Shown here: one piece after another, positions 1-64,000 of the stretch | Layout: each line of letters starts with the position of its first letter | Position numbering within the stretch: the first letter of the stretch is position 1 | Origin: an uncultured Planctomycetia bacterium | GTDB lineage: Bacteria; Omnitrophota; Gorgyraeia; Duberdicusellales; 4484-171 | Reading direction: 5' to 3' | Length of the DNA: 64,000 nt | Assembly: GCA_964483625.1 (NCBI GenBank) | Contig: CAZABB010000001.1 | Coordinates: 3,222-67,221 of the forward strand | Notes under the pieces: model-generated | Told to the model about the DNA's origin: nothing | Databases searched by the model: none | What the model saw: only the letters and a program-made list of their open reading frames with translations | Position numbers and translations under genes: made by a program

Positions 1-615
1 GTAAGAAACATCGAAAAAGCGACGTCGCTGGGACTGCCGGTTCAGATAAATTTTACCGTAACCCGCGTTAATTTCCGTGAACTTCCTTCCGTATACAGAC
101 TCGCCCGGCGTCTGGGCGTCGGGACGTTTTCAGTCGGTTCCCTGAACAGAATAGGATGCGGCATGCAGAATAAGGATATTTTCTCCCTTCCTTACTTCTT
201 TTATATCTGCTGGGTAAAATTCTGGCAGCGCACACTCGCCCCCGGGGGAAAAACGTTATTTTACATAAAAGAACGGTGCGATGCGAATATCTACACGTAC
301 ATAGACCATAAGGGATATCTTCACTTTTGCACGTTAATACCCCGCACAATGCCTCTGGGCAATCTTCTTAAGGAAGATTTACTTACTATCTGGCATTCGG
401 ATACGTACACACGCCTGTTTGATCTTGACTCTGTCAAGGAGCCCTGCCGGTCCTGTTTTTTTGAAAGGGAATGTCCCAAAGGATGCCGGGCGGAGATTTA
501 CGCCAGAGAAAGCGATTTTTTTGCCGGTAACACTGATTGCCTGCGAGGTAAAGTATCCCAGAAAGTGAAAGGTCTGGCTTCCTTTTTGAAAAAATCCCCC
601 TCAGATCTTTCTTAA
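1..615 (+). CDS. radical SAM/SPASM-domain protein, C-terminal part (5' end lies outside the window)
   Basis: Frame 1 is open from nt 1 (VRNIEKATSLGLPVQINFTVTRV...) to the stop at 615. The C-terminus has a Cys-rich SPASM-like signature (GCG..C..GNLLKEDLLTIWHSD..CRSCFFERECPKGC). Confidence 0.75.
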   Translation, partial: VRNIEKATSLGLPVQINFTVTRVNFRELPSVYRLARRLGVGTFSVGSLNRIGCGMQNKDIFSLPYFFYICWVKFWQRTLAPGGKTLFYIKERCDANIYTYIDHKGYLHFCTLIPRTMPLGNLLKEDLLTIWHSDTYTRLFDLDSVKEPCRSCFFERECPKGCRAEIYARESDFFAGNTDCLRGKVSQKVKGLASFLKKSPSDLS

Positions 616-1833
616 AAATTTCTTTCTCTCTCCGGCTTTGACCGATTTTAATAAATTTATCGCGCTAACCCCGCAAAGACCATAGGTAGGCGGAATATCT
701 CCGTTACAGAGAGGATCTTTTTCCCGGCAGGAGCCTTTTTTGAGAAAAGAATACAGATGGCATCCCCCGCCGCACGTACTTCTGCTTTCACACCGCGCAC
801 AGCCCGCCGGCAGCGCATTCCATATCTTCCTTTTCTTTTGAAGTTTCCGGCATATACTGAGAAGGGATTCTTCCCCGATATTACCCACACGCAACGCCGC
901 GGGGGCTTCGGCACAGGGCAGCACGGACCCATCCTGCATGATCGCGGCGCTGTTATTACCAAAACACGTGCACAGATTGGAACGCAAAAGAGCTTTCGCT
1001 TCAATAACATCGTTCAAGCGGGAATACACCGCCTTTACCGATTTCGACAATTCGGACAGTTCTTCTCTCGACAATTCCAGTTCTTCATTTGTCTTCTCAT
1101 CTTTTACAGGGATATACCGTTCACAGACCGGCAAAGCCCCCATTTCAACGACATCATTGATTATCTCTCTGATATGGCCGATATTGAGTTTTGTCACGAC
1201 AACAAACGCAATCACCATAATGCCGTTTTGAACGCAGGCAGTGATATTTCTTTTTATTCTCTCGAATTGATCGCTACCGGTATGCTTTTCATATATCTTT
1301 CGGTTATAATCGTATTTGACACACAGAATAAGATTGCTATTCATTTTCTTCAATCGTTCCAGCCATTCGTCGTTTATATGCGTTCCATTCGTCACTATCG
1401 TCACCCCCATGCCTCTTCGCTGCGCCGCCGTTAAAAGCCGGTACAAATCCTTATACAAAAACGGCTCTCCTCCCATAAGATCGATATGGGAAACGCCTAT
1501 GGCTCCGGCTTCCTGAATAATACGGATCCATCGCTCGGAAGGGAATACTTCGGGCGCATTTTTGGCCGCGTAGCAGTAGATACAGTTGTAATTGCAGGCT
1601 GACGTAATATGCAGCTGAAGGGTCCGGACAAACGGGAATATTCTCCGGTATATCCTTTGCAGGATAAACCTGAGCCAAGAAATCCGGCAGAAACGATTCA
1701 ACAGCCTCCAGAACATCATCCGATGAAATAAACCGTATCTTTCTGAAAACCGTTCCATTATTCCGCCGTTTCCCGTTTTACCGGCATGATTCATCTTTGC
1801 GGCGGGTTTAGATATAACCTGAAAGGCCGGCAC
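601..1833 (-). CDS. radical SAM enzyme with full SPASM domain
   Basis: CNYNCIYC (CxxxCxxC) plus a GGEPF glycine motif. The C-terminus carries 7 Cys in SPASM spacing (CTCFGN...GNIGEESLL..CARCESRSTCGGGC). The true start is probably the internal Met at 1797 or 1758 (MERFSERY...). The 3' end overlaps the convergent gene at 1..615 by 15 nt. Confidence 0.85.
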   Translation of the reverse strand: MPAFQVISKPAAKMNHAGKTGNGGIMERFSERYGLFHRMMFWRLLNRFCRISWLRFILQRIYRRIFPFVRTLQLHITSACNYNCIYCYAAKNAPEVFPSERWIRIIQEAGAIGVSHIDLMGGEPFLYKDLYRLLTAAQRRGMGVTIVTNGTHINDEWLERLKKMNSNLILCVKYDYNRKIYEKHTGSDQFERIKRNITACVQNGIMVIAFVVVTKLNIGHIREIINDVVEMGALPVCERYIPVKDEKTNEELELSREELSELSKSVKAVYSRLNDVIEAKALLRSNLCTCFGNNSAAIMQDGSVLPCAEAPAALRVGNIGEESLLSICRKLQKKRKIWNALPAGCARCESRSTCGGGCHLYSFLKKGSCREKDPLCNGDIPPTYGLCGVSAINLLKSVKAGERKKFLRKI

Positions 1834-2855
1834 ATTATATTCGTATAAAAGACATTGACCAGAAGATTCCGGTACTCAGGAGCCCGTAGCATCTCTCTTA
1901 TCTCTTTCGAATTTTCCCCGAACCATATTTTTCTGAAATTATAATCGCAGTCCCGGAAATTCCCCAGCACGTAATCCCGTGAGTAACTCGCGCATAACTC
2001 CCCGGAAGACATTACGTAACCGGACGCGATCCCTTCGAAGTTGGCAAGAGAATCGTCATTAAGCAGGTGCGCATAAAACGCTTTCCGCAATTTTCCGATC
2101 AAAGCCGGCGTACCGCCGTTCTTGGTAAAATCGCTTTCTTTTAATAGAAATCTGAGGATATCGCGATATTCTTCTTTATCCGGGGTGATATCGAGATCAA
2201 AGTTGTATAAACGCGCTCTGTTTTCGGCCAATTCGGCGATATAAGAGTCCGGCTTTATTTTCCGGACGAATTCATAGATATCCCGGAAAAAAGCGGCATT
2301 GAACTTCGATATAACCGTGTTGACTCCGACCGTTAATTGAGAACTGGGTATCTTTCTGAGCCCATAAAACGTACGCAGAAACCTTTCGAAATTGCCGCTC
2401 AGGCCGCGTATTTCGTCATGCTTCCTGCCGACTCCGTCCAGGGAAAGATTGATGATCACATTCAAACCCGGGCACGTCTTCAGGATCGTCTCCGCGACCG
2501 AATGAATCCGCTCGGTAAGCGTTCCGTTGGTCGCGATGGTTAAAAACTCCGGTTTGGTCTTTTCATACACAACCTGTATAATACACGCCAGGTCGTCACG
2601 AAGAAAAGGCTCCCCGCCCATAATCGTGACGGAAAAAAGACGGCCATACCCGGTGAAAATCTTCTCGTATTCGGCCGGGGTCAGTTCCCGGGCCGGATCA
2701 CCCCGCGCTTTCCAGATATTGCAGGTCCGGCACCTTGAATTACATCGATCGGTAACACAAAGCGTGAGAACGCGCGGAAGCATTTTGGGATGTCCCGTCC
2801 ACCGGAAAAAATTATACCCTATTATGCTCGGTATGTGTTGAAACATAATCGTCAT
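1791..2855 (-). CDS. radical SAM enzyme with twitch/partial-SPASM C-terminus
   Basis: LCVTDRCNSRCRTC motif and a GGEPFL glycine motif. The C-terminal region has 3 Cys (CASY..RDCDY..NIMCRP). An alternative start is at 2783 (MLPRVLTL...). Confidence 0.8.
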   Translation of the reverse strand: MTIMFQHIPSIIGYNFFRWTGHPKMLPRVLTLCVTDRCNSRCRTCNIWKARGDPARELTPAEYEKIFTGYGRLFSVTIMGGEPFLRDDLACIIQVVYEKTKPEFLTIATNGTLTERIHSVAETILKTCPGLNVIINLSLDGVGRKHDEIRGLSGNFERFLRTFYGLRKIPSSQLTVGVNTVISKFNAAFFRDIYEFVRKIKPDSYIAELAENRARLYNFDLDITPDKEEYRDILRFLLKESDFTKNGGTPALIGKLRKAFYAHLLNDDSLANFEGIASGYVMSSGELCASYSRDYVLGNFRDCDYNFRKIWFGENSKEIREMLRAPEYRNLLVNVFYTNIMCRPFRLYLNPPQR

Positions 2856-4308
2856 CTGCCGTCCGTTTTCCCATTGTTCCCGAGAAAACTTTCCGCAAAA
2901 AATTATGAAAAAACCGGGAAAAAGGTCTTATTTTATAATACATCTTTCTATAGTAAGGGTACAGGAGAAGATAGAGAGTCGTATCTTTGATATGAATACC
3001 CGCCAGAATTCTGACAACCGGCAGCAGAAAATTTCTTTTGACTTCCGAATAAAACACATTGTGGTAGTAACAAATCTTCTTTCCCGAGATCGTCGGGAGA
3101 TCCAATATCGTTTTTCCCTCATTGTATGCCTTTACTTTTCTTTCACTTATGAGACCCTGCCGGACACACGTATCGTACAGTTCGGTCCCGGGATAAGGAC
3201 GGAAAACAAACTGAACCGGAAACGTGGGACGAACCTGCCGATTGAGTGCGATCGTCTGGCGCACGGTATGTTCATCTTCCCCGGGAAGCCCGATGAGATT
3301 CAGCCCAAACGTACGTATGCGGTATGTATCGCATAATTGAAACGCTCTCTTTATCTGTCCATCGGTAAGGTTTCTCCTAAGAAGCCGGTTGCGGAGATAG
3401 ACGTTACCGGATTCGATACCTATACATACCGTGTCGCATCCGGCGCGTTTCAGAAGACGCATCACATTCTCGTTCAGAACCTCCGGTCGGGCGTTTATTC
3501 CAAAAGGCATGTTAATTCTGGATTTATATTCTTTACAAAAACGACTCAAATATTCTTCTTCGAGAGTAAAGATGTCGTCATGAAACGTGATACGGTTGAA
3601 TGTATATCGCGCCGCCAGCTGTTCCAGCTCGCCTATTACATGCTCCACACTTCTTCGCCGTAAAAGCCGGCCTTTTCCCCTGTAAAGTTTGTGAAGGAAA
3701 TTATTTACGCAATAAGGACAATTATACAGGCATCCCCGGCTGGACATGACCTCGGCATCCTTAAATTTCCGGTCATTTATTATTTTCTGATAATCGAACA
3801 TTTCTCGATCCGCATACGGCAGTGAATCCAAATCTTCTATAAGCGGCCCGACCTCATTTTTTATCACGTGCCCGTTTTTATTGAACCAGAAGTTTTTGAT
3901 CCGGCTGATATCTTTTTGTCTTTCCAACGCCGTCACTAAATCCCGAACGGCGTATTCTCCTTCGCCCCGGCATATTCCCGTCACTCCTTTAAGCCCGATA
4001 CTTTCATCCGGGGCCGCGGTAGGATGCGGTCCGCCCAGGATCACCGGGAGACCATACCGGTCGTATATGTATCCCGCGTACCGGGCAACGAGCGTCATCT
4101 GATCCGAAGCGGCATATATGCCGATAAGACGAGGGTTCACCCTGTCGATACACGTATCGATGCCGGTAGGATGAAATGCGCGGGCGACGAAAAGCTCGAC
4201 AGCGTGTCCGGCATCCTTCAGGACGGCCGCAATACTCCCCAAGCCGTGATGATACCCTACATCATTGAAACCCGGACATTCAATGGGATATACGAACAGA
4301 ATGTTCAC
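2812..4308 (-). CDS. cobalamin-binding (class B) radical SAM enzyme
   Basis: N-terminal Rossmann-like B12-binding region (MNILFVYPIE...ILGGPHPT) followed by SRGCLYNCPYC, matching the xRGCxxxCxFC pattern of B12-rSAM proteins. Confidence 0.85.
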   Translation of the reverse strand: MNILFVYPIECPGFNDVGYHHGLGSIAAVLKDAGHAVELFVARAFHPTGIDTCIDRVNPRLIGIYAASDQMTLVARYAGYIYDRYGLPVILGGPHPTAAPDESIGLKGVTGICRGEGEYAVRDLVTALERQKDISRIKNFWFNKNGHVIKNEVGPLIEDLDSLPYADREMFDYQKIINDRKFKDAEVMSSRGCLYNCPYCVNNFLHKLYRGKGRLLRRRSVEHVIGELEQLAARYTFNRITFHDDIFTLEEEYLSRFCKEYKSRINMPFGINARPEVLNENVMRLLKRAGCDTVCIGIESGNVYLRNRLLRRNLTDGQIKRAFQLCDTYRIRTFGLNLIGLPGEDEHTVRQTIALNRQVRPTFPVQFVFRPYPGTELYDTCVRQGLISERKVKAYNEGKTILDLPTISGKKICYYHNVFYSEVKRNFLLPVVRILAGIHIKDTTLYLLLYPYYRKMYYKIRPFSRFFHNFLRKVFSGTMGKRTADDDYVSTHTEHNRV

Positions 4309-4312
4309 CGTA

Positions 4313-5359
4313 CTAAAACCAATTGCAGTGCAGGCACGGCTGAGGAGGACGACCGCTCCTCATCCGAATCCTCCAATCGATAAATCGCTCATTATTCCAT
4401 ATGCGCAAAGGATGCTCCGCGAAGATGTTCCCGAAAAACATATTATGCAATACGCAGCAGGGAAGGACAAATCCTTTCGATGTGATCGACATTTCATGCC
4501 AGGGCTGATAACAGCCCGTCCACCGCTGCGGCTGATTGAGTTTCGGCAGGGTGAGTTTTATGCCGTATTTTTCCGCGGCCTGCTCTGTCTCTCGAAAACG
4601 GGAACGGATCTCTGTTTTCTCTCCCGCCGGCAGGGTGCGTAGCGCATGTTCCGCCGTGGAAATGCCCGTTTCATACACATACTGTATATCCTGAACCCCG
4701 ACTTCGGATATCCCCAACCTGCGGGCAAGCTCTACCAACGCCGGTAATTCATGTATATTATTCCTCATCACAATTGAACGCAGACTCAGCCGAATGGAAC
4801 TTTGGCGTTCTTTCTTCAGTCGGATCATACATTCGATATTCCCCAGCAGCACACCAAATTTCACTCCCGCACGGATACTCTCCACGGTCGCGGCGGTTGC
4901 TCCGTCAATGGAGAAGAAAATCCGGTCAACTCCCGATGAAATCAGCCTCGACGATACGTCATTGGTCAACAGCATCCCGTTGGTGAAAAGAGCGACATGC
5001 AGTTTTCTCTTTTTTGCGTAATGGATCATTTTAAAAATATCCTTATGCAGTAAAGGTTCTCCCATGCCCAGCAGGGTAACGGCGTAAAGAAAAGGCATGG
5101 TATCGACTATTTTCTGAAAATGCCCGAAATCCATTTCGCTCAACCCGTCTTTCTTTATCTCCGGAGCAAACCGGGGACACATCCTACAGTTCAGATTGCA
5201 TTGATCGGTCACCCCGATGACGGCAGAGAAAGGGAAACGGGGAGACCGGGGAATTACGACCATCTGCACGGCATATAAAAACAAATGCGCGGCGCGGCGC
5301 AACGTAAGGTTTTGTAACATATATTTTATGGCAAAAATGATCCGGTTTTTTATCTTCAT
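4313..5359 (-). CDS. radical SAM enzyme with SPASM domain
   Basis: IGVTDQCNLNCRMC and GMGEPLL motifs. C-terminal SPASM region reads CYQPWHE..PCC..FGNIFAEHPLRIW...CLHC. Confidence 0.85.
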   Translation of the reverse strand: MKIKNRIIFAIKYMLQNLTLRRAAHLFLYAVQMVVIPRSPRFPFSAVIGVTDQCNLNCRMCPRFAPEIKKDGLSEMDFGHFQKIVDTMPFLYAVTLLGMGEPLLHKDIFKMIHYAKKRKLHVALFTNGMLLTNDVSSRLISSGVDRIFFSIDGATAATVESIRAGVKFGVLLGNIECMIRLKKERQSSIRLSLRSIVMRNNIHELPALVELARRLGISEVGVQDIQYVYETGISTAEHALRTLPAGEKTEIRSRFRETEQAAEKYGIKLTLPKLNQPQRWTGCYQPWHEMSITSKGFVLPCCVLHNMFFGNIFAEHPLRIWNNERFIDWRIRMRSGRPPQPCLHCNWF

Positions 5360-5456
5360 TACGGGAGACTATTCATCGCCAAAATCGCAATTCACCAATA
5401 CACACAAGGGAAAAGATTAACGTGCCGTATACGTTTCTTCCGACATAACGGAAAAT

Positions 5457-6425
5457 TCACGTCGTCGAAGCCGCCGTCTTCATCCGTTCCATCCTTTTCA
5501 GGGTCAGAGGGGGAACAAATCCGAATACCTTTGCCAACCGTTCTATTATCCTCACGGGTATCCTTACCAGTGCCGGGGGGATATGTACGATAAACGGCTT
5601 TTTGCGTAACGATTCCGCTAACAACGAAATCATTTCATTCAACGAATATGACTTTTTATCGCGTATTGCATACGTTTCGTTCCGATACCCCAAGGGCGCC
5701 GCCGAATGAATCGGGAACGGCGGGGAACTTCTATTCTCCCCAGGAGAAAAAACAGAATCGCGCGACGGGCATACGTCCCACTCCCAGGTCCGGGAAGCAT
5801 CGTTTTCAGTCTCTCTGTGGATAAGCGCGAGGGTCGCATCCACCAGATTATGCACGTCCAGAGCGGTAATCTTTCTGGTGCCGTCCCCGATGACAGGAAC
5901 GATACCGAGACGAATAAAGGAAGCCAGCTTCTTCAGTTCTTTATCCGGATTCTGCCAGTCATACACTAACGGAGGACGCACAATGACGTAAGGAACGCCG
6001 GATTTTTTGACGATCAGCTCAGATTCATATTTACTTCTTCCGTACGCCGATTCTCTATATTCGACGGCGGCAAGAGAAGAAAAATGGATAAAAGTTCCGA
6101 TCCGGCCGGCGTATTCTTTACACGCTTCAATAAGGTTCTTCGTTCCTTCTACGTTTACCTTTCTGTATTGTGCGTCGTATGACGACGAGACGGCGTTTAT
6201 CGTACCTATCGCCGCCAGGTGAACCACAATATCGATACCGGCCGCGATATGCCGCAACGTTTCCGGTTCACGTATGTCACCATACCACCGCCCGGCCTGA
6301 TCCGGCAGACCGGCGGTATCACTCGTTCTTCTTATCAGACACCGCACACGATGACCTTTTGCGGCCAACTCTCTCGTCACGTATCTGCCAATAAAACCCG
6401 TAGCGCCCGTTATGAGTATATGCAT
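5457..6425 (-). CDS. NAD(P)-dependent epimerase/dehydratase (atypical SDR)
   Basis: N-terminal ITGATGFIGRYV Rossmann motif and a YGRSK (YxxxK) catalytic motif. Confidence 0.8.
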   Translation of the reverse strand: MHILITGATGFIGRYVTRELAAKGHRVRCLIRRTSDTAGLPDQAGRWYGDIREPETLRHIAAGIDIVVHLAAIGTINAVSSSYDAQYRKVNVEGTKNLIEACKEYAGRIGTFIHFSSLAAVEYRESAYGRSKYESELIVKKSGVPYVIVRPPLVYDWQNPDKELKKLASFIRLGIVPVIGDGTRKITALDVHNLVDATLALIHRETENDASRTWEWDVCPSRDSVFSPGENRSSPPFPIHSAAPLGYRNETYAIRDKKSYSLNEMISLLAESLRKKPFIVHIPPALVRIPVRIIERLAKVFGFVPPLTLKRMERMKTAASTT

Positions 6426-6468
6426 TTCACATTATCTTTGGGAAAACGGAATATCCAAAATATTAGCT

Positions 6469-7515
6469 CTATTTACCGGCTCCGTCAAGATTCACCAAAA
6501 AATCTTTAATCACCCGGGCGATAACCCGATGCGCCTGCGGTCCAAAATGCCCGGTTTCTCTAAATGTCAGCCCTTCTTTTCGGGCCGCCTGAATGTGCGG
6601 CCGTACGAACACGCACGGCACATTCCTGCGTTGCCAGTAGACAGAGAATGCTTTTTCATATTTCAGCGTTTCCTCCGGGACATCTTCGAGAAATATATCG
6701 CTCAAGTATACAAAAACCGGAACCGCGTTCATGTCTCTTACCGTCCTGACGATTTCCTCGAGAATCGCATTGGTCGCTTTTTCTTCTTCCGAAATATCAT
6801 TCATTCGATGCGACAGCTTACAGACACACAGAGTTATCACATCGATAATCTTTGGTTTCCACCATTCGTTCTTCAGCATCGCTTCCGGCGGGAGAACCGG
6901 TGAATGTTCCTTCCTGAGCCGACCGTTCATCAATCTGAATCTTGGTTTCGCGTAATCCCGGAAGTACAGCATATTACGCACCATATCGACTTTCATAAAT
7001 CCCAGGATGACAATATCCGGTTTATATTTCACTCCTTCTTCCTGAAGATAGACCAGCATCTGGTCATGCCCGTATCCGTGTACGCCGAAATTCAGAACTT
7101 CGCTGGAGGGAATCATGCGCTGCAGATAGAAAGAAAACGTCTCCTCATCACTCACCTCTTCGCCGAACGTATACGAATCCCCGAGGATTAGAATCCTCAG
7201 CGTGCCCCGCGGTTTATCGTAGGCATACTCGCGGTTTCCTCTCAGCCCGCGCGAGTTTGAATTAAGAACCTCGCGGTTAAAATAAAGCATATCGTCCAAA
7301 CCGGCCTTCAAAGCCCATCCCCGTGTGGGGTGATATACGTCGAAGACATAGAAAATTTCAATTCCGTCTTCTTGATGGCGCCGTACCCACTTTATTCTCC
7401 AGGAAGCGCTACATTCATCCTGCAAAAATGATTCGTTCCTCAATATCAGACGGGATGAAATTTCAAAAAACAGGAAAAGCCCGATCACATAATACACATA
7501 CCGGTATTTTTTCAT
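6469..7515 (-). CDS. SGNH/GDSL-family hydrolase (possible glycan O-acyl esterase or transferase), N-terminal membrane anchor
   Basis: Hydrophobic N-terminus (YYVIGLFLFFEI), GDSL block I (ILILGDSYTFG), block II Gly, and a C-terminal TGHFGPQAH (DxxH-like) motif. Confidence 0.65.
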   Translation of the reverse strand: MKKYRYVYYVIGLFLFFEISSRLILRNESFLQDECSASWRIKWVRRHQEDGIEIFYVFDVYHPTRGWALKAGLDDMLYFNREVLNSNSRGLRGNREYAYDKPRGTLRILILGDSYTFGEEVSDEETFSFYLQRMIPSSEVLNFGVHGYGHDQMLVYLQEEGVKYKPDIVILGFMKVDMVRNMLYFRDYAKPRFRLMNGRLRKEHSPVLPPEAMLKNEWWKPKIIDVITLCVCKLSHRMNDISEEEKATNAILEEIVRTVRDMNAVPVFVYLSDIFLEDVPEETLKYEKAFSVYWQRRNVPCVFVRPHIQAARKEGLTFRETGHFGPQAHRVIARVIKDFLVNLDGAGK

Positions 7516-7548
7516 AAGCTTTCCGTCTCTTCCGTTAAGTGAACGAAG

Positions 7549-8373
7549 CTAGGTAAACGCGGCGCGGCAAAAAGACAGGCTCGCCCTGATATTACGGGCG
7601 ATCTTTTTTTTATTCCCGACGCCTAAAGCCCGAGAACTCATCTCGAGCGTAACGATCCCCGGATAACGATCCCGCTTCAGGCGCTTTAAAAACCGCTCTA
7701 ACGGCAATCGGCCTTCGGTTATCAGGCTGTGTTCTCTTCCGTTATAATTGGAAAGATGAACATGCGCTATGCGTTTCTTCAGGCATTCGTACGCTTCCAG
7801 GAGGTCTATTCCCCATGTGCCTACGTGAGTTGTATCGAACGCCACGTGATCAAACCTTTTGAGCTGATCGAGGTTATTGAACCGATACGGGTTCAGGCGG
7901 ACATCCCCCCAACGCATATCGGGCAGGTTTTCCAGGACGATGGTAACCGGGGTATTATCCTGGAAAGATTTCAATTCGCGCGTTAACCATCGAGCATACC
8001 GCTTCTGCCCACCGAAAGGAAAATGGAGCAATATGTCGGCAAGCATCTCGGTTGTTCCCACCCGTACCAAGCGCAACGGCGGATGAATCACTGTGACGCG
8101 GGCGCCGACCGCCTCGGCAAGGGCGATCGAATGCTTTACCCTTTCAATTTCATCCACGGGACAGCCGGAGATATATCCGTTAAAAGGGCTATGGATGCTC
8201 AGGATAGGAACTCCGTACTCATCCCGAAGACGATTCAAGTAGCCCGCCGAATACGCCGACCGATACCGGTTGGCCAATATTTCCAGACCGTCAAACCCGA
8301 CATTGTGTGCGAGCTCAAACGCATATCTGAGAGGATAAGGATATACTGAACCCGCTGATAAAGCGAACATCAT
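7549..8373 (-). CDS. sugar phosphate isomerase/epimerase (xylose-isomerase-like TIM barrel; IolE/IolI-like)
   Basis: IAHVHLSNYNG metal-site motif, a VIHPP motif and TIM-barrel-like periodicity, as in the AP endonuclease 2 / xylose isomerase-like family. Confidence 0.65.
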   Translation of the reverse strand: MMFALSAGSVYPYPLRYAFELAHNVGFDGLEILANRYRSAYSAGYLNRLRDEYGVPILSIHSPFNGYISGCPVDEIERVKHSIALAEAVGARVTVIHPPLRLVRVGTTEMLADILLHFPFGGQKRYARWLTRELKSFQDNTPVTIVLENLPDMRWGDVRLNPYRFNNLDQLKRFDHVAFDTTHVGTWGIDLLEAYECLKKRIAHVHLSNYNGREHSLITEGRLPLERFLKRLKRDRYPGIVTLEMSSRALGVGNKKKIARNIRASLSFCRAAFT

Positions 8374-8385
8374 ACATCTCTTTAT

Positions 8386-9477
8386 TTATGTATCGATCCG
8401 GCCGGCGACAAAATCGTCAACCATCCGTTTCGCCTGAAAATCAGAATATTGCACCGGGGGACGCTTCATCGCGTACGCCGAAAGAGAAGTTAAAACCCCG
8501 CCTCGCCTCCTGTCCAGAGCCAATTTGCACCCCCGGATCACATCGATAACAACCCCGGCACTGTTGGGAGAATCTTCCACCGAAAGTTTCACATCGAGTT
8601 CTATCGGCAGCCCCCCGAATCCCCGTCCTTTCAGAGTGATGAAACAAACTTTGTTGTCTTTTAACCAAGATACATAGTCGGTAGGACTTATATGGACATC
8701 TTCTTCCGCGAACGGACTGTCCGATTGCGATTTTACTGATTCGGCTTTTGATATCTTCTTCAGCTTGAGCCTTTTAAAATCGAGCATATTAAGAAAATCG
8801 GTATTCCCTCCGACATTCAGCTGATATGTGCTGTCAACCTTTACGCCTCTTTCGCTGAATAACTTCACTAATGTTCTATGGAGTACCGTCGCGCCTAACT
8901 GAGATTTGATATCATCACCCACCAGAGGAAGGTTCTTATCTTTAAATTTCTCCGCCCATTGCGAATCGGAAGCTATAAAAACGGGGATATTGTTCACAAA
9001 GGCGGTATGAGAATCCAGACAGCATTGCGCATAGAATTTCGTCGCTTGCTCGGCACCAACGGGGAGATAATTCAACAGCATATCGGCTTTACTTTCCTTT
9101 AAAAGCGCAACGATATCACAGGACGGCGCGGCCGAAATCAAGAACGTTTTTTCCGAAGGGTAGTTCTTCATCTGGTCGTTCACTCCATCCCCGACGACAC
9201 CCATATTCACTTTTACGCCGCGGGCGGGTATATCGTTCTGAAAGATGGTACCGCAGTTTGGTCTTTCAAAGATGGCACGCGCGATATCTTTTCCCACTTT
9301 TCGTTCATCGACATCAATCGCGGCGACCACTTCTATATCTTCCGGGGTATATCCGCCCATACTGTAGGACGTCAGCCCCATATCGCTGTTCCTCCTGTTT
9401 CTATAGTATTCTATTCCCTGAAGCAAACTGCTGGCACAATTGCCGACACCGACAATGGCAATCTTTATCCTGCTCAT
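8386..9477 (-). CDS. ino1: myo-inositol-1-phosphate (inositol-3-phosphate) synthase
   Basis: KIAIVGVGNCASSL Rossmann motif plus blocks conserved in bacterial/archaeal MIPS (VNNIPVFIASD..., LVGDDIKSQLGAT, QLNVGGNTDFLN, SPNSAGVVIDVIRGCKLALDR). The start is trimmed to MSRIKIAIVG at 9477; the longest ORF extends to 9513. Confidence 0.8.
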   Translation of the reverse strand: MSRIKIAIVGVGNCASSLLQGIEYYRNRRNSDMGLTSYSMGGYTPEDIEVVAAIDVDERKVGKDIARAIFERPNCGTIFQNDIPARGVKVNMGVVGDGVNDQMKNYPSEKTFLISAAPSCDIVALLKESKADMLLNYLPVGAEQATKFYAQCCLDSHTAFVNNIPVFIASDSQWAEKFKDKNLPLVGDDIKSQLGATVLHRTLVKLFSERGVKVDSTYQLNVGGNTDFLNMLDFKRLKLKKISKAESVKSQSDSPFAEEDVHISPTDYVSWLKDNKVCFITLKGRGFGGLPIELDVKLSVEDSPNSAGVVIDVIRGCKLALDRRRGGVLTSLSAYAMKRPPVQYSDFQAKRMVDDFVAGRIDT

Positions 9478-10220
9478 CCGGCTTCCTCTTTCTTCCGGCT
9501 GTCTTTTACGCATACAAACAGAAAATTACGGGCGAACAGCGCGGGAAGAATTTTGTACAGTCCGGAATAATATATCCCTTCCCCTATTATTCTCAATTTT
9601 TTCCAGGGTTCCTCGCTTATCCGTTGCGGAAAATAATACTTCCGGGAAATACAGACCAGACCGGTTTTCTCAACCAGCTTCTCCAGGACATTCCGGGAAA
9701 AGACACGGATATGTTCCGAAAACAATGCATCCCGCTTGTGATATACGTCCGTTATATCTTTAAATGCCCCGCAGAGAAAATAAAACCTGTTCACTATATT
9801 CAGCATATTGGGAACCGAGATGACCAGAATGCCGTTGTCTTTCACAACCCGTCTACACTCGCCCAGGAGGGATTCCGGATCAAGCGCATGTTCCAATACA
9901 TCCATAATTAAAATAGCATCGAAAGACTTGTCGGTAAAGGGGATTCCCCCGTCAATATCGCCCAAAACAACTTTAACACCTTTGGCCGAAGCCTCCTTGA
10001 GCGCTTTCTCGCACATATCAAGGCCTATGACCGTATGGGCGGCGGTTAAATCTTCGCTCATACTGCCGCGGCCGCACCCCATATCCAGGATAAGAAAATT
10101 ATTCCGCTGTATTTTCTTTTTCACTAACTCTCGTCTCCATTTCTCATAAGGCCCCAGTGCCGTTTCCTGCCAAACTGCGAGACGATGCCAGTAATCTGTG
10201 GAATATTTTTTTATATCCAT
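9474..10220 (-). CDS. class I SAM-dependent methyltransferase
   Basis: Motif I LDMGCGRGSMSE and motif II/III region (VLGDID...ILIMDVLEH). Confidence 0.8.
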   Translation of the reverse strand: MDIKKYSTDYWHRLAVWQETALGPYEKWRRELVKKKIQRNNFLILDMGCGRGSMSEDLTAAHTVIGLDMCEKALKEASAKGVKVVLGDIDGGIPFTDKSFDAILIMDVLEHALDPESLLGECRRVVKDNGILVISVPNMLNIVNRFYFLCGAFKDITDVYHKRDALFSEHIRVFSRNVLEKLVEKTGLVCISRKYYFPQRISEEPWKKLRIIGEGIYYSGLYKILPALFARNFLFVCVKDSRKKEEAG

Positions 10221-10226
10221 ACGTTT

Positions 10227-11249
10227 CTATCCGCCGCTCATAGGGGCGGATTCCTGACCCCGGTAAACCGGCCGGGAAGGCAGTCTCTGTTTGAAAACAA
10301 TTTCGTAGAGAACACCCGTCTTAAATATCAATCTGGTAACAAGCACGACGAAAAATTCACCAAGAGCACGGAAAGGAAGCTGGAATTCTTCCCGGTGTTT
10401 TACCATGGACGCGGCGACGATCAGGAAGGGAGACAGGATAAAAAATACCGTCTTTCTGATCCCTGCGGGAACATTCACATCAAAATGCCTGTTGAAAAAA
10501 TACATCTGCGCATACCCTCTTCCATAAATAAAGTACTGTTTCGCCAGGGCGGCAAACGCAGCCCGGTGATAATGCTTCACGGTGATACCGGGAATGTAGA
10601 GCAGTTTTCTCCCCTCACGGCAAAGAGATAAATGCAGACTAAGATCATCACAATTTATTAAACGTTCATCAAATCTGAATTTTTTGAATATATCTTTCTT
10701 ATAGGAAATATTGCAGCCGCGAAGGTGTACCGCCTCAAAAGGCTTATCTTCCCGCCTGAAATACCGGCGCAGAAATGAGGAATCCGCCGGAGTATTTTCA
10801 ATAATATCATTGTCGTCCCATATGATCTGACTGACACGGTGGAAAAAATTATTTTTTAAAGCGGGGATCGCTTTCCCCCCTATCGCCATGACGCGGGGAT
10901 ACATATTGTGGAATTTCAAAATATTCTCGACCCACATCTTATCGCAAACGCAATCATCGTCGGTTAACGCGATCACATCTCCCGCACAATACCGCAGACC
11001 CGTATTCCTTGCCGTGGCGATATTCCTCCGTCTGCGTTCCGTGACGCATCGAAACGTCGGGAAACGGACCCGGTATCCGGCAACGACCTCCGGAGTGTTA
11101 TCCGTCGAACCATTATCCACAACAATAACCTCTTCGGGCATTCTGGTCTGAACAAGCAGACTGTCCAGACAGTTTTTCAAAAGCTCCGCTCTATTGAGCG
11201 TGACGACCAGCACCGAGATTTTCGGGGGAGAACATGTCGCATTTCTCAT
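10227..11249 (-). CDS. GT2 family glycosyltransferase with C-terminal transmembrane anchor
   Basis: ISVLVVTLNRAELL..VIVVDNGSTDNT..ALTDDDC (GT-A DxD region). The C-terminal ~100 aa are hydrophobic. Confidence 0.85.
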   Translation of the reverse strand: MRNATCSPPKISVLVVTLNRAELLKNCLDSLLVQTRMPEEVIVVDNGSTDNTPEVVAGYRVRFPTFRCVTERRRRNIATARNTGLRYCAGDVIALTDDDCVCDKMWVENILKFHNMYPRVMAIGGKAIPALKNNFFHRVSQIIWDDNDIIENTPADSSFLRRYFRREDKPFEAVHLRGCNISYKKDIFKKFRFDERLINCDDLSLHLSLCREGRKLLYIPGITVKHYHRAAFAALAKQYFIYGRGYAQMYFFNRHFDVNVPAGIRKTVFFILSPFLIVAASMVKHREEFQLPFRALGEFFVVLVTRLIFKTGVLYEIVFKQRLPSRPVYRGQESAPMSGG

Positions 11250-12783
11250 AAAGTTCTACGAAGAGACCATCGAATTCCCTGCTTTCTAATTTCCTGTATT
11301 TTTTTCCTAACCATTCCTTCACTGCCAGAGAGTTCGGTTCCAGAACACCCGTTCTGAACCAGGAAGAAGAAATCAACCATATCCTTTCGAAATTATACTT
11401 TTCGATATCCCGGCTTAAATCAATTACTCCCGGCGGGACTATCCCATCCTGCCTTTCCCGCTCCTCCCACGAACGTATCTCCTTACGCCAATATGTGTCC
11501 TGCTCGGAATAGAATGTGAAATAATACGAACCTACGGGATCACGACAGCCAAAATAGTACCATAAAGAGGGCACACTGCTCGGATGCGTGTGCGCGATGA
11601 TATCATTTTTTTCCAGTTTCCTCTTTAGATATCCCGCCACGGAAACAAAATCCTTCTTAGGACACACTCCCACCGAATGCCGATTGCCGTATCCCAAAGG
11701 CATAAAGCCCGTATAATAATTAGACAGAGATACCACCGTCAACAGAACGACTCCGGCGCCGAGAAGAAACCTCACCCCGTATGCGCCTATACCGGTCACT
11801 CCCGAAGCGACGATAATATAATAAAACGGGGAAACCGCCATATTTTGCCGGTCAAGGTATATGGGTATCCATTGGGAGAAAAAAAAAGAGGCAAAAACAG
11901 GTGCAAATAAAAATACAAGCAGAAACGACACGTTTTGAGCGCGGCGGCGGCAGTAGAAAATACCGCCGATAAACAACAGAGTACATAAAATCGATCCCGG
12001 AAGATAGGCGTGGTTCGGAGCGTTGTACCCCAACGTGAAATTTTCAAAAGTAGCTAAAAGAGAACGAGGAACAGGCGTAGACAGCCAAAACGCATCTTTT
12101 ACCCAGTTGAGGTGGCTGAAAGCCTCCTTAAACCAGGGACTGAAGACAGGGAGAATCACAAGATAACTTATCAACCATTTCCTGACCGGTACTTTTTCTC
12201 TTCGAAAAAAAAGGAAAGGTATACCGGCCAAAATCACCCAGAAGGTAAAATAAGACACATAAAGGCCGAGAATAGCCGAGAGCGCAAAAGAAATCCAAAG
12301 CCACGATTTATCTTCTTTTACGGCGCGTACAAAAAAATACACTATTGCCATTATGAAACAAGGCAACAAAGTGTATTCTCTCACCTCCTGCGCATACCAG
12401 ATATGAAGGGGAGAAATAGCCAGGAGAAACGCGCTGATCAATCCCGTCTTTCTGTCGACAAACAGACTCGCCAATGTATATATCCAGAATATGGAGATCA
12501 CGCCGAACAGCACCGAAAGGGAACGCAGAGCAGCTTCACCTCTGCCAAATACTCTGATCCAGAGGCTCAGTAACGCATAATATAAAGGAGGCTGGGGACT
12601 TGATGAAGAATAATTTTCCACGATACGTACACTCACGGCTTCATCATACCAGAGATCATTGGCATCCAATCTATACATCCTCAGAGCCGTTCCGAGGAGG
12701 ATAATGAGAAAGAGGACAATAATGACCTTTTGATTTCGCATATGCAGGAGAAGTGTCATAAGGATATGCCGGTTTTCATGCAA
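11191..12783 (-). CDS. GT-C fold glycosyltransferase, ArnT/PMT-like (GT39/GT83-type; polyprenyl-phosphate-sugar dependent)
   Basis: About 12 predicted TM helices. N-terminal loop-1 DE motif region (ALRMYRLDANDLWYDEAVS) is typical of the dolichyl-P-mannose protein mannosyltransferase / ArnT family. Confidence 0.7.
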   Translation of the reverse strand: MHENRHILMTLLLHMRNQKVIIVLFLIILLGTALRMYRLDANDLWYDEAVSVRIVENYSSSSPQPPLYYALLSLWIRVFGRGEAALRSLSVLFGVISIFWIYTLASLFVDRKTGLISAFLLAISPLHIWYAQEVREYTLLPCFIMAIVYFFVRAVKEDKSWLWISFALSAILGLYVSYFTFWVILAGIPFLFFRREKVPVRKWLISYLVILPVFSPWFKEAFSHLNWVKDAFWLSTPVPRSLLATFENFTLGYNAPNHAYLPGSILCTLLFIGGIFYCRRRAQNVSFLLVFLFAPVFASFFFSQWIPIYLDRQNMAVSPFYYIIVASGVTGIGAYGVRFLLGAGVVLLTVVSLSNYYTGFMPLGYGNRHSVGVCPKKDFVSVAGYLKRKLEKNDIIAHTHPSSVPSLWYYFGCRDPVGSYYFTFYSEQDTYWRKEIRSWEERERQDGIVPPGVIDLSRDIEKYNFERIWLISSSWFRTGVLEPNSLAVKEWLGKKYRKLESREFDGLFVELYEKCDMFSPENLGAGRHAQ

Positions 12784-12834
12784 AACGTCTTCTCTGTAAA
12801 AATAAATGATCCATGGAAATACCTGCCGTTAAGA

Positions 12835-13854
12835 TTAAACCGGGGGTTTATCTTGCTCGACCTCCCATATATAGGGGTTTTTCTCCCGTATGTAGAAGTC
12901 GCATAAGCCCATTATTCTTGCATACGCCTCAAGAATCACGGCACCCGCCATCCAGAAAAAATAATTGAAGCCGCCTTCCAAATTGCGCACAACCAGGCTG
13001 AAAATGCGCAGATTGCTCAGGCTGGAAACGGCATACCCCGCTGTTTTTTTCAAATGAAGATGCCCGGTATAAACTCTCCTCCTCTGAGCAAGATAGGCCT
13101 TTACGGTACGAGGCCCCCTGTTGTAAACAACCGCTTCAGGAACGTAACATAAACGATACCCTTTCCGTACAACCAATGCCTCGATCGCCGCCTCATCGAC
13201 CGCCGTGTCGCCCGGTATTCTCGTTACCACCGCCTTTCTAAAAGCAACCAGCTCTCCCAATTTGGGATATTTTAACGCTAATTTATGATGCAGCAACCAC
13301 AGCCGATGCACGGCAAATCCCAGGAAATTCTCGGGAGTATCCCGGGGAACGGAACGGCCGCCGACCATTCCTGTATCGGGGATCGTAAAGGGCTTGAGAA
13401 GATTCTTAATCGTGTCTTTACACGGCACGGTGTCGCCGCTCTCTAGAATACAGATATCCGCAGAGGTCTGTTGGAGAAAATAATTTACCGCCGAGGCTTT
13501 TCCCAACCGTTCTTTTTGAACGAAAAGCCGTATTCGTCTATCGCGTTCTTTAAATCTCTTTACAACGTCTTCGGTATTGTCGGTACATCCGCTGGCTATA
13601 ACCACTATTTCATGAATAGTAAAACATCCCGGTTCCTGAGCGATTAATCCCTCTAATAACCGACTAATGTTGGCCTGCTCATTATAAACGGGTATCCCGA
13701 TACTGCAGGTAAGAATCCTTGTTTCCGTATGCGTAGCATCCATGGGCGAAACGAAACAAATCATTGTTAAAAGAAATTCTCCCTCCCTATGAAATATACG
13801 TATTATCTCATAAAAATTACTCAATATGAAGCGTTTCATCGGAATACCAAACAC
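12835..13854 (-). CDS. GT2 family glycosyltransferase
   Basis: IGIPVYNEQANISRLL...VVIASGCTDNTEDVV...ILESGDTV, GT-A fold motifs. The start is possibly the internal Met at ~13743. Confidence 0.8.
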   Translation of the reverse strand: MFGIPMKRFILSNFYEIIRIFHREGEFLLTMICFVSPMDATHTETRILTCSIGIPVYNEQANISRLLEGLIAQEPGCFTIHEIVVIASGCTDNTEDVVKRFKERDRRIRLFVQKERLGKASAVNYFLQQTSADICILESGDTVPCKDTIKNLLKPFTIPDTGMVGGRSVPRDTPENFLGFAVHRLWLLHHKLALKYPKLGELVAFRKAVVTRIPGDTAVDEAAIEALVVRKGYRLCYVPEAVVYNRGPRTVKAYLAQRRRVYTGHLHLKKTAGYAVSSLSNLRIFSLVVRNLEGGFNYFFWMAGAVILEAYARIMGLCDFYIREKNPYIWEVEQDKPPV

Positions 13855-14061
13855 CGAAACAAAAGGCCGGTCTCCCTCCGCATGAGGCTTTCCACAAATA
13901 TTCTTTTTAAAATAATTCTTTTCCTTTTTGAATCTTTTCCGACAGGGATATGTTTTATCTTTACTTGTCTCTCACATTTTGGCATAATTACTTTTACGCA
14001 TAGGAAAAGTTTTTCCCTTATCCGACAGACACCTGCCTCACTCCTGAGGCTTACGGAAAGA
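13855..14061. promoter_or_regulatory. AT-rich divergent intergenic region between oppositely oriented operons (probable divergent promoters)
   Basis: A 207-bp non-coding gap between the minus-strand GT2 gene and the plus-strand B12-rSAM gene. A GGAAAG Shine-Dalgarno-like element lies 7 nt before the ATG at 14062. No specific -35/-10 elements are called. Confidence 0.25.
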
Positions 14062-15429
14062 ATGAATATAAAAGTAGCGTTGATTAATCCGACAATCAAA
14101 GAACTTCAAGCAAGCGAAGTACCCTTGCACTTGGGGTATATCGCGGGACACCTGGAACAAAACGGTATCGAAGTAATAATCATAGACCAGGCGGCCGGGG
14201 ATGATGTGGAGAGAGAAATCGATTCTTATCGTCCCGACATAATCGGCATCAGCAGTATGTCGGCCATGATAGGCGAAGCCTATAGAATAGCGGACATGTG
14301 CCGTAACAGAGGAATCCTCACCGTCATGGGAGGAGAACATGCCAGCGCGTTGCCGGAAGAAGCACAGGAACACGCCGATGTAGTTGTGGCAGGGGAAGGA
14401 GAGATAGCTATGCTGGATATCGTCAGAAAAAAAATCACATCCGGCATCATATCCGGTCCCCAGCTGGAAGATATAGACGATCTGCCGTTATATCCCTGGC
14501 ATCTTATCAACCAGACATACTATCTCAATTTATCAAACGAAACGAAACTGGCCACCCTTGCTTTTCTCGGCTCCCGTCTCTCTTCGGCCAAAACGAGTTC
14601 ATTTCTTACCAGCCGGGGATGTCCCTTTCACTGTACCTTCTGCCATAACAGTCTGAGACAGGTTCATTTCAGATTCCATAGCGCCGAGAGGATAGTAGAA
14701 GAGATGAAACGCCTCAGGGTAGATTACGGCGTTGAAGCCATAGCGTTTTTAGACGAGAATTTTCTGTTGAATAAGACAAGGCTTGAGAAAATTTGCCGTA
14801 CCATACGAAAAGAAAAGCTCAGTGTCCTATGGAGCTGTGCCAGTTCGGCTCATTTCGTCGACGCACAATCTGTCCGGATGATCCGGGATGCCGGATGCCG
14901 GCAGGTATCCTTCGGCGTAGAAAGCGGCTCGCAAAGAATTTTGGACATTCTGAATAAGTCCGTTACGGTAGAACAAAATAAAAAGGCAATCAAAATCTGC
15001 CGGGAAGCCGGATTGATCGTGCACGGTTCATTCATGCTGGGAAATCCCACGGAGACCGTCGAAGATGTAAAATTAACCCAAAAGTTCATTCTCGAGACCG
15101 ACATCGAAAGCTACCGTATCAATATCACCACGCCCTATCCCGGCACGAAACTCTGGGAACTCTACCACGAACAAATTCCCCGGCCTATTGACTGGCATCG
15201 TTTCGAAGCAAGCACCAATATCGAGACATACCCCTATACCCCATTCAGCAGGGAAGAACTCAAACGCCTGTTCTTTGAAACTTCGCTGATAAAGCCGGCG
15301 ATATATAAACGGGACTGGAAAATGGCGCTGCGTTATCCAAAAGAAACGATTTCCTGGGGTATCCGGCATCCGTTGACAGCAACGAGAATTATCGCAGGGA
15401 AATATAATATGAGAAGCATGCAAGACTGA
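14062..15429 (+). CDS. cobalamin-binding (class B) radical SAM enzyme
   Basis: MNIKVALINP..B12-binding Rossmann region, SRGCPFHCTFC. The start is placed at the ATG after the GGAAAG SD. The in-frame upstream ORF from 13789 is probably not translated. Confidence 0.85.
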   Translation: MNIKVALINPTIKELQASEVPLHLGYIAGHLEQNGIEVIIIDQAAGDDVEREIDSYRPDIIGISSMSAMIGEAYRIADMCRNRGILTVMGGEHASALPEEAQEHADVVVAGEGEIAMLDIVRKKITSGIISGPQLEDIDDLPLYPWHLINQTYYLNLSNETKLATLAFLGSRLSSAKTSSFLTSRGCPFHCTFCHNSLRQVHFRFHSAERIVEEMKRLRVDYGVEAIAFLDENFLLNKTRLEKICRTIRKEKLSVLWSCASSAHFVDAQSVRMIRDAGCRQVSFGVESGSQRILDILNKSVTVEQNKKAIKICREAGLIVHGSFMLGNPTETVEDVKLTQKFILETDIESYRINITTPYPGTKLWELYHEQIPRPIDWHRFEASTNIETYPYTPFSREELKRLFFETSLIKPAIYKRDWKMALRYPKETISWGIRHPLTATRIIAGKYNMRSMQD

Positions 15430-15481
15430 AACTGTATTTCAAATAGTCGTTATATATAGAAGGAAAAATTTACCGTACATC

Positions 15482-17230
15482 ATGACTGTAAAAGTAGCAT
15501 TGATATCCATCATCACCGGGAAATATTTTTTCGAAAGCGTAGGAAAACTCAGAAGCCTTGCCCCCCGGCAGCTGAAACTCTACGCGCTCGGCGACGAATA
15601 CATCCGGCGCAACGTCACCATAGAAATAAAAGACTTTATCTCCGAAGACCTCTTTTACAGCGATAAAATATATTATCACGCCTTATGGAACATCACCCGT
15701 CAGATATATGAAATGAAGCCCGATATCGTGGGTTTTTCCTGTTATTTATGGAATATCCGCCACATCCTTTCCCTGACCCGGAATCTGAAAAATATACTGC
15801 CCGGTGTCACGACCATACTGGGCGGCCCGGAAGTCTCTTCACAACCATTTTCCCGGGAGATTATGGAAAAAAACGACGGCATAGATATTATCGTCCGGGG
15901 AGAAGGAGAACAAACGTTCCGCGAACTTGTCTTATCCTGTCTCAACCACACTCCGAAAGATACGATCCCCGGCCTTACCCTGCGCAAAGAAAACGAAATT
16001 CTCGTAACTCCCGACCGAACCGACCGCGTCGACATCAACCATATCCCTTCGGTTTATGAAACAGAAATAACTCAAAGCTATTGTCCGGGAGAGATCGCCC
16101 AGCTGGAAACCGTACGGGGATGCCCCTACCGCTGCCATTTCTGCCTCTGGCCGGGAAAATCAAGCAGTATGCTTACCCGATCCCGGATAGAACACGAATT
16201 GCGCCTGATCAAAAAAGCCGGCTTTCAGGAAGTATATATTTTTGATTCGATTCTGGGATACGCAAGGCAGAGGACGAAAGAAATCCTTCAGCTCCTTTTG
16301 GATATGCAACTTGGGATGCGTTACACATTCTATCTTGACTTGAATTATATCGACGAAGATAGCATCCTGCTCTTAAAAAAAGGGAAGGATACTTTGCATC
16401 TCGCTCCCCTCGGCGTCCAGACTCTGCATGAAGAAGCTCTCAAAATAAATAATATATTTTTCAACAGACACACATTTGAAAAAACACTAAGCATGCTCAA
16501 CGCAAACAAGATCCCCTACAGTGCCAATCTCATTATGGGACTTCCCGGAGATACCCACGCAACGTTCAAACAGTCTTTCAATACACTGTACGGCCTGACC
16601 TGCGATATACACATCCGGCCCCTCTTGGTCAATCCGGGCACACATCTTTTCGAACACGCATCACAATATAAAATCAAACATGTAGGAATGGACGAATGCC
16701 ACAGAGAACTTTCCAATAAATCATACAGCTATGAAGATATGAATAGAACGGTACGCTTTATGATCGGATACCTCGTATTGAAGTACGGCTATGAAACGGC
16801 ACGGCCGTTAAGGGAATGGGTTCTTCTCCTGGACCGTTCTCTACGTTTTGCTTCGCGTCATTTTGAAATCAGCCCGGCAGATCTTATCGATTCTTTCGGT
16901 GAATATCTGGAAAAAGAAATGCCGGTATACTTTTCTCCTACTACCGACAGAATGAATATGTATTCTGTTTCACGTCTTCACCTCCCGCTTTTTATCCGGT
17001 TTTTTCGCACCCTGCCGCGGCGGGGCGGCCGGATACTGCATCGTATTATTCTGTATATTTTTCTCGCGACAGAATATATCACGTGGCGATACAACATCCA
17101 TCTGAGGAACATAATTTACTTCTATCCAAAACTGCAGTGGTATTCGCTCAAAATGAAGGTTGCCGGCAGGTTGGCATCGTATAGGCGTATTTTCCTAGGG
17201 AACAACGACGTGTCGATGAGGGAAAAATGA
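15482..17230 (+). CDS. cobalamin-binding (class B) radical SAM enzyme, tandem paralog A
   Basis: VRGCPYRCHFC motif and N-terminal B12-like domain. Residues ~24-250 are identical to those of the next gene. Confidence 0.85.
   Translation: MTVKVALISIITGKYFFESVGKLRSLAPRQLKLYALGDEYIRRNVTIEIKDFISEDLFYSDKIYYHALWNITRQIYEMKPDIVGFSCYLWNIRHILSLTRNLKNILPGVTTILGGPEVSSQPFSREIMEKNDGIDIIVRGEGEQTFRELVLSCLNHTPKDTIPGLTLRKENEILVTPDRTDRVDINHIPSVYETEITQSYCPGEIAQLETVRGCPYRCHFCLWPGKSSSMLTRSRIEHELRLIKKAGFQEVYIFDSILGYARQRTKEILQLLLDMQLGMRYTFYLDLNYIDEDSILLLKKGKDTLHLAPLGVQTLHEEALKINNIFFNRHTFEKTLSMLNANKIPYSANLIMGLPGDTHATFKQSFNTLYGLTCDIHIRPLLVNPGTHLFEHASQYKIKHVGMDECHRELSNKSYSYEDMNRTVRFMIGYLVLKYGYETARPLREWVLLLDRSLRFASRHFEISPADLIDSFGEYLEKEMPVYFSPTTDRMNMYSVSRLHLPLFIRFFRTLPRRGGRILHRIILYIFLATEYITWRYNIHLRNIIYFYPKLQWYSLKMKVAGRLASYRRIFLGNNDVSMREK
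15548..16233. repeat. 686-bp tract 100% identical to 17287..17972 (copy 1 of a gene-conversion tract inside tandem B12-rSAM paralogs)
   Basis: Direct comparison of the two regions, offset 1739 nt. Six-frame ORFs in all frames are duplicated identically (15742..16038 = 17481..17777, etc.). Confidence 0.9.
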
Positions 17231-18966
17231 ATATATCATTGATATCCATTATTTTCGGAAAAACTTTTTTTGACAGTACGAACTTTCTCAGAAGCCTTGC
17301 CCCCCGGCAGCTGAAACTCTACGCGCTCGGCGACGAATACATCCGGCGCAACGTCACCATAGAAATAAAAGACTTTATCTCCGAAGACCTCTTTTACAGC
17401 GATAAAATATATTATCACGCCTTATGGAACATCACCCGTCAGATATATGAAATGAAGCCCGATATCGTGGGTTTTTCCTGTTATTTATGGAATATCCGCC
17501 ACATCCTTTCCCTGACCCGGAATCTGAAAAATATACTGCCCGGTGTCACGACCATACTGGGCGGCCCGGAAGTCTCTTCACAACCATTTTCCCGGGAGAT
17601 TATGGAAAAAAACGACGGCATAGATATTATCGTCCGGGGAGAAGGAGAACAAACGTTCCGCGAACTTGTCTTATCCTGTCTCAACCACACTCCGAAAGAT
17701 ACGATCCCCGGCCTTACCCTGCGCAAAGAAAACGAAATTCTCGTAACTCCCGACCGAACCGACCGCGTCGACATCAACCATATCCCTTCGGTTTATGAAA
17801 CAGAAATAACTCAAAGCTATTGTCCGGGAGAGATCGCCCAGCTGGAAACCGTACGGGGATGCCCCTACCGCTGCCATTTCTGCCTCTGGCCGGGAAAATC
17901 AAGCAGTATGCTTACCCGATCCCGGATAGAACACGAATTGCGCCTGATCAAAAAAGCCGGCTTTCAGGAAGTGTGTATCTACGATTCGATTCTGGGATAC
18001 ACAAGACAACGGGCGAAGGAGATCATTCAATTGATTTTGGATCTCAAACTGGGGCTTAAGTTTAATTTCTTTCTCGATCTTAACAACATCGACGAATCCA
18101 TTGTAAAACTTGCAAAAAAGCACGAAAACATCCTACGCCCTCTTCCCCTAGGGGTGCAGACGTTACACGACGAATCATTGAAGAATACTAATATTTTCTT
18201 CAACACTGAGCGGTTTGCAAAAGGGATAGAGACTATCGATAAACACCATATGACATATGACGGGATAGACCTGCTTATCGGCCTACCAGGCGACCGCCAG
18301 GCCACCTTTAAACACTCCTTGAATCAACTGTATGCTCTTTCTCCCCGGATACATATCCGGCATCTCTTCGTCAATCCGGGGACTCATTTCTTCGAAAACC
18401 TCGAGAAATACGGGATGGCCCGTTCAGATATCGATCAATGTCACAGGATGCTGTATAATTATTCCTACAGTTACGAAAACGTCCATAAAAGCATACGCCT
18501 TCTCGTGGGATACCTCGTGTTAAAATATGGATACGAACCCGTACTTCCGTTGCGCAAATGGCTGCCGCTTTTGCGCCGCTCATTGTCATTTACCCTGCGG
18601 CATTTTTCGGTAAGCCCCGCCGATCTCTTTGATTTGTTCGGTGAATATCTGGAGAAGGAAATCCCGGCGTATTTTTCTCCCACCACCGACAGGATGAATA
18701 TGTATTCGGCCCCGCGGCTTCATCTTCCGCTTTTTCTCCGGTTCTTTCGCACCCTGCCGCTGCGGCGTAATAGAGGAGTATACCGCGAAATCTTATATCT
18801 TATTACTGCGGCAGAGTACGCCAGATGGAGGTGGAACATCCACCTGAGGAATATGATCTATTTATATCCTCGGCTACAACGCTATTCGTTATTTACAATC
18901 TTTTCCGGAACATGTGCACGATTTTTGAAATTATTCATAAGAAATAGCCGGGCAGATATCCGTTGA
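17227..18966 (+). CDS. cobalamin-binding (class B) radical SAM enzyme, tandem paralog B
   Basis: VRGCPYRCHFC. The start ATG overlaps the stop of paralog A (ATGA), suggesting translational coupling. The C-terminal half is ~55-60% identical to paralog A. Confidence 0.85.
   Translation: MNISLISIIFGKTFFDSTNFLRSLAPRQLKLYALGDEYIRRNVTIEIKDFISEDLFYSDKIYYHALWNITRQIYEMKPDIVGFSCYLWNIRHILSLTRNLKNILPGVTTILGGPEVSSQPFSREIMEKNDGIDIIVRGEGEQTFRELVLSCLNHTPKDTIPGLTLRKENEILVTPDRTDRVDINHIPSVYETEITQSYCPGEIAQLETVRGCPYRCHFCLWPGKSSSMLTRSRIEHELRLIKKAGFQEVCIYDSILGYTRQRAKEIIQLILDLKLGLKFNFFLDLNNIDESIVKLAKKHENILRPLPLGVQTLHDESLKNTNIFFNTERFAKGIETIDKHHMTYDGIDLLIGLPGDRQATFKHSLNQLYALSPRIHIRHLFVNPGTHFFENLEKYGMARSDIDQCHRMLYNYSYSYENVHKSIRLLVGYLVLKYGYEPVLPLRKWLPLLRRSLSFTLRHFSVSPADLFDLFGEYLEKEIPAYFSPTTDRMNMYSAPRLHLPLFLRFFRTLPLRRNRGVYREILYLITAAEYARWRWNIHLRNMIYLYPRLQRYSLFTIFSGTCARFLKLFIRNSRADIR
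17287..17972. repeat. 686-bp tract identical to 15548..16233 (copy 2)
   Basis: As above. Flanking sequence on both sides is clearly diverged. Confidence 0.9.
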
Positions 18967-19022
18967 CCAGAGGACATTCAATCCATGGCGGCGGGATTTT
19001 TCATTCTACCGGAATATCAGAC

Positions 19023-19838
19023 ATGGATTACGCTGTAGAAATAAGTCATTTGACCAAGACCTTTAGACCAAATAAAACATTTTATCGTTTTCTCACTCAT
19101 CCATTTCGTGTCGAAAAACCCATAACCGCTCTTCACGATATCTCACTCCGGATCAAGAAAGGTGAACTACTGACCCTTGTCGGCCCAAATGGCGCGGGAA
19201 AAAGTACGTTGTTAAAAATCCTTTCCTGCCTTATCCTGCCGACCTCGGGAAAAGCCAAAATAGCAGGACACGATGTGGTAAAAAATCCCGGAGAAGTAAA
19301 AATGGCCATAGGTCTGATTTCCGGCGATGAACGAAGTTTCTACTGGCGCCTTACCCTGCGCCAGAATCTTTCTTTCTTTGCCGCCTTATACAACGTCTTC
19401 GGTAATCAAGCAGAAGAAAGGATGAAATATCTTGCGTCTTTTCTCCAATTGACTCCTCACTTGGACCGGCGTTTTCAGGAAACATCCACCGGAATCAGAC
19501 AACGGATGATGATCGCGCGTAGTTTACTCAACAATCCTTCCGTTCTGTTTATGGACGAACCGAATAAAAGTCTGGATATCGCCATAAACAGAGAGCTTTT
19601 CCGGACAATAGAAGAAGAACTGATCAACAAACAGGGGAAAACAATCATCCTGGCCACACATACCCTTTCTGAGATACACACACCTGTGACGAAGATAGCG
19701 ATAATGAAAGAAGGAGAAATAAAAGCATGCGGGACCATCGAAGAGTTAACCCGGTCGTTTAACGTGTCTTCGAAAAATACCGAACATATATATAAAACGG
19801 TGATACAAGATGAATCGTACGGAGACATTCCTACGTAA
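19023..19838 (+). CDS. ABC transporter ATP-binding protein (ABC-2 / Wzt-TagH-like exporter ATPase, no C-terminal carbohydrate-binding domain)
   Basis: Walker A LVGPNGAGKSTLLKIL, signature/Walker B region (..LFMDEPNKSLD). The start is trimmed to MDYAVEISHLTKTF; the longest ORF runs from 18963. Confidence 0.85.
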   Translation: MDYAVEISHLTKTFRPNKTFYRFLTHPFRVEKPITALHDISLRIKKGELLTLVGPNGAGKSTLLKILSCLILPTSGKAKIAGHDVVKNPGEVKMAIGLISGDERSFYWRLTLRQNLSFFAALYNVFGNQAEERMKYLASFLQLTPHLDRRFQETSTGIRQRMMIARSLLNNPSVLFMDEPNKSLDIAINRELFRTIEEELINKQGKTIILATHTLSEIHTPVTKIAIMKEGEIKACGTIEELTRSFNVSSKNTEHIYKTVIQDESYGDIPT

Positions 19839-20634
19839 AGCGTGGGCTTTCATCAAAAAAGATTTTCATATCCAGTCAAGTTACCGTATCTCTTTCCTTT
19901 TCGAATGGTTAGGCATCCTGATCCACGCGGCAACGTTCTATTTTGTGGCAAAGTTGTTCGAACAGAACCTGACGCCTTACCTGAAAGAATACCAGACCGG
20001 ATATTTCCCTTTTGTTCTTATCGGGATAGCCTTTTCCGGATACCTTTCTATTGCCATACGCAGTTTTTCGGGAAATATACGGCGGGAACAAATGATGGGC
20101 ACATTGGAAGCAATGATAACAACCCCCACCCGGCTGCCGATATTGATCGTTTCTCTCTCACTCTGGAACTTCATCTTTACCTCCATCAGCAGTTTTATTT
20201 ATCTGTCCTGCGGCGTACTGTTTTTTGACGTCGATTTAAGCCATATGAACATCGGAGCCACGCTGATTATTCTTCTGCTCACGATCGTCTCATTCAGCTG
20301 TATCGGGATAATTTCCGCTTCGTTTGTGATCGTGCTGAAAAAAGGCGACCCGGTCAGCTGGCTGACGGATACATTCGCTCGATTTTTCGGAGGAGCCCTC
20401 TTTCCCGTAATCATACTCCCGAAGGGATTACGGACGATTTCTTATTTTTTACCGATCACATATTCACTCAAAGCACTGCGCCATTCTCTGCTGCAGGGAT
20501 ATGGATTCAGCATGCTCCGTTTCGAAATCGGGATACTGCTGGCATTCTGTATTATTCTTGGTCCCCTCAGCCTATGGACATTTCGCGGCGCGGTCAGGAA
20601 AGCGAAAAATACGGGAAGCCTGGCCCATTATTGA
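19810..20634 (+). CDS. ABC-2 type transporter permease (Wzm/TagG-like)
   Basis: About 6 TM helices and an N-terminal amphipathic AFIKKDF motif typical of ABC-2 permeases. It overlaps the ATPase gene by 29 nt. Confidence 0.8.
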   Translation: MNRTETFLRKAWAFIKKDFHIQSSYRISFLFEWLGILIHAATFYFVAKLFEQNLTPYLKEYQTGYFPFVLIGIAFSGYLSIAIRSFSGNIRREQMMGTLEAMITTPTRLPILIVSLSLWNFIFTSISSFIYLSCGVLFFDVDLSHMNIGATLIILLLTIVSFSCIGIISASFVIVLKKGDPVSWLTDTFARFFGGALFPVIILPKGLRTISYFLPITYSLKALRHSLLQGYGFSMLRFEIGILLAFCIILGPLSLWTFRGAVRKAKNTGSLAHY

Positions 20635-20679
20635 TATATCCTGCGGCGGCCGGGTATCGCGCATATATCGAGTTGTACA

Positions 20680-21738
20680 ATGTTATTAAGTCGTATTCAC
20701 CGGTATCTACCCAACATCTTCGGGTTCCTCCCCACGAGCATCAAACTCCGCCTTACCTATCGATGCAATCTTACATGTATCATGTGTCCGGTCTGGAAAA
20801 CTCCCGGCTGGAAGCCCGATGCAGATAAAGAGACGACCTTTTCCGAACTCTCGGCAATCGTCAAAGATATTATGGCTTCGTATCAAAAAATTCCCTATCG
20901 CCCCTACGTTTCTCTCTCGGGGGGGGAACCCTTCCTGAGAAGTGATATCATCGAAATCAGTCGTTTCCTCGATGACAGCGATATCCCGGGCTTCTGCATA
21001 AACTCCAACGGAACACAGATAAAAAACGACCAGATCTCGGCTTTACGTAATCTAAGAAAACTTCATATCAACATATCACTCTTAGGCCCGGAACATGTCC
21101 ACGACCGGATAACCGGCAAAAAAGGATCATTCCAGCAAACTCTGACGACAATAAAAAAACTGCGGGAAAACAATTTCAAAGTTACCCTTCAGACAACGAT
21201 CACATCGCTCAATCAAAGCCACCTTCTCGATATATGCAGCATCGCACAAGATCTCCACTGTGCCCTTTGTTATAATTTCGGTCAATTTTCCCGCCTGCAA
21301 GATCATATCCGCCAGAAAGAGATCACAAAAAAAGAATTTTCTGAAGAATTCTTGAATACCAGCTCTGTAGCCCGGACCTTTTTTCATATTAATCCCGACA
21401 TTCTGAAAGAGCAGGTAGCGGCCGTCCGGGAAAAAGCTCTTCGCTCCCGCATTCCCTGCCGCTTCATTCCCGATATCGGTCTCGATGAAATAGAAGATTA
21501 CTACCATGACGCGGCGTATCGCGTCGCAGCCACATGCCCTTATTTTTTTTCCGGGATAACGATTACTCCTTCGGGAGGATTGACACCCTGCGTCCTCCAT
21601 TACGAAATATGCAACGTAAAACACACCGGCTTCGCCGGATCGCTAGGGCATGAACGGTTCAGAAAACTGAGAGCATATATACGGAAGCACGGAATCTTTC
21701 CCGTCTGTCGTCATTGTGGATATCTTACAAAAACATAA
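20680..21738 (+). CDS. radical SAM enzyme with SPASM domain
   Basis: LRLTYRCNLTCIMC and SGGEPFL motifs. C-terminal SPASM region CPYFFSG..PC..C...CRHCGYL. Confidence 0.85.
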   Translation: MLLSRIHRYLPNIFGFLPTSIKLRLTYRCNLTCIMCPVWKTPGWKPDADKETTFSELSAIVKDIMASYQKIPYRPYVSLSGGEPFLRSDIIEISRFLDDSDIPGFCINSNGTQIKNDQISALRNLRKLHINISLLGPEHVHDRITGKKGSFQQTLTTIKKLRENNFKVTLQTTITSLNQSHLLDICSIAQDLHCALCYNFGQFSRLQDHIRQKEITKKEFSEEFLNTSSVARTFFHINPDILKEQVAAVREKALRSRIPCRFIPDIGLDEIEDYYHDAAYRVAATCPYFFSGITITPSGGLTPCVLHYEICNVKHTGFAGSLGHERFRKLRAYIRKHGIFPVCRHCGYLTKT

Positions 21739-21761
21739 CCGTGCGAAAAAGAAGATGCCTT

Positions 21762-23003
21762 ATGAACAAAATGAGTATCGCTATTATTAAATTCAACTAC
21801 CTTCCCTTGAGCGAGACTTTCATCTATGAGGGAATAGCAAGGCTTAAAAAATACCGTCCTGTAATCTTGTGTAAGGTAAAAGAAAATACCGGGGCGTTTG
21901 GATGCGAGACTCTCCATTCTCAATTCTCCTCTCATCCGTTCAGAAAGCTCTGCAACGATTCTCTCAAGGAACGATTTTTCAAAAATACCTGTTTCAACGT
22001 TCTTTTCGGCAACCTTTCTTTTTTTGAAAAATATATCGACCAATACCGTATCCGGCTTCTACACGCCATGTTTCCTCACGAAGGGATTTATACTCTTCCT
22101 TTAAAACGGAAATACGGAATACCGTTGGTCGTATCTTTCCACGGAGGATACTCAAGCTCCGTATCTCCATTTATACATAAGCCATGGTTTGAAAAGCTAT
22201 TCGCTGCCGCAGATCTCTGTACGGTCCCTTCACGCTATACGCAGAACACGCTCGAAAGAGCCGGATGCCCTCCGGAAAAAATACGAATCCATCACTGTGG
22301 AGTAGATATAACAAAAATTCCCTTCAAACCGAGAATATACCGTAATTCAAACGAACCGGTACGCTTTCTTACCGTAGGAAGAATCGTAGAAAAAAAGGGG
22401 CTTGCCGATATAATCGAAGCGTTCTCTCTTTCACACAGAAAACACAGGAATATCCGTCTGGACATTATCGGAGACAGCGCTCCTTACTGCCAGAGAGCAG
22501 GGAAGAATATCCTGAAAAGAATAGGGTTGATTTCGTACGCAGAAGGAAATCCCCTGTATAAAGAAAAAGTAAAAGCAATGGTACAACAGCTAGGTATTGC
22601 TCATGCCGTTCATTTCCACGGAGCCCTGCGGCACCGCGAAGTAATCAAAAAACTCTCGGAGGCGCATATCTTCCTCTTGTCCAGTCACCGTTCCTGCGAT
22701 GGAGATGAAGAATCTCTTCCCGTGGCTCTCCTGGAAGCTCAGGCTAACGGCATGCCGGTTATCGCGACGGATCACGCCGGAATATCCGAGGGTGTGCGGA
22801 GAAATCGGTCGGCGTACCTTGTTGCCGAAAGAAATCCTGCAGAACTCAGCAACAGAATCAATCATTTGATCGAACATCCTTACCTATGGCCGCAGATAGG
22901 AACGGCCGGCCGGGAATATGTTTCGCGAAATTTTCATATAGGCGATTTGACCGAAAAAATAGAAAGCATATATGGCACTCTCATCCAACGATACAATCAT
23001 TGA
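21762..23003 (+). CDS. GT4 (GT-B fold) glycosyltransferase
   Basis: The C-terminal domain motif EAQANGMPVIATDHAGISEGV carries the E-x7-E-like signature of GT4. The start is trimmed to MNKMSIAIIK; the longest ORF runs from 21714. Confidence 0.85.
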   Translation: MNKMSIAIIKFNYLPLSETFIYEGIARLKKYRPVILCKVKENTGAFGCETLHSQFSSHPFRKLCNDSLKERFFKNTCFNVLFGNLSFFEKYIDQYRIRLLHAMFPHEGIYTLPLKRKYGIPLVVSFHGGYSSSVSPFIHKPWFEKLFAAADLCTVPSRYTQNTLERAGCPPEKIRIHHCGVDITKIPFKPRIYRNSNEPVRFLTVGRIVEKKGLADIIEAFSLSHRKHRNIRLDIIGDSAPYCQRAGKNILKRIGLISYAEGNPLYKEKVKAMVQQLGIAHAVHFHGALRHREVIKKLSEAHIFLLSSHRSCDGDEESLPVALLEAQANGMPVIATDHAGISEGVRRNRSAYLVAERNPAELSNRINHLIEHPYLWPQIGTAGREYVSRNFHIGDLTEKIESIYGTLIQRYNH

Positions 23004-23889
23004 AAAAATGATCTCGGTTATTATCCCCACACACAATAGGAAAAACTTGCTCAAACAATGCGTGCGAAGCGTCCTCCGGCAGGACTTCCCTTCCCATGGA
23101 TATGAAATCATCGTAATTGATGACGGTTCCCGGGACGATACGGAAGTTTTTCTTAAAAAAGCCAGCCGGCACATAAAGAATCTTTCTTACCATCGTAATC
23201 CGGTCAATCAAGGGCGGTCTTCGGCCCGAAACAAGGGCATCGACCTGGCACGAGGAGAAATCATTGCTTTCACCGACGATGATTGCGTTCTTCCCCGCGA
23301 GTGGCTGTCCGGCATTATACAAACGTTCCAGCGCCACCCCGATGCCGCAGCCGTGGGAGGCAGTATTATAAACCCGAGCCTGTCGCCGGCAAGCTGGGCG
23401 GAGTACATTTTGATCTTTTCGGCATGGTTTCCCGTCGGCAGGGAACGCTCGGTACGAAACATCCCCACGTGTAACGTCGCCTATCGTAAAATCTGCATAG
23501 AGGGATTGCTGTTTTCCTTAGAAGGAAAGAACTTGAATTATCGTGATACGCTTTTAAATTTTACACTTTCAAAAAAAGGTGGTAGATTAATATTTAACCC
23601 CCGTCTGCCTGTGTACCACTATCGCTGGCATGCGACTTATTCCTTCAACGATTTTCTTGAAACCCAGCGCAAACAGGCCCGCGGATTTATCTGGGAAGGG
23701 TATGAATTCCACGGAAGAGCGGGGAAACTGTTGATACGGTTTCGTTTCCTTAATTTTTTATATCCGGCCTTAATCTTTGCCTTGGTGAGATGTTTGCGTC
23801 GTAAAAAGTATACCTTAATGTTTTTTAAGACCTGTATTCTTATGCTCAAAGGTGAACAGGAAAAGGCCAGAATAATATCGTCATGGTAG
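22972..23889 (+). CDS. GT2 family glycosyltransferase
   Basis: ISVIIPTHNRKNLL..EIIVIDDGSRDDTE..FTDDDC. An alternative start at 23008 (MISVIIP) would remove the overlap with the upstream gene. Confidence 0.85.
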   Translation: MALSSNDTIIEKMISVIIPTHNRKNLLKQCVRSVLRQDFPSHGYEIIVIDDGSRDDTEVFLKKASRHIKNLSYHRNPVNQGRSSARNKGIDLARGEIIAFTDDDCVLPREWLSGIIQTFQRHPDAAAVGGSIINPSLSPASWAEYILIFSAWFPVGRERSVRNIPTCNVAYRKICIEGLLFSLEGKNLNYRDTLLNFTLSKKGGRLIFNPRLPVYHYRWHATYSFNDFLETQRKQARGFIWEGYEFHGRAGKLLIRFRFLNFLYPALIFALVRCLRRKKYTLMFFKTCILMLKGEQEKARIISSW

Positions 23890-24797
23890 CGCAAGGTAAA
23901 AATACCGTCCGGGTTTCAATCATTATTCCCCTGTTCAATGGCGAAAACACCATTGAAGAATGTATGTCTTCTCTACGTTCCTTACAGTATCCGCATCCGT
24001 ACGAAATCATCATTATAGATAATAATTCCAGCGACAGGTCGGTGGAGAAAATCAAACCGTATGTGAATGGACATACCGTCCGGCTATATTCGGAAAGAAA
24101 ACAGGGATCCTATGCGGCGCGCAACAAAGGCATCCGGCTGGCTCGCGGCGCATTCATCGCTTTTACCGACGCCGATTGCATTGTGCAAAAAGACTGGCTC
24201 ACCAATATCACCAAAAGACTGGAAGAACATACGGTAGGAGGGGTGGGAGGAAAAATCGTACCATACCGGCCCGAAACGGACCTGGAACGGTTTGGTGACA
24301 AGTACATATTCAACGAAGAAAAGAAACCATTTCCTTACCTCGGTACCGGAAACTGCGTTTTTCGCAAAGATGTCCTGTGGGAACTGCACTTATTTGACGA
24401 ACGATTTCTCTCGGGAGGCGACGTCGATCTCAGTTTAAGGATTCAGAAACAGGGGTATCGATTATTGTATCAGCCCGACGCGGTAATTTGCCATAAACAC
24501 CGGACATCCCTGAAAGCCTTTTTCTGTCAATATTATACGTACGGTAAAGGGTGGAAGATATTGAGAGGGAAATGGGGAACTCAGAGCTCATTATTTCGTA
24601 ATGTCCACGGATATCGCAAAGGCATGTATGCGCTCTATCATGTCTTACATTTTTTACTGTTATATCCCTATCTTCACCTGAGGCGAAAAAAGGTTACGTG
24701 GGAAGATAGAATGAATGTATTTTCCCAACTTTACCTGGCGATACAGGATGGAGCATTTTTTCTGGGATACACGTATATTCCCGTATCCCGTCCGTAA
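23883..24797 (+). CDS. GT2 family glycosyltransferase
   Basis: VSIIIPLFNGENTI..EIIIIDNNSSDRS..FTDADC. Confidence 0.85.
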   Translation: MVAQGKNTVRVSIIIPLFNGENTIEECMSSLRSLQYPHPYEIIIIDNNSSDRSVEKIKPYVNGHTVRLYSERKQGSYAARNKGIRLARGAFIAFTDADCIVQKDWLTNITKRLEEHTVGGVGGKIVPYRPETDLERFGDKYIFNEEKKPFPYLGTGNCVFRKDVLWELHLFDERFLSGGDVDLSLRIQKQGYRLLYQPDAVICHKHRTSLKAFFCQYYTYGKGWKILRGKWGTQSSLFRNVHGYRKGMYALYHVLHFLLLYPYLHLRRKKVTWEDRMNVFSQLYLAIQDGAFFLGYTYIPVSRP

Positions 24798-24804
24798 AAC
24801 CCTG

Positions 24805-25914
24805 ATGATGAAGAACTATCGCCACATGATCCAGCGCATAAAAATCATCGGAGGAATTCTCAATTCACGCATTCCCTTTACCGGACCGATGGCCTGCATG
24901 ATCGCTCTTACCGATGCGTGTAATATCCAATGTTCTTTCTGTCCGGTCCATTCAAGTTTTCTGACCGAAGAGCGAAAGAATAAGTTTAGGGATTCATTTG
25001 GCCTGGAGGAATTAAAATCACTCCTGCGTCAGTTAAGAGATCTTCACGTATGTAAATTATTTTTTGCCGGGCGGGGAGAACCGTTTTCCTATCCTTACAT
25101 AAGAGAAACTCTGGATTATTGTCGGCATCTGGGCTTAGAGACCAATTTTACTACCAATGGGACATTGATTGACTCTTCTCTAATGCAGGATCTTATTCGG
25201 CTGGGAGTAAAAGAATTGAATGTGAGCATATGCGCAGGGAGTCCGGAACATTATGTACGGGTCCATCCTCATACCAGCGAAGAAACATTCTTGCGCATAA
25301 AAGGATGGCTGCATGACAGCCTAAGGTTCAAACGACGCCCCCGCATCGTCATTACGAATATTATATGCAACAAGAATAGCGATGATATCGAGAACATGGT
25401 TCGACTTGCCAAAGAAGCAAGGGCCCAGGAAGTACGGTTTGAACCGGTTCAGCTATTCGACTACATCAAAGAAGACCTGCGATTATCGCCGCCGCAAAAG
25501 TCAACCCTTTTAGCATCATCACCGCGCATTTCCACCCTTCTGAGAACATACCGGTTAAAAAGCAACTTCTCCGACATGTTAAAAAGACTAACCCATGACG
25601 TGCGGGGAGAAGGAAGATACAATTATCTGGCGGGAAAAATATCGTGTTACCAGGGATGGTTAACGTGTGGGATATTAGCATCGGGAGACGTCATATTTTG
25701 CTGTGAATCAACCCGCCACATCATCGGAAACATCTACCGGTCTCCCTTTAAGGAAATATGGTTCTCAGCCGAATATAACACATTGCGACACAAAGCGCTC
25801 ACTCAGGGCTGCATCTATCCGGACAAACGGCAAACAAGCTGTTTTTACGCACTACAAAATTTAATGCTGCACAGATGTCTCCGCGTGCCGGAAGCCGTAC
25901 GAAAAAATGTTTGA
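24805..25914 (+). CDS. radical SAM enzyme with SPASM domain
   Basis: ALTDACNIQCSFC and GRGEPF motifs. C-terminal region CYQGWLTCG...CC..GNIYRSPFKEIW...C..C. The start is trimmed to the MMKNYRHM Met pair; the longest ORF runs from 24715. Confidence 0.85.
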   Translation: MMKNYRHMIQRIKIIGGILNSRIPFTGPMACMIALTDACNIQCSFCPVHSSFLTEERKNKFRDSFGLEELKSLLRQLRDLHVCKLFFAGRGEPFSYPYIRETLDYCRHLGLETNFTTNGTLIDSSLMQDLIRLGVKELNVSICAGSPEHYVRVHPHTSEETFLRIKGWLHDSLRFKRRPRIVITNIICNKNSDDIENMVRLAKEARAQEVRFEPVQLFDYIKEDLRLSPPQKSTLLASSPRISTLLRTYRLKSNFSDMLKRLTHDVRGEGRYNYLAGKISCYQGWLTCGILASGDVIFCCESTRHIIGNIYRSPFKEIWFSAEYNTLRHKALTQGCIYPDKRQTSCFYALQNLMLHRCLRVPEAVRKNV

Positions 25915-26680
25915 TTGGATACCACGGCCTTTTATAACGAAAATCGATAAAAGCAATTTTATCGTTCCGGCAATTTCATACCATGAAATTTCGCTACGGG
26001 CCGTCTCTTCTCCCTGGGTAACCTCTCTTTCTTCATTCAAAGAACAGATGTATTACCTGAAGAGCATGAAAGTCCATACACTTTCGGTATCTCAATTTTA
26101 TCGTTACTTCACACACTCTTTACCTATCCCCCCTCTTTCGCTAATCATTACCTTTGACGACGGCTGGAAAGGACAATATGATTACGCCTTTCCTCTCCTA
26201 GGGGAACTTCGTTTTAATGCCACTTTTTACATCCCGTCGGGATGCATCGAAAAGAATTTCCGCGTGGCGGAATATGGTGAAGGCATTATGAATTGGGAAC
26301 ATATCCTTGAACTATCCCGCCAGGGGTTCGATATCCAGGCCCATTCTTCATCGCATCGGAACCTGACTTCTCTATCCAGGGAGGAATTAGAAAAAGAAAC
26401 CTCCGGCGCCGGACAGGTAATCGAGCAGAAAACTCACAAAAAAGTCGTTCATTTTGCTTGTCCGTATGACGCCGACGACGAGAATCTTGAATTAACACTG
26501 GTCCGTCATGGCTACGAAACCATCGCGTCACCGCCGTTTCCTACATACCGCCCCCCTTCCGATCTTTTGAGAATAACCCGATACCATATCCGTTCCGGCA
26601 GAGGAATGAACACGCTCAAAAATCTGATTTCCTATGCGAGACAGCGACGCTTCGGTAACATCAGGCATGCTGCCGGATAA
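25907..26680 (+). CDS. polysaccharide deacetylase (CE4 / NodB-homology domain)
   Basis: Motif 1 IITFDDGW and motif 2 HSSSHRNL. Confidence 0.8.
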   Translation: MFDWIPRPFITKIDKSNFIVPAISYHEISLRAVSSPWVTSLSSFKEQMYYLKSMKVHTLSVSQFYRYFTHSLPIPPLSLIITFDDGWKGQYDYAFPLLGELRFNATFYIPSGCIEKNFRVAEYGEGIMNWEHILELSRQGFDIQAHSSSHRNLTSLSREELEKETSGAGQVIEQKTHKKVVHFACPYDADDENLELTLVRHGYETIASPPFPTYRPPSDLLRITRYHIRSGRGMNTLKNLISYARQRRFGNIRHAAG

Positions 26681-26705
26681 AACAATCGGGGAGATAACGA
26701 TTTTC

Positions 26706-27806
26706 TCACTGTAAACGCAGCGTCGTACTCAAACTGACGGGACACCGGCGACAATAATTCATTCTTCTTTTACGGAAATGACGGAAGCGCGCCGAATGCC
26801 AAATGGTATCCAAGTCTTCATCAAATAAATTGCCGAGAACCGGATGTTGTGTGAAATCAACGGCCGGACAAGGAGCAACGTCTCCATTCTTTAAAATCAA
26901 CGCAAAGGAGCAGGGGAGGTCACAGAATAGAGAAGGCTCTATATGCTGTAAATACACACCTCGGGAAAAACTTTCGGGAGAACTCAGGCGGAAATCGTAT
27001 ATATTTTTAATCTTCTTGGTATTAAACTTCCTGTCCCGCGGCTTTATCCCGGGAAAATCCCGGAGACAAACATGAATCTGTTCGCTTATATGCGTACGAA
27101 AATGCCGGATTTGCTGCATATCGAGAAGGAAACGATCTTGTCCAAAATCGTATTCAATATAATCGATATCCAGAGAATCACAGCCCAGCGTTTTCGCCAG
27201 CGTAATCATCCCGGGGACATCCTGAAAGGTATACCGGGAGAGGATCATCCGTATGCCGACTTCGATATTTTGCCCCGGAAGCCTCTTCAACCGAACCAGA
27301 GCCTTGATGCCATGCACAGCTTTATCATACAACCCCACACATCTTCGCAGATCATCGTGGATATCCCTATGAGGGCTATCGATAGAGACAATAAACCGAT
27401 CCACACCTTTTTCCACTAAACACTGCGCCAAAACCTCATCAAGTAAACCGCCGTTGGTATTGAGCGTAACGTCCATGGCTCGCTCCTTTATTTCCTCTAC
27501 TATGACGGAAAGCTTTTCGTACAACAACGGCTCGCCGCCGCTTAGAATAACTTCTTTACACTTCAAGCGTACTAACGCATCAAATAACTTAACATAATCA
27601 TTAATCTCCATTTTCCTGTCCGCATTCTTACTGCGATAATGCTCTCTTCGTGCCGTACACGCCCCGCAACGGGCAAAACAATTCTCCTCTATTTTTAAAA
27701 CGACCCTTTTTAACTTCGATTGACAACACTTCCATTTCACATTCGTTATCTTAGAATGAGAGAAAAGAACGCGCATTGTATGCAGACGAGATAGGATACT
27801 GTTCAT
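26706..27806 (-). CDS. radical SAM enzyme with SPASM domain
   Basis: CFARCGAC (CxxxCxxC) and SGGEPL motifs. C-terminal region CDLPCS...PC...GNLFDEDLDTIW...CRRCPVS. Confidence 0.85.
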   Translation of the reverse strand: MNSILSRLHTMRVLFSHSKITNVKWKCCQSKLKRVVLKIEENCFARCGACTARREHYRSKNADRKMEINDYVKLFDALVRLKCKEVILSGGEPLLYEKLSVIVEEIKERAMDVTLNTNGGLLDEVLAQCLVEKGVDRFIVSIDSPHRDIHDDLRRCVGLYDKAVHGIKALVRLKRLPGQNIEVGIRMILSRYTFQDVPGMITLAKTLGCDSLDIDYIEYDFGQDRFLLDMQQIRHFRTHISEQIHVCLRDFPGIKPRDRKFNTKKIKNIYDFRLSSPESFSRGVYLQHIEPSLFCDLPCSFALILKNGDVAPCPAVDFTQHPVLGNLFDEDLDTIWHSARFRHFRKRRMNYCRRCPVSLSTTLRLQ

Positions 27807-28837
27807 AATCTATGGTCGTGGGGTTTTTTCCATCTTTCAGGCATATACCGTATTTTTTGCCACAGCACATGGACGCCACAGAATAGGAATCCCAATCCAT
27901 AACTGATATGTGTGAGGGGGAAAAGAAAAATGAGCAAAGGGGTCACTACTACGTCCTTTTTTTCCCATGTAATTGCCGCAGTGAATACCAGAAGAAATGC
28001 ACTATAGAGATAGAATGGAATAAGAAACCATACATTTCTATAAAAAGGAAGAAAGACGGCATATCCGACGAACAGGCTTGGCAGAAAGAAGATGCCGGAA
28101 AAAATATCGGGCAGATATATCATGGTTTGAAACCTTCCCTTTCCGTACCTGTATATTTGCGAACAATAGGCTGCTATATTTGCCCGCCGACAATGATACA
28201 CGACGAGATGAGGAACAAAAAGGGCACGGAATCCTCTCTGATACAACTGGTGTAATAAAAGATTCTCCTCCGCACATACCAGATCTTCGTTGAAATAGAT
28301 GAGGGTACGTTCAAATACATCCATCCTTATCGCAAGATTGCATAATATTAAACTTCGCTCCGTTACCACTTTCTCCTGGCCGTATCCTTTATATCGCTGA
28401 CTCATTTGATATGTGCCGAAAAATGAGCTTAAAACGTACCCCTGACACTGCTGAAAACGACTGCTCACCGGTGGAGTTAGATTGGGGCCGCCGACAATAT
28501 GAATATCCGGGTGTTGTTCGAATTTTTCGATTAAGAGTTGTAACGTATCCACCCCAATCACCACATCGTCATCTATAAAGTAGGCAATCCGCCCTCTTGC
28601 CATTTTCAACGCCCGGTTTCGGGCGCAACCCTTTGTCGTTTCATGAAGAATATGGATATGTATATTCTTTTTCTCCCTGAAACGACGGGAAATACTCTGA
28701 AGTAACAATCTGTTGTTATTCACAAGCACAATCACTTCACAATCAGAAAACCGGGCCGCCTCGGTGATACTTTGCAAGCAAGTGTTGACAGAATTACTGT
28801 CTTTAGAAAAAGGGACGATTACCGAAATTACGCACAT
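27803..28837 (-). CDS. GT2 family glycosyltransferase with C-terminal transmembrane segments
   Basis: ISVIVPFSKDSNSV..EVIVLVNNN..YFIDDDV. The C-terminal ~90 aa are hydrophobic. Confidence 0.8.
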   Translation of the reverse strand: MCVISVIVPFSKDSNSVNTCLQSITEAARFSDCEVIVLVNNNRLLLQSISRRFREKKNIHIHILHETTKGCARNRALKMARGRIAYFIDDDVVIGVDTLQLLIEKFEQHPDIHIVGGPNLTPPVSSRFQQCQGYVLSSFFGTYQMSQRYKGYGQEKVVTERSLILCNLAIRMDVFERTLIYFNEDLVCAEENLLLHQLYQRGFRALFVPHLVVYHCRRANIAAYCSQIYRYGKGRFQTMIYLPDIFSGIFFLPSLFVGYAVFLPFYRNVWFLIPFYLYSAFLLVFTAAITWEKKDVVVTPLLIFLFPLTHISYGLGFLFCGVHVLWQKIRYMPERWKKPHDHRL

Positions 28838-28840
28838 AGA

Positions 28841-30622
28841 TTATTTTTTCCGGCCGTCCGAATTCAACAATACATACACAATGACTTTTATGCGGCCGAA
28901 ATCCTTTTTTTCCACTCGAGTAAAATGTGAATCGAAATATGCGAGAAAATCATGATTCTGCGCCCAGGATGTATATATAACATATATTTTTCTGGGTATA
29001 AGGATATTGCCAGCTGTTTCGAAATGATATTTTTCAAGAAAATTACGCAACGATGCAGTCCTGTCGGTATCATACACATCAGGATGCAATTCTCTGATGA
29101 AAGAATGAAGAGCTTCTTGCTTCACCGGAGAAAGCCATCGATCTAGATCCGAGTATAGGCGCCAGTTCCCGCCTATTTCCTGCTTCAGATCTTCTTCTGA
29201 AGCGAATTCGAACGAAATTGCCTCCAGTAAAGTGTATAGTTTCTCGAAGCCGAGGGTCCTGGTTTTTATTTCTTTTCGTGCCTTTTCGTTGAAATTATAC
29301 CATAAGGAACGCACCTGATTATCGGGAAATACGACTATTCGATCGCCGGAAGAGAGATGTTGATCGATCAAATATCCACTCACGGCTTTCCATGGCATTT
29401 TTGTCTGCCGGTGATAAATCTGGTTCAACGCCGGGATCATTAAAAGCATAATGCATAGAAGGATCCCGACAAAAAGACGGGAATTCTTTATGCCGTATAT
29501 ACCTCTGGCGATGAGGATATCAAACGCGGGGAGAACGATGAGAAAATGCCGGATGGTATGAATAGGAAATACCAATATTGAAAAACCGTATGCTGTTACG
29601 ATGGGAAACATAAGCCACAGGATGAGAAAAAATACGCTTCCCGGGTCGGTGAATAGGCTTTTTTTCCTCTTTTTCTGACTTTCGCAGTCATCCGGTACAG
29701 AAATGGATCCCGCCGGCTTCAGACTAGAGAGCAGACCAAAACCACCGATGATAAAGAAAATAAAGATGAGATAGTGCGGCAGGATAAGAGAAGAAAAATC
29801 CATAAGGAAATCCTCCCCTCCCCATCCATAATGTTGTCCTCCGTAAACAAAGGTTTTCCATAAATTCAGAAGAGTATGCTGACGGATCCCTCCCTCCATA
29901 TTCATCCATGACAATATCCCCTTGATACGATCAAAATTGCAGAAAGTGAAAACAAGATATGGAAGACAGGGGAAGACAACACCAATATTGACGAGGATCC
30001 ATCTGAGCCGATACCGCCGTATTTTAAAAATAAAGAATATATTTAAAAAAGCCAGAATAAAAAATCCATAGAAATGGGCATTGAGAAGAAGAAAAGCACA
30101 AAGAGAAAAATAAATATAATCCCGCCAAAGGTGGCCGTCCTGCACGATTCGTAAAAAGAATAAAGCCGTAAGCAGAGTCAGAAAGGTCGCAAATACGAAC
30201 GCCCCGATTTCCTGGGAGTAAAAAATATGGAAGGGGGATATAGCGAGCAAAAAAGCACTGAGTATCCCCGTTTTCTCCCCGTAAAGCCGACGGGCCACAC
30301 AGTATATGAGAAATAAAGAAAACGTGCCGTAGAGGACGGAAGATATCCGCAGCGCCACGATGTTTTCTCCCCAGAAATTGATCCAGATTCTTAAAAAATT
30401 CTTATATAAAGGAGGGAAGGTGTCCCAAGCAAAAAAATACTCAAAAACATCGGGAATGCTCCGAGTCGCTCTCCATATAAGGCTGGCTTCATCGTACCAG
30501 ACACTTTCACTGCCCAGAGCATACGTACGTAAGAGGAATCCCCCGCATAGAATCCCCGCAAGAAAAAGGAACTTACGCAGGGAGAGAGATGAATTTTTTT
30601 TCAAATTTTCGCATTTCATCAT
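28841..30622 (-). CDS. GT-C fold glycosyltransferase, ArnT/PMT-like (paralog of the protein at 11191..12783)
   Basis: At least 12 TM helices. The N-terminal loop motif LRTYALGSESVWYDEASL parallels YRLDANDLWYDEAVS in the other GT-C protein. Confidence 0.7.
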   Translation of the reverse strand: MMKCENLKKNSSLSLRKFLFLAGILCGGFLLRTYALGSESVWYDEASLIWRATRSIPDVFEYFFAWDTFPPLYKNFLRIWINFWGENIVALRISSVLYGTFSLFLIYCVARRLYGEKTGILSAFLLAISPFHIFYSQEIGAFVFATFLTLLTALFFLRIVQDGHLWRDYIYFSLCAFLLLNAHFYGFFILAFLNIFFIFKIRRYRLRWILVNIGVVFPCLPYLVFTFCNFDRIKGILSWMNMEGGIRQHTLLNLWKTFVYGGQHYGWGGEDFLMDFSSLILPHYLIFIFFIIGGFGLLSSLKPAGSISVPDDCESQKKRKKSLFTDPGSVFFLILWLMFPIVTAYGFSILVFPIHTIRHFLIVLPAFDILIARGIYGIKNSRLFVGILLCIMLLMIPALNQIYHRQTKMPWKAVSGYLIDQHLSSGDRIVVFPDNQVRSLWYNFNEKARKEIKTRTLGFEKLYTLLEAISFEFASEEDLKQEIGGNWRLYSDLDRWLSPVKQEALHSFIRELHPDVYDTDRTASLRNFLEKYHFETAGNILIPRKIYVIYTSWAQNHDFLAYFDSHFTRVEKKDFGRIKVIVYVLLNSDGRKK

Positions 30623-31658
30623 CGGACAGAAAATTTCTATTCCGGCACCGCACCGTTTCCCGGGCCTGAGTAATATTCCAGCCGTAGGCCCGTAGATACG
30701 CGGTTATTTTTGATCCTTCCTGAGTATACCCCCTCGCCTGGAATGTTTTTTCTTCTCTGCCTTCTATCCATATCTTTATACGGTATAATCGATATTTTAC
30801 CATACCGTATATTTTACCCAGATCATATATCCATATCCAACACATACACAGGATACTGTGATTCTTTATCAGGAATCGCATCCTGTTACGAGTCACATAA
30901 TAAAATCTATTTTCCTCCTCCTCTTCGGAGCTGAAGGTGTGAAGCGCTCCGGTACGAGAAGTGATGAAATTCCTATACCCTCTTCTCTGCAACCTATAGC
31001 CGAAATCTTTATCTTCGGAAGGATATACGAAATACGGATCAAATCCTCCCGCTTCTAAAACTCTCTTCTTTTCTACCATGCAATTACTCGTGGGGACATA
31101 CGTGCATTGCCGATTCGTTTCCCCGCGTCCGCCTTCCACATTAACATATGTATCCAAGGAATCTCCTCCCCGCGTTACATTGACGCCATGAACCTGAAGA
31201 AGGGCCCCGGCGACGAAAAACGCCTCCCCTCCGACTTCAGCCGTACTATGATGTTTACGCAACCACGCCACCATATTCTCTATCATCTCTGTGCAGATCA
31301 ATTCCGTATCACTGTCAAGGAAAAGAAGGTATTGACCGCGGGACTTTATGATCCCCCTGTTTCGCGAATAGGAGGGACCGTACCTGTATTTATTCCTGTA
31401 TATGACAACTTCAGAGAAGGCCGCTGCGATATATTGGGACGTCCCGTCTTCGCTATGGTCATCAACCACTATGATCTCGCTCTGCCGATACGACTGCTGT
31501 TTCACAGAAGCGATACACCTGCCCAGCAGATACTTTCTATTTAATGTAACGACGATAACCGAAACCAATCCTTCAACGTATTCCATACACGAATCTCCTC
31601 CCCGTAAAACCGGAAACGATTCCTTATCAGCGAATGAAGATATACTCCCTGGGCACAA
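30573..31658 (-). CDS. GT2 family glycosyltransferase
   Basis: VSVIVVTLNRKYLL..EIIVVDDHSEDGT..LFLDSDT. The likely start is the internal Met at 31586 (MEYVEGL). Confidence 0.85.
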   Translation of the reverse strand: MCPGSISSFADKESFPVLRGGDSCMEYVEGLVSVIVVTLNRKYLLGRCIASVKQQSYRQSEIIVVDDHSEDGTSQYIAAAFSEVVIYRNKYRYGPSYSRNRGIIKSRGQYLLFLDSDTELICTEMIENMVAWLRKHHSTAEVGGEAFFVAGALLQVHGVNVTRGGDSLDTYVNVEGGRGETNRQCTYVPTSNCMVEKKRVLEAGGFDPYFVYPSEDKDFGYRLQRRGYRNFITSRTGALHTFSSEEEEENRFYYVTRNRMRFLIKNHSILCMCWIWIYDLGKIYGMVKYRLYRIKIWIEGREEKTFQARGYTQEGSKITAYLRAYGWNITQARETVRCRNRNFLSDDEMRKFEKKFISLPA

Positions 31659-32662
31659 CGGCAGTTCTTTGTCTCTTTGAGGGTTAATTTTGCCGCATCC
31701 GTCCCCATTATTTCGGAAAACGTGTGAGCCTTCAAGTTGCCTACCGGACGGATGAACTCACACAGACTCATGTCTCCGTTGGGAAAAATCACTATGGTAT
31801 CCAGACGGGCCCGGCAGGCACGAGTAAGTTTTCCTTCCATCAACCTTAGATAGAGCTCATTCCTGATTCTGTCTTCTTTTGTCCAGAACCGAAATCCTGA
31901 TTTTCCGGATAAAGACTCCAGCCTCCGCAGGAAGCTTTCGTATTCGGGAATGGATAAAAACAGGTCGCGACGAAGAACGGTCAGATCACGCAACAGGGAT
32001 ATGTCGGCGTGAAAGACGGAAACATCGGCACTTTTCAAGGGAGAAAATTTTGCTCTGACCTTTTTCTTTCCCAGATAGCGAACCACGTTATCTATATCAG
32101 TATAGTTTGCCTTCATAACCGGGAAGCATACGGTAACACGGAGATTTTTATAGCGGCGTCTGAGCTGAACCAACCGGTCCAGAGTACGATCCATCTGTAA
32201 AAATGAATCACCCACTCCGCTTATTTTATTATGTACCTTTTCCGTCCCCAAGAGAGAGACCTGAATGAACATGGTATTACGGGGAAAATCTTCCATAACG
32301 TTCCTTACGGTTTCCTCAACCCGGCGAGGGAAATATCCGTTGGTATTAATTTCGATCGTTCTGGCTCCCGTGCCTGCGAGGAAATGCTTACAGATGGCAG
32401 AGATATCCGTCCGTACAAAAGGTTCGCCTCCCGTTAAACTTACGAACCTCACCCGGGGCAGCGCCCGAATTATTTTCTTAATATCTTCCCTAGGAGGATT
32501 GAACCCACCCAGCTGTTTTTGATAAAAACAGTGGATGCACCGGCAGGCACATTGATTTGTGACGTAAAAAATCACATCCTTGGGACGATGTATCCAAAAT
32601 TTCTTCAACACCTTCATCGTGAAACGAAAACACCGCAGATGCCTCTTTGGGAAAAATGACAA
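31541..32662 (-). CDS. radical SAM enzyme with SPASM-like C-terminus
   Basis: YVTNQCACRCIHC and TGGEPF motifs. C-terminal Cys cluster (LCEF..GNL..EIM...CRC). The likely start is at 32617 (MKVLKKFW). Confidence 0.8.
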   Translation of the reverse strand: MSFFPKRHLRCFRFTMKVLKKFWIHRPKDVIFYVTNQCACRCIHCFYQKQLGGFNPPREDIKKIIRALPRVRFVSLTGGEPFVRTDISAICKHFLAGTGARTIEINTNGYFPRRVEETVRNVMEDFPRNTMFIQVSLLGTEKVHNKISGVGDSFLQMDRTLDRLVQLRRRYKNLRVTVCFPVMKANYTDIDNVVRYLGKKKVRAKFSPLKSADVSVFHADISLLRDLTVLRRDLFLSIPEYESFLRRLESLSGKSGFRFWTKEDRIRNELYLRLMEGKLTRACRARLDTIVIFPNGDMSLCEFIRPVGNLKAHTFSEIMGTDAAKLTLKETKNCRCAQGVYLHSLIRNRFRFYGEEIRVWNTLKDWFRLSSLH

Positions 32663-33901
32663 TTATTTTAATGCCAGCTTACAACAACGATGACAGACCG
32701 AAAAAAAATCATTCTTGGCAAGAACGTTTCTGAATAATCTCATGTTCTTGCCTCCCCATATATCTTTAAGCGATTCCTGCACGGCATTGCCTATTTTGAA
32801 CGAAATACCGCAAGGGTACACGTCTCCGCCGGGAGAAATTTCCAGCTCCCGCCAGGGGACACGGCATTTTCCGGCGTACGAGACGCTATCGTAATTATAA
32901 TAATATTCATGTATTTCCTCTTCTCCTATTTCGGGACGGAAGAATATTCTTTTATCATACTTATTTTTTATTGTGACGACGATACGAGCCAACTTTCGCG
33001 TATCTATCTGAACTTCCTCAACGCTTACGTTGTCTCTCGTAACAACTTTCCCAAAATATTGATGTGTGACAAGACAAAACTGTTTCTGGGCGTTACGGGT
33101 AGTAAATCCAAGGTGCTCGAAATAAATATCCACCGCCGGATGGGATCGTCGTATCTGGCACACGAAATCCTCCAACGTCTCGTAATTTTTATCCGAAATA
33201 ACGCAGTTCACCGAGATATTGCCGACGGGAACTCCGGATTCGAGCAACGCCCGCATAGTATCGGTCGTTTTCGCGAAAGCCCCTTTATACCCTCTGATAC
33301 GATCATGCACATCGGAGAGGCCGTCTAAGGAAAGAGAAAACCGTATATCCTTCAGAGTGGCAATTCGGGAAATCATTGACCGGGACAGAAGAGTCCCGTT
33401 GGTCCGAACCGTAATCGGGAAACCTGATACACTCAAAAACCGCAAGATTTCTCCCATATCCTCACGACAAAACGGTTCTCCTCCCGTAATCGTCACGGTA
33501 GGCAACGCGAAAGAAAACCGGTATTCGTGTCTTATGCGGGAAAATACTTTCTTCATCATTCCCAGGGGCAACTCTGTAGCGACAATGGTTCGGGAAGAGC
33601 GACTGTTGACGAAAGGGCACATGGCGCAATGGAGGTTGCACCGATAGGTAACTCGTAATATTATCGAGGAAGGCAAACCGCCGATGCTCTTATTCCAGAG
33701 GACAGAAATTTCTTTTCGCGAGAAGGGCTTTACGAGTTTTACGTTCACGGTATATTTACCGATACACGGCCGGTAGAAAAGAACGCCGTACTCATCCGCA
33801 TGAGGTTTTCTCGATAATATAATCTTCCAATACCATACAATCCATCCCGCTTTCCTGAAAACAACGCACTGCATCGTCGGGAGTACAGACGATCGGTTCA
33901 T
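32663..33901 (-). CDS. radical SAM enzyme with SPASM domain
   Basis: LRVTYRCNLHCAMC and TGGEPF motifs. C-terminal region CRVPW..PCG...GNAVQESLKDIW...CHRCC. The longest ORF overlaps the upstream gene by 110 nt. A GTG start at 33748 would remove the overlap, but no good SD was seen. Confidence 0.8.
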   Translation of the reverse strand: MNRSSVLPTMQCVVFRKAGWIVWYWKIILSRKPHADEYGVLFYRPCIGKYTVNVKLVKPFSRKEISVLWNKSIGGLPSSIILRVTYRCNLHCAMCPFVNSRSSRTIVATELPLGMMKKVFSRIRHEYRFSFALPTVTITGGEPFCREDMGEILRFLSVSGFPITVRTNGTLLSRSMISRIATLKDIRFSLSLDGLSDVHDRIRGYKGAFAKTTDTMRALLESGVPVGNISVNCVISDKNYETLEDFVCQIRRSHPAVDIYFEHLGFTTRNAQKQFCLVTHQYFGKVVTRDNVSVEEVQIDTRKLARIVVTIKNKYDKRIFFRPEIGEEEIHEYYYNYDSVSYAGKCRVPWRELEISPGGDVYPCGISFKIGNAVQESLKDIWGGKNMRLFRNVLAKNDFFSVCHRCCKLALK

Positions 33902-35483
33902 CTCTCAGATTGAAAGACGTGTTTAACACAAGAGGAACCCCGCTCAAACGGAAAAACGCGTCTATCAAACCCCAGAACCGAGGCGACGTTCCCCGACTCA
34001 CCGTCTGAACCCGTGCCGTTCCATCGACATGAGTGACCGCAGGGATGACCGGCCGTTTTTCCGACAAAACGCTTGCCGTCAACAACATAAACGGTGAATT
34101 CTGTTGTATGGCAAAATAATCCGTTGCCTTTTCTTCCAATACCGCAGGCGCATACGGCCGGAAGGGTTCCCGTTTCTTTACTTTTTCATTCAACAGTCTT
34201 TTCATGTGAGGATGGCAGGGATTTGCCAGAATTGATCTGTTTCCCAATGCCCGGGGACCGAACTCCATTCTCCCCTGGAACCAACCTACGATTTTATTCT
34301 TGACTAATAATCTGGCGACATATTCCTCCCGAGTCGTTTTCTCCATCTCTCTAAAAGCGATATCGTGAGAAGACAAAACCCTCCGTATCTGACGTGATGA
34401 ATACCGCGGCCCCAGATAGGCATGGTTCATGATGTGTTTCCTTCGCCCGCCGAAAAGATTATAGTAGAGGTAAGACGCCGCTCCCACGGCGCCGCCGCTA
34501 TCCCCGGCCGCCGGCTGTATAAACACCTTTTTGAACGGAGTCTGTTCAAGGATTTTCCCATTCAGAACACAATTGAGAAAGATTCCGCCGGAAAGGCACA
34601 GAGAATCTATTTTTATCTCCTCGTAAAGATTGCGGATAATCTTTATCATTGTCTCCTCCAGAAATACCTGCAGACTCGCCGCGATATCACAATGACGTTC
34701 TGTAATCGCATCTTCCGGTAAACGTTCGGGGCCGAAGACCTCTGTGAATTTTTTGCCGTACATTTTCGTACCCCGGACAAAATTGAAATACCGCAGGTCC
34801 AGCCGGAAACTACCGTCGTCTTTTGCTCTTACCATGTTTCTGAATGTATCGGTATAGCACGGTTTCCCATAGGCGGCCAACCCCATTACTTTACCTTCTC
34901 CGCGCAATGCGGCAAATCCCAGATATGTGGTTACCGTCGTATACAGCAGACCCAAAGAGTGAGGATACTTTATTTCTCTCAGAATCTTAATCTGGTTGCC
35001 TCGTCCGACGCCGCAGGTCGTCGTCGTCCATTCACCTACCGCATCAGCGGTAAGAATAGCGGCCTCAGCAAAAGGTGACGGGAAAAAACTACTGGCGGCG
35101 TGAGACAGATGATGTTTGACAAATCTGACTTCTCGTTCGAAGCCGAATTCTTTTTTTAGCATGAGCGGTAATGCCAACCTGTCCTGCAACCACGCCGGCA
35201 TGGTATTGAGAAATCTCTCCAGTGAGAACGGATAGGCATGTATATGGTCGACGACCGTCCGATAAAATTTCAAGAAGGGTTTTTCGTAGAATGCTACACA
35301 GTCGATATCCGAGAAGCCTATGTTTCCTTCCTGAATACAGTAGTGTATCGCCTGCGTGGGGAAATCGGAAGAATTCTTGTTGCGGTTAAACCTCTCCTCC
35401 TGGGCGGCCGTAACGATTTCTCCCTCTCTCAGGAGACAAGCAGCCGCATCGTGATAATGACATGAAATACCTAAAATATTCAT
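33792..35483 (-). CDS. carbamoyltransferase, NodU/CmcH/TobZ family (Kae1-like + YrdC-like domains)
   Basis: N-terminus MNILGISCHYHDAAACLL..EERFNR (ASKHA fold, HxH metal motif). The ~560 aa length and C-terminal domain are typical of O-carbamoyltransferases. Confidence 0.85.
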   Translation of the reverse strand: MNILGISCHYHDAAACLLREGEIVTAAQEERFNRNKNSSDFPTQAIHYCIQEGNIGFSDIDCVAFYEKPFLKFYRTVVDHIHAYPFSLERFLNTMPAWLQDRLALPLMLKKEFGFEREVRFVKHHLSHAASSFFPSPFAEAAILTADAVGEWTTTTCGVGRGNQIKILREIKYPHSLGLLYTTVTTYLGFAALRGEGKVMGLAAYGKPCYTDTFRNMVRAKDDGSFRLDLRYFNFVRGTKMYGKKFTEVFGPERLPEDAITERHCDIAASLQVFLEETMIKIIRNLYEEIKIDSLCLSGGIFLNCVLNGKILEQTPFKKVFIQPAAGDSGGAVGAASYLYYNLFGGRRKHIMNHAYLGPRYSSRQIRRVLSSHDIAFREMEKTTREEYVARLLVKNKIVGWFQGRMEFGPRALGNRSILANPCHPHMKRLLNEKVKKREPFRPYAPAVLEEKATDYFAIQQNSPFMLLTASVLSEKRPVIPAVTHVDGTARVQTVSRGTSPRFWGLIDAFFRLSGVPLVLNTSFNLRDEPIVCTPDDAVRCFQESGMDCMVLEDYIIEKTSCG

Positions 35484-35676
35484 ACTTTACCCTCTCCGCA
35501 GGCCTAAATTCCGGCGTAAATGAACGTAACGACAACCGCCGGCCCCAGATAATAGGCTAACAATACCAGAAGAATCAACAGAAAAAAGAGCGGAGTTAAA
35601 AAGTACACCTTATGCCGCCTAATCATATATATCGTTTCTTTGAATATATATATCATTTTTCCCATATTCGCATTCT

Positions 35677-35895
35677 TTACGATTGCCGCAGACTATTGTC
35701 GGCATCAGGCTCATAACCGTGGGGAGAACACCAGAACGTATTTTCCGGACGTTCTCTCCTGCGCCCGATAAGAAAATAATATATACACATGCACACAGCG
35801 GTTATCCCCACACCGATGATGTACACAATGACCAACGCCATCTTAAGACAAGTTTTCCGCACGGATTGCATCAGACTCCGCAATCTCCGTTTCAC
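35677..35895 (-). CDS. small hypothetical membrane protein (72 aa, one TM helix)
   Basis: The ORF sits directly between the amidotransferase and carbamoyltransferase genes and has a hydrophobic core (LKMALVIVYIIGVGITAVCMCIYYFLIG). A second 40-aa hydrophobic ORF lies on the minus strand at 35515..35630 (MIRRHKVYFLTPLFFLLILLVLLAYYLGPAVVVTFIYAGI). Confidence 0.35.
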   Translation of the reverse strand: MKRRLRSLMQSVRKTCLKMALVIVYIIGVGITAVCMCIYYFLIGRRRERPENTFWCSPHGYEPDADNSLRQS

Positions 35896-35898
35896 GTT

Positions 35899-36912
35899 CT
35901 AGCTCTCCCCCGATAACGGCGGATATCCTTCGCAGCCTATTCCTTTCAGTACGTTTCTGACGGTTTCTTCTCCGAAATTCATTGCTAATTTCTTCTCCGC
36001 TTCCTCCCGGCTGAACTCTCCCAGCCGTATGCGTTTACTCAGTTCGATATGGTAATGCGTGTATCCATAATATTTCATCGTCAGGTATACACTCACAAAA
36101 TTCATAAGACAATTCGTCGAACCCGCCGGATAACTGAGACGGAGCGCCCTCCACTGAAGTTCTGACTGAATGCAGACGATGATCTTCTCTTCATCCCACG
36201 GTAGATACCAATGAGGTGAGATCTCTCTCCCTTTGAACTTCTTTCTCCCCCTGCATATTGCCTCCTTCATGCTAAGAGGAAAATTTTTATAGCGGGAGGT
36301 CTTTCGCATATGCCGGGCGACGAAATCGGCCGTTGCCTGCGACATGGAACGGTACTCCTCACCACTTTCACCTCTTTCTATAGTTTGACCTTTTGTCCAG
36401 CCCCCGATTATCAACGGGATTTTATACTTTGCCGCAAGATCATACGTACTCTGCATATACCAGATCGCACACACGTGACAAACAGGCGCTTTCGTCTGTG
36501 TGCGTATCATACGGGAAAATATATCTTTCATGGAATCGCTTCTGAAATAGATCCAATCGACTCCCAGGATACGCACGGCTCGTTTTACGTTCTCCAGGGC
36601 TTCCTCGTTTTCAAATCCATGGTCAAACGTAAAGGCGAGAGGATTCATCTTATATCTTTTTTTCATACAGTAAAGACTGAACACGCTGTCTTTGCCGCCG
36701 CTGCACATGACCAGACAATCATAAGCGGCGCGGCCTTTGTATTTTTTGAGCAGTTTCAGTAATTGCGATTCTTGAAAATCAATGCGGGATCGCTGAGATT
36801 TCATGTGTTCAAATTCACGGCATATATTACATACCCCCGCCTCATTCAGCCGGATGTCCGGCGTATATTCCGGTAATACACATTTTTTACACCATTTGAC
36901 ATGCCTATTCAT
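35899..36912 (-). CDS. N-acetyl sugar amidotransferase (WbpG/PseA-like PP-loop ATPase)
   Basis: N-terminal zinc-ribbon (CKKC...CNIC) and PP-loop motif CSGGKDS, in a glycan-cluster context. Confidence 0.75.
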   Translation of the reverse strand: MNRHVKWCKKCVLPEYTPDIRLNEAGVCNICREFEHMKSQRSRIDFQESQLLKLLKKYKGRAAYDCLVMCSGGKDSVFSLYCMKKRYKMNPLAFTFDHGFENEEALENVKRAVRILGVDWIYFRSDSMKDIFSRMIRTQTKAPVCHVCAIWYMQSTYDLAAKYKIPLIIGGWTKGQTIERGESGEEYRSMSQATADFVARHMRKTSRYKNFPLSMKEAICRGRKKFKGREISPHWYLPWDEEKIIVCIQSELQWRALRLSYPAGSTNCLMNFVSVYLTMKYYGYTHYHIELSKRIRLGEFSREEAEKKLAMNFGEETVRNVLKGIGCEGYPPLSGES

Positions 36913-38572
36913 ACTGCTTCTTTTTCCCGGACAAGAGCTTTAGTTCTAAAATCTTTGCAGTCACATTCCTAGCCATAATTCCATACCCCCGGCCGTTACA
37001 ATGATTGTCGAACACAAAATAGTCTTTGGGGCGTTCCCCTTGGTTCCAAAGTTCCTGAAAGGTACTTTCCTGATCGACCAAAGGCACGTCGTATTCCTTA
37101 GCGACCTCTCTCAAGATCCCGTTAATGGCATGGAAGACCGGGTAATTCTGCAGGACCAATTTCACTTTTTCCCGGCGGCATATCTCTACGAACTCTCCCA
37201 AATCAGAACGGATCCAACGACGAACGATCTCATCTTCATCTTGCCTCCGGAATGACCTGACATAAGCCGCCGCGTCCGGAGAGAGACGTTCGAGAAAAGC
37301 TCTCATCTCATCATTATCTGTTTCTCTTGTGGTGTAAATTCTCAGAATACGATAATAGTTCAACCGGTTCTCAGGATCGGCTTCTATCCCTTTTTTAAAA
37401 TAGGCGACTGCCTTCCCGTAATCTCCCTTTTCTTCATAGATTTGCCCCAAATACGTATAACTGCTGCCTTCGGAAGGATCCGCCTTCAAAGCCCGTATGA
37501 ACCACCGTATTGCCTTTTCATTATCTCCCTGCTCCCTGAATACCCGAGCCAGTTCAACGTAATTCTGAGCGTTGCCGGGATCATTACGTATTCCTTTGTG
37601 AAACCACTGACAAGCCCCCTTATAATCTTCCTGATCTTTATGTACCCAACCGAGACCGCTGTACAGATTCCCGTTACCGGAGTCTATATGCAATCCTTTT
37701 TTGAACCACATTTCTGCAATATCATAACGCCCCTGGTCTCTATATACCCATCCCAGCCCGTTATAATTACGACTATTGCCGGGATCGATGTCTATTCCTT
37801 TACGAAACCATTCGATTGCTTTCCGATAATCTTCCTGATCTTTACATACCCAGCCAAGACCGTTGTAGAGATTGCTATCTCCAGGACTTACCGCCAAACG
37901 GTCTCTAAACCATATCCTGGCCTTTTGATACCTACCTTCTTCGTGATATCTCCATCCATCACGCGAACCAGAAAGATCACGTTGCCCCGCTGGATTACAA
38001 CGGCGAGAGATCCGACCGACTGCTTTGGGAATTTTATCTTTTTCTGCGACTCTATCCCGGACTATCCTGCCTTCTTTATTATACCATAACAGCTTTACCA
38101 GCCTATATATTCTGATGCGGTAAAGCTGATCGTTAATCCAGGAACCGAGAGTCTGCCTCTTCTCGTATCTGCGATACCCCCAATAATTCCAATAGTTGGC
38201 GCCGCCGGCCAGAAGGACAATAACGTCCGGCCTCAGAGTATCTATGGTACGTGGGAGTTCATGTAAAATCTGAGCAGTATTGTGCGCGGAAACCCCTTTA
38301 TTCAACACCTGAATTTCTTTATGCGGAAAGTAGGTCGTAATGATGCTGCTTGCCTGCCGCGGCATGGTTTGAGACGAAGAAGCTCCGACCCCGTAGGTAA
38401 AAGAATCTCCCAAAAACACGATAGTATAGGCCGTCTTCCCGCCCTGAGTCACCTCAGGAGAGAGAGAGGGTCTGGCCCGGCGATGGGCATCTCCTACCAG
38501 ACGCAATCCTATTTCCCACAGGAAAACAGCAATACATACCCCAAGAAAAAGTACTTTTAACCGCTCCTTCAT
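36905..38572 (-). CDS. membrane-anchored SGNH hydrolase with ~6 TPR repeats inserted within the catalytic domain
   Basis: N-terminal TM helix. SGNH block I IVFLGDSFTYG and block III region (LLAGGANYW). Then ~6 x 34-aa TPR units (GLGWVyrDQGrYdiAemWFkKGl...). C-terminal block V FVFDNHCNGRGY (DxxH). Confidence 0.7.
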   Translation of the reverse strand: MKERLKVLFLGVCIAVFLWEIGLRLVGDAHRRARPSLSPEVTQGGKTAYTIVFLGDSFTYGVGASSSQTMPRQASSIITTYFPHKEIQVLNKGVSAHNTAQILHELPRTIDTLRPDVIVLLAGGANYWNYWGYRRYEKRQTLGSWINDQLYRIRIYRLVKLLWYNKEGRIVRDRVAEKDKIPKAVGRISRRCNPAGQRDLSGSRDGWRYHEEGRYQKARIWFRDRLAVSPGDSNLYNGLGWVCKDQEDYRKAIEWFRKGIDIDPGNSRNYNGLGWVYRDQGRYDIAEMWFKKGLHIDSGNGNLYSGLGWVHKDQEDYKGACQWFHKGIRNDPGNAQNYVELARVFREQGDNEKAIRWFIRALKADPSEGSSYTYLGQIYEEKGDYGKAVAYFKKGIEADPENRLNYYRILRIYTTRETDNDEMRAFLERLSPDAAAYVRSFRRQDEDEIVRRWIRSDLGEFVEICRREKVKLVLQNYPVFHAINGILREVAKEYDVPLVDQESTFQELWNQGERPKDYFVFDNHCNGRGYGIMARNVTAKILELKLLSGKKKQYE

Positions 38573-38601
38573 CCCTTCGTCACTGCCGGTTTTATTTGCC
38601 C

Positions 38602-39354
38602 TTATTCGTGATCCCCCTCCTCACGTTTCCTACGAAACCATCCCGGTAACATCAAAGCCTTAAAGTACTCAACATACACTCTGGGAGTCAGTTTCGACGC
38701 TCCCTCATGACGCATATCAATCATATAGGGAATATTTTGTATAGATGTGTGCCGGGGCATTACTTTTAAAAAATCGAAAAGGATTTTGTACCCCCGGGGA
38801 CGAAACAAACGATCCCCTTCGCTTTCAAACACGATCTTTTTCCAGAAAGACGTGCGCACGCCGAAAAAACCGCTGAGCACATCCAGAAAAAACAAACGTT
38901 TATAGTGTGCGCATAAACACATTCTTCCCAAAGCGTTTCCCAGAAGAGAAATCGCTCTGCGCTGCACAGGCCAATACCCCTGAATGGATGTCCGAGAAGC
39001 GATTGTCAATTGCATCCCGCTCTCCAGAGCAGTCACAATCTCTTTTACTTTTTCCGGGGGATGCTGTCTATCAGCGTCCATGACGATAAAATACTTTGTC
39101 GCCACATGCGCGCTGGCAGCTAGTACGCTTGCCGTCAGGCCATGTATTCTCTCCCGTTTCCGGTCGAGAAAAAAAATATTTTCGCAGTCTTTCTGAAAAG
39201 AACGAACAATTGCACCGGTACCATCAACTGAACCATCGTCACTTACCATCAGGCAGATTCCCGGATAATACTGTTTCAATGCTATCATGACCCGGCCGAT
39301 ATTATGTTCTTCGTTTAATGTGGGAAGGATGATTGTGAAATCAGAATGGCCCAT
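38602..39354 (-). CDS. GT2 glycosyltransferase, polyprenyl-phosphate sugar synthase-like (DPM1/ArnC/GtrB-type)
   Basis: FTIILPTLNEEHNI...LMVSDDGSVDGT...IVMDADRQHPP. The short (~250 aa) soluble GT-A form is typical of dolichol/undecaprenyl-phosphate sugar synthases. Confidence 0.75.
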   Translation of the reverse strand: MGHSDFTIILPTLNEEHNIGRVMIALKQYYPGICLMVSDDGSVDGTGAIVRSFQKDCENIFFLDRKRERIHGLTASVLAASAHVATKYFIVMDADRQHPPEKVKEIVTALESGMQLTIASRTSIQGYWPVQRRAISLLGNALGRMCLCAHYKRLFFLDVLSGFFGVRTSFWKKIVFESEGDRLFRPRGYKILFDFLKVMPRHTSIQNIPYMIDMRHEGASKLTPRVYVEYFKALMLPGWFRRKREEGDHE

Positions 39355-39401
39355 AAGAAAGCTGCCCCCTCTGGAAATATTCAAGAAGCGGAATCATCGG
39401 T

Positions 39402-40289
39402 TCAAATCACCCTGTCGGCGATAAGGGATAATGCCCGTGCGTACTTCTGCGTTGTCTTGACAACAACATCCTGAGGTAATTCGGGGGCGGGAGGACTTTT
39501 ATCCCACTTGATATCTTCCAGATAATCCCGGACAAACTGTTTATCAAAACTCATCTGCGTCCGGCCGGGCTCATAGGTATCCTTAGGCCAGAAGCGGGAA
39601 GAATCGGGGGTCAGAATCTCATCAATCAGGATGATCCGGTTATCAACCAGACCGAATTCAAATTTCGTATCGGCGATAATAATCCCTTTTGATTCGGTAT
39701 ACCGGGTTGCTGCGGTATAAAGCTTAAGGCTGATCTCCTTAACGGCATTCAGTATTTCATCACCGACAATGCCGGCGGCGTGCGTTTGCGAAATATTCTC
39801 ATCATGGCCTGATGTCGCTTTGGTCGAAGGAGTGAATATCGCCTCGGGCAGTTTATCGGCTTCTTTGAAGCCGGAGGGGAGTTTGATCCCGCATATCGAC
39901 CGCGTCTTCTTATATTCTTTGAATCCCGATCCGGCCAGATAACCGCGTACAACACATTCGATCGGTAACGGTTGGACTTTCTTTACGATCATGATCCGGT
40001 CGGCAAGAATCTCTTGGTAGGGCAGGTACTCCGCGGGTAAATCATTCACGTTACTGCTTACCAGATGATTTTCAATGATATCTTTGAGGAAATCGAACCA
40101 GAACAGAGAAATCCGGGTAAGGACAACGCCTTTCCCCGGAATCGGAGTAGGCAGTACCACGTCGAAACAGGAAATGCGGTCACTGGCAACAATCAGAAGA
40201 TGATCGCCCAGATCGTAAAGGTCGCGTACTTTTCCCCGCCTCAGGAGAGGGATCTGTTCGAACTCAGTGTGGTAAAGAATTTTTTCCAT
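39402..40289 (-). CDS. purC: phosphoribosylaminoimidazole-succinocarboxamide synthase (SAICAR synthetase)
   Basis: GKVRDLYDLGDHLLIVASDRISCFD signature and the long-form (~295 aa) PurC architecture. Confidence 0.9.
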   Translation of the reverse strand: MEKILYHTEFEQIPLLRRGKVRDLYDLGDHLLIVASDRISCFDVVLPTPIPGKGVVLTRISLFWFDFLKDIIENHLVSSNVNDLPAEYLPYQEILADRIMIVKKVQPLPIECVVRGYLAGSGFKEYKKTRSICGIKLPSGFKEADKLPEAIFTPSTKATSGHDENISQTHAAGIVGDEILNAVKEISLKLYTAATRYTESKGIIIADTKFEFGLVDNRIILIDEILTPDSSRFWPKDTYEPGRTQMSFDKQFVRDYLEDIKWDKSPPAPELPQDVVVKTTQKYARALSLIADRVI

Positions 40290-40304
40290 CGGGGTTTGAG
40301 GATT

Positions 40305-42164
40305 CTAAAACGATTCCGGCGGAATAACATCACCGTATTTTTCTTTTGCCTGCATCAGGCGGTCTTTTTGAGCCGAAAGCGTATCGAATAAGATATCAGG
40401 CACTTCGTTTAATTCCCGATAAATCTGTATGATTCTTTCTATCTTTGCCAGATTCTGCGGCACACGAATGCTGAACTGTTTGGTATATTCATCCTGGGTA
40501 TACTCTTTACTCAATACTTCTTGAAAAAGCTTCTTTATATCCTCATAGCGGGGAATTGCGCCTAACGGAGTCGTGATCCCTTCGGCTTCACCATGGACAC
40601 GCAAATCCATCCACTTGATCCATACGTGTTTATCCATCTTGGAATTCAGGAATTTCCCTCCCCCATCGCGCAGGAAATAATTCACGGTAAATATCTTCGG
40701 GGCCGGGTTCAGTTTTTTTCCGAAATCAAGATGCATCGAAATGTACCGGCCGATAGGGATCGCGAGAAAATCAAGATTGGAAAACGGATTGAATTTCCTC
40801 TGTCCTTCCCCTTTGAGCGTTGCAAAAGTGAGTTCTGATTCCAGAGATGCCCCGCAGGTAATCACCCCATGCGTCCAGTCGAAACTCTCAAGAACCGGCG
40901 GGCAGGTATCGGAATCCCGGCCGCCATAAATAATCCCCGCGACGTTCACGCCCCCGGCGTCATCTAACGCCGGATCACAATTACTGAGTGATTTTAAGGC
41001 TACCGTATACCGGGCATTCTTATGGGCATAGGAAATGTCTTTGCCGGCGGCGTCTTTTTTCCCGGAGTACCACTGGCCGCTGAAATTAACACCTTTCTCC
41101 GGCATCGGTAACCCGTCATTGAGCCACCGGATATCATTGTCGGAAGTAAGTAAGATATTTGATACGATGAGTTCGGGAGCATTTTTGATTGCGTCCCATA
41201 TCAACGGATCACTTTCTTTCGTTACATCCTGAATAATACCGAACATTCCCACCTCGGTATTGACCGCATAGGCTTTTCCATCCCGTAACCGCACATAGGC
41301 GATATCATCACCGATAATTTTCTCATCGGGCAGCATTGCCGTCGAGGTCTTGCCGCATCCGGAAGGGAACGCTCCAGTAAAATACGTCGTCCTCCCTCCC
41401 GGACCGGTTATCCCGGTAACAAACATATGCTCGGCCAGCCAGTCTTCGCCAGCGGCCTTTTTGATGGCAAGACGCAGAGCCAGCTTCTTCAAGCCCACGG
41501 TATTTCCGGCGTACTGAGTATTGGTACTGAAGACCGTGTTTTCAGCCAGATCGATGTAGACCCTTCGTTTATCAATGTTCTTACTTACCGCGTTCTCCAA
41601 TTCGCCGGCCGAGTGGATAAATTTAAAAAAGGCGTTCGGTTTCTGCTTCTTGAATAATTCATAGGCGCGGCGGTACAAAATCATCTCCGAATGCGCGACA
41701 TAGTATGAATCGGTAATCTGAAGAGCGGGAAGGGAAAATTGCGAATCAAGCGGCCCGAGACAGAAAAAACAGATGATCATCTCTTTGTCCTGCATGCTGT
41801 TACGCAAAAATTCCAGGACTTCTGCCTTGCCTTTTTCTTTATCGATACTGTTAATGTGTTTGCTTAAAAATTCGCCCGGTGAGAGCAGATATTTCGTCGC
41901 GGTTTTATCCCGGGCCTGATCGAAATATCCGTCAAAATGGATAGTACGCCCCTCTGCGTCCAGGGTGCGTTCTTCGCCCTTGACAACAGCCTGCCGGCGA
42001 ATATACAGGTTATCTTCGGCCGAATCGGTACAGACAAAAATACTTTTGGGATTACAGAGTGAAACGTAGGTACAAACCACCTCCAGAACGGCGGGGTTAT
42101 CCAACCTTTCCAGCTTGTGAAAACTGTCAGCAATACAAAGGGTTTTGATGGTTTCTATGGTCAT
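40305..42164 (-). CDS. pckG: phosphoenolpyruvate carboxykinase (GTP)
   Basis: Kinase-1a motif AFPSGCGKTSTAM (FPSACGKTN in GTP-PEPCK) followed by IGDDIAYVRL. Length ~620 aa. Confidence 0.9.
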   Translation of the reverse strand: MTIETIKTLCIADSFHKLERLDNPAVLEVVCTYVSLCNPKSIFVCTDSAEDNLYIRRQAVVKGEERTLDAEGRTIHFDGYFDQARDKTATKYLLSPGEFLSKHINSIDKEKGKAEVLEFLRNSMQDKEMIICFFCLGPLDSQFSLPALQITDSYYVAHSEMILYRRAYELFKKQKPNAFFKFIHSAGELENAVSKNIDKRRVYIDLAENTVFSTNTQYAGNTVGLKKLALRLAIKKAAGEDWLAEHMFVTGITGPGGRTTYFTGAFPSGCGKTSTAMLPDEKIIGDDIAYVRLRDGKAYAVNTEVGMFGIIQDVTKESDPLIWDAIKNAPELIVSNILLTSDNDIRWLNDGLPMPEKGVNFSGQWYSGKKDAAGKDISYAHKNARYTVALKSLSNCDPALDDAGGVNVAGIIYGGRDSDTCPPVLESFDWTHGVITCGASLESELTFATLKGEGQRKFNPFSNLDFLAIPIGRYISMHLDFGKKLNPAPKIFTVNYFLRDGGGKFLNSKMDKHVWIKWMDLRVHGEAEGITTPLGAIPRYEDIKKLFQEVLSKEYTQDEYTKQFSIRVPQNLAKIERIIQIYRELNEVPDILFDTLSAQKDRLMQAKEKYGDVIPPESF

Positions 42165-42228
42165 CTCGTGAATTATTATATGGGAAAAAGGTCTGATTGC
42201 AAGAAGAAATTAGAAGTGGGAAGAGAAA

Positions 42229-42312
42229 TGCGAGGGAGGGGATTTGAACCCCTACAGTATCGCTACCGCTAGCCCCTCAAGCTAGTGCGTCTGCCAGTTC
42301 CGCCACCCTCGC
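42229..42312 (-). tRNA. tRNA-Leu (anticodon GAG), class II tRNA with long variable arm
   Basis: The reverse complement GCGAGGGTGGCGGAACTGGCAGACGCACTAGCTTGAGGGGCTAGCGGTAGCGATACTGTAGGGGTTCAAATCCCCTCCCTCGCA folds as a cloverleaf. It has a 7-bp acceptor stem, an anticodon stem CTAGC/GCTAG with loop TTGAGGG (anticodon GAG), a TPsiC arm GGGGTTCAAATCCCC and discriminator A. CCA is not encoded. Confidence 0.85.
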
Positions 42313-42560
42313 GTTACCTTCTCAGGTTACATGCTATTCTTATCAAAAAAACAAAACGTACTATTCTTTGCCTGTCCTATGCGGGAACAACGCTTGAAAA
42401 TATCGCTCTCGCGATCGTTGTTTCCGCCACCCTCGCGTTACCTTCTCAGGTTACATGCTATTCTTATCAAAAAAACAAAACGTACTATTCTTTGCCTGTC
42501 CTATGCGGGAACAACGCTTGAAAATATCGCTCTCGCGATCGTTGTTTCCGCCACCCTCGC
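42313..42560. repeat. perfect tandem direct repeat, 2 x 124 bp, each unit ending with the first 15 nt of the adjacent tRNA-Leu (TTCCGCCACCCTCGC)
   Basis: Units 42313..42436 and 42437..42560 are identical. The 15-mer at 42298..42312 (tRNA 5' end) recurs at 42422..42436 and 42546..42560. Confidence 0.9.
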
Positions 42561-42803
42561 GTGGGAGATAGCGCTGTCGCACTATCTCGTAACGCGTATT
42601 ACGTTATGCGTCCTGCGTAAAAATCTAAAAAGATAAAAATACTCTTTGCCCGGCGCGCAATACGCAATACGTATATTCATGAGACGCCCTCTGTGTCGCT
42701 GTCACTCCTGAAGAATTTCAAAGAAAAAATCTTTCACGTATGTCATGTGACTTTTATTTATACCATAATGTAGTACCGCGGACAAGTATAAGTTATCACG
42801 CAA

Positions 42804-44924
42804 TCATTTTCTCTGTAATTCCTTGATAAGCTGAAAAAACCGTTCTCCCGCCGGTTTTATCGCCCCATCTCCCCGCGTACAAAGCCCCAATTCATCGTCC
42901 CATCGTTCATCTTTATATATATTCCACAGCCTGGCCTGATGTGTCCATTGCCAGGGGATAAATCCTACGGCATCAGTGTCTAAAAATGATTGGAAATCTT
43001 TTTCCAGTTCCTTTGCTTGACGAACATCTTCCCGATAGCCGCAGCTGGCAGGATTCCAGACTTCCTGAAAGATATACGGCTTAGCGAGCTCCGGTGGTTT
43101 CTGAAAATCACCGGGGGAATCCGTATGAACGCAGACATAGTCAAGAATATCGGCAACATCTATACTTATATTGCCGCCGATGGTGATCGGATGCATGTCT
43201 CCGCTTTTTCTGAACTCATCTACCATACCTTGAGCCCAGTCCTTTAAAGAGGAAATATCCGCATCATCAAGACGTGGTTCATTCCATAAATCCCAGGTAA
43301 TTCCGGGCACACCTTTATATCGGTCGGCAATCAATCGTATAAATTGTTTCTGATATTCAATCTTATCCTGATCAAGCATCCGCTCACGTAACCCCAGCCA
43401 TCCGATGGGATCACCCATCTCCTGCGGCACCAGGGAAAAAAGATCAATACAGAAAATAAGTCTATACTTTTGCGCCAATTGAATAACAGCATCAAGAATC
43501 CGGAGCGAACGTTCCGAAGGTAAAACCGTCGTATCGGCATCGGCAAGATAGGCCGGAAGCTCCTCTTTGATGCGTGAGAAATAGTCACGAAACCATTTGG
43601 AATGATGATAATGAATACGGACATAATTCATCCCCCTCCGATGCATCATCGCAAAATCTTTTTGTATCTGTGAAACATCCGGCATCACCCACATCAATTC
43701 ACCCCGGCGGCTTTCATAGTAATTGACACCTAAGAAATAGGCATCTTCTCCGTCGATCATAATACCCGTATCGCCGACTTCTACCACCGGTCCATCGGAA
43801 AGAACCGCCTCATCAATAACGACAAACCCATTCTGCTGGCAATCATACACTCGATCCTGGTATTTCAGGCGGACTTCGACCCGGTAGAAATCGTCAGCGA
43901 AAGAGTCTGGCTTCCATTGTGTCCTTACTGATATTCCTTCCCTGGTATCAACTACCACAGGAATTATTTTACTCCAGGTAATCCGCTTTTTCTCATCAAT
44001 AATTTCTATTTCGATATCAGCCTCTCTTTTTGTTTCTGCCTGATTGAGTATCACGAAAGATATCTTTACTTCCTCACCCTGCCGGTACGCGGCAAAATTT
44101 GTCCTTACATCATGCAGAATAAGCGGAAAAGAAAGCCGGTCAATAAGTCGTGACATGTATCCGGTTGACGATGGGGCAGAAAGAAAAGGATGCTCATATC
44201 CTGTGGCGCCGATCAGACACCATTTCTTTGCCCGCCGGGAATTTATATTACCGTAAGGATTCTGCCAGGTTTTCACAAACGTAACCGCATCATCTGCTGG
44301 ATTATCAGTTAAAATAGAAAATGGATAGAAATCTCTCGCCGGTATACGGTAAGGGAACACATTCCCGTGAGTCGGCGTTACGGGACTGTATTTGAGACTT
44401 GTCGTTACATTGAGAATAACATCATCGGAAGCCTCCGGCTGGTAATATGTTATTCCCAGAGGAATAAGAAAATCCTCATAGGGATCACCGGTTTCAACTT
44501 TCTCCCAATGATCCCGGTTTCTGACGACCGGCTGCCAGAAGGGCCGGCCGCCGGTGTGAATCAACCCGCCACCGGCATACAGATAGCGGCAGATAGCATC
44601 AAATCCTTCAAGAGGAAATGTCTCTCCGTAGGGCAGCAAAAAGAAGTCAAATCTCTCTGTGTTAAAATATTTTTCATCCACTAACCGGGCGAAATTCACG
44701 TATTCGACCAAGCAGTGTTTGTCAAATAATCCATAGAGATACTGCGGACTCAAAGAAGGAGGTATCGCTTGAGACGGGAACCCTTCTTCTTTGAATATCG
44801 CAATGCGGATATCCCGCACGGCCGAAACTTTCTCTGCCTCCTGACGCGAAAAATGACAGCCGGCGAGAAAAATACCGACTGCGATCAGAAAACCTGTTGT
44901 GACTTTAAAAAAGTACCTGTCCAT
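42804..44924 (-). CDS. secreted lipoprotein with C-terminal clan GH-A (GH5-like) TIM-barrel glycoside hydrolase domain
   Basis: Lipobox FLAGC after the signal peptide (start trimmed to MDRYFFKVTTGFLIAVGIFLAGC at 44924; the longest ORF runs to 44975). C-terminal motifs GVNYYES..MNYVRIH and WDLWNEPR (acid/base NEP) are typical of GH5-like enzymes. Confidence 0.6.
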   Translation of the reverse strand: MDRYFFKVTTGFLIAVGIFLAGCHFSRQEAEKVSAVRDIRIAIFKEEGFPSQAIPPSLSPQYLYGLFDKHCLVEYVNFARLVDEKYFNTERFDFFLLPYGETFPLEGFDAICRYLYAGGGLIHTGGRPFWQPVVRNRDHWEKVETGDPYEDFLIPLGITYYQPEASDDVILNVTTSLKYSPVTPTHGNVFPYRIPARDFYPFSILTDNPADDAVTFVKTWQNPYGNINSRRAKKWCLIGATGYEHPFLSAPSSTGYMSRLIDRLSFPLILHDVRTNFAAYRQGEEVKISFVILNQAETKREADIEIEIIDEKKRITWSKIIPVVVDTREGISVRTQWKPDSFADDFYRVEVRLKYQDRVYDCQQNGFVVIDEAVLSDGPVVEVGDTGIMIDGEDAYFLGVNYYESRRGELMWVMPDVSQIQKDFAMMHRRGMNYVRIHYHHSKWFRDYFSRIKEELPAYLADADTTVLPSERSLRILDAVIQLAQKYRLIFCIDLFSLVPQEMGDPIGWLGLRERMLDQDKIEYQKQFIRLIADRYKGVPGITWDLWNEPRLDDADISSLKDWAQGMVDEFRKSGDMHPITIGGNISIDVADILDYVCVHTDSPGDFQKPPELAKPYIFQEVWNPASCGYREDVRQAKELEKDFQSFLDTDAVGFIPWQWTHQARLWNIYKDERWDDELGLCTRGDGAIKPAGERFFQLIKELQRK

Positions 44925-45001
44925 GAGCGTTGAAAGTATCTTAACATCGTTACCGCCGATAATCAACGGGCTCAAACCGCCAGTCTTGACGAAGAGGAAA
45001 A

Positions 45002-45970
45002 ATGAATGTATTCTTTAGGTACCATATGGAAAACCACCCGGCCAAACAAAAAATCGCGACCGTACAGATCGATGTTGACGGAGAATGGGTTATTTTTCAG
45101 CACTTTGGCTATGATGTCCATAATCCGGTAGACCGGATGTATGAATCATCCCTGCCGCGATTTCTTGATCTGTTCGACCAATACGGCATTAAAGCGACAT
45201 TGTTTGTGGTTGGCAGAGATTTGAAAATCCAACGCCGGGTACACCTTTTGAAAGAGGCCGTCGCCAGAGGACATGAGATTGCTAATCATACCATGAACCA
45301 TGCCGAAGGATTCTCCTGTCTGCCTCTTTCGAAAAAAAAAGCTGAAATATACGAGGCCGATACGATCATAAAAGATACCCTCGGTATCGCCCCCAAAGGA
45401 TTTCGCGCCCCTTCCAACGATGTGGATACCGAAACCCTGGGCATACTCCAGGATTTCGGCTATCAATACGATTCGTCCCTGATGGCAACCTACTGGGGTC
45501 CCTTGATACGATGGGTAAAATTTTTCTCACTGCGCACCGGTCGTAAAGACCATTATTTAGGAAGATTCTTTCATGGACGCGCGCCGCTTTTTCCCTACCA
45601 TCCCGATCCCGACTGCATCTTCAAGAAAGGCTCGATGGATATCATCGAGGTGCCGATTACAACCATGCCGTTTTTCCGCATCCCCTTCCATGTCAGTTTC
45701 ACCTTTGCCACCTACGCTTTGGGATTGGGATTAGCTCTGTTTAACACCGGCTACTCACTGCTGAAGCACACGTCTCTTCCGCTCAATCTGATATTTCACA
45801 CCAATGAGCTTGCCGATCCGTTCTCTGACAAACGGATCAGAAGACAATTGGGCCTGAACTTGCCGCTTAAAACCAAAGAAATGATCTGCCGCCATATTTT
45901 AGACCACATAACGAAAGATTTTATACTCCTGCCTACACGTGAATACGCCACCTCCCTTGACGTTCAATAG
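45002..45970 (+). CDS. polysaccharide deacetylase-family protein (CE4 / NodB-homology)
   Basis: Motif 1 variant QIDVDG, then KATLFVVGRD, motif 2 HEIANHTMNH and an RAPS motif. Confidence 0.7.
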   Translation: MNVFFRYHMENHPAKQKIATVQIDVDGEWVIFQHFGYDVHNPVDRMYESSLPRFLDLFDQYGIKATLFVVGRDLKIQRRVHLLKEAVARGHEIANHTMNHAEGFSCLPLSKKKAEIYEADTIIKDTLGIAPKGFRAPSNDVDTETLGILQDFGYQYDSSLMATYWGPLIRWVKFFSLRTGRKDHYLGRFFHGRAPLFPYHPDPDCIFKKGSMDIIEVPITTMPFFRIPFHVSFTFATYALGLGLALFNTGYSLLKHTSLPLNLIFHTNELADPFSDKRIRRQLGLNLPLKTKEMICRHILDHITKDFILLPTREYATSLDVQ

Positions 45971-45993
45971 GCGTATGATAGAATCAGTTTACC

Positions 45994-46701
45994 ATGCAAG
46001 ACAAAGAGGTTTCCCTTATGTTTTCCGGCGGTGTCGATTCAACGATCACCGCGATCACTCTTGCCGAACAATACCGTCACGTGCATCTTCTTACCTACGG
46101 GAATGCTCACGGCCATTACCATATGGAACGAAGCGCGAAAAGAGCAGAGGAACTGAATGCGAAATTCGGCAATAAGTTCACTCACCGGCTTATTCCTATC
46201 GAAGACCTTTTCCGGCAAATGGTATTAGATACCCTCGAAGAAGATTATAAAAAATACGGTTCGGGTTTCATCTGGTGTCTGGGATGTAAAATGACCATGC
46301 ATACCCGCAGTATTATGTATGACCTTACATATGGCATACAACATGCCTGCGACGGCTCGTCTCAGGATACCGATGAGATGGTCGAACAGATGGTCGTAAG
46401 CATTACGCTTATAAAACAGTTTTATGAAAAAAACGGCATCGATTTTTCCGTCCCCACCTACACACAGCCCCGCAGTGAGAAGAGAAAGATGCTTAAAGAA
46501 CTGAAATTCAACATGGGCATCCCGGTGGGTGATCGGTATATAGGTATCCAGCCCCGCTGCATTCCCGGAGAACTGTATTATCTACCCTACCTTATTTTTA
46601 ACAAAGCCCTGGGACACGATCGGAATAAAGTCATACAATTTATCGAAGAAAAACAGCAGATCGCCGAAAGGTATCTCAAGGAACATCTTAATCATGGGTA
46701 A
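45994..46701 (+). CDS. PP-loop ATPase (adenine nucleotide alpha-hydrolase superfamily; QueC/ExsB-like)
   Basis: SLMFSGGVDST PP-loop at the N-terminus, a CxxC pair (WCLGCK) and ~235 aa length. The exact subfamily is uncertain. Confidence 0.5.
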   Translation: MQDKEVSLMFSGGVDSTITAITLAEQYRHVHLLTYGNAHGHYHMERSAKRAEELNAKFGNKFTHRLIPIEDLFRQMVLDTLEEDYKKYGSGFIWCLGCKMTMHTRSIMYDLTYGIQHACDGSSQDTDEMVEQMVVSITLIKQFYEKNGIDFSVPTYTQPRSEKRKMLKELKFNMGIPVGDRYIGIQPRCIPGELYYLPYLIFNKALGHDRNKVIQFIEEKQQIAERYLKEHLNHG

Positions 46702-48412
46702 ATGTTGCGACGGTAAAAACGCGTATAAACCGATATCGAAACTGCGTTACTGGGCCGGGATGCTATTTTTCTGCGTTCTTCATCTGCATTTCAGATGTAA
46801 AATGTTCCTGCGACATCTTCTGGTAAAGAAATACACTCATTATCCTGAACTTTCCCGGTTCCATGCGCGTTATTTCAAAGAAACCCTGCAGAGCGTCCTG
46901 AAAAAAGAAGGGCTCAACGTAAACACGTCGCTTTCATTCATGAAGGTATTATGGAAGGCATTCGTTGCGATTGTTTTCTGCGTCATATTCACTCTCTCCC
47001 TTTTTTATTTCAACGGGCCGGCAAAGGGATACTGGGATACCTACATTACCCTGCCGGCAATGTTTATGGCCGATGAGCCGGCTCAATTGACGACGAAAGA
47101 AGGAGAAATCCTCTATGAATACACGTTACCGGGTACCTTACCCGATAATTTAGTGGACAAAGAGACGTACGGGATCATCTCCAAAGACCAGCGTCTGGGG
47201 ACGGCGATCCTTTTTGCTCCGTGGTTTTCCCTTTTTCACCAATTCGGTTTTCGCCTGCTTTTTGCGATGATTGCCACGCTGACCGCCGGGCTTGTATTCC
47301 TTACCCAGAAGGAGGTCGGTTCCCGAAAATCGATAGCGCTGTTCATCGGTGCATCTTCTGTTCTCAATGCCTATGTCTTGTCTATCGAGACGCTCAATCC
47401 CAATATTGCCGGAATGCTTCTCATATCCCTGCTTCTTTACCTTATGGTAAGAAAAGATCCGCCCTGGTTTCTCGCGGGACTGCTGTACGGCGTTTTGGGA
47501 GGCACCCGCAATATTGCCATTCTCTTTACTCCGGCACTTTTGTTTGCGCTCATCGCGTGGTCGCCGCACAAGAAAAAAGACGGCCTGTTTTTCTTTCTGG
47601 GATCTCTTCTTGCTATCGCCCCCATACTTTACTGGAATCATTTTGCCTTCGGCAATCCATTGATACATCCTTCTCAATTTGCCGGGCTGGAAGGATTCCG
47701 TCCTACGTTTGAACACACGTTTCTTTTCTGGAAATTCGACTTTAACGGTATGTTTAATTTTCCTCTTTATCACGAAATTGTCCGGACTCCCTATTTTGCG
47801 TTCCCCACGTTCTTAACTCTTCCCCTTACCATCCTCAGCACGTTCGGCGTCATTCTTTCTGCCCTTATCGGCACCGGCATCATCTCTCTTTGGCGGAATC
47901 AACGACGACAATGCGTCTTCCTTCTCCTCTGGCTGATACCGATATATGCGATGCTGTCGATCCAGGAAAACTGGAGCGATATGAAGATGACGTTTCTTTT
48001 CCTGTGTTTCCCCTCCCTGCTCATTTTCATGGGATACGGCCTGGAGAGCTTATTCGTTACAAAGGACCTGAAAAGGAATATTTTTTCAACCATCACGTTG
48101 AGCATCATTCTTTTTTGCCTCGTCCGCGCGGCTTTTGCGCTTGAATGTCCCGTGGACGAGCGGTGGTACGTCCGTTTCCCCCGCGCGCGCGGTCAAGGAG
48201 ACATTTGCTATATTGGCGATGATCTGAGGACGGAAAAAGAAGATCCGCAAGAACTTCATGAACAAAAGAAGAGGTTAACGCAAGGGAATCTGCTTCCCCG
48301 AATATCTATTCCTGATATTGATCCGGAAGGAACAGGAGCGGTTATGCACCGGGAGATGCGACAAAGAAGAATAAGGGTCGTAGATTTCTGGAAATATATT
48401 TACGAAGAATAA
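46694..48412 (+). CDS. polytopic membrane protein, putative GT-C-like glycosyltransferase (paralog of 55890..58121)
   Basis: About 12-14 TM helices. Conserved blocks are shared with the protein at 55890..58121 (NAYVLSIETLNPNIAGMLL vs NPYVLSIEVLDRNVINLAL; GLLYGVLGGTRNIAILFTPALLF vs GLMFGIMAGTGLRFLSLLCLIPVLF). Confidence 0.55.
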   Translation: MGKCCDGKNAYKPISKLRYWAGMLFFCVLHLHFRCKMFLRHLLVKKYTHYPELSRFHARYFKETLQSVLKKEGLNVNTSLSFMKVLWKAFVAIVFCVIFTLSLFYFNGPAKGYWDTYITLPAMFMADEPAQLTTKEGEILYEYTLPGTLPDNLVDKETYGIISKDQRLGTAILFAPWFSLFHQFGFRLLFAMIATLTAGLVFLTQKEVGSRKSIALFIGASSVLNAYVLSIETLNPNIAGMLLISLLLYLMVRKDPPWFLAGLLYGVLGGTRNIAILFTPALLFALIAWSPHKKKDGLFFFLGSLLAIAPILYWNHFAFGNPLIHPSQFAGLEGFRPTFEHTFLFWKFDFNGMFNFPLYHEIVRTPYFAFPTFLTLPLTILSTFGVILSALIGTGIISLWRNQRRQCVFLLLWLIPIYAMLSIQENWSDMKMTFLFLCFPSLLIFMGYGLESLFVTKDLKRNIFSTITLSIILFCLVRAAFALECPVDERWYVRFPRARGQGDICYIGDDLRTEKEDPQELHEQKKRLTQGNLLPRISIPDIDPEGTGAVMHREMRQRRIRVVDFWKYIYEE

Positions 48413-48681
48413 TGGACATGATTGTTTCTCTTTTTATCGCGATATACGCGTTCTTTCTTCCCGGCTACCTGGTCACAAAAACCAGTCGTATCGGCAATGG
48501 TCTGTTTACTACGATAATTCTCAGCATTGCCATAAGCATAACACTGATTCCTATTATCGCCTTCTCGCTCGCAATGATTTTTCATACGGTCATACATTAC
48601 GCAACAGTTACGATCGCGGCAACTCTCGTCAACCTGATCTGCATCGGCCACCGCTATCTTAAAAAGGTCAAAACACAATGA
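48412..48681 (+). CDS. small membrane protein (89 aa, 3 predicted TM helices)
   Basis: Start and stop codons overlap both neighbours. Almost entirely hydrophobic (IVSLFIAIYAFFLPGYLV...IILSIAISITLIPIIAFSLAMIF...). Confidence 0.5.
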   Translation: MDMIVSLFIAIYAFFLPGYLVTKTSRIGNGLFTTIILSIAISITLIPIIAFSLAMIFHTVIHYATVTIAATLVNLICIGHRYLKKVKTQ

Positions 48682-50342
48682 ATATTCTCGCTCTGCATGA
48701 AGACAGCAATGCCAATATTACCTTCCTCGCGAATACCGAAATCGTGTTTTCGGTTGCCGAAGAACGGTTTACCCGTAAAAAACATCAGGGAGGATTCCCT
48801 CGGGAATCGCTTGCCTACCTGTTCAAAAAATACGATCTTGCGCCGAACGATATCGATGTTATCGTCTGCGGGAACCGTTATCATCCCTTACCCCGTCTCC
48901 TGGGACCTTATTTCCCCAGTCATGAGCACGCTTTTTTAGGATGGGGACAAAAAGTATCTCTTTACTACCAACATGCCCTCTCTAAAAGCCTTCTCCTCCG
49001 CTCTGCCGTAGAAAAACTTAACCATTGTCTCCTTACCCATAAGTTCAAAAGAAGCATATTTCTCGTCGACCATCACACCGCTCATGCCTATGCGACATAT
49101 CTTACTTCAGGCTTTTCCGAAGCACTTATTATCAGCGCCGACAACTATGGAGACGGGGTGGCTGCGGCGGTATTTACCGGTAAAGAGGGAACATGCACTA
49201 TGCTCTACTCTTCTTCGGCACTCCATTCTCCGGGACAGTTCTATGGTGAACTGGCTCAGATTCTCGGATTTCACCCTCTCATGGCCGGAAAAATGACCGG
49301 TCTCTCGGCCTACGGAGACCCCGGCCGGGCGTATCCGCTTGTAAAAGAATTGTTCGGGTTGACGCCCGACAAGAAAGATTTTGTATTGCCGTCTCTCTTC
49401 TTTAAATCACCGAACCGGGGCATTTTTCAGAAACTGCGGGCGTATAAAAAAGAAGATGTTGCTGCGGCGGCACAAAGAAGGTTTGAAGAAGTAATCGTCT
49501 CCTACGCCAGAGAAGCGTTGAGGACGACCGGCTTAAGAAAAATTGCTCTTGCCGGCGGTATTTTCGGTAACGTCTGTCTCAATAAGAAAATCGCTGAGCT
49601 TGAAGAAGTAGATGAGATCTTTATCCATCCGGGGATGAGTGATCAGGGAATCAGCCTGGGAGCGGGTTTGGCATACTTGGCTCAAGAAAAAGCCATACAG
49701 CCTTTTCGGATAGAAAACGTGTACTGGGGACCCCAGTACAATGGCGACCAAATCAAACAGACACTTACCCAACAGAATGTTGCTTTCCTCTATGACCCTC
49801 ACATCGAACAGACCGTGGCTGATCTCCTGGCTCGCGGTAAGGTGGTAGCTCGGTTTAACGGACGAACCGAATACGGTCCGCGGGCCCTGGGCAACCGCAG
49901 TATCCTCTACCGGACGACGGACGGAACCGTAAATGACTGGCTGAACCGAAAACTGCGCCGTTCTGCATTCATGCCGTTTGCTCCCGTAACTCTGGAGGAA
50001 GAAGCTCAACGGTGTTACAACCATATCCCTAAGATAGCTTATACGGCAAAATTCATGACGATTGCCTGTGAATGCACCGAATGGATGAAATCGGTATCGC
50101 CGGGAGTGGTGCATATCGATTCAACCGCCCGGCCGCAGATTCTTTCGCAAACCGATAACCCTTCCTATTACGCGATCCTTAAAGAATATCATCGTCTGAC
50201 CGGCATTCCCAGTCTGATCAATACCAGCTTTAATATGCACCACGAACCGATTGTCAACACTCCGGCTGAGGCGCTCGAGGCATTTTTACAAGCCGGAATT
50301 GACTACCTGGCGATCGGCAACTATCTTGTGGAAAAACAATAA
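48678..50342 (+). CDS. carbamoyltransferase, NodU/CmcH/TobZ family
   Basis: MNILALHEDSNANITFL..EERFTRKKH. Length 554 aa. Same architecture as the proteins at 33792 and 54126. Confidence 0.85.
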   Translation: MNILALHEDSNANITFLANTEIVFSVAEERFTRKKHQGGFPRESLAYLFKKYDLAPNDIDVIVCGNRYHPLPRLLGPYFPSHEHAFLGWGQKVSLYYQHALSKSLLLRSAVEKLNHCLLTHKFKRSIFLVDHHTAHAYATYLTSGFSEALIISADNYGDGVAAAVFTGKEGTCTMLYSSSALHSPGQFYGELAQILGFHPLMAGKMTGLSAYGDPGRAYPLVKELFGLTPDKKDFVLPSLFFKSPNRGIFQKLRAYKKEDVAAAAQRRFEEVIVSYAREALRTTGLRKIALAGGIFGNVCLNKKIAELEEVDEIFIHPGMSDQGISLGAGLAYLAQEKAIQPFRIENVYWGPQYNGDQIKQTLTQQNVAFLYDPHIEQTVADLLARGKVVARFNGRTEYGPRALGNRSILYRTTDGTVNDWLNRKLRRSAFMPFAPVTLEEEAQRCYNHIPKIAYTAKFMTIACECTEWMKSVSPGVVHIDSTARPQILSQTDNPSYYAILKEYHRLTGIPSLINTSFNMHHEPIVNTPAEALEAFLQAGIDYLAIGNYLVEKQ

Positions 50343-50344
50343 TC

Positions 50345-51745
50345 CTACGAAAGCCGCAAACAGATTTTTACGGCGGTTTTGAAAACCTGCAGATAATCCA
50401 GCCGGATACGCGTGAGAAAAAAGATCGTCAATTCCAGAAGCTTACGGGGACGGAAATAAAACTGTTTAAGGATCTCGCGGTGCAACCGGGTAAGTTCATC
50501 GGTGCTTAATGTATCGTTACGGATAATAGATTTACGTAAAAACACGTAATCATCCCAGTTGTCGGAAAGAATACGGTTTTCTTTCAGGCACTCGGCATAT
50601 AATTGCGTTCCCGGCAGAGGCGCGGCAAAAGAAAGCTGTAAAGTGTGGGGATTCAATGTGAAGATCTTCTTCTTGGTATAAAGGATATCTTCTTTTGTCT
50701 GATGGGGAAAACCGATAATCGCATAGCCCATGGCGATAATCCCCTGTCGTTTGATGCGGTCGATTGCTTCGGCGATCTGCACCTCGGTAATATCTTTCTT
50801 AAGGATCGAAAGATTCCGATCATGAGCACTCTCGATACCAATACCAATCTGGAGGCAGCCTGATCGTTTCATCACCTTAAGGGTATCTTCATCTAAAAGA
50901 TCGACACGGGTGTTACACACCCAGCGGATACGCCGATTAAGGTTATGCTGAATGATGCCAGTACATACTTGCCGGACAAAATCCGGCTGGACGGTGAAGG
51001 TATGGTCGATAATCGCAAAATAAGAGGTATTAAACGTGTGAATGCATTGTTCTATTTCCCCGACAATCGCCTCCGGTTTCCTTAGACGCGCCGCGCCGGG
51101 ATACAACAAATGGCTGTCACAAAATACGCACCTTCCCGGACACCCGCGGCTCGTACGCAAAGCGGTTACGTGACGCCGATAAGGAGATGAATATAAATCA
51201 TTAGGCAGCAGGTCCCGGGCCGGATAAGGTAACGAATCAAGATCCGCAATCACAGGATGATTTTCGGTAGAGACAATCTGGCCGTGTTCACGATAGGTGA
51301 TACCTTTGATCGACGCCAATGATGCTCTCTGTGCTGCCGCTTCGATAACCTGGGCAACGACCCGTTCCGGCTCTCCCCGGACGACGACATCCAGCCCCTC
51401 GATCTCCTTCAGCGTCTGGTGAGACAGAGCCGAAGCATGTGTCCCGATCAGAACAGTCATTACATTATTTTTTTTAAGCAGGTTGATCAGACGCTTGACA
51501 GAATTGACCGAATAGGTTTGTGCGGTAAATACGGCAACGTTAGGCCTCACCGCCAGAAGACGTACCCCTTGGGCACTTTCATGCAATTTAAGTACATTCG
51601 CATCAAGTATCGATATATCGAAATCGGGATTACGCCGGCGCAGAAAAGACGCGCAATAGGCGAGATCCAAAGGAGGAACAACACTGAGCAGAGAAGTATG
51701 TTCTACCTTTCGCTGATAGTATGTATTGGAAAAAATTACTCTCAT
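50345..51745 (-). CDS. cobalamin-binding (class B) radical SAM enzyme
   Basis: TSRGCPGRCVFCDS and an N-terminal B12-like Rossmann region (DISILDANV...VLIGTHAS). Confidence 0.85.
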   Translation of the reverse strand: MRVIFSNTYYQRKVEHTSLLSVVPPLDLAYCASFLRRRNPDFDISILDANVLKLHESAQGVRLLAVRPNVAVFTAQTYSVNSVKRLINLLKKNNVMTVLIGTHASALSHQTLKEIEGLDVVVRGEPERVVAQVIEAAAQRASLASIKGITYREHGQIVSTENHPVIADLDSLPYPARDLLPNDLYSSPYRRHVTALRTSRGCPGRCVFCDSHLLYPGAARLRKPEAIVGEIEQCIHTFNTSYFAIIDHTFTVQPDFVRQVCTGIIQHNLNRRIRWVCNTRVDLLDEDTLKVMKRSGCLQIGIGIESAHDRNLSILKKDITEVQIAEAIDRIKRQGIIAMGYAIIGFPHQTKEDILYTKKKIFTLNPHTLQLSFAAPLPGTQLYAECLKENRILSDNWDDYVFLRKSIIRNDTLSTDELTRLHREILKQFYFRPRKLLELTIFFLTRIRLDYLQVFKTAVKICLRLS

Positions 51746-51749
51746 ATGA

Positions 51750-52895
51750 TCAGAATCCGCCTAAAGAAGACACCCAGTTAGGACTCACTTCACACCCCAG
51801 CCAGCACTTCCCGCAATGAACGACCTTGCGCAATTTATTTTTCGCGATCGGTTTATTCAAGATATCCGAATATGATTCCCGTTTAACATTTCCCAAAACT
51901 TCGGTATCATAGCTACAAGTGATTATATCACCATTGGGATGAAGACGGAAATGCGTAAATAAATTCATACAGCGATGCTGCGGCATACGTCCCGTCTGAA
52001 GCACATTCATTTGTCCCTTTAGATAGTGAGCCAGAATGATGCGTTCAAGGATATGTCGCCACGAGCCGCTTCCCTTTACCCCAAGAGAAAGGATATCCGT
52101 AGTAAGATTTTGGCGAATATAATCCCGAACCGGAGCGCTGAATTCTATCAGACCATAATCAGCCCGTTCGATTCCTCCCTCTTTCAACCCGACAAAACCG
52201 CGGTAGTCTACGTCCAAATCATCGGCAAGTTTTTTCACCCGAGGGATTTCATGTACATTCTCCGGAAAAACAGTCTGATTGACGGCAAGGAAAAGTTTTT
52301 TCCGGCTGAAACGGCTCCTGAGACGCCGGAGAGTATCTACGGCACGGGAGAAACTTCCTTCCTTCCCGCGTAACGCATCGTGTGTCGTGCTCATGCCATC
52401 GATACTGACTTTGAGATCGAGTGAAACCCCTCGCTTCTTTAACAACATGATCTTCCCGACAATGTCCTCGGTAGCATATCCGTTGGTTGTAATATGAAAG
52501 ATGCGCGGTTTGATGCGGGAATGAAACGCTAAAAGGATTTCGGTTAAATCTTCTTTCAAGAAAGGTTCACCTCCCGTGATCACCACGGCATCAATATTAT
52601 GTAACATATTGTCTTCAAGCATGTTACGAATATCCTTCTCCCGGAGTTCTTCATGATTTTTTTCGGCAGGAGAGCGCCAAGCTCCGCAATGTTTACAGGC
52701 GAGATTACAGCGGAACGTAACCGCATAATTAACCAGAAACGGCCGGGACGGTCTATTCAAGCCGCGGCGCACATTCGCACGAAGAAAACGAAAGAGATAA
52801 GAAGCCATCATACGCATTTTTTTCTCAGCAGATAGAGAACAATCCTTTTTAAACGCCGGGGGGGAAGATAAAACAGTAAAGGAGCAACGCAACAA
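51750..52895 (-). CDS. radical SAM enzyme with SPASM domain
   Basis: VTFRCNLACKHC and TGGEPFL motifs. C-terminal region CSYDTEVLGNV...ILN...CGKCWLGC. The start is probably at 52817 (MRMMASYLF). Confidence 0.85.
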   Translation of the reverse strand: MLRCSFTVLSSPPAFKKDCSLSAEKKMRMMASYLFRFLRANVRRGLNRPSRPFLVNYAVTFRCNLACKHCGAWRSPAEKNHEELREKDIRNMLEDNMLHNIDAVVITGGEPFLKEDLTEILLAFHSRIKPRIFHITTNGYATEDIVGKIMLLKKRGVSLDLKVSIDGMSTTHDALRGKEGSFSRAVDTLRRLRSRFSRKKLFLAVNQTVFPENVHEIPRVKKLADDLDVDYRGFVGLKEGGIERADYGLIEFSAPVRDYIRQNLTTDILSLGVKGSGSWRHILERIILAHYLKGQMNVLQTGRMPQHRCMNLFTHFRLHPNGDIITCSYDTEVLGNVKRESYSDILNKPIAKNKLRKVVHCGKCWLGCEVSPNWVSSLGGF

Positions 52896-54208
52896 GATAA
52901 ACCAACGAAATATCTTCCCAGCCCTTTATATTGAACAATATCGGAAACCCCGTGGTAATAGCGGTTCCAGGATACCTGAGGGAACCGGTTGAAATAGTCG
53001 GTCCCGGGATAGGGAGTTAACGAATAGAAGTGCGCGAAATCAAGGGAAGAACATACCGTCTGAAATATCGTATTAACGACGGTTTTCTTTGTCTGCCCTT
53101 CCAGTCCGAAAATGAAATATCCATATGTCATTATGTCGTGCTTTTTTAAAATATCAATACCTCTCAATATATCCGGGCCTTTGATATATTTCCGATTACG
53201 ATGCAAAACCCTTTCGTCAAAAGATTCAATTCCCAAAGACAGCAACATGCAACCGGATTCTTTCATCAAAGCCGCCGTCTCTTCATCCACCACATCAACC
53301 CGCGAGTTAGAGACCCATCGGATATCGAGCCGCTCATCAATAATGCGCCGGGTAAGATTTTTCACGAAATCCTTATCGGCATTGAACGTATCGCACAGGA
53401 AGAGAAACGTATCAATGCCGCAAGTTTCTTTTACCTCGCGGATTTCGGCGATGATATTGCCGACCGAGCGGGCGCGCCAGCCTCGTCCGTAATAGGACCG
53501 GGAGGTACAGAATGAACAGGCCGAGTCGCATCCACGCGAGACTTTCACCACAGAAAATTTCTTCCCCGTAAAGGGCATAATATACCGTTCATTTTTCAGG
53601 AGAGACCGGTCGGGAAGAACCGGATAGTCGTAGCTGACGCGGGACTTCCTTCTTTCGTTTACTTTAATCACCCCGTTTCGGTACGCCAGCCCCCGGATCT
53701 CACCCAGAGGTCTCCCTTCTCCCGAGAGCGATTCCATCAGCTCACATATCGTCTCTTCCGGTTCGCCCTGTACGGCAAAATCAACGGCTTCTTCTTCCAA
53801 TAATTTACGGGGGAAAACCGTGGCGTGAAGGCCGGTAAAAATGATACGCAGATCCTTATTCTTTTGCTTTAACCGGCGGGCTAAAAAGACATCGTCCTCG
53901 ATTGTCGGCGTGGTCGCCTGAATAATCACAGTCGACGGCTCTCGGCATAATATCTCCTTGACCAATTCCTCAAAAGAGAATCCTTCGATTTCTCCGTCAA
54001 GAATATCTATATTATGAAAGCCCCGATGCCGGAGATAAACGGCGATCTCCAAAAGGGTAATCGGCGGCCATAATCCTACGGCAGGCAGAACTTTCTGCTG
54101 ACAGCGTTCAACACGCAGGACTTTCTTACCGGACCGCGTAACCGGATTGCATAAAAGAATCTTCTCTTTTTTTGTCATTGCGTTTATCGAACAAAGGATT
54201 TGTAACAA
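52808..54208 (-). CDS. cobalamin-binding (class B) radical SAM enzyme
   Basis: SRGCDSACSFCTS and an N-terminal B12-like region. The start is possibly at 54178 (MTKKEKILLCNPV). Confidence 0.85.
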   Translation of the reverse strand: MLQILCSINAMTKKEKILLCNPVTRSGKKVLRVERCQQKVLPAVGLWPPITLLEIAVYLRHRGFHNIDILDGEIEGFSFEELVKEILCREPSTVIIQATTPTIEDDVFLARRLKQKNKDLRIIFTGLHATVFPRKLLEEEAVDFAVQGEPEETICELMESLSGEGRPLGEIRGLAYRNGVIKVNERRKSRVSYDYPVLPDRSLLKNERYIMPFTGKKFSVVKVSRGCDSACSFCTSRSYYGRGWRARSVGNIIAEIREVKETCGIDTFLFLCDTFNADKDFVKNLTRRIIDERLDIRWVSNSRVDVVDEETAALMKESGCMLLSLGIESFDERVLHRNRKYIKGPDILRGIDILKKHDIMTYGYFIFGLEGQTKKTVVNTIFQTVCSSLDFAHFYSLTPYPGTDYFNRFPQVSWNRYYHGVSDIVQYKGLGRYFVGLSCCVAPLLFYLPPRRLKRIVLYLLRKKCV

Positions 54209-55880
54209 GGAAATTTTCCATGATCAGATAATCCAGACCGGCCTGGAAGAACGTATCCAGAGCTTCTCGCGGCGTACAGACAATCGGTTCGTGGTGCATA
54301 TTAAAGCTGGTATTGATCAGACTGGGAATGCCGGTCAGACGATGATACTCCTTAAGTATGTCATACAATAAAGAATTATCGTGCTCTTTTAAAATTTGAG
54401 GCCGGGCCGTCCTGTCCCGATACACGACCCCCGGAGATACCGCTTCCATCCACGGGGTACACTCAAGACTAATGGTCATAAACCGCGCCGCCGTCTCTGC
54501 TCCAGAAACATTCTTATAACACGCGTCTTTATATTCAAAAAGCGTAACGGGCGCGAAGGGCATAAATTCGGACCGGCGCAGTTTTTTGTTCAGCCAGTCA
54601 TTTACGCTTTTATCGGTTGTCTGATAAAGAATACTGCGGTTACCCAGCGCCCGCGGGCCGTATTCGGTCGCCCCCTGAAAAACCGCTACGGTAGCTCCGC
54701 GCGATAATAATCGGGCCGCTTTTGCTTCGAGACGTTTTTCTTTTTGATATCTCAGATGGTTTTGTTCGAGCATTCCTGCGATATGGGCATCCGAATAGCG
54801 GGGCCCCAGATATACATGAGAAAGACGGACGGAGGAAGAAAAAGAAATCCCCGAGTATTCGCTCTCTCCTTTTTTTTCCTGTGACGCCGCGGCAAAAGAA
54901 AGCCCACCGTCGCCCATATGGGGGAAAACAAAAATTTTCCCGAACAACCCGGTTGCGTGTAACCGCTGGTTTACTTTGACATTGGCAAAAAGCCCTCCGG
55001 CCAGGAAAAGATCGGGACCCTTTTTCTCTCCGACGCAGTTTTTTATCAGCCCTACCACGGTATGTTCAACCGTCCTCTGTAAAGAAAAAGCAACGTCTTT
55101 TTTTCTGTATCGTTTGAGCATTTTGAAAAAACGCCGGGTGCGGTAGAAAGGATCGACGAAAACGTCCTTCCCTTCTATCGTGAACAGCGATTTAAATATC
55201 TTCCCCAGAGAAGTGGCACTTCCGTATTCGGCCAGGGCGACCACCTTGCCTTCTTCTCCTTCTCTAAACCCCAGAGCAGCAGTAACATAGGCATACACCA
55301 GGGCAATGCTGTGTTTATACGATATCTCCTGCCGCAAGACTACCCGGTCGTCTCTGACCCGGACAATCAGCCCCGCTTTCCCGTCGCCATACGCATCCAG
55401 AGATACTGCCAGATAATTCCGGGAAGGAATCCCGGTACAGGCGGAAATAATATGCGCCTGGTGATGATCGACCAGATGAAGGCTGCCGAAAGAAATCCCC
55501 ATCCGTCTCAACCGGACGGCAAGGATCCACCGGCTGAATGTGGATTCCATCTCTCTTAAAAGGGGAAGAGAAGCTGTTTTATTTTCATACTGGTAGACGG
55601 CACGGGAAGGGAAAGAAAGAATATTCTTTTGAGGCGAACCTGTACGATACAAATTATTCAACAATCGAAACGGCGCCCGGCCGTAGCGGCCTCCGATATA
55701 TACGGCATCTATCGTCTTTGTTCCGATGATTCCTTTGATATATTTTAATGAACGGTAAGGGAACCCCTGTTGTCGTTTACGGCGGCTAAAGCGTTCTTCC
55801 GAACATGCAATCACAACATTCCCATTCTCGATGAGAATGGCGGAGGCATCATGGCTATCGTTTATTCCTAACGCAATCAT
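54126..55880 (-). CDS. carbamoyltransferase, NodU/CmcH/TobZ family
   Basis: MIALGINDSHDASAILIENG..EERFSRRK. Length 584 aa. The C-terminal region (ATEYGPRALGNRSILY...IPSLINTSFNMHHEPIV) is nearly identical in motif to the protein at 48678. Confidence 0.85.
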   Translation of the reverse strand: MIALGINDSHDASAILIENGNVVIACSEERFSRRKRQQGFPYRSLKYIKGIIGTKTIDAVYIGGRYGRAPFRLLNNLYRTGSPQKNILSFPSRAVYQYENKTASLPLLREMESTFSRWILAVRLRRMGISFGSLHLVDHHQAHIISACTGIPSRNYLAVSLDAYGDGKAGLIVRVRDDRVVLRQEISYKHSIALVYAYVTAALGFREGEEGKVVALAEYGSATSLGKIFKSLFTIEGKDVFVDPFYRTRRFFKMLKRYRKKDVAFSLQRTVEHTVVGLIKNCVGEKKGPDLFLAGGLFANVKVNQRLHATGLFGKIFVFPHMGDGGLSFAAASQEKKGESEYSGISFSSSVRLSHVYLGPRYSDAHIAGMLEQNHLRYQKEKRLEAKAARLLSRGATVAVFQGATEYGPRALGNRSILYQTTDKSVNDWLNKKLRRSEFMPFAPVTLFEYKDACYKNVSGAETAARFMTISLECTPWMEAVSPGVVYRDRTARPQILKEHDNSLLYDILKEYHRLTGIPSLINTSFNMHHEPIVCTPREALDTFFQAGLDYLIMENFLVTNPLFDKRNDKKREDSFMQSGYAVR

Positions 55881-55889
55881 TATCCTCTC

Positions 55890-58121
55890 TCACAGGTAGC
55901 TTTCCGGCTCGCCATAGAAAAAATGTATGGAGAATTCTCCCCCTTTGTCTCTCTGGATACACCAGGAATCGCGACGATAGGAAGCCCCGTCTTCTCCGTT
56001 CACAAACCAATTATGTATGAGCACTTTCATGTCGTCGGGGATGCGAATAACAATAGACTGTTGCTGATGCAAAAGAGGAAAGGCGGGAAGGGCGGGTTGA
56101 CGCGCGCTATGCCGAGGAGAATCCGGCGAATGCACACGGATGGGACTCACGACATCGAGTCCGAACGAATTATTGCCAGAGGAAGAAAAGGCATTCAGGT
56201 CTATCGTGCAGGTTTTTAGATAATCGATTTTTTTCGGATCGATAAAAACGCAAACGGGAAGAGACTCCGCCTGCCACGTCACCTCAAGATCAGTATAATA
56301 GAGATCGTACAGCTCCTCACGGTTCACAAGGTCAATTGCCGGCAGTTCTTCATGAGGGATTATACGAATCGCATCCTGAATATCATTACAGAGTTTTTCA
56401 AAGTTAATCTTAATATAAACCTCTCTCGGCTTTGAATCTTTTCCCGGAGAAGAAAACGGACATTTATGGTTACCGAGAACATCCCATTGAGAATAAAACT
56501 CTTTAAATCGGGTATAACGCGGTAGGTTATGCGGGGGAAACAGCTGATTCAGCGCAAGCTGTTCTTTTTTTCGTTTATGTGTGAAATCCAATTTGGTGAA
56601 AAGTCTCCGGTAGTTCGGGAGAAAAGGGGTTTGCGATACCGTACCCCTTGCCAGCCGATAATACGCGTGGCTCTCTGTCTGATAGAGCGGATAACGTTCG
56701 TAAAAACTCTTGTCCTGAGGAAAATCAAGAGATGCGGCAAAACGGATGCACCCAAAAAGAAACAGCAGGTTTAAAGCAAAAAGTCCTATCTTTTTCATGT
56801 TCATTCTACGAATGAGGCTTTCGGCCCCGCAGGCAAAAAACACATAGAGAGGCAAAAAGGCCGTCACGATGATCCGATACTTATCGCTCTGGATCCAGTT
56901 GCGCTGAACCGAAAGCACTCCCAGTACCGCAAGGAAGAAGGAAAGAAGAAACAACGCTTTTTTACGATCCCGGCCAAAAACGGAACCCAGCCCGAACAGA
57001 ATAATTGCCGAAATGAGATAGCCAAAGTAATTAATTATATTCACAGTGTAGAAAAGTAAGTTCGGAAAAGGCACAAAGGGCGTCCTCATCCATCGCGTAA
57101 AAGACTCCTTGAGCAGGCTCAAGGAAGAACGCGTTTCCCCCAGACTCTGAAATCCATGGTGCATAAGATGGGGGATGTTAAAAGAAAACGTGAACAGCCC
57201 GGCAACAAAAAAAAGCATATAGTCCTTTGCGCCCTTTTCCTCCCGATAGTACCAGAATAGCACCGGGATGAGGCAGAGAAGAGAAAGAAAGCGCAAGCCC
57301 GTGCCGGCCATGATGCCGAACATAAGACCGTGAAGGATGACTTTATTTTTATGGAAAAATATCGTATAAATAAAAACAGCCGACAATGCGAGATTGATAA
57401 CGTTGCGGTCCAAAACCTCTATCGATAACACATAAGGGTTGAAAATTGCGAAACAGGCGCCAAGGCAGGCAATAATATCGGGCAAGAACATTCTTTGGAG
57501 GATAAGATAAACAAATATAAAAAGGAGAATCGCAAAGGATATATATACCGCTTTAAACGTGGCCAACTTAAGAAGGGGAAGAAAAGGTGCGGTAAAAAGA
57601 GTATTGCCCGGGGTATTAATAATCGCTGAAACCGCGGGCACAAGTCTCTCTGAATACCCTTGAGGATTTAAGAGTCCATAGAGACGGAACGTCTGCATCG
57701 CAAAACAATCCGCTTCTCCTCGGAGAACATACGAACCAAGTGATAAAATAAATGCTTCGTTGGAATAATAGAAAAAAGAAACCATGCCCGTTAGTAAAAT
57801 CAGAAACAAAAATAACCAGCGACGTTTTAACTCAGAACATATGCGTTCAAAGGTTAAAGTTACTCTGTTTATTTCGTGGCGGAAATATACCAGGCAAAAA
57901 AATACGGTGACATAGAGACAGGAGAACGAAAGGATAAGCCAGAGGTTGATATAATAGTTGAGCCAGAGTGAAAGGTTGACGGCCAAAAACGGGAGGCAGG
58001 TAAGACTAAAAAAGACGGTAAAACCTGTTTTTTCCGGCAGGGGGGCATGTTGAAAAAAATATTCTGTGGTTAAAAAACCCGCAGCGAGGATAAGCAATAA
58101 CAGAGCTGTTACCAGTAACAT
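55890..58121 (-). CDS. polytopic membrane protein, putative GT-C-like glycosyltransferase with large C-terminal periplasmic domain (paralog of 46694..48412)
   Basis: About 14 TM helices in the first ~470 aa and a ~270-aa soluble C-terminal domain. Blocks are shared with the protein at 46694. Confidence 0.55.
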   Translation of the reverse strand: MLLVTALLLLILAAGFLTTEYFFQHAPLPEKTGFTVFFSLTCLPFLAVNLSLWLNYYINLWLILSFSCLYVTVFFCLVYFRHEINRVTLTFERICSELKRRWLFLFLILLTGMVSFFYYSNEAFILSLGSYVLRGEADCFAMQTFRLYGLLNPQGYSERLVPAVSAIINTPGNTLFTAPFLPLLKLATFKAVYISFAILLFIFVYLILQRMFLPDIIACLGACFAIFNPYVLSIEVLDRNVINLALSAVFIYTIFFHKNKVILHGLMFGIMAGTGLRFLSLLCLIPVLFWYYREEKGAKDYMLFFVAGLFTFSFNIPHLMHHGFQSLGETRSSLSLLKESFTRWMRTPFVPFPNLLFYTVNIINYFGYLISAIILFGLGSVFGRDRKKALFLLSFFLAVLGVLSVQRNWIQSDKYRIIVTAFLPLYVFFACGAESLIRRMNMKKIGLFALNLLFLFGCIRFAASLDFPQDKSFYERYPLYQTESHAYYRLARGTVSQTPFLPNYRRLFTKLDFTHKRKKEQLALNQLFPPHNLPRYTRFKEFYSQWDVLGNHKCPFSSPGKDSKPREVYIKINFEKLCNDIQDAIRIIPHEELPAIDLVNREELYDLYYTDLEVTWQAESLPVCVFIDPKKIDYLKTCTIDLNAFSSSGNNSFGLDVVSPIRVHSPDSPRHSARQPALPAFPLLHQQQSIVIRIPDDMKVLIHNWFVNGEDGASYRRDSWCIQRDKGGEFSIHFFYGEPESYL

Positions 58122-58291
58122 ACACGTGATAGGTTAAAACGCAATAACGACGTTCCCCGTAAATAATATCGCTGGGATGCACCGGCGGATAAAAACCTCT
58201 CAGACAGAAAGAGATGTCACCCCATGGGCGTCTATTATGCGAACTTTTTTCGAAATATTTTCACCGGGGAAGCCCGTTGTTTTCGTAAAAA

Positions 58292-61200
58292 CTACTGCTC
58301 GTCACTGTCCTGTTCTAATTCTTGCAATAACTCCCGTGCTTCTTCACCAGCAAACTTCAACCCAATAATCGTCTCCAACATTCGTCTGGCTTCCTCAGGA
58401 TTATCTGTTTTGCGATAGAGTCTCCCCAACGCCACATAACTTTCATATTGGGAGGGTTCTAATTCAATACTTTTTTTAAGAACGTCTATTGCCTGTTCAT
58501 AATTTTCCTGTGCCTGATAAACCTCAGCTAATCCGGTATACAGAGATATCTCCTCTGGATATATCTGAATTCCCTTCCGATACCACCGTACAGCTTCCGC
58601 ATAATCCCCTTGCTGGGAAGAAACCATCCCCAACCCCCGATAAATGTCGGCGGCGGGATCAAATTCTAAAGCCTTTTTAAACCACTTCTGTGCTTCACTA
58701 TTATTTCCCTGAACCTGATATATCCACGCCAACGCTCCGTAGTTATCGCTCACATCGGGAGTCGACACAATCCCTTTTTGATACCATTTGATTGCTTCGG
58801 CATAATTTCCCTGACCGTAATAAATGCTGCCAAGACCATGATAGCCATAGGGATCTTCGGAATCTATCTGGATTGTTTTCTTAAACCACTTGGTTGCTTC
58901 GGATACATTTTCTTTTTCCCGGGCGATCCATCCCAACCCGACATAATGATTACTGTTTTCGGGGTCGCATTCGATAGCTTTCTCAAATAACTCAGAAGCT
59001 CGGGTAAAATCTTTTTGGTCAAGAAAAATCCAGGCCAATCCATTATAGCTCATTCCATCGTCGGGATTGCTTTCCAGAGCACGCTGGAACCATTCTTTTG
59101 CTTCGTCATAATCACCCTGCTGACGATAAATTTCACCAATACCTCTATAGCCGGTGACTGACGTGGTATCACGGGAAATCCCTTGTTTGAACCATTCTAT
59201 CGCCTCATCGTATTTACCCTGAGCTGATGCGATATGAGCAAGCCCCATATAATTTTCCGGAAATTCCGGGGCAACTTCAACCCCTTTTTTATACCATTTC
59301 GCCGCCTCATCCCGATCTCCCCGGCGATGATAGATTCCCGCTATGCCAACATAGCTATCTCCTATCTTGGGAGCCTTTTCGATCGCACGCATAAACCATT
59401 CTATCGCCTCATCGTATTTACCCTGCTCCGAAACAACATGCCCAAGATACACATAGTGATCCGGGACTTCTGGATCGACTTCAATTGCCTTCCTGTACCA
59501 CCGCTCTGCTTCATCCCATTTTCCCCGCCGGCGATAGACATCGGCAATGCCCCTATACACGTCTTCTCCTTCATACCCTTTTTCTAGCGCGCGTTGAAAT
59601 AATTCTATCGCCTCATCGTATTCGCCCCGGGTTAAAGCACTATACCCGAGACCCACATAGTTTGATACCGACTCCGGCGCGATTTCAACCGCTTTCTTGT
59701 ACCACCGGGCCGCCTCATCCCATTCCTCCCTCTGACGATAGATATCGGCAAGCTCAGCGTATCCCTGTTTTTCTTCGGGATTTTTTTCTATGGCACGCAT
59801 AAACCATTCTATGGCTTCATCATGCCTGTCTTGAGCAGAAGCGATTTGCCCCAGCCGCACATAATAGGCCGCCTGCGGTACCACAGCGATCGCTTTCTTA
59901 TACCATTCGACAGCCTTCTCCAGGTTTCCCTGCTGGAAATATACTTCAGCGGTATCCCGATAAATTTCCCCATCCTGCCGGTCTTTTTCTATCGCGCTTT
60001 CAATCCATTTCTCAGCTTCGGCATATTCCCGTCGCTGCAAAAACATCAACCCAATCAACCTGTAAGCTATACTATTCTCAGAATTTATCTCTATCGCCCT
60101 GCCCCACTGTTTCTGTGCCAATGCAGATTGACCCATCTGTTGGTATGCCATACCAAGCTGTACATAAATGTAATAATTATCTGCTCCGGGAGTGATATAG
60201 TTGAGGCCTTTTTCAAACGATTCAACCGCTTTTTCATATTCTTTCTTCTGCAAATAGATTCTCCCTATCCCTTCGTACGCATCGTAAGGATTGATTTCAA
60301 TTCCTTTTTTAAACCATCCCATGGCTTCGTCATACTTATTCTGAGCAAAAAATATATCTCCCAAAAGCACATAGGCTTCGGGGCTATCCCGATCATTCAT
60401 TTTGACAGCTTTATCCAACCACGTGAATGCCTGTTCATATTTGTTCTGCCTAAAATATATCCGCCCCAGACCAACATACGCACGGGTATCGTTTTGATCG
60501 TCTACTGCCAATGCCTTCTGAACCCATTGGATCGCTTCGTCATACTTACCTTGGTTCTCTTTTATCGCCGCGAGTCTCAGATAACTATTGCTATGGGAAG
60601 GATTGATGTGTAGTGATTTTTGATACCATTGGATCGCCTGGTCATATTTTCGTAGAGCCGCAAAACTTCCCCCAAGCTGATCCATACTCTCGATATCATC
60701 CGGTTCCTTTTCTATCGCGCGTTTAAACCACTCTATCGCTTCCCGGAATTCTCCGCGCGACTTATATACCAATCCGATGCCATGGTACCCCTGAGCATTA
60801 TCCGGCTCTATTTCGGTTGCCGTGCGAAAAGCTTCCATTGCTTTTTCGTCTACCCCTTGCGAAAGATAACTATAGCCTTTTCCCACATACAGATCGCTAT
60901 CATCGCGAATCCCCATGGATAAACCTTTCTCAAACCACTTTAAAGCATTCTCGTAATCTGCCTGCCCATGGTATATCCAACCGAGAATTACATATGCATC
61001 GCGCTGTTTGGGATCATTCTCTGCTCCTTCTTTAAGCCATTCGATCGCTTCTTCAATATTTCCCTGATCACGATAGGCCTCTCCCATCCCCACATAATTC
61101 TCCGCAACCGAAGGCGCAGCCTCAATCCCCCGTCTGTATAATTGCATCGCCTGATCAAGCTCTCCCTGAGAATAATAGGCCCACCCGAGGGCTCGATATA

Positions 61201-61609
61201 TCTCACCATCACCGGGATTTTTATCCAGAGCCTTTTTTAACCAGGAAATTGCTTCTTCAAGTTTGTTTTCTCTTAAAAGAATAAAGGCAATTTGCGCGTA
61301 GTTGCCATAAAACTCGGGCACAGCGGCTATCCCTTTCTTAAGTAATTTGATCGCTTCTTGATAATTACCTTGCTCTGCATACAGGCGTCCCAGCTGACGA
61401 TAATAATTCCCCTCCCCAGGAGTGCTGATAATCTGTTGTCTAAACCATTCAATAGCCTCATTTATCCTGCCCTGCTGAATAAGCTTAGTTCCCTTGTCGG
61501 GATTTTGGGCGGCGATACTATGCGGCACCGGAATCAAACTCAACATACTCACAAAGAGAAGGAAAACAACATGTCGACAACTGAACATTATATTTTCTTT
61601 ACGCCTCAT
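58292..61609 (-). CDS. secreted giant tetratricopeptide-repeat protein (~30 TPR units, 1105 aa)
   Basis: Signal peptide (MFSCRHVVFLLFVSMLSLIPVPHSIAAQ) followed by uninterrupted 34-aa repeats of pattern ..Y..LG..Y..QG.YdEAIeWfkKAle.dP. Confidence 0.85.
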   Translation of the reverse strand: MRRKENIMFSCRHVVFLLFVSMLSLIPVPHSIAAQNPDKGTKLIQQGRINEAIEWFRQQIISTPGEGNYYRQLGRLYAEQGNYQEAIKLLKKGIAAVPEFYGNYAQIAFILLRENKLEEAISWLKKALDKNPGDGEIYRALGWAYYSQGELDQAMQLYRRGIEAAPSVAENYVGMGEAYRDQGNIEEAIEWLKEGAENDPKQRDAYVILGWIYHGQADYENALKWFEKGLSMGIRDDSDLYVGKGYSYLSQGVDEKAMEAFRTATEIEPDNAQGYHGIGLVYKSRGEFREAIEWFKRAIEKEPDDIESMDQLGGSFAALRKYDQAIQWYQKSLHINPSHSNSYLRLAAIKENQGKYDEAIQWVQKALAVDDQNDTRAYVGLGRIYFRQNKYEQAFTWLDKAVKMNDRDSPEAYVLLGDIFFAQNKYDEAMGWFKKGIEINPYDAYEGIGRIYLQKKEYEKAVESFEKGLNYITPGADNYYIYVQLGMAYQQMGQSALAQKQWGRAIEINSENSIAYRLIGLMFLQRREYAEAEKWIESAIEKDRQDGEIYRDTAEVYFQQGNLEKAVEWYKKAIAVVPQAAYYVRLGQIASAQDRHDEAIEWFMRAIEKNPEEKQGYAELADIYRQREEWDEAARWYKKAVEIAPESVSNYVGLGYSALTRGEYDEAIELFQRALEKGYEGEDVYRGIADVYRRRGKWDEAERWYRKAIEVDPEVPDHYVYLGHVVSEQGKYDEAIEWFMRAIEKAPKIGDSYVGIAGIYHRRGDRDEAAKWYKKGVEVAPEFPENYMGLAHIASAQGKYDEAIEWFKQGISRDTTSVTGYRGIGEIYRQQGDYDEAKEWFQRALESNPDDGMSYNGLAWIFLDQKDFTRASELFEKAIECDPENSNHYVGLGWIAREKENVSEATKWFKKTIQIDSEDPYGYHGLGSIYYGQGNYAEAIKWYQKGIVSTPDVSDNYGALAWIYQVQGNNSEAQKWFKKALEFDPAADIYRGLGMVSSQQGDYAEAVRWYRKGIQIYPEEISLYTGLAEVYQAQENYEQAIDVLKKSIELEPSQYESYVALGRLYRKTDNPEEARRMLETIIGLKFAGEEARELLQELEQDSDEQ

Positions 61610-61662
61610 GTACCCCTCCTTTTATCTTATACAATCCTCTTTTCAATATCTCATCTCAACTC

Positions 61663-63414
61663 TCATTTTACTCCTTTGCAATGGTTTTGAAATAGTTCTT
61701 TTCCTTTACCGTTATCAGGGTATTTTTTTATCAATTTGTTGAGCAATTCGCAGGCTTCTTCCCGACGACCCTGGTACAGGTAAATTCTAGCCAGTCCGTT
61801 ATACTGCTTATAACCAATACCTGACACCATGTCAATTACCACCTTGCCATTTTCCCTTTCCTTTTGAGATTCCTTTTCTTTTAAAGCGATGAGCGCCGAT
61901 AATTTCTGCGGCCAGGGTGTTTTCTCCTTACCTTTACCGACCCTTTCTAATTTTCTGAGAACGTAAACGCACCGTTGGTTAATCTTTAATAGTTCTAAAG
62001 AGCATTTTTCAGCTTTATCATATTCTCCCATTTCTCGATACGCTTCGTATAAACCTAAAAGGGCAAAAATATTAAAAGGTTTTCTCTTCAAAACACCCCT
62101 GTAAAGATCCTGCGCTTCGCGATAACGGTGTTCATTGGCATTCACCCAGCCTAATCCCAGTAATGCGGTAGTCATATCGTTGACTTTACAGCTCAATGCT
62201 TTATTAAAATATCTGCGGGCTTGATTGTACTGTCCTTCGGCATTGGCCAAGTGTCCTAACCCGGAAAGCGTAATAAAACTTTCGGTATCCTCGGTTATCT
62301 GCATGTATGCCTTACGGGCTTGAGCGTATTCTTGACGTACAAGGAATATAAATCCCTGTAACGATAACTTTTTCCACTTCTCCTCTTCGGTTAAATGAAG
62401 CGCTGAAACTTGACGAATAATGTCTTCCGCCCGGGTAAATGAACCAGTTTCAATATAGTATGCAATAAGATTGAAATACATTTCAGACCGCCGAGGATTT
62501 TCTTCTACCGCCTTCAGAAGAGCATCTTCTGCCAAACCTGACTTGCCCATCATTTGATAAGCAATGCCCAATCCCTGATAAGGACAACTATAGGTAACTC
62601 GCGAGGAACGATCAATTGATGCAGTGAAAACCTCAACGGCCTTTTCATAATCTCCTAATCGCAAAGCGGTTCTCCCCAGCCCCTCAAGACTATACGCATC
62701 GTCGGGATTAATTTTTATCGCTTTTTCAAACCATATATTTGCTTGAGCATATTCCCCCTGATCCCAATACACTCTCGCCATACTTTCATACGCCCGGCTG
62801 TTGCGGGAATTTATTTCTATTGCTTTCTGAGCCCATTTACGTGCTTTAGAATAATCGTGGTTTTCCCGGTAAATCCGGCTCAGTCCCATATAATTAAAGA
62901 CTTCCTGAGGATTATATGATATCGCTTTTTTAAAAAACAGAGTTGCTTCTTCGTAATGTTTTTGCTGCAAATGAATTAGCCCTAATCCTTTATAGATATC
63001 GGCAGTTATACCATTATCTTTTTTTCGGGAATTCAATTTCAGGCTGTGTTCAAAATATTTCGTAGCCTCCGGCCATTGCCATAAATCGATATATCTCCAA
63101 CCTAATGCTATATAACTGAATATATCATTCTCATCTTTTTCAACAGCTTTTTTAAACCATTGGATCGCCGTTTCCGTTTCACCCCGCGCCCGATAAACTT
63201 CTCCTATTCCCCGATAATTCTCTGATAAATAGGGTGCCATACTTCTCGCTTTTTTAAACCATTGCATTGCTTCGGCGTATTCTCCGCGATCATAATGTTC
63301 CAGGCAACAGAAGTGTAATATTCCGCAATTTTTCGGATCAAAACGCTGAGCGACGGAGAAACTGCCTGTAACTGTATATATCGTCACGAAAACCAAAATT
63401 CTAAGCTTATCCAT
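61663..63414 (-). CDS. secreted TPR-repeat protein (583 aa)
   Basis: Signal peptide (MDKLRILVFVTIYTVTGSFSVAQ) then at least 12 TPR units (YRGIGEVYRARGETETAIQWFKKAVEKD...). Confidence 0.8.
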   Translation of the reverse strand: MDKLRILVFVTIYTVTGSFSVAQRFDPKNCGILHFCCLEHYDRGEYAEAMQWFKKARSMAPYLSENYRGIGEVYRARGETETAIQWFKKAVEKDENDIFSYIALGWRYIDLWQWPEATKYFEHSLKLNSRKKDNGITADIYKGLGLIHLQQKHYEEATLFFKKAISYNPQEVFNYMGLSRIYRENHDYSKARKWAQKAIEINSRNSRAYESMARVYWDQGEYAQANIWFEKAIKINPDDAYSLEGLGRTALRLGDYEKAVEVFTASIDRSSRVTYSCPYQGLGIAYQMMGKSGLAEDALLKAVEENPRRSEMYFNLIAYYIETGSFTRAEDIIRQVSALHLTEEEKWKKLSLQGFIFLVRQEYAQARKAYMQITEDTESFITLSGLGHLANAEGQYNQARRYFNKALSCKVNDMTTALLGLGWVNANEHRYREAQDLYRGVLKRKPFNIFALLGLYEAYREMGEYDKAEKCSLELLKINQRCVYVLRKLERVGKGKEKTPWPQKLSALIALKEKESQKERENGKVVIDMVSGIGYKQYNGLARIYLYQGRREEACELLNKLIKKYPDNGKGKELFQNHCKGVK

Positions 63415-63497
63415 CTTCTTCCTACAACACTGTCAATTTTTAAACAATTTTACCCCTGTTCTTTCTATTTTCGATCACTATCTCATCAGGATTCATC

Positions 63498-64000
63498 CTA
63501 CCTGGTTTTTGTGTAAGCAGATAATATCTGCTGAGCAGTCGTCGTCCAGTTATACCTCTCCTGAGCCCGCCGACGCGCTTTTACGCCTATTTGTCGTTTA
63601 TATTTTTCATTGTCAATAATCTTGCATATGCCCTGCGCCAGAGACTCGATGCTTCCGGGCTCGGCAAGAACTCCGCCGTCGCCGAGCATAGTGCTTATTT
63701 CTCCTACTTCACTGGCCACGATAGCTTTGCCGGAAGCTAAATATTCGGCGATCTTAAGAGGGCTTTTACAGCGAGTCACGTCGTTGTCCTCAAAACATGC
63801 GACGCAGACATCTGCGGCAGCGACATAATGAGGTATCTGATTATGGGTGACCGCTCCGGTAAAAATAACCCGGGATTGAATGCCTAATTCTTCGGCACGT
63901 TTTTTTAAACGGCCTGACTGATATCCTTCTCCGACAATCATAAAATATATATCTTTCTCATACTTACGAAGCACATGCTCGGCGGTATCGATAAAAAGAT
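63498..64000 (-). CDS. GT4 (GT-B) glycosyltransferase, C-terminal domain only (5' end beyond window)
   Basis: The C-terminal GT-B domain (VIFTGAVTHNQIPHYVAAADVCV..SPLKIAEYLASGKAIVASEVGEISTM) is encoded here. The N-terminal ~200 aa domain must lie past nt 64000. Confidence 0.7.
   Translation of the reverse strand, partial: LFIDTAEHVLRKYEKDIYFMIVGEGYQSGRLKKRAEELGIQSRVIFTGAVTHNQIPHYVAAADVCVACFEDNDVTRCKSPLKIAEYLASGKAIVASEVGEISTMLGDGGVLAEPGSIESLAQGICKIIDNEKYKRQIGVKARRRAQERYNWTTTAQQILSAYTKTR

Follow-up and report, generated by a model that had tools for sequence, protein, structure and literature searches.

Among known systems, the best analogue for paralogous GT-C glycosyltransferases served by one donor is Rgt of Rhizobium leguminosarum (RgtA-D/RgtE), where several paralogous PMT_2-type GT-Cs share a single polyprenyl-phosphate sugar made by one GT2. 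With it the Rgt GT-Cs modify one surface glycolipid at different sites. A second type is the three-component periplasmic glycosylation carried out by GtrA/GtrB/Gtr* in Shigella and Salmonella, to which the addition of galactose to the ABC-exported O antigen of Klebsiella O2 and ORF12-15 of Citrobacter youngae also belong (PMC11127046). Here we compare with these systems a stretch of 64,000 nucleotides from an uncultured Planctomycetia bacterium (the window in what follows), in which a GT2 - GT-C - GT2 arrangement is found twice. The window differs from Rgt in showing no equivalog-level similarity to it and in its context, which is rich in radical SAM genes, whereas that of Rgt is an LPS core locus.

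The three open reading frames that the preliminary description had placed at 27803-31658 are indeed present there, all on the minus strand. They are GT2_up2 (30573-31658), a soluble GT-A family-2 glycosyltransferase (Pfam Glycos_transf_2, 88 bits), GTC2 (28841-30622), a GT-C (PMT_2) glycosyltransferase of 593 aa, and GT2_dn2 (27803-28837, Pfam GT2), which is embedded in the membrane and has three TM helices at its C-terminus. The same order of Pfam domains (Glycos_transf_2, PMT_2, Glycos_transf_2) is seen at 10227-13854, also on the minus strand, in GT2_up1 (12835-13854, Pfam GT2), GTC1 (11191-12783), a GT-C (PMT_2) glycosyltransferase of 530 aa, and GT2_dn1 (10227-11249, Pfam GT2 with 114.8 bits), which carries two C-terminal TM segments. 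The probable start of GT2_up2 is the ATG at 31586, which is preceded by a GGAGG-like sequence, rather than the TTG at 31658. In the second unit the genes of GT2_up2 and GTC2 overlap by 50 bp and those of GTC2 and GT2_dn2 are separated by 3 bp, while in the first one the genes of GTC1 and GT2_dn1 overlap.

GTC1 and GTC2 are true paralogues that have kept the catalytic D-E motif and possess a GT-C fold. The preliminary description would have been refuted by a likeness of the two in TM composition alone. Their homology in fact goes well past that, with 140 identities over 541 positions (26%, E 2e-31), and the likeness of their N-terminal motifs is as first described (copy 1 reads ANDLWYDEAVS, copy 2 SESVWYDEASL). 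D44 and E45 of this motif (YDEA), located in the first loop after TM1, are invariant in 22 of the 22 aligned family members, both window copies included, and R92 of GTC2 is also invariant in the family alignment. Both proteins exceed the curated gathering cutoff of PMT_2 (26.1 bits), with 47.9 bits for GTC2 and 67.5 for GTC1, and a crude scan gives nine hydrophobic segments in the former and seven in the latter. In the AlphaFold2 model of GTC2 (pTM 0.81), the bundle of helices ends near residue 404 and is followed by an alpha/beta C-terminal domain; residues 454-540 form a low-confidence insertion that is missing from copy 1. The family assignment was settled by the fold search, since sequence searches of the PDB gave no match for GTC2 with phmmer and only marginal ones with a GT-C profile (ArnT, E 0.17). 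With Foldseek, the top 39 PDB matches of the GTC2 model were all GT-C enzymes (probability 0.99-1.00), including STT3 (1e-7), Pmt4, Pmt1/2, AglB, PglB, and ArnT (TM-score 0.52).

Compared with ArnT/ArnC (GT83) and the protein O-mannosyltransferases (GT39), the GT-Cs of the window share the Pfam PMT_2 region and the acidic motif after TM1, and with ArnT they also share the fold, at a TM-score of about 0.5. However, the relation to ArnT in sequence is marginal, as seen in the profile search, and NCBIfam gave no ArnT match and none at equivalog level, just sub-threshold ones to Agl23, MT1671, and STT3. They also differ from ArnT and the PMTs in their C-terminal periplasmic domain and in having no MIR domain; Pfam reports PMT_2 alone in them, with neither MIR nor PMT_4TMC. 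They belong to a very large family (about 38,000 clusters at 50% identity with E <= 1e-30). The searches run retrieved no solved close relative, and a genome scan with an alignment of six sequences found no close relative in the collection scanned. Another PMT_2 protein of the window (46694-48412) was considered as a third copy and discarded (BLASTP E 0.05; hhalign probability of 25% to the GTC1/GTC2 family). Given the conserved D-E motif and the GT-C fold, the chemistry to be expected at the level of the family is action on the periplasmic face of the membrane from a lipid-linked (polyprenyl-phosphate) donor.

The GT2s at both sides of the GT-Cs match elongating or synthase-like GT2s, and none of the four is DPM1-like. 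GT2_up2, which has a DSD motif and no TM segments, has its best solved relatives in chondroitin and heparosan synthases, GalT1, and PglI. GT2_up1 is closest to PcManGT (6yv7, E 1.3e-14) among solved proteins, a likeness in sequence to GT-A enzymes with a small TM helical bundle, and shares 43% identity with an Omnitrophota ORF (locus L018). Chondroitin synthase (3.5e-19) is the solved protein that GT2_dn1 matches best, with DPMS only at 0.007. The C-terminal TM anchor attributed to the downstream GT2s is present in both, as two hydrophobic segments in copy 1 (within residues 262-314) and three in copy 2 (within 239-314). In the model of GT2_dn2 (pLDDT 94) the C-terminal helices lie at 248-330, and the closest folds are those of hyaluronan synthase (TM-score 0.66), BcsA, PcManGT, and TarP/TarS. 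By structure, GT2_dn2 resembles PcManGT and the hyaluronan/cellulose-synthase-like GT2s in combining a GT-A domain with a small TM helical bundle. GtrB, ArnC, and DPMS were absent from its top 50 structural matches and gave no sequence match at E <= 0.01. A large subfamily of GT2s counts GT2_dn2 among its full members, and D89-D90-D91 and E190-E191 are invariant in it. Unlike in hyaluronan and cellulose synthases, the canonical QxxRW is not conserved in this family, and the motif at Q227 has instead the consensus Q-I-F-x-Y-G-R-G-R. Some homologues of GT2_dn2 bear the JGI label ‘ExoA’, which we did not retain, as a tblastn search of all PLSDB plasmids did not match any rhizobial exo locus at E <= 1e-5.

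A DPM1/GtrB/ArnC-like GT2, a candidate polyprenyl-phosphate-sugar synthase, is encoded elsewhere in the window (GT2_260, 38602-39384, minus strand, probable start at ATG 39354). It matches in the PDB the Dol-P-Man synthase of P. furiosus (5mlz, 8e-20), ArnC (1e-7), and GtrB (9e-6), while its NCBIfam matches (PgfS, AglJ, ArnC, and PpgS) are all under the cutoffs. It had been counted as a third DPM1-like GT2, and the label suits GT2_260 itself, although not the GT2s flanking the GT-Cs, either by sequence or by fold searches, which leaves it as the sole DPM1-like GT2 in the window. GT2_260 is part of the same minus-strand gene run as the second unit, with GTC2 at a distance of 8 kb and GTC1 at 26 kb, which makes the link with the GT-Cs one of cluster membership and not of adjacency. 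Of 83 loci with GT-C homologues, 10 have a similar gene in the vicinity, and in L089 such a gene lies directly after the GT-C. With just one such donor synthase in the window, a shared donor used for two acceptor positions or linkages would be more economical than the two different sugars originally proposed.

The locus resembles the three-component systems in having GT-Cs and a DPM1-like GT2 in one glycan cluster, and the Klebsiella O2 case in the presence of an ABC-type exporter, an ABC ATPase plus ABC-2 permease of the Wzt/Wzm type at 18963-20634 on the plus strand (ABC_tran 98 bits, ABC2_membrane 51 bits; five TM segments in the permease). On the other hand, the third component, a flippase, was not found: Pfam detected none of the GtrA, SMR, or MATE type among the window ORFs of at least 170 aa, and the only sizeable gaps contain two single-TM mini-ORFs and a tRNA. 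Other differences are that the DPM1-like GT2 adjoins neither GT-C, both being flanked by GT2s of other kinds, and that the ratio here is of one synthase to two (possibly four) GT-C-like proteins. Neither an initiating phosphoglycosyltransferase nor a ligase was found in the 64 kb, which together with the missing flippase makes the pathway incomplete as seen.

The second unit is embedded in a larger set of genes. Upstream of GT2_up2 come, all on the minus strand, CarbT1, a carbamoyltransferase (33792-35483), and a pair of radical SAM/SPASM genes (32663-33901 and 31541-32662), all three assigned by Pfam, with gaps of -110, 0, and -118 bp from CarbT1 through to GT2_up2. Downstream, a further radical SAM/SPASM gene (26706-27806, minus strand, Pfam Radical_SAM and SPASM) shares 4 bp with the end of GT2_dn2. 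Over this whole run the gaps go from -118 to +3 bp, and CarbT1, the two radical SAM/SPASM genes, GT2_up2, GTC2, GT2_dn2, and the last radical SAM/SPASM gene are best explained as one tightly packed operon within a cluster of surface-glycan genes that exceeds 60 kb. Some 15 radical SAM genes are found in this cluster, together with three carbamoyltransferases and four GT-C-like proteins, and it also encodes a GT4, many GT2s, deacetylases, a GH5, and large TPR proteins. An Omnitrophota ORF that adjoins a GT-C (L061) shares 61% identity with CarbT1. Judging from the best-named homologues, the lineage that carries the cluster is probably Omnitrophota-like and poorly sampled.

The explanation that we favor, with a modest degree of confidence, is that paralogous GT-Cs sharing one lipid-linked donor act at the periplasmic face to decorate a surface glycan exported by the ABC system. 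Homologies, folds, motifs, gene packing, and gene contexts are what the analysis shows, while donor, acceptor, topology of action, and export route are what we infer here. The flanking GT2s would work at the cytoplasmic face with nucleotide sugars, building or extending a lipid-linked glycan, and the downstream ones would be anchored in the membrane by a small bundle of helices like that of synthases. Carrying the glycan across the membrane would be the task of the ABC-2 exporter, and at the outer face of the cytoplasmic membrane GTC1 and GTC2, presumably active GT-C (PMT_2-type) enzymes of ancient paralogy, would move a sugar from a polyprenyl-phosphate-sugar onto the already exported glycan. 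The most likely source of this donor would be GT2_260.

A different possibility, which we consider unlikely, is that each unit is self-contained, with the TM-anchored downstream GT2 acting as a polyprenyl-phosphate-sugar synthase that feeds the adjacent GT-C, so that two different sugars would be transferred, in essence as the preliminary description had it. The tight packing of the two downstream GT2 genes with their GT-C genes is in line with this, as are the GT-A domain plus two or three C-terminal TM helices of their products and the resemblance in fold of GT2_dn2 to PcManGT, a mannosyltransferase whose activity is dolichyl phosphate-dependent. Moreover, orthologues of GT2_dn2 occur together with a PMT_2 GT-C in five out of six contexts. 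Against it stand the lack of GtrB, ArnC, or DPMS matches for GT2_dn2 in the searches given above, the far better match of GT2_dn1 to chondroitin synthase than to DPMS, and the presence in the window of a separate DPM1-like GT2. In L089, the GT-C is followed by one GT2 of each type side by side, the first kind DPM1-like and the other orthologous to GT2_dn2, indicating that the two types are not interchangeable there.

The GT-Cs could also be PMT-like protein O-glycosyltransferases modifying secreted or surface proteins instead of a polysaccharide. We regard this as improbable, even if the PMT_2 domain, a D-E motif placed like the loop-1 DE motif of the PMTs, the Pmt4 and Pmt1/2 structures among the matches, and the large TPR proteins of the cluster would all fit, because the MIR and PMT_4TMC domains were not found by Pfam, ArnT and the oligosaccharyltransferases match the structure equally well, and the context (ABC-2 exporter, GT4, many GT2s, deacetylases, and GH5) is of polysaccharide type.

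As regards their origin, the repeated GT2 - GT-C - GT2 architecture is real, but the view that both units derive from one duplicated block is not supported. What speaks for a common block is that order and orientation are identical at the Pfam level (having a GT2 on either side of both GT-Cs has P ~5e-4 under random gene order), that the two GT-Cs are homologous, that both downstream GT2s have a TM-anchored architecture, and that GT2_dn1 is the best non-member on the family profile of GT2_dn2, with 132 bits compared to 398 for GT2_dn2 itself and 111 for GT2_x. Pairwise comparisons point the other way. Of the three gene pairs, only the GT-Cs are reciprocally closest paralogues: GT2_up1 and GT2_up2 show no relation beyond the family level (BLASTP E 0.11), and the downstream GT2s (4e-12 only, 24% identity) are not reciprocal best matches, the best in-window paralogue being GT2_y at 23883 for GT2_dn1 (4e-32) and GT2_x at 22972 for GT2_dn2 (2e-20). 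GT2_dn2 is in fact closer to homologues in other organisms (40–44% identity) than to GT2_dn1. Even the GT-Cs were sisters in none of 100 NJ bootstraps, and GTC1 scores 203 bits against an Omnitrophota GT-C in locus L088 (31% over 503 aa) compared to 98 against GTC2. There is no DNA likeness between the units (blastn with word size 7, best E 0.14 over 17 nt), and elsewhere a GT2 on both sides was seen in just one of 80 GT-C homologues. The module-level duplication put forward in the preliminary description thus holds for domain architecture only, and a copying of the whole block followed by very deep divergence, possibly with replacement of the upstream GT2, is already largely refuted and the most improbable of the readings considered here. 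We would rather see two old GT-C paralogues that ended up between GT2s of different subfamilies, with gene order being fluid across lineages. In the five contexts of GT2_dn2 orthologues mentioned above, the PMT_2 GT-C is accompanied by radical SAM genes within 10 kb, in an order that differs each time.

The gene contexts of the homologues draw attention to the radical SAM genes. GTC2 is set among three SPASM genes in the window, and its closest homologues are all in radical-SAM-rich contexts. A block of B12 radical SAM, SPASM radical SAM, GT-C, and GT-C is repeated in Anaerolineae MAGs (L008, L010, L013, and L014), and another of GT2, U32, GT-C, SPASM radical SAM, B12 radical SAM, and U32 in L088 and L092. 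In the complete set, a radical SAM gene was found in 18 of 83 GT-C homologue loci, a share that may be near chance for anaerobes, and literature searches on clusters of radical SAM and GT-C genes retrieved nothing relevant. A rather speculative reading, to which we give little credence, is that GT-Cs and radical SAM enzymes form a functional unit, in which B12-dependent and SPASM-type enzymes would tailor a sugar on, or bound for, the polyprenyl-phosphate carrier and the GT-C would transfer this unusual sugar to the surface. Such tailoring might be, e.g., C-methylation, deoxygenation, or epimerisation. In anaerobes, and by means of radical chemistry, this would parallel the mycobacterial DprE1/E2 - Emb/Aft logic.

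GT-Cs beside GT2s in a surface-glycan locus are routine, made of parts of well-known kinds. Recognizing that the units were not duplicated as a block averts a wrong evolutionary and functional inference, i.e., that of two sugars added by one copied cassette. The radical-SAM-rich setting is a more unusual aspect of this locus than the GT2 - GT-C - GT2 layout and, if the association with the GT-Cs is functional, it would hint at an unexplored route to modified surface sugars in anaerobes.

Both modules lie on the minus strand and share one gene order and orientation, as the preliminary description had claimed: a Glycos_transf_2 protein, a PMT_2 protein and a second Glycos_transf_2 protein, each of the six Pfam assignments exceeding its gathering score. 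In module 1 these are GT2_up1 (12835-13854), GTC1 (11191-12783) and GT2_dn1 (10227-11249), and in module 2 GT2_up2 (30573-31658, 361 aa), GTC2 (28841-30622, 593 aa) and GT2_dn2 (27803-28837, 344 aa). Within both, the genes overlap or nearly abut (gaps of -59 to +51 bp), and module 2 sits in an unbroken run formed by the carbamoyltransferase CarbT1 (33792-35483, minus strand), two radical SAM (rSAM)/SPASM genes, GT2, GT-C, GT2 and a further rSAM/SPASM gene. The recurrence of this layout is no trivial coincidence, since random gene order (eight GT2s and two GT-Cs among 47 genes) would give both GT-Cs a GT2 on either side with P ~5e-4.

The N-terminal motif quoted for the GT-C proteins was recovered as SESVWYDEASL in copy 2 and ANDLWYDEAVS in copy 1, and its D-E pair, together with R92, is invariant across 22 aligned family members. 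The predicted structure of GTC2 (pTM 0.81) has GT-C enzymes throughout its best 39 Foldseek PDB matches (STT3/OST, Pmt4, AglB, PglB, ArnT, DPY19, ALG, Emb/Aft); by sequence, the relation of its family to solved GT-Cs is marginal, and no NCBIfam equivalog applies to these proteins. The sole poorly predicted part is an insertion of ~85 residues (454-540), located in the C-terminal periplasmic domain, modelled with low confidence and missing in GTC1 and most homologues. The family is very large, with 38,397 representatives (50% identity, E <= 1e-30), mostly full-length and of ~500 aa; the nearest GTC2 homologue found is 32% identical.

A simple hydropathy scan placed hydrophobic helices at the C-terminus of both GT2_dn1 and GT2_dn2, in agreement with the TM anchor described previously. 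In the main rival to the scheme set out below, these anchored enzymes would be the donor synthases of their own modules, but neither sequence nor structure comparisons group them with DPM1, GtrB or ArnC, and for this reason we regard that role as unlikely. GT2_up2 and GT2_dn1 match chondroitin/heparosan synthases, GalT1 and PglI, and GT2_up1 matches the membrane mannosyltransferase PcManGT. TarS is the sole sequence match of GT2_dn2, while its high-confidence model (pLDDT 94) resembles hyaluronan synthase, BcsA, PcManGT and TarP/TarS, with GtrB, ArnC and DPMS absent from the top 50 structural matches. The "third DPM1-like GT2" reported at 38602-39354 is indeed DPM1-like: this 260-aa protein (GT2_260, 38602-39384) matches Dol-P-Man synthase (8e-20), ArnC and GtrB. 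It is not a third one, being the sole such enzyme here, as none of the four flanking GT2s is DPM1-like.

Very large glycan-type gene clusters, one or two in number, make up the entire window, with SAICAR synthase, PEPCK and tRNA-Leu as the divider. Going by the best-named homologues, the source lineage is probably Omnitrophota-like. The glycosyltransferases comprise one GT4 and eight GT2s, accompanied by three TobZ/NodU-type carbamoyltransferases, myo-inositol-1-phosphate synthase, a sugar epimerase, a SAM methyltransferase, two polysaccharide deacetylases, GDSL proteins, one GH5, large TPR proteins and an ABC-2 exporter (18963-20634, plus strand). The density of rSAM genes is exceptional (~15: seven B12-binding, seven with a SPASM domain, one with neither). 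The 64 kb yielded no GtrA/SMR/MATE flippase, no initiating phosphoglycosyltransferase and no ligase. A xylose-isomerase-like TIM barrel protein and two PP-loop ATPase-like proteins are also present. The tRNA-Leu(GAG) gene (42229-42312, minus strand) is directly preceded on its 5' side by a tandem direct repeat of ~123 bp (~42299-42421 and ~42422-42544, a third partial copy starting at 42545), each unit starting with the tRNA's initial ~14 nt. Just upstream of CarbT1, a gap (35504-35895, minus strand) holds two mini-ORFs of 53 and 72 aa with one TM helix each, the former matching DUF5989 below threshold (E 1.2e-4); membrane proteins of such small size are found alongside carbamoyltransferases (sxtI-J-K).

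From this gene content, the cytoplasmic GT4 and GT2 enzymes would build a lipid-linked glycan, with tailoring through methyl, carbamoyl and radical SAM chemistry, and the ABC-2 transporter would export it. GT2_260 would load a sugar onto polyprenyl phosphate and, after flipping, GTC1 and GTC2 would transfer it at the periplasmic face to different positions or in different linkages. Such a scheme is similar to the Rhizobium Rgt system, where one lipid donor serves several PMT_2-type GT-Cs. It also has the logic of the three-component systems known for O antigens, ABC-exported ones included (PMC11127046). Compared with glycan modification of this kind, a role of the two GT-Cs in protein O-glycosylation seems improbable, more so than the synthase role of the downstream GT2s.

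Least probable of all is that the GT2 - GT-C - GT2 unit was duplicated as a block, as originally proposed. The GT-Cs are clearly homologous (140/541 identical, E 2e-31), and the refuting outcome named in the preliminary description, no homology between them beyond transmembrane composition, did not arise. They are the only specifically related pair: pairwise protein comparison found no specific relation between GT2_up1 and GT2_up2 (E 0.11), and no nucleotide similarity was detected between the modules (best E 0.14). Identity between the downstream GT2s is 24% (E 6e-14). When all window proteins are compared with one another, however, GT2_dn1 has its closest paralogue in the GT2 at 23883 (4e-32) and GT2_dn2 in that at 22972 (2e-20), their mutual match ranking only third or fourth (4e-12). 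The subfamily to which GT2_dn2 fully belongs is populous and includes homologues that share 40-44% identity with it, from Omnitrophota, Elusimicrobiota and other lineages; GT2_dn2 scores 398 bits against the subfamily profile, compared with 132 for GT2_dn1, 111 for the GT2 at 22972 and 87 for that at 23883, so that GT2_dn1 has the same architecture and belongs to a different subfamily. A neighbour-joining tree built from 66 homologues and three window proteins (trimmed alignment, weak internal support) places GTC1 with Omnitrophota proteins and GTC2 with metagenomic P0001, P0004 and P0005; the two were sisters in 0/100 bootstraps, rival groupings being supported at just 32-54%. Likewise, GTC1 scores 203 bits against a GT-C from an Omnitrophota MAG (L088; 31% over 503 aa) and 98 bits against GTC2. 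These comparisons argue against the modules being a duplicated block. Overall, the original observation is borne out in part, and its interpretation likewise holds in part.

Elsewhere in the window, a two-gene unit at 46694-50342 (plus strand) has a counterpart at 54126-58121 (minus strand). An unannotated 743-aa protein with 11 TM segments (55890-58121) is paralogous to the remote PMT_2 protein encoded at 46694-48412 (26% over 348 aa, E 2e-25), and a carbamoyltransferase gene follows each of them on its strand (54126-55880 and 48678-50342, respectively). The two carbamoyltransferases are closer to each other than to any other paralogue (41% identity, E 4e-136), CarbT1 being only 30% identical. 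Duplication of this unit is better supported than that of the modules. Two adjacent B12-binding rSAM genes (15482-17230 and 17227-18966, plus strand), 73.6% identical over 579 aa, are a recent tandem duplication; the GT-C pair is, by contrast, ancient.

Using profiles derived from window proteins, an adjacent GT2 was found in 11 of the 80 evaluable GT-C homologues, and the order itself is not conserved at long range, with GT2s on both sides at a single locus (L033, Nitrospirota) whose parts are only weakly module-1-like. DPM1-like GT2s are encoded close to GT-C homologues at 10 loci; at L089, one immediately follows the GT-C. Of six contexts of GT2_dn2 orthologues, five contain a PMT_2 GT-C and rSAM genes within 10 kb, in a different order each time; the GT-C there is GTC1-type, which indicates that partners have been shuffled between lineages. 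An Omnitrophota MAG (L088:451-9174) and a metagenomic contig (L092:10001-17582) share a block of GT2 (the GT2_dn2 orthologue), peptidase-U32-family protein, PMT_2 GT-C, SPASM-rSAM, B12-rSAM and second U32-family protein; a sulfatase is encoded close by. The closest GTC2 homologues sit among B12 and SPASM rSAM genes; the contig with the closest one also encodes a 681-aa fusion protein in which a GT2 domain at the N-terminus is joined to a radical SAM domain at the C-terminus (L002:698-2743). A block of B12-rSAM, SPASM-rSAM and two tandem GT-Cs, paralogues within the GTC1/GTC2 family, is conserved in Anaerolineae/Chloroflexota MAGs (L008, L010, L013 and L014, at ~7400-13000 of each locus). No published description of an association between this GT-C family and rSAM enzymes was found in the literature searched. 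The parts of the modules are all of known kinds, and the more unusual lead appears to be this recurring association of the GTC1/GTC2 family with rSAM enzymes.

What the first reader, a model, noticed from the sequence alone, without database searches (positions are those of the whole stretch)
36905..38572. SGNH hydrolase with a ~200-aa TPR array inserted between catalytic blocks
Blocks I-III (GDSFTYG ... LLAGGANYW) and the catalytic DxxH block V (FVFDNHCNGRGY) are separated by ~6 canonical TPR repeats. These repeats have the same consensus as the giant TPR proteins at 58292-63414 (GLGWV.rDQG.Y..A..WF.KG). A protein-interaction array nested inside an esterase or acyltransferase fold is unusual. 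It suggests the enzyme docks onto the TPR scaffold proteins or is regulated by them.
Basis: seen in the sequence. Interest (0 to 1): 0.55.

Follow-up and report, generated by a model that had tools for sequence, protein, structure and literature searches.

The report
SGNH esterase with nested TPR array
This gene encodes a membrane-anchored esterase- or acyltransferase-type (SGNH) enzyme with six protein-binding TPR repeats inserted in the middle of its catalytic domain; the design is real, belongs to a large undescribed family in uncultivated bacteria, and sits in a conserved sugar-modifying gene module.

Summary
ORF 36905-38572 (minus strand, 555 aa) has an N-terminal transmembrane helix, then SGNH blocks I-III, a linker, six TPR repeats of exactly 34 residues plus a capping unit (residues 197-434), and then the rest of the SGNH domain with block V.

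The two SGNH parts make one complete fold. This rests on two Pfam stretches, a TPR-excised family profile that matches solved SGNH hydrolases on both sides, an AlphaFold model, and Foldseek matches of a short-insert relative to TesA and Axe2 (target-normalised TM 0.75-0.82).

It is not a one-off or a fusion artefact. At least 209 loci in species-representative genomes and 265 protein clusters (50% identity) belong to the family. The insert always sits at the same site and varies from about 0 to 10 TPRs.

Block V is D-x-H, not DxxH, as in CE20 esterases, which also carry a nested domain.

The closest homologues sit directly beside a NodU-like carbamoyltransferase and a WbuX-like amidotransferase, as in this window, inside a very large glycan-tailoring island.

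I found no support for docking onto the giant TPR proteins. The shared repeat consensus is real but generic, and large TPR proteins are not conserved neighbours.

Most likely this is a glycan O-acyl esterase or transferase held in an assembly complex by its TPRs. It is a new variant of known kinds (TviD, CE20).

The parts
36905..38572 (-). Complete ORF of 555 aa: SGNH hydrolase with a nested TPR array.
   Evidence: ORF list. A 100% identical protein (P0001) is in public data. Family alignment A1.
38492..38560 (-). N-terminal hydrophobic helix (residues 5-27), predicted to be a signal anchor. It ends in the conserved E20-x-x-L23-R24 motif.
   Evidence: The AF2 model has a helix at residues 2-33. 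Mean Kyte-Doolittle hydropathy of the family's best 19-mer is 2.49. The ExxLR motif is present in 68 of 75 sequences. N-flank K+R exceeds C-flank K+R in 42 sequences and is lower in 17. E20 and L23 are invariant.
38177..38431 (-). First part of the SGNH domain (residues 48-132): strands beta-1 to beta-3, block I (GDS, Ser57, 38402-38410), block II (N91-K-G93, 38294-38302), block III (GGAN, Asn126, 38195-38206), and the aromatic loop NYWNYWG.
   Evidence: Pfam Lipase_GDSL_2 matches protein residues 53-139 to profile positions 1-87. Model strands at 49-55, 87-91 and 117-121 have pLDDT around 90. Profile alignment to PDB SGNH hydrolases. Coordinates checked by translation.
37985..38176 (-). Linker (residues 133-196): the conserved helix LYRIRIYRLVKLL (R154 and L158 nearly invariant), followed by a low-confidence, variable stretch.
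   Evidence: Family alignment. Model pLDDT is below 50 for residues 164-201. The helix is not amphipathic (hydrophobic moment 0.13).
37271..37984 (-). Nested TPR array (residues 197-434): six 34-residue repeats plus a degenerate capping unit.
   Evidence: Exact 34-residue register. Pfam TPR_1, TPR_2 and TPR_8 at E of about 1e-31 to 1e-33. Match to consensus-TPR crystal structures at E = 4.9e-77. Paired helices in the model with pLDDT 91-98.
36908..37270 (-). Second part of the SGNH domain (residues 435-555): helix alpha-C, strand beta-4 (QNYP), strand beta-5 (VPLVD), block V D522-N-H524-C (37001-37009), and the C-terminal helix.
   Evidence: The TPR-excised profile aligns this part to the C-terminal halves of 9otv, 4iyj, 3p94 and others. 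Model strands at 471-475 and 497-498 have pLDDT around 90. Used as a query, it finds 265 family cluster representatives at E <= 1e-10.
38602..39384 (-). Upstream co-directional GT2 glycosyltransferase, weakly similar to polyprenyl-phosphate sugar synthases (ArnC, PpgS). It ends 29 nt before the SGNH-TPR start codon.
   Evidence: Pfam Glycos_transf_2 at 1.9e-21. Weak NCBIfam matches to ArnC and PpgS. Junction sequence.
35899..36912 (-). Downstream WbuX-like N-acetyl-sugar amidotransferase (PP-loop family). Its start codon overlaps the SGNH-TPR stop codon by 8 nt (ATGAATAG).
   Evidence: TIGR03573 at 175 bits, below the cutoff of 203. Junction sequence. Adjacent homologues scoring 214-510 bits in 8 family loci.
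33792..35483 (-). NodU-like carbamoyltransferase, the conserved module partner.
   Evidence: Pfam Carbam_trans_N and Carbam_trans_C. NodU-like by NCBIfam, well below cutoff. Homologues scoring 449-848 bits on the same strand within about 10 kb in 13 of 80 family loci, directly flanking the SGNH gene or its WbuX-like neighbour in most.

Best explanation
The gene encodes a member of a large, undescribed family of membrane-anchored SGNH (GDSL) hydrolases.

Shown here:
- The flanking segments form one complete SGNH domain. Nucleophile Ser57, oxyanion residues Gly93 and Asn126, and base His524 are all conserved.
- The acidic residue Asp522 sits in a D-x-H arrangement, not DxxH.
- The insertion site is fixed across the family, while repeat number varies.
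- The gene is tightly packed with a GT2 gene (29-nt gap) and a WbuX-like amidotransferase gene (8-nt overlap), with a NodU-like carbamoyltransferase gene after them. The carbamoyltransferase plus WbuX-like part of this module recurs next to the closest homologues in Planctomycetota, Omnitrophota and Bacteroidales.

Inferred:
- The enzyme removes or transfers an O-acyl group, most simply an acetyl ester, on a sugar of a cell-envelope glycan or its lipid-linked precursor. It would act as one tailoring step alongside carbamoylation and amidino formation.
- The N-terminal helix is a signal anchor that places the catalytic and TPR parts outside the cytoplasm, at the membrane surface.
- The TPR array is a protein-docking module that holds the catalytic domain in the glycan assembly or tailoring machinery. 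Precedents are the TviD TPRs, which bind the glycosyltransferase TviE, and AlgX, which binds the TPR protein AlgK.
- Hydrolase activity is favoured over acyl transfer, because no MBOAT or AT3 acyl-donor partner is encoded in the 64 kb window.
For: Architecture and fold:
-.
- the TPR-excised profile hits SGNH structures in both halves. In 9otv, residues 3-76 and 87-177 are contiguous.
- the model of the short-insert relative P0014 matches TesA, CrmE10 and Axe2 with target-normalised TM of 0.75-0.82 over about 335 query columns.

Family size and fixed insertion site:
- at least 209 loci.
- 103 ORFs with inserts of 2-334 aa.
- inserts of about 100 aa or more are TPRs.
- 265 clusters at E <= 1e-10; 112 of 113 full-length members have inserts of at least 100 aa.

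Catalytic residues: GDS in 73 of 76, His in 74 of 76.

Module and context:
- operon junctions.
- carbamoyltransferase in 13 of 80 loci and WbuX-like in 8 of 80, co-oriented and contiguous. The purC and PEPCK controls hit 1 of 80 each.
- glycan-tailoring context in the window and in homologues' contigs.

Topology.

No MBOAT or AT3 gene in the window.

Precedents: PMC8760489 (the TPRs of TviD bind TviE) and PMC12313940 (a nested domain in a discontinuous SGNH fold with a DxH motif).
Against: - No substrate, activity or interaction partner is shown. The function rests on family membership and gene neighbourhood.
- The positive-inside signal is modest (42 sequences against 17), so the side of the membrane is not settled. 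The WbuX-like and carbamoyltransferase partners are ATP-dependent cytoplasmic enzymes.
- The relative orientation of the TPR array and the catalytic domain is not determined (pTM 0.51; linker pLDDT below 50).
- The nearest structural neighbours (TesA, lysophospholipase, acetyl-xylan esterases) do not discriminate between lipid and sugar-ester substrates.
- The module is found for the closest subfamily only. Most of the 80 loci lack it.
Confidence: 0.55

Rival explanations
1. The nested TPR array is not a protein-docking module. It would be a substrate-handling element: a superhelical groove or lid over the active site that binds the glycan chain or sets substrate specificity, like the ancillary domain of CE20 esterases. 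The block V Asp (D-x-H) would anchor the insert instead of polarising the His directly.
For: CE20 enzymes combine a nested ancillary domain that helps form the active site with a DxH block V and a water-mediated triad (PMC12313940). This family also has D-x-H, in 51 of 76 members. An aromatic-rich loop (NYWNYWG) follows block III next to the oxyanion Asn and is invariant in the core subfamily. Tandem paralogues with different repeat numbers, such as the eight in L012, fit diversification of specificity.
Against: Family members without any insert keep the same block V and the carbamoyltransferase neighbour (L073, L060), so the insert is not needed to complete the active site. TPRs are best documented as protein or peptide binders. 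The model gives no confident TPR-catalytic domain interface.
Confidence: 0.22
2. It is a cytoplasm-facing, membrane-associated O-acyltransferase of the TviD type. It would use acetyl-CoA or another activated acyl donor to modify the nascent glycan, and its TPRs would bind a glycosyltransferase of the cluster.
For: TviD is an SGNH-family O-acetyltransferase whose TPR domain binds TviE and mediates membrane association (PMC8760489). The module partners here are cytoplasmic, ATP-dependent enzymes, and a GT2 gene lies immediately upstream. No MBOAT or AT3 gene is present, which would be needed for periplasmic acyl transfer.
Against: The N-terminal helix has the hydrophobicity of a true transmembrane segment, and its charge bias favours an N-in, C-out orientation. 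TviD has a C-terminal TPR domain, a Cys nucleophile, and lacks blocks II and III. Here blocks I-III are canonical with a Ser nucleophile.
Confidence: 0.13
3. One reading: the enzyme docks onto, or is regulated by, the giant TPR scaffold proteins at 58292-63414.
For: The repeat consensus is shared, including the two Trp positions (GLGW...WF.K). Both sets of genes lie in the same glycan-tailoring island. The giant TPR proteins head an operon that also contains a carbamoyltransferase.
Against: Unit identity to the giant proteins (0.31-0.32) is no higher than to an unrelated database TPR protein (0.34). There is no DNA-level similarity. The genes are 20 kb apart in separate operons with purC and PEPCK between them. 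Large stand-alone TPR proteins occur in only 3 of 80 family loci. TPR-TPR docking is not the usual TPR binding mode (general knowledge).
Confidence: 0.07
4. It is a lipase, lysophospholipase or thioesterase acting on membrane lipids, not on a glycan.
For: The best structural and sequence neighbours include TesA/lysophospholipase L1 and GDSL lipases. The protein is membrane-anchored. Some homologue contexts include lipid-related genes, such as LPG_synthase_TM and CTP_transf_like.
Against: Synteny with sugar-tailoring enzymes and glycosyltransferases is conserved. Acetyl-xylan and carbohydrate esterases are equally close neighbours.
Confidence: 0.08

Closest known systems
TviD, the Vi-antigen O-acetyltransferase of Salmonella Typhi (PMC8760489)
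   Same: An SGNH-family catalytic domain combined with a TPR array in one polypeptide, encoded in a surface-polysaccharide locus. The TPRs mediate binding to a partner glycosyltransferase (TviE) and membrane association. The TPR domain is dispensable for catalysis.
   Different: The TviD TPRs are C-terminal (residues 323-831), not nested. [quoted passage not shown] It has no N-terminal transmembrane helix. Sequence homology to TviD was not tested here.
CE20 carbohydrate esterases with an ancillary domain: Fl8CE20_II, PpCE20_II, XacXaeA (PMC12313940)
   Same: A discontinuous SGNH domain split by a nested non-catalytic domain, with the two halves forming one monolithic fold. Block V is D-x-H (Asp513-x-His515). 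The substrates are acetylated glycans.
   Different: The inserted domain is a beta-sandwich, not a TPR array. Block I is GQSNM; here it is GDSFT. The CE20 enzymes have flanking beta-sandwich domains, are soluble polysaccharide-degrading enzymes, and have no membrane anchor.
The AlgX-AlgK and PelA-PelB type pairs of synthase-dependent exopolysaccharide systems (PMC9734138; discussed in PMC8760489)
   Same: A periplasmic polymer-modifying enzyme (AlgX has an SGNH-like domain) works while bound to a TPR scaffold protein. Here the two functions would be fused into one chain.
   Different: In those systems the TPR scaffold is a separate protein linked to an outer-membrane porin. AlgX needs the MBOAT protein AlgI as acyl donor, and no MBOAT or AT3 gene is in this window. 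The query has no significant match to Pfam ALGX.
TesA/TAP (E. coli thioesterase I/lysophospholipase L1) and Axe2-type acetyl-xylan esterases: classic single-domain SGNH hydrolases
   Same: These are the best fold and profile matches for the catalytic domain: five-stranded parallel sheet, GDS nucleophile, and Gly/Asn oxyanion hole.
   Different: They are about 180-220 aa, contiguous, with DxxH in block V, and lack the nested domain and the transmembrane anchor.

Membership tests
SGNH/GDSL hydrolase superfamily (Pfam Lipase_GDSL_2, PF13472) | Pfam model score above the gathering threshold | tested here: met
   55.3 bits against a cutoff of 32.9, in two stretches.
SGNH/GDSL hydrolase superfamily (Pfam Lipase_GDSL_2, PF13472) | Block I GDS(L) with the nucleophilic Ser | tested here: met
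   G55-D56-S57. Ser is invariant in the family alignment. GDS in 73 of 76 members and GES in 3.
SGNH/GDSL hydrolase superfamily (Pfam Lipase_GDSL_2, PF13472) | Block II Gly and block III Asn (oxyanion hole) | tested here: met
   N91 and G93 are invariant. G123-G-A-N126 is present, with Asn in nearly all members.
SGNH/GDSL hydrolase superfamily (Pfam Lipase_GDSL_2, PF13472) | Block V DxxH (Asp three residues before the catalytic His) | tested here: not met
   His524 is present, but the motif is D522-N-H524 (D-x-H). This is the family norm, in 51 of 76 members. The same spacing occurs in active CE20 SGNH esterases, so this does not exclude membership of the superfamily.
SGNH/GDSL hydrolase superfamily (Pfam Lipase_GDSL_2, PF13472) | A single alpha/beta/alpha domain with a five-stranded parallel sheet | tested here: met
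   The query model has strands at 49-55, 87-91, 117-121, 471-475 and 497-498 with pLDDT around 90. The model of short-insert relative P0014 superposes on TesA and Axe2 with target-normalised TM of 0.75-0.82. The query's own model could not be ranked against SGNH folds because the TPRs dominated the search.
Tetratricopeptide repeat (TPR) arrays | Tandem 34-residue helix-turn-helix units that match the TPR profiles | tested here: met
   Exact 34-residue register over six units. TPR_1, TPR_2 and TPR_8 score above their cutoffs. Match to consensus TPR crystal structures at E = 4.9e-77. Paired helices in the model.
TviD-type O-acetyltransferases | N-terminal SGNH-like domain followed by a C-terminal TPR domain; Cys-His catalytic pair | tested here: not met
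   The TPRs are nested, not C-terminal, and the nucleophile is Ser in a canonical GDS. TviD features are taken from PMC8760489. Direct sequence comparison with TviD was not done.
CE20 carbohydrate esterases | GQSNM block I, beta-sandwich flanking and ancillary domains, DxH block V | tested here: not met
   Block I is GDSFT, the insert is a TPR array, and there are no beta-sandwich domains in the model. Only the DxH spacing and the nested-domain principle are shared.
AlgX/AlgJ/PatB-type periplasmic O-acetyltransferases | Works with a membrane MBOAT or AT3 acyl-donor protein encoded nearby; match to Pfam ALGX (PF16822) | tested here: not met
   No MBOAT or AT3 domain in any ORF of at least 150 aa in the 64 kb window that was scanned. 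No ALGX hit for the query. One distant relative has a weak hit at 1e-4.
NCBIfam LA_2486 family SGNH/GDSL-type esterase (NF047474) | Score above the curated cutoff | tested here: not met
   25.5 bits against a cutoff of 300.

The most novel reading that the evidence does not exclude
The nested TPR array, the D-x-H block V and the conserved trio of carbamoyltransferase, WbuX-like amidotransferase and SGNH enzyme would together define a new, widespread glycan-tailoring module of uncultivated diderm phyla. In this reading the inserted repeat array is functionally integrated with catalysis. It could be a CE20-like element that completes or gates the active site, or a molecular ruler whose repeat number (0-10) sets where on a growing envelope glycan the ester is removed or added. 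Tandem paralogue arrays, up to eight copies, would generate surface-glycan diversity.
Probability: 0.15. Interest if true: 0.7.

Novelty: new variant of a known kind. Interest (0 to 1): 0.45.

Why it matters
It defines a large protein family with hundreds of sequence clusters in Omnitrophota, Planctomycetota, Elusimicrobiota, Desulfobacterota, Bacteroidales and other groups.

Three points follow from recognising the split SGNH fold:
- It corrects the annotation.
- It adds a second, independent case, after CE20, of a domain nested in the SGNH fold together with D-x-H spacing.
- It supplies a natural series in which TPR repeat number varies at one fixed site in an enzyme. That series could be used to study how scaffold length tunes enzyme placement.

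The conserved link to a NodU-like carbamoyltransferase and a WbuX-like amidotransferase gives a testable handle on envelope-glycan chemistry in phyla with almost no cultured members.

Tried and rejected
I used the natural short-insert relative P0014 instead.
- A phmmer search with the single excised sequence against the PDB was too weak (best E = 0.16). The family profile worked.
- The first locus scan with the 13-sequence alignment failed for lack of conserved stretches. A 4-sequence core alignment worked.
- I tested the idea that the conserved linker helix LYRIRIYRLVKLL is an in-plane amphipathic membrane anchor. Its hydrophobic moment is only 0.13, so I rejected it.
- I tested the idea of recent tandem duplication of the TPR units, or gene conversion with the giant TPR genes. 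Tandem Repeats Finder reports nothing, and the best blastn E-value is 0.11.
- A frameshift or fusion artefact is rejected, because the layout is conserved in more than 100 ORFs.
- My query-derived TPR HMM missed many divergent inserts. Pfam showed that these are TPRs too.
- NCBIfam gave no system-level name for any module partner.
- Literature searches for a nested TPR in an SGNH or GDSL enzyme, or for the three-gene module, found nothing specific.
Full report
**1. The observation**

Pfam finds Lipase_GDSL_2 at 55.3 bits (gathering score 32.9) in two separate stretches, together with strong TPR_1, TPR_2 and TPR_8 matches.

Reading the protein in 34-residue steps from residue 197 gives six in-register TPR units (197-400) and a degenerate capping unit (401-434).

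The catalytic motifs are G55-D56-S57 (block I), N91-x-G93 (block II), G123-G-A-N126 (block III) and D522-N-H524-C (block V).

Two details need correcting. Block V is D-x-H, not DxxH. The whole insertion between block III and the helix before strand beta-4 is about 310 residues: a linker at 133-196 and the TPRs at 197-434.

**2. Is one SGNH fold completed across the insertion?**

Four lines of evidence say yes.

- **Pfam.** It matches the GDSL model in two stretches.
- **TPR-excised family profile.** A profile built from 13 family members with the TPR region removed (A2) matches dozens of solved SGNH hydrolases at E down to 4e-14, with both halves aligned. In the targets the two parts are contiguous. 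In 9otv, for example, they are residues 3-76 and 87-177.
- **AlphaFold2 model of the query.** Mean pLDDT is 80.5. The segments at 48-130 and 450-545 have pLDDT around 90. Strands lie at 49-55, 87-91 and 117-121, then at 471-475 and 497-498, which is the order expected for the five-stranded SGNH sheet. The TPR helices have pLDDT 91-98. Only the linker at 164-201 is unreliable, and pTM is 0.51, so the orientation of the TPR array relative to the catalytic domain is undetermined.
- **A natural short-insert relative.** I therefore modelled P0014, which is 33% identical and has a 107-aa insert. All of its top PDB matches are classic SGNH hydrolases (TesA/TAP, CrmE10, AlinE4, Axe2, CE3). Target-normalised TM-scores are 0.75-0.82, over about 335 query columns for targets of about 180 residues.

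**3. A large family with variable repeat number**

The full-length search found about a dozen distant proteins with the same layout and 97-99% query coverage.

They come from Omnitrophota, Planctomycetota, Elusimicrobiota, Desulfobacterota, Bacteroidales, Nitrospiraceae, Myxococcota and other groups. The best match is only 41-44% identical.

In the 80 loci that were fetched, 103 ORFs carry both SGNH halves. The insert is always at the same site. Its length runs from 2 to 334 aa, with clusters near 136, 204 and 272 aa, which are multiples of 34. Inserts of about 100 aa or more are TPR or TPR-like arrays, by my own HMM or by Pfam.

The family-specific C-terminal half, searched against 1.84 billion cluster representatives, finds 265 proteins at E <= 1e-10 and 899 at E <= 1e-3. 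Of the 113 full-length hits, 112 have inserts of at least 100 aa, with a median of 189 aa.

Among 76 strong members, GDS occurs in 73 and GES in 3. The block V His is present in 74. The Asp-His spacing is D-x-H in 51, DxxH in 12 and DH in 7.

Several loci carry tandem paralogues. L012 has eight in a row.

**4. Context**

The gene lies 29 nt downstream of a GT2 gene. Its stop codon overlaps the start codon of a WbuX-like N-acetyl-sugar amidotransferase gene by 8 nt (ATGAATAG). A NodU-like carbamoyltransferase gene follows, then three radical-SAM/SPASM genes, GT2 genes and a PMT_2-type GT-C gene.

The whole window is a glycan-tailoring island. It contains:
- at least 14 radical-SAM genes,
- three carbamoyltransferases,
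- GT1, GT2 and GT4 glycosyltransferases,
- three PMT_2 proteins,
- a Wzm/Wzt-type ABC-2 exporter,
- two polysaccharide deacetylases,
- an epimerase,
- myo-inositol-1-phosphate synthase.

It contains no MBOAT or AT3 gene.

Across the 80 family loci, carbamoyltransferase homologues scoring 449-848 bits lie on the same strand in 13 loci, contiguous with the SGNH gene (or with the WbuX-like gene beside it) in most of them. WbuX-like homologues scoring 214-510 bits complete the trio in 8 loci: L001, L004, L005, L006, L009, L017, L020 and L074. These come from Planctomycetes, Omnitrophota, Bacteroidales and unclassified bacteria. The purC and PEPCK controls hit 1 locus each.

The carbamoyltransferase link holds even for paralogues without a TPR insert (L073, L060). 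It therefore belongs to the catalytic domain, not to the TPRs.

Radical-SAM/SPASM homologues occur in 27 of 80 loci. The contigs of other homologues carry PMT_2, B12-type radical-SAM, GT4 and sulfatase genes.

**5. The giant TPR proteins**

It is not specific, however.

- The giant proteins score 20-24 bits per unit against the query's repeat HMM, like the unrelated protein P0011 at 24.8 bits.
- Mean unit identity is 0.31-0.32 to the giant proteins, 0.34 to P0011 and 0.43 to the orthologue P0002.
- There is no DNA-level similarity and no tandem DNA repeat.
- The giant genes head a separate operon 20 kb away: TPR 583 aa, TPR 1105 aa, a 743-aa polytopic membrane protein, a carbamoyltransferase and radical-SAM genes.
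- Stand-alone TPR proteins of at least 500 aa occur in only 3 of 80 family loci.

Docking onto these proteins is therefore unsupported, though not excluded.

**6. How it most likely works**

Shown: a complete, catalytically equipped SGNH domain; a hydrophobic N-terminal helix (family mean hydropathy 2.49) ending in a conserved ExxLR motif (68 of 75 sequences); and a nested TPR array.

Inferred: by the positive-inside rule the helix is a signal anchor. The N-flank is richer in Lys and Arg than the C-flank in 42 sequences and poorer in 17. This would put the enzyme at the outer face of the inner membrane.

By family and context, the enzyme would hydrolyse, or less probably transfer, an O-acyl group on an envelope glycan or its lipid-linked precursor. 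This would be one tailoring step alongside carbamoylation and amidino formation. The TPR array would tether it to the assembly machinery, as the TviD TPRs bind TviE (PMC8760489) and as AlgX works bound to the TPR protein AlgK (PMC9734138, listed).

The absence of an MBOAT or AT3 donor favours hydrolysis.

The D-x-H spacing parallels CE20 esterases. Those enzymes also carry a nested domain, and their Asp acts through a water molecule and anchors the insert (PMC12313940). Whether that applies here cannot be decided without coordinates.

**7. Comparison and novelty**

An SGNH domain combined with TPRs is known in TviD, where the TPRs are C-terminal. A domain nested in an SGNH fold is known in CE20, where the insert is a beta-sandwich. 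A TPR array nested in an SGNH fold, the family that carries it, and its link to a carbamoyltransferase and a WbuX-like amidotransferase were not found in the searchable literature. Public records name these proteins, if at all, as "tetratricopeptide repeat protein" or "hypothetical protein".

I rate it a new variant of a known kind, of moderate interest. The architecture is solid, and the function is inferred.

**8. Limits**

- No coordinates were available for inspection.
- The neighbourhood enrichment lacks a genome-wide background.
- The organism is not in the reference set. Shared gene order of PEPCK, purC and the SGNH-TPR gene with L035 suggests a relative of Omnitrophota.

Noticed in passing
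window 6469-7515 (-): A second, TPR-less SGNH relative of 348 aa. It scores 35 bits against the family N-half HMM and 30.8 bits against Pfam Lipase_GDSL_2, just below the gathering score. It lies next to an NAD-dependent epimerase gene and radical-SAM genes.
   Followed up: partly
whole window, e.g. 601-5359, 13789-18966, 20680-21738, 24715-25914, 26706-27806, 31541-33901, 50345-54208: An unusually dense set of at least 14 radical-SAM genes, both B12-binding and SPASM types, is interleaved with glycosyltransferases, three NodU-like carbamoyltransferases (33792-35483, 48678-50342, 54126-55880), three PMT_2 GT-C proteins, two polysaccharide deacetylases and a Wzm/Wzt-type exporter (18963-20634). 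No curated family reaches its cutoff. What glycan or lipid this island makes is unknown.
   Followed up: partly
window 55890-58121 (-): A 743-aa polytopic membrane protein with no Pfam hit. It sits between the 1105-aa TPR protein and a carbamoyltransferase, and could be a divergent GT-C or polymerase-like protein.
   Followed up: no
L012 (Desulfocapsaceae MAG, contig CAZMFP010000003.1), ORFs starting at 2, 1081, 2508, 3975, 5558, 7054, 8837 and 10307: Eight tandem paralogues of the SGNH-TPR family in a row, with inserts of 180-240 aa. This is a striking local expansion.
   Followed up: no
window 38492-38560 (-), protein residues 5-27: An ExxLR motif (E20, L23, R24) at the end of the N-terminal transmembrane helix is conserved in 68 of 75 family sequences. 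A charged pair inside or at the edge of a membrane anchor is unexplained.
   Followed up: partly
L035 (Omnitrophota MAG STB_130), 3922-11388: This locus shares the order PEPCK, purC and then a family member with the window (purC 59% identical). The window's organism is probably related to Omnitrophota. The SGNH-TPR protein itself is much more diverged (about 25% identity) than the housekeeping genes.
   Followed up: partly
window 8386-9513 (-): A myo-inositol-1-phosphate synthase gene lies inside the glycan island, which hints at an inositol-containing glycolipid or head group.
   Followed up: no

Follow-up and report, generated by a model that had tools for sequence, protein, structure and literature searches.

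A recurrent gene cassette joining GT-C-fold membrane proteins to carbamoyltransferases and radical SAM enzymes, with a predicted role in surface sugar tailoring

Why two carbamoyltransferases, each accompanied by a polytopic membrane protein, should be transcribed toward one another with three radical SAM genes between them is the question posed by the locus considered here, which lies in a window of 64 kb (the whole stretch of DNA that was analysed). A preliminary description had depicted two mirror-image modules of this kind, and the open reading frames were found at the coordinates and on the strands proposed (Table 1). Most of the gene extents were likewise retained, except that the B12-rSAM and SPASM-rSAM starts had been set too far 5': on start analysis, B12b probably begins at the ATG at 54178 and not at 54208, and the SPASM gene likely begins at the ATG at 52817 or 52808 and not at 52895. 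The plus-strand module had been taken to begin with memA at 46694; the unit begins instead at 45002, with a deacetylase gene and then a PP-loop gene, because these two show the same translational packing as the downstream genes and hold their place beside them in relatives. The reading that we favour, with a probability of about 0.5, is that the ten genes from 45002 to 58121 constitute a single biosynthetic cassette that would tailor a sugar and deliver it to the cell surface.

Table 1. Genes and repeats of the cassette, in window coordinates.
Feature	Position	Strand	Evidence and remarks
NodB-type polysaccharide deacetylase	45002..45970	+	Polysacc_deac_1 76.8 bits; opens plus-strand operon
PP-loop ATP pyrophosphatase, YcfA-like, 235 aa	45994..46701	+	FSGGVDST motif; 8-nt overlap with memA
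memA, GT-C-fold membrane protein, 572 aa	46694..48412	+	Polytopic; marginal PMT_2 match
Fused "MGxCCxGKN" small protein (memA residues 1-80)	46694-46933	+	In many relatives the product of a gene of its own
89-aa protein, three hydrophobic segments	48412..48681	+	Hydropathy; start/stop overlaps with both neighbours
CTA, NodU/TobZ-type carbamoyltransferase, 554 aa	48678..50342	+	Carbam_trans_N + Carbam_trans_C
B12a, B12-binding-domain radical SAM enzyme	50345..51745	-	B12-binding + Radical_SAM; closes minus-strand operon
SPASM-domain radical SAM enzyme	51750..52817	-	Radical_SAM, Fer4_12, SPASM; ORF list runs to 52895
B12b, second B12-binding-domain radical SAM enzyme	52808..54178	-	B12-binding + Radical_SAM; ORF list runs to 54208
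CTB, second NodU/TobZ-type carbamoyltransferase, 584 aa	54126..55880	-	Carbam_trans_N + Carbam_trans_C
memB, GT-C-fold membrane protein, 743 aa	55890..58121	-	Polytopic; heads tightly packed minus-strand run
Inverted repeat, left arm, CTA 3' third	49845..50329	.	DNA-level similarity to 54205-54689
Inverted repeat, right arm, CTB 3' third	54205..54689	.	Partner of 49845-50329

Start/stop overlaps link the genes from the PP-loop gene to CTA, those of the 89-aa gene taking the form TAATG and ATGA, and also link the genes from CTB as far as the SPASM gene. Where memB meets CTB, and where the SPASM gene meets B12a, the gap is just 4-9 nt. As judged from gene spacing, this packing indicates translational coupling. 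The two operons do converge across 2 nt, as had been described, with the TAA of CTA ending at 50342 and the minus-strand stop occupying 50345-50347. Nor does a terminator-like site intervene at this junction, again as described; a terminator scan of the region found sites in numbers not above those in shuffled sequences.

Both membrane proteins have a multi-TM GT-C fold, which supports their earlier characterisation as GT-C-like, and the paralogy suggested for them goes far beyond chance, with an alignment of 348 aa at 26% identity (E 2e-25) and a profile-profile probability of 99.9% (E 2.7e-36). The match of memA to Pfam PMT_2 (GT39/GT83-like, PMT/ArnT) is marginal, at 27.8 bits against a cut-off of 26.1, and PMT_2 matches 17 of 34 memA family members at E<=0.01. 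No Pfam match was obtained for memB, and PMT_2 is absent also from 32/32 memB relatives. Neither protein of the window matches Pfam GT87 or DUF2029 (GT87 is reached at E<=0.01 by 3/34 memA relatives and 1/32 memB relatives), and NCBIfam holds no family for either one, ArnT and other named GT-C families included. An invariant acidic YWD motif (D115) directly follows TM1 in memA, which also has D165/R167; memB is without the memA-type acidic motif and carries a near-invariant E123, an invariant E235/D238, an outer loop that fails to align with that of memA, and a C-terminal beta-rich domain (residues ~567-735). The subfamily is small, with 762 clusters among 1.84 billion representatives. One or both of the present proteins might be scaffolds, in the manner of PIG-U/GAB1, or polymerase- or flippase-like components, rather than transferases, an alternative that we regard as very unlikely.

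Like TobZ, NodU, NovN and GdmN (Kae1-like plus YrdC-like), CTA and CTB carry both Pfam domains above cut-off, with Carbam_trans_N at 113.5 and 119.2 bits (cut-off 24) and Carbam_trans_C at 191.3 and 172.2 bits (cut-off 27), respectively. CTA aligns with TobZ at E 6e-61, the TobZ/NovN/GdmN alignments spanning E 6e-61 to 2e-47, and its H132, H136, D155 and D322 fall on the HHLAH, VDGQG and SDIG positions of TobZ, which correspond to the Kae1-like metal ligands (HxxxH, D, D). The same residues occur in CTB and are invariant in 15 orthologues, and CTA also contains GPRALGNRSIL, corresponding to the YrdC-like GPRALGxRS motif. Neither protein is a NodU equivalog (126.7 and 107.8 bits against an NCBIfam cut-off of 1000), and CTA orthologues in other phyla are 44-52% identical.

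CTA and CTB are paralogues as had been surmised (41% identity, E 4e-136), with 28% identity in the N-domain and 70% in the C-domain, and cross-phylum comparison identifies CTB as a domain chimera in which a B-type N-domain is joined to an A-type C-domain, the breakpoint being expected near residue 385-390. The DNA of their 3' thirds shows inverted similarity (76-77%; Table 1), and the inverted repeat has arms 149 and 177 nt long, with a complementarity of 76-77%, that coincide with the A-type C-terminal domain common to the two. Recent gene conversion was considered and rejected, as orthologous C-domains of close genomes are 93-96% identical against ~75% for A and B within a genome. The C-domain exchange is an old one, because the CTB C-domains of Omnitrophota, when set against those of other phyla, prove to be of the A type, and the chimera would represent a clean case of domain-level exchange between inverted paralogues. 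A local inverted duplication was also rejected as the source of the mirror layout, given that each protein is represented by A and B types outside this phylum as well; both paralogue types are ancient. The predicted donor-forming domain is common to CTA and CTB while the acceptor-side domain differs, and the GT-Cs differ in their first outer loop, all of which points to two products or positions.

The remaining proteins belong to recognisable superfamilies, and an NCBIfam equivalog search with all ten cassette proteins returned nothing at cut-off. B12a and B12b (29% identity, E 5e-53) each combine an N-terminal B12-binding domain with a radical SAM core and a CxxxCxxC motif (C202-x3-C-x2-C and C227-x3-C-x2-C), the architecture of class B enzymes, for which cobalamin use is predicted. 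The best solved relative of B12a is AprD4 (6fd2, E 2.6e-22), and the best NCBIfam matches of both enzymes are BchE (208 and 182 bits against 481) and then HpnJ (185 and 163 bits against 578), all below the equivalog cut-offs. The SPASM enzyme matches Pfam Radical_SAM at 69.6 bits and SPASM at 31.2 bits, has cysteines at C63-x3-C-x2-C and at C-terminal positions 309, 327, 361, 364 and 368, and meets no NCBIfam equivalog at cut-off. The PP-loop protein bears its SGGxDS motif at residues 10-17 and has weak Asn_synthase, DUF7411 and QueC matches that lie below NCBIfam cut-offs; its best solved relative is a distant one, YcfA (9kq6, E 1e-12, 51 bits), which adenylates a carbonyl oxygen during 6-thioguanine synthesis (PMC12494993). 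Matches of the NodB-type deacetylase to NCBIfam are sub-threshold only, and the gene is syntenic in Omnitrophota at 56-65% identity (L008, L009, L011, L012, L087, L089 and L107). The 89-aa protein has no Pfam, NCBIfam or PHROG family, a PHROGs search of two small proteins having given no match; in Omnitrophota the position of its gene is conserved and its sequence weakly so (30-49% identity), the counterpart in locus L001 being called as an 88-aa gene.

Whether these genes belong together was judged from 48 species-level loci with a memA relative and enough flank, the phylum labels of which rest on record titles, where many taxon names are placeholders and may be wrong; 78 loci were retrievable for the comparison. 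A carbamoyltransferase lies within 10 kb of memA in 38 of them, at a median of 827 bp, and 26/48 have two; PP-loop genes (about 50% identical) and SPASM genes each occur in 29/48 and B12-rSAM genes in 25/48. By comparison, none of ~70 generic carbamoyltransferase-seeded control loci contains memA or memB, which appear in the control set only beside four CTA-type carbamoyltransferases of at least 61% identity. The link of the carbamoyltransferase to the memA-type GT-C is specific, because no generic locus carries the GT-C, and the association of carbamoyltransferase and radical SAM genes with the membrane protein is conserved well beyond the genome of the window (38/48 against 0/~70). The memA family is nevertheless not obligatorily tied to carbamoylation, because ten of the 48 loci lack a carbamoyltransferase; eight of those ten also lack a PP-loop or radical SAM match, some of them having a GT2 and/or an MBL-fold neighbour. 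Cysteine desulfurase-like and NifU genes are confined to a subset of the loci from other lineages.

The same figures bear on the possibility that membrane proteins and carbamoyltransferases are functionally unlinked and cluster by chance inside a very large glycan gene island. Some adjacency is to be expected in this window, which holds many glycosyltransferases, 15 radical SAM genes (12 beyond the cassette), four GT-C-like genes and three carbamoyltransferases. However, the same orthologues recur together across different phyla, the generic carbamoyltransferases stand apart from memA and memB, and the operon packing indicates coupled translation, such that chance clustering is already largely refuted and extremely improbable. 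Elsewhere in the window, an inositol-1-phosphate-synthase-like protein is encoded, and a WbuX-like protein adjoins the third carbamoyltransferase.

The proposal that each carbamoyltransferase has a dedicated membrane partner is not borne out as stated and applies to the Omnitrophota layout only. The full mirror arrangement is kept in at least four other Omnitrophota-type contigs at about 50-60% protein identity (loci L008, L010, L011 and L107), and a partial one in L009, L012, L086, L087 and L089, the range over full and partial arrangements being about 50-65%; the window itself is assigned to Omnitrophota from its best relatives and their synteny. Where the record title names DPANN or other archaea, a single strand carries carbamoyltransferase, memA and B12-rSAM in that order, the carbamoyltransferase being about 250-350 bp upstream of memA. 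Other loci depart from the one-to-one relation: deltaproteobacteria/Myxococcota-labelled MAGs usually have one memA and two carbamoyltransferases (A-type plus B-type), often non-adjacent, on different strands and 0.8-3 kb from memA; memB-type proteins occur in 7/48 memA loci only, and no carbamoyltransferase gene adjoins the distant memB relatives that were checked (L005-L007). By this comparison of loci, a strict one-to-one pairing in a mirrored layout is specific to Omnitrophota, as is each of the two features.

These observations also weigh on a docking model in which every carbamoyltransferase binds a GT-C protein of its own, in a physical one-to-one complex acting on a membrane-embedded, lipid-linked glycan. 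Such docking is consistent with the co-directional adjacent or near-adjacent pairs in all Omnitrophota loci, with the two matching pairs of the window and with the close upstream placement of the archaeal carbamoyltransferase. It is at odds with the excess of carbamoyltransferases over memA in the deltaproteobacteria/Myxococcota-labelled loci and with the rarity of memB, and neighbours are also not those expected, as CTB lies more often beside the SPASM gene, and CTA beside B12-rSAM, than either does beside the GT-C. In addition, GT-C active sites face the extracytoplasmic side, whereas NodU/TobZ-type carbamoyltransferases require ATP and carbamoyl phosphate, in the cytoplasm. Because these active sites lie on opposite membrane faces, it is more likely that GT-C and carbamoyltransferase would act sequentially on one lipid-carried sugar than jointly, and docking seems quite unlikely.

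For the favoured cassette, computation shows the folds, the catalytic motifs, the packing of the operons and the conserved co-occurrence, whereas the lipid carrier, the sequence of reactions, the radical SAM and PP-loop chemistries and the acceptor are inferred. The pathway would resemble in its logic those by which Arn and Flm modify lipid A and PpgS/Rv3779 modifies arabinogalactan. A DPMS/ArnC-like GT2 would load a hexosamine-type sugar onto polyprenyl phosphate, and the NodB-type enzyme would deacetylate it on the cytoplasmic side, much as ArnD and NaxD deacylate lipid-linked sugars prior to GT-C transfer. The three radical SAM enzymes may then alter the sugar by C-methylation, dehydration or ring chemistry; HpnJ and AprD4, for example, act on sugars. 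CTA and CTB would carbamoylate it via carbamoyl-AMP made from carbamoyl phosphate and ATP, after which a carbonyl, of an amide or of the carbamoyl group, may be activated by the YcfA-like PP-loop ATPase and so made open to substitution. After flipping, both GT-Cs could transfer the sugar(s) to an extracytoplasmic acceptor, either glycan or protein. As to the first step, memA follows a GT2 of 229 aa in 25 loci of other lineages, and this GT2 finds its best relatives in dolichol-phosphate mannose synthase, ArnC, AglJ and PpgS; the 64-kb window has no orthologue of this GT2 or of the MBL-fold neighbour, nor a clear one among its many GT2 genes. A lipid-linked substrate is plausible, and the cassette product is probably a carbamoylated surface sugar.

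The carbamoyltransferase substrate could, alternatively, be a nucleotide sugar or a finished glycan precursor instead of a polyprenyl-phosphate monosaccharide. In a broader version of this idea, soluble enzymes would tailor a nucleotide sugar or a cyclitol/aminoglycoside-like molecule, and the GT-Cs would be needed only for attachment or export of what results, or else for a different glycan of the island. The solved relatives TobZ, NovN, GdmN and AprD4 all use soluble natural products, and such a scheme is also favoured by the inositol-1-phosphate-synthase-like protein of the window and its 12 radical SAM enzymes outside the cassette. However, the link is to one particular GT-C subfamily and extends over several phyla, a GT2 resembling polyprenyl-phosphate-sugar synthases often lies nearby, and the annotated genes of the window showed no core genes for polyketides, NRPS products or aminoglycosides; we consider soluble tailoring unlikely. 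More speculative still, and distinctly improbable, is a new surface sugar in which the PP-loop ATPase would adenylate the carbamoyl installed by CTA/CTB, and S/N substitution would yield a thiocarbamate, an isourea/guanidino-like or a cyano group on a polyprenyl-phosphate carrier, for display by the two GT-Cs. If true, its presence in ultra-small host-dependent Omnitrophota/DPANN and in predatory-type deltaproteobacteria would suggest a horizontally exchanged cell-contact glycan.

The closest known systems are the Arn pathway (ArnC GT2, ArnD deformylase, ArnE/F and ArnT GT-C), FlmF2/NaxD/FlmK and PpgS/Rv3779. Compared with Arn, the cassette lacks ArnA/ArnB-type genes and has no NCBIfam match to ArnT, ArnC or ArnD, goes beyond it with a pair of carbamoyltransferases, three radical SAM enzymes and a PP-loop ATPase, and in its archaeal carriers would require an acceptor other than lipid A. 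The substrates of the known TobZ/NodU/NovN/GdmN members are soluble antibiotics or Nod factors, and these enzymes are not known to have a GT-C partner, whereas CTA and CTB form their own orthologue groups tied to the GT-C subfamily. The hopanoid enzymes HpnI (GT2), HpnK (deacetylase) and HpnJ (B12-domain radical SAM) follow a similar logic on a lipid-anchored hexosamine, and HpnJ is the second-best NCBIfam match of both B12-rSAMs, although far under cut-off; that system, however, is not known to include a GT-C or a carbamoyltransferase, and annotation of the window showed no hopanoid genes. YcfA, the 6-thioguanine thioamide synthase, and WbuX-type sugar amidotransferases are PP-loop enzymes that adenylate an amide carbonyl and share SGGxDS with the cassette protein, which is only distantly related to YcfA and is encoded in a window without a YcfC-type lyase.

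GT-Cs and NodU/TobZ carbamoyltransferases are well studied singly; as a conserved functional unit, no description of them was found in the searchable literature, part of the results being swamped by irrelevant matches, which agrees with the earlier view that the pairing is undescribed. In an Omnitrophota genome preprint, radical SAM and glycosyltransferases occur only in other contexts. Because the cassette recurs in Omnitrophota, in bacteria resembling deltaproteobacteria and in DPANN archaea, of which very few members are in culture, these lineages are predicted to bear at their surface a carbamoylated glycan or glycolipid that has yet to be described. The cassette also points to sugars as candidate substrates of orphan radical SAM enzymes, and the small size of the GT-C subfamily would make heterologous reconstitution realistic.

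The two GT-C-like membrane proteins (memA and memB) and the two NodU/TobZ-type carbamoyltransferases (CTA and CTB) lie in a cassette of two convergent operons, whose gene map in the preliminary description agrees with the ORF list and Pfam scan. The claim that the operons end 2 nt apart with no terminator between them likewise holds, as the gap is 2 nt and a terminator-like site is absent at the junction. The plus-strand module had been described as beginning with memA at 46694; its genes stand, and its start moves upstream to a deacetylase, followed by a PP-loop ATPase. The PP-loop gene and memA overlap by 8 nt, memA and the small gene share TAATG, and the small gene and CTA share ATGA, and these overlapping starts and stops indicate translational coupling. 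On the minus strand, the likely true starts of B12b and SPASM lie further in (ATG 54178 and ATG 52817/52808, respectively), so that the ORF list over-extends both.

Genes of the two convergent operons (window positions)
Gene	Position	Strand	Source
NodB-type deacetylase, first gene of plus-strand unit	45002-45970	+	Pfam scan
PP-loop ATPase, second gene of plus-strand unit	45994-46701	+	Pfam scan
memA, 572-aa polytopic membrane protein	46694-48412	+	ORF list + Pfam scan
small, 89-aa protein with three hydrophobic segments	48412-48681	+	ORF list
CTA, Carbam_trans_N + Carbam_trans_C protein	48678-50342	+	ORF list + Pfam scan
B12a, second B12-binding/radical SAM	50345-51745	-	ORF list + Pfam scan
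SPASM, radical SAM/SPASM	51750-52895	-	ORF list + Pfam scan
B12b, B12-binding/radical SAM	52808-54208	-	ORF list + Pfam scan
CTB, second carbamoyltransferase	54126-55880	-	ORF list + Pfam scan
memB, 743-aa polytopic membrane protein	55890-58121	-	ORF list

Searches detected 83 relatives of memA and 57 of memB; Candidatus Omnitrophota MAGs hold the closest (40-54% identity). The whole order (deacetylase, PP-loop, (CC protein) memA, small TM protein, CTA, then convergently B12-rSAM, SPASM, B12-rSAM, CTB, memB) is intact in loci L008, L010, L011 (same contig as L001) and L107, and is cut short where the contig stops in L009, L012, L086, L087 and L089. An Omnitrophota genome is therefore the most likely source of the window. 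When one genome per species was scanned, 78 loci with a memA relative were recovered; the 48 with flanks of 5 kb or more on either side served for counting co-occurrence within 10 kb of memA. Of these, 38/48 had one or more NodU-type carbamoyltransferases (median distance 827 bp) and 26/48 had two or more; a PP-loop gene (about 50% identical) and a SPASM radical SAM gene were each found in 29/48, a B12-rSAM in 25/48 and a memB relative in 7/48. The proposed pairing is thus upheld as a GT-C/carbamoyltransferase association conserved across genomes, whereas the one-to-one layout is lineage-specific. Such lineage-specificity, together with active sites on opposite membrane sides, makes it improbable that each carbamoyltransferase docks physically on its own GT-C, a physical form of the dedicated partnership first proposed. 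Carbamoyltransferases near memA separate into CTA orthologues, a clear group at 44-52% identity, and a CTB group at 33-38%. Their gene order depends on the lineage, with CTB then SPASM as a frequent sub-unit and B12-rSAM then CTA as another. In loci whose titles name Woesearchaeota, Undinarchaeota, Nanobdellota or an "archaeon", a carbamoyltransferase, memA and a B12-rSAM follow one another in this order, with a PP-loop gene opposite. Among 80 control metagenome loci seeded on carbamoyltransferase motifs, memA occurred only where the carbamoyltransferase is 61% or more identical to CTA (four loci), and the roughly 70 generic carbamoyltransferases (34-45% identity) all lacked a memA or memB relative nearby, which in practice excludes chance clustering in a large island. 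The enzyme kinds are already known; literature searches found no description of their conserved combination, and no cassette protein reached a curated NCBIfam equivalog cut-off.

A carbamoyltransferase was absent from 10/48 memA loci, 8 of which also lacked any PP-loop or radical SAM match; some of the carbamoyltransferase-free loci have a GT2 and/or MBL-fold neighbour. Upstream of memA in 25 loci is a 229-aa GT2 that most resembles dolichol-phosphate mannose synthase, ArnC, AglJ, dolichyl-phosphate hexose transferase and PpgS, and further recurring neighbours are NifU, a class V aminotransferase (cysteine desulfurase-like) and UDP-GlcNAc 2-epimerase. Outside Omnitrophota, an MBL-fold (Lactamase_B_2/3) protein lies 3' of memA in 38 loci (e.g., L003 9707-10513; L059 11463-12227), a position occupied in the window by the 89-aa three-TM protein. 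Another conserved protein, ~300-320 aa long (median 321) and outside any Pfam family, occurs in 17 loci (e.g., L046 13846-14733).

The two pairs earlier proposed as paralogous proved to be so: memA and memB (26% identity over 348 residues, E 2e-25; family profiles, probability 99.9%, E 2.7e-36), and CTA and CTB (41%, E 4e-136). B12a and B12b are paralogues too (29%, E 5e-53). Confident AlphaFold models show the predicted folds of memA (34-homologue alignment; pLDDT 84.8, pTM 0.81) and memB (32 homologues; pLDDT 86.0, pTM 0.90). Judged at the sequence level, both fall outside curated families: memA barely exceeds the PMT_2 cut-off (27.8 versus 26.1 bits), with a weak match in half of its relatives, Pfam searches assigned no family to memB or its relatives, and NCBIfam gave no model match for either. 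The superfamily that unites them is small, with 1.84 billion representatives yielding 762 clusters at E<=1e-3. The invariant YWD115 of memA, right after the first core TM helix, and the invariant D165/R167 would suit the first outer loop of a GT-C. The two proteins align only from memA 156 and memB 162 onward, and memB has four N-terminal TM helices, a loop unlike that of memA and a C-terminal beta-rich domain. That the GT-C-fold proteins are non-catalytic is conceivable mainly for memB, and is very improbable. Residues 1-80 of memA (46694-46933, "MGKCCDGKN...") correspond to the CC protein, in many relatives a stand-alone 87-106-aa gene (e.g., L001 7754-8017; L013 12334-12651) that sometimes adjoins the PP-loop gene instead of memA; its Cys-Cys motif (MGxCCxGKN) is conserved, and its gene forms a transcription unit with that of the PP-loop ATPase in deltaproteobacteria-labelled MAGs. 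Large TPR-repeat proteins directly upstream of memB (58292-63414, -) also adjoin distant memB homologues in L005 and L007, and may be partners of its GT-C subfamily.

CTA aligns with TobZ, NovN and GdmN (E 6e-61 to 2e-47), retaining the HHxxH, D and SD positions and the GPRALGNRS motif; CTB has the same residues, which are invariant among 15 CTA orthologues, and both proteins score far under the NCBIfam NodU equivalog cut-off. Their identity is 28% in the Kae1-like N-domain and 70% in the YrdC-like C-domain. In cross-phylum comparison, the N-domain of Omnitrophota CTB is 35-38% identical to B-type versus 26-29% to A-type, and its C-domain 49-58% to A-type versus 33-40% to B-type, which shows it to be a domain chimera of B-type N-domain and A-type C-domain. 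This shared A-type C-domain accounts for an inverted DNA repeat of 76-77% identity (49845-50329 versus 54205-54689) in the 3' thirds of the convergent genes. Recent gene conversion was ruled out, as C-domains of orthologues in closely related genomes are 93-96% identical versus about 75% for within-genome A/B pairs; the exchange looks ancient, probably ancestral to the Omnitrophota carriers. We read CTA and CTB as sharing carbamoyl-AMP-forming chemistry and differing in acceptor.

Each of the three radical SAM proteins carries a CxxxCxxC motif. The best NCBIfam scores of B12a and B12b, under cut-off, are to BchE and HpnJ, and the nearest solved relative of B12a is AprD4, which acts on an aminoglycoside sugar. 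The PP-loop protein has the SGGxDS motif and, as best solved relative, YcfA (E 1e-12), which adenylates a carbonyl oxygen, sulfur substitution then following (PMC12494993). Such solved relatives agree with soluble enzymes that tailor a nucleotide sugar or small molecule; this is nevertheless unlikely, fitting poorly with the specific GT-C link and the DPMS-like GT2. Within 33792-36912 (-), a third NodU-type carbamoyltransferase (33792-35483; 30% identical to CTA and CTB) adjoins a WbuX-like PP-loop N-acetyl-sugar amidotransferase (175 bits versus a cut-off of 203), so that the carbamoyltransferase/PP-loop pairing occurs twice in the window.

Radical SAM genes are very dense for a glycan island: the window holds 15, of which 6 encode a B12-binding domain, 8 SPASM and 1 neither. 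Around them lie about nine genes for GT2s and two for GT4/GT1-type glycosyltransferases, and the window also encodes four GT-C-like proteins (at 11191, 28841, 46694 and 55890), two deacetylases, three large TPR proteins and an ABC-2 exporter. Consecutive genes for myo-inositol-1-phosphate-synthase-like, xylose-isomerase-like TIM-barrel and SAM methyltransferase proteins (7549-10220, -) hint at cyclitol chemistry in the island. The housekeeping genes for SAICAR synthase and GTP-dependent PEP carboxykinase (39402-42164, -) lie inside the island, which places the region on a chromosome rather than in a compact mobile cluster. GC content is uniform across the window (0.42-0.50).

In the established Arn/Flm/PpgS-Rv3779 logic, polyprenyl phosphate receives a sugar from a GT2, tailoring takes place in the cytoplasm, and after flipping a GT-C transfers the sugar outside. 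The cassette parts, whose folds, motifs, packing and co-occurrence are shown computationally, fit this logic, and allow a model for which we infer the lipid carrier, the step order, each chemistry and the acceptor. The sugar would be loaded on polyprenyl phosphate by the GT2, deacetylated, altered by radical SAM chemistry and carbamoylated once or twice, in the cytoplasm because ATP and carbamoyl phosphate are needed, with the PP-loop enzyme possibly converting an amide or carbamoyl carbonyl; the tailored sugar would then be flipped and transferred outside by a GT-C. Lipid A is unlikely as the acceptor, since archaea carry the cassette. The probability of this model as a whole is about 0.5, and the weaker claim, that the cassette genes form one surface-glycan tailoring unit, is more probable than that. 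Two GT-Cs with differing outer loops and two carbamoyltransferases with differing acceptor domains suggest two products or positions.
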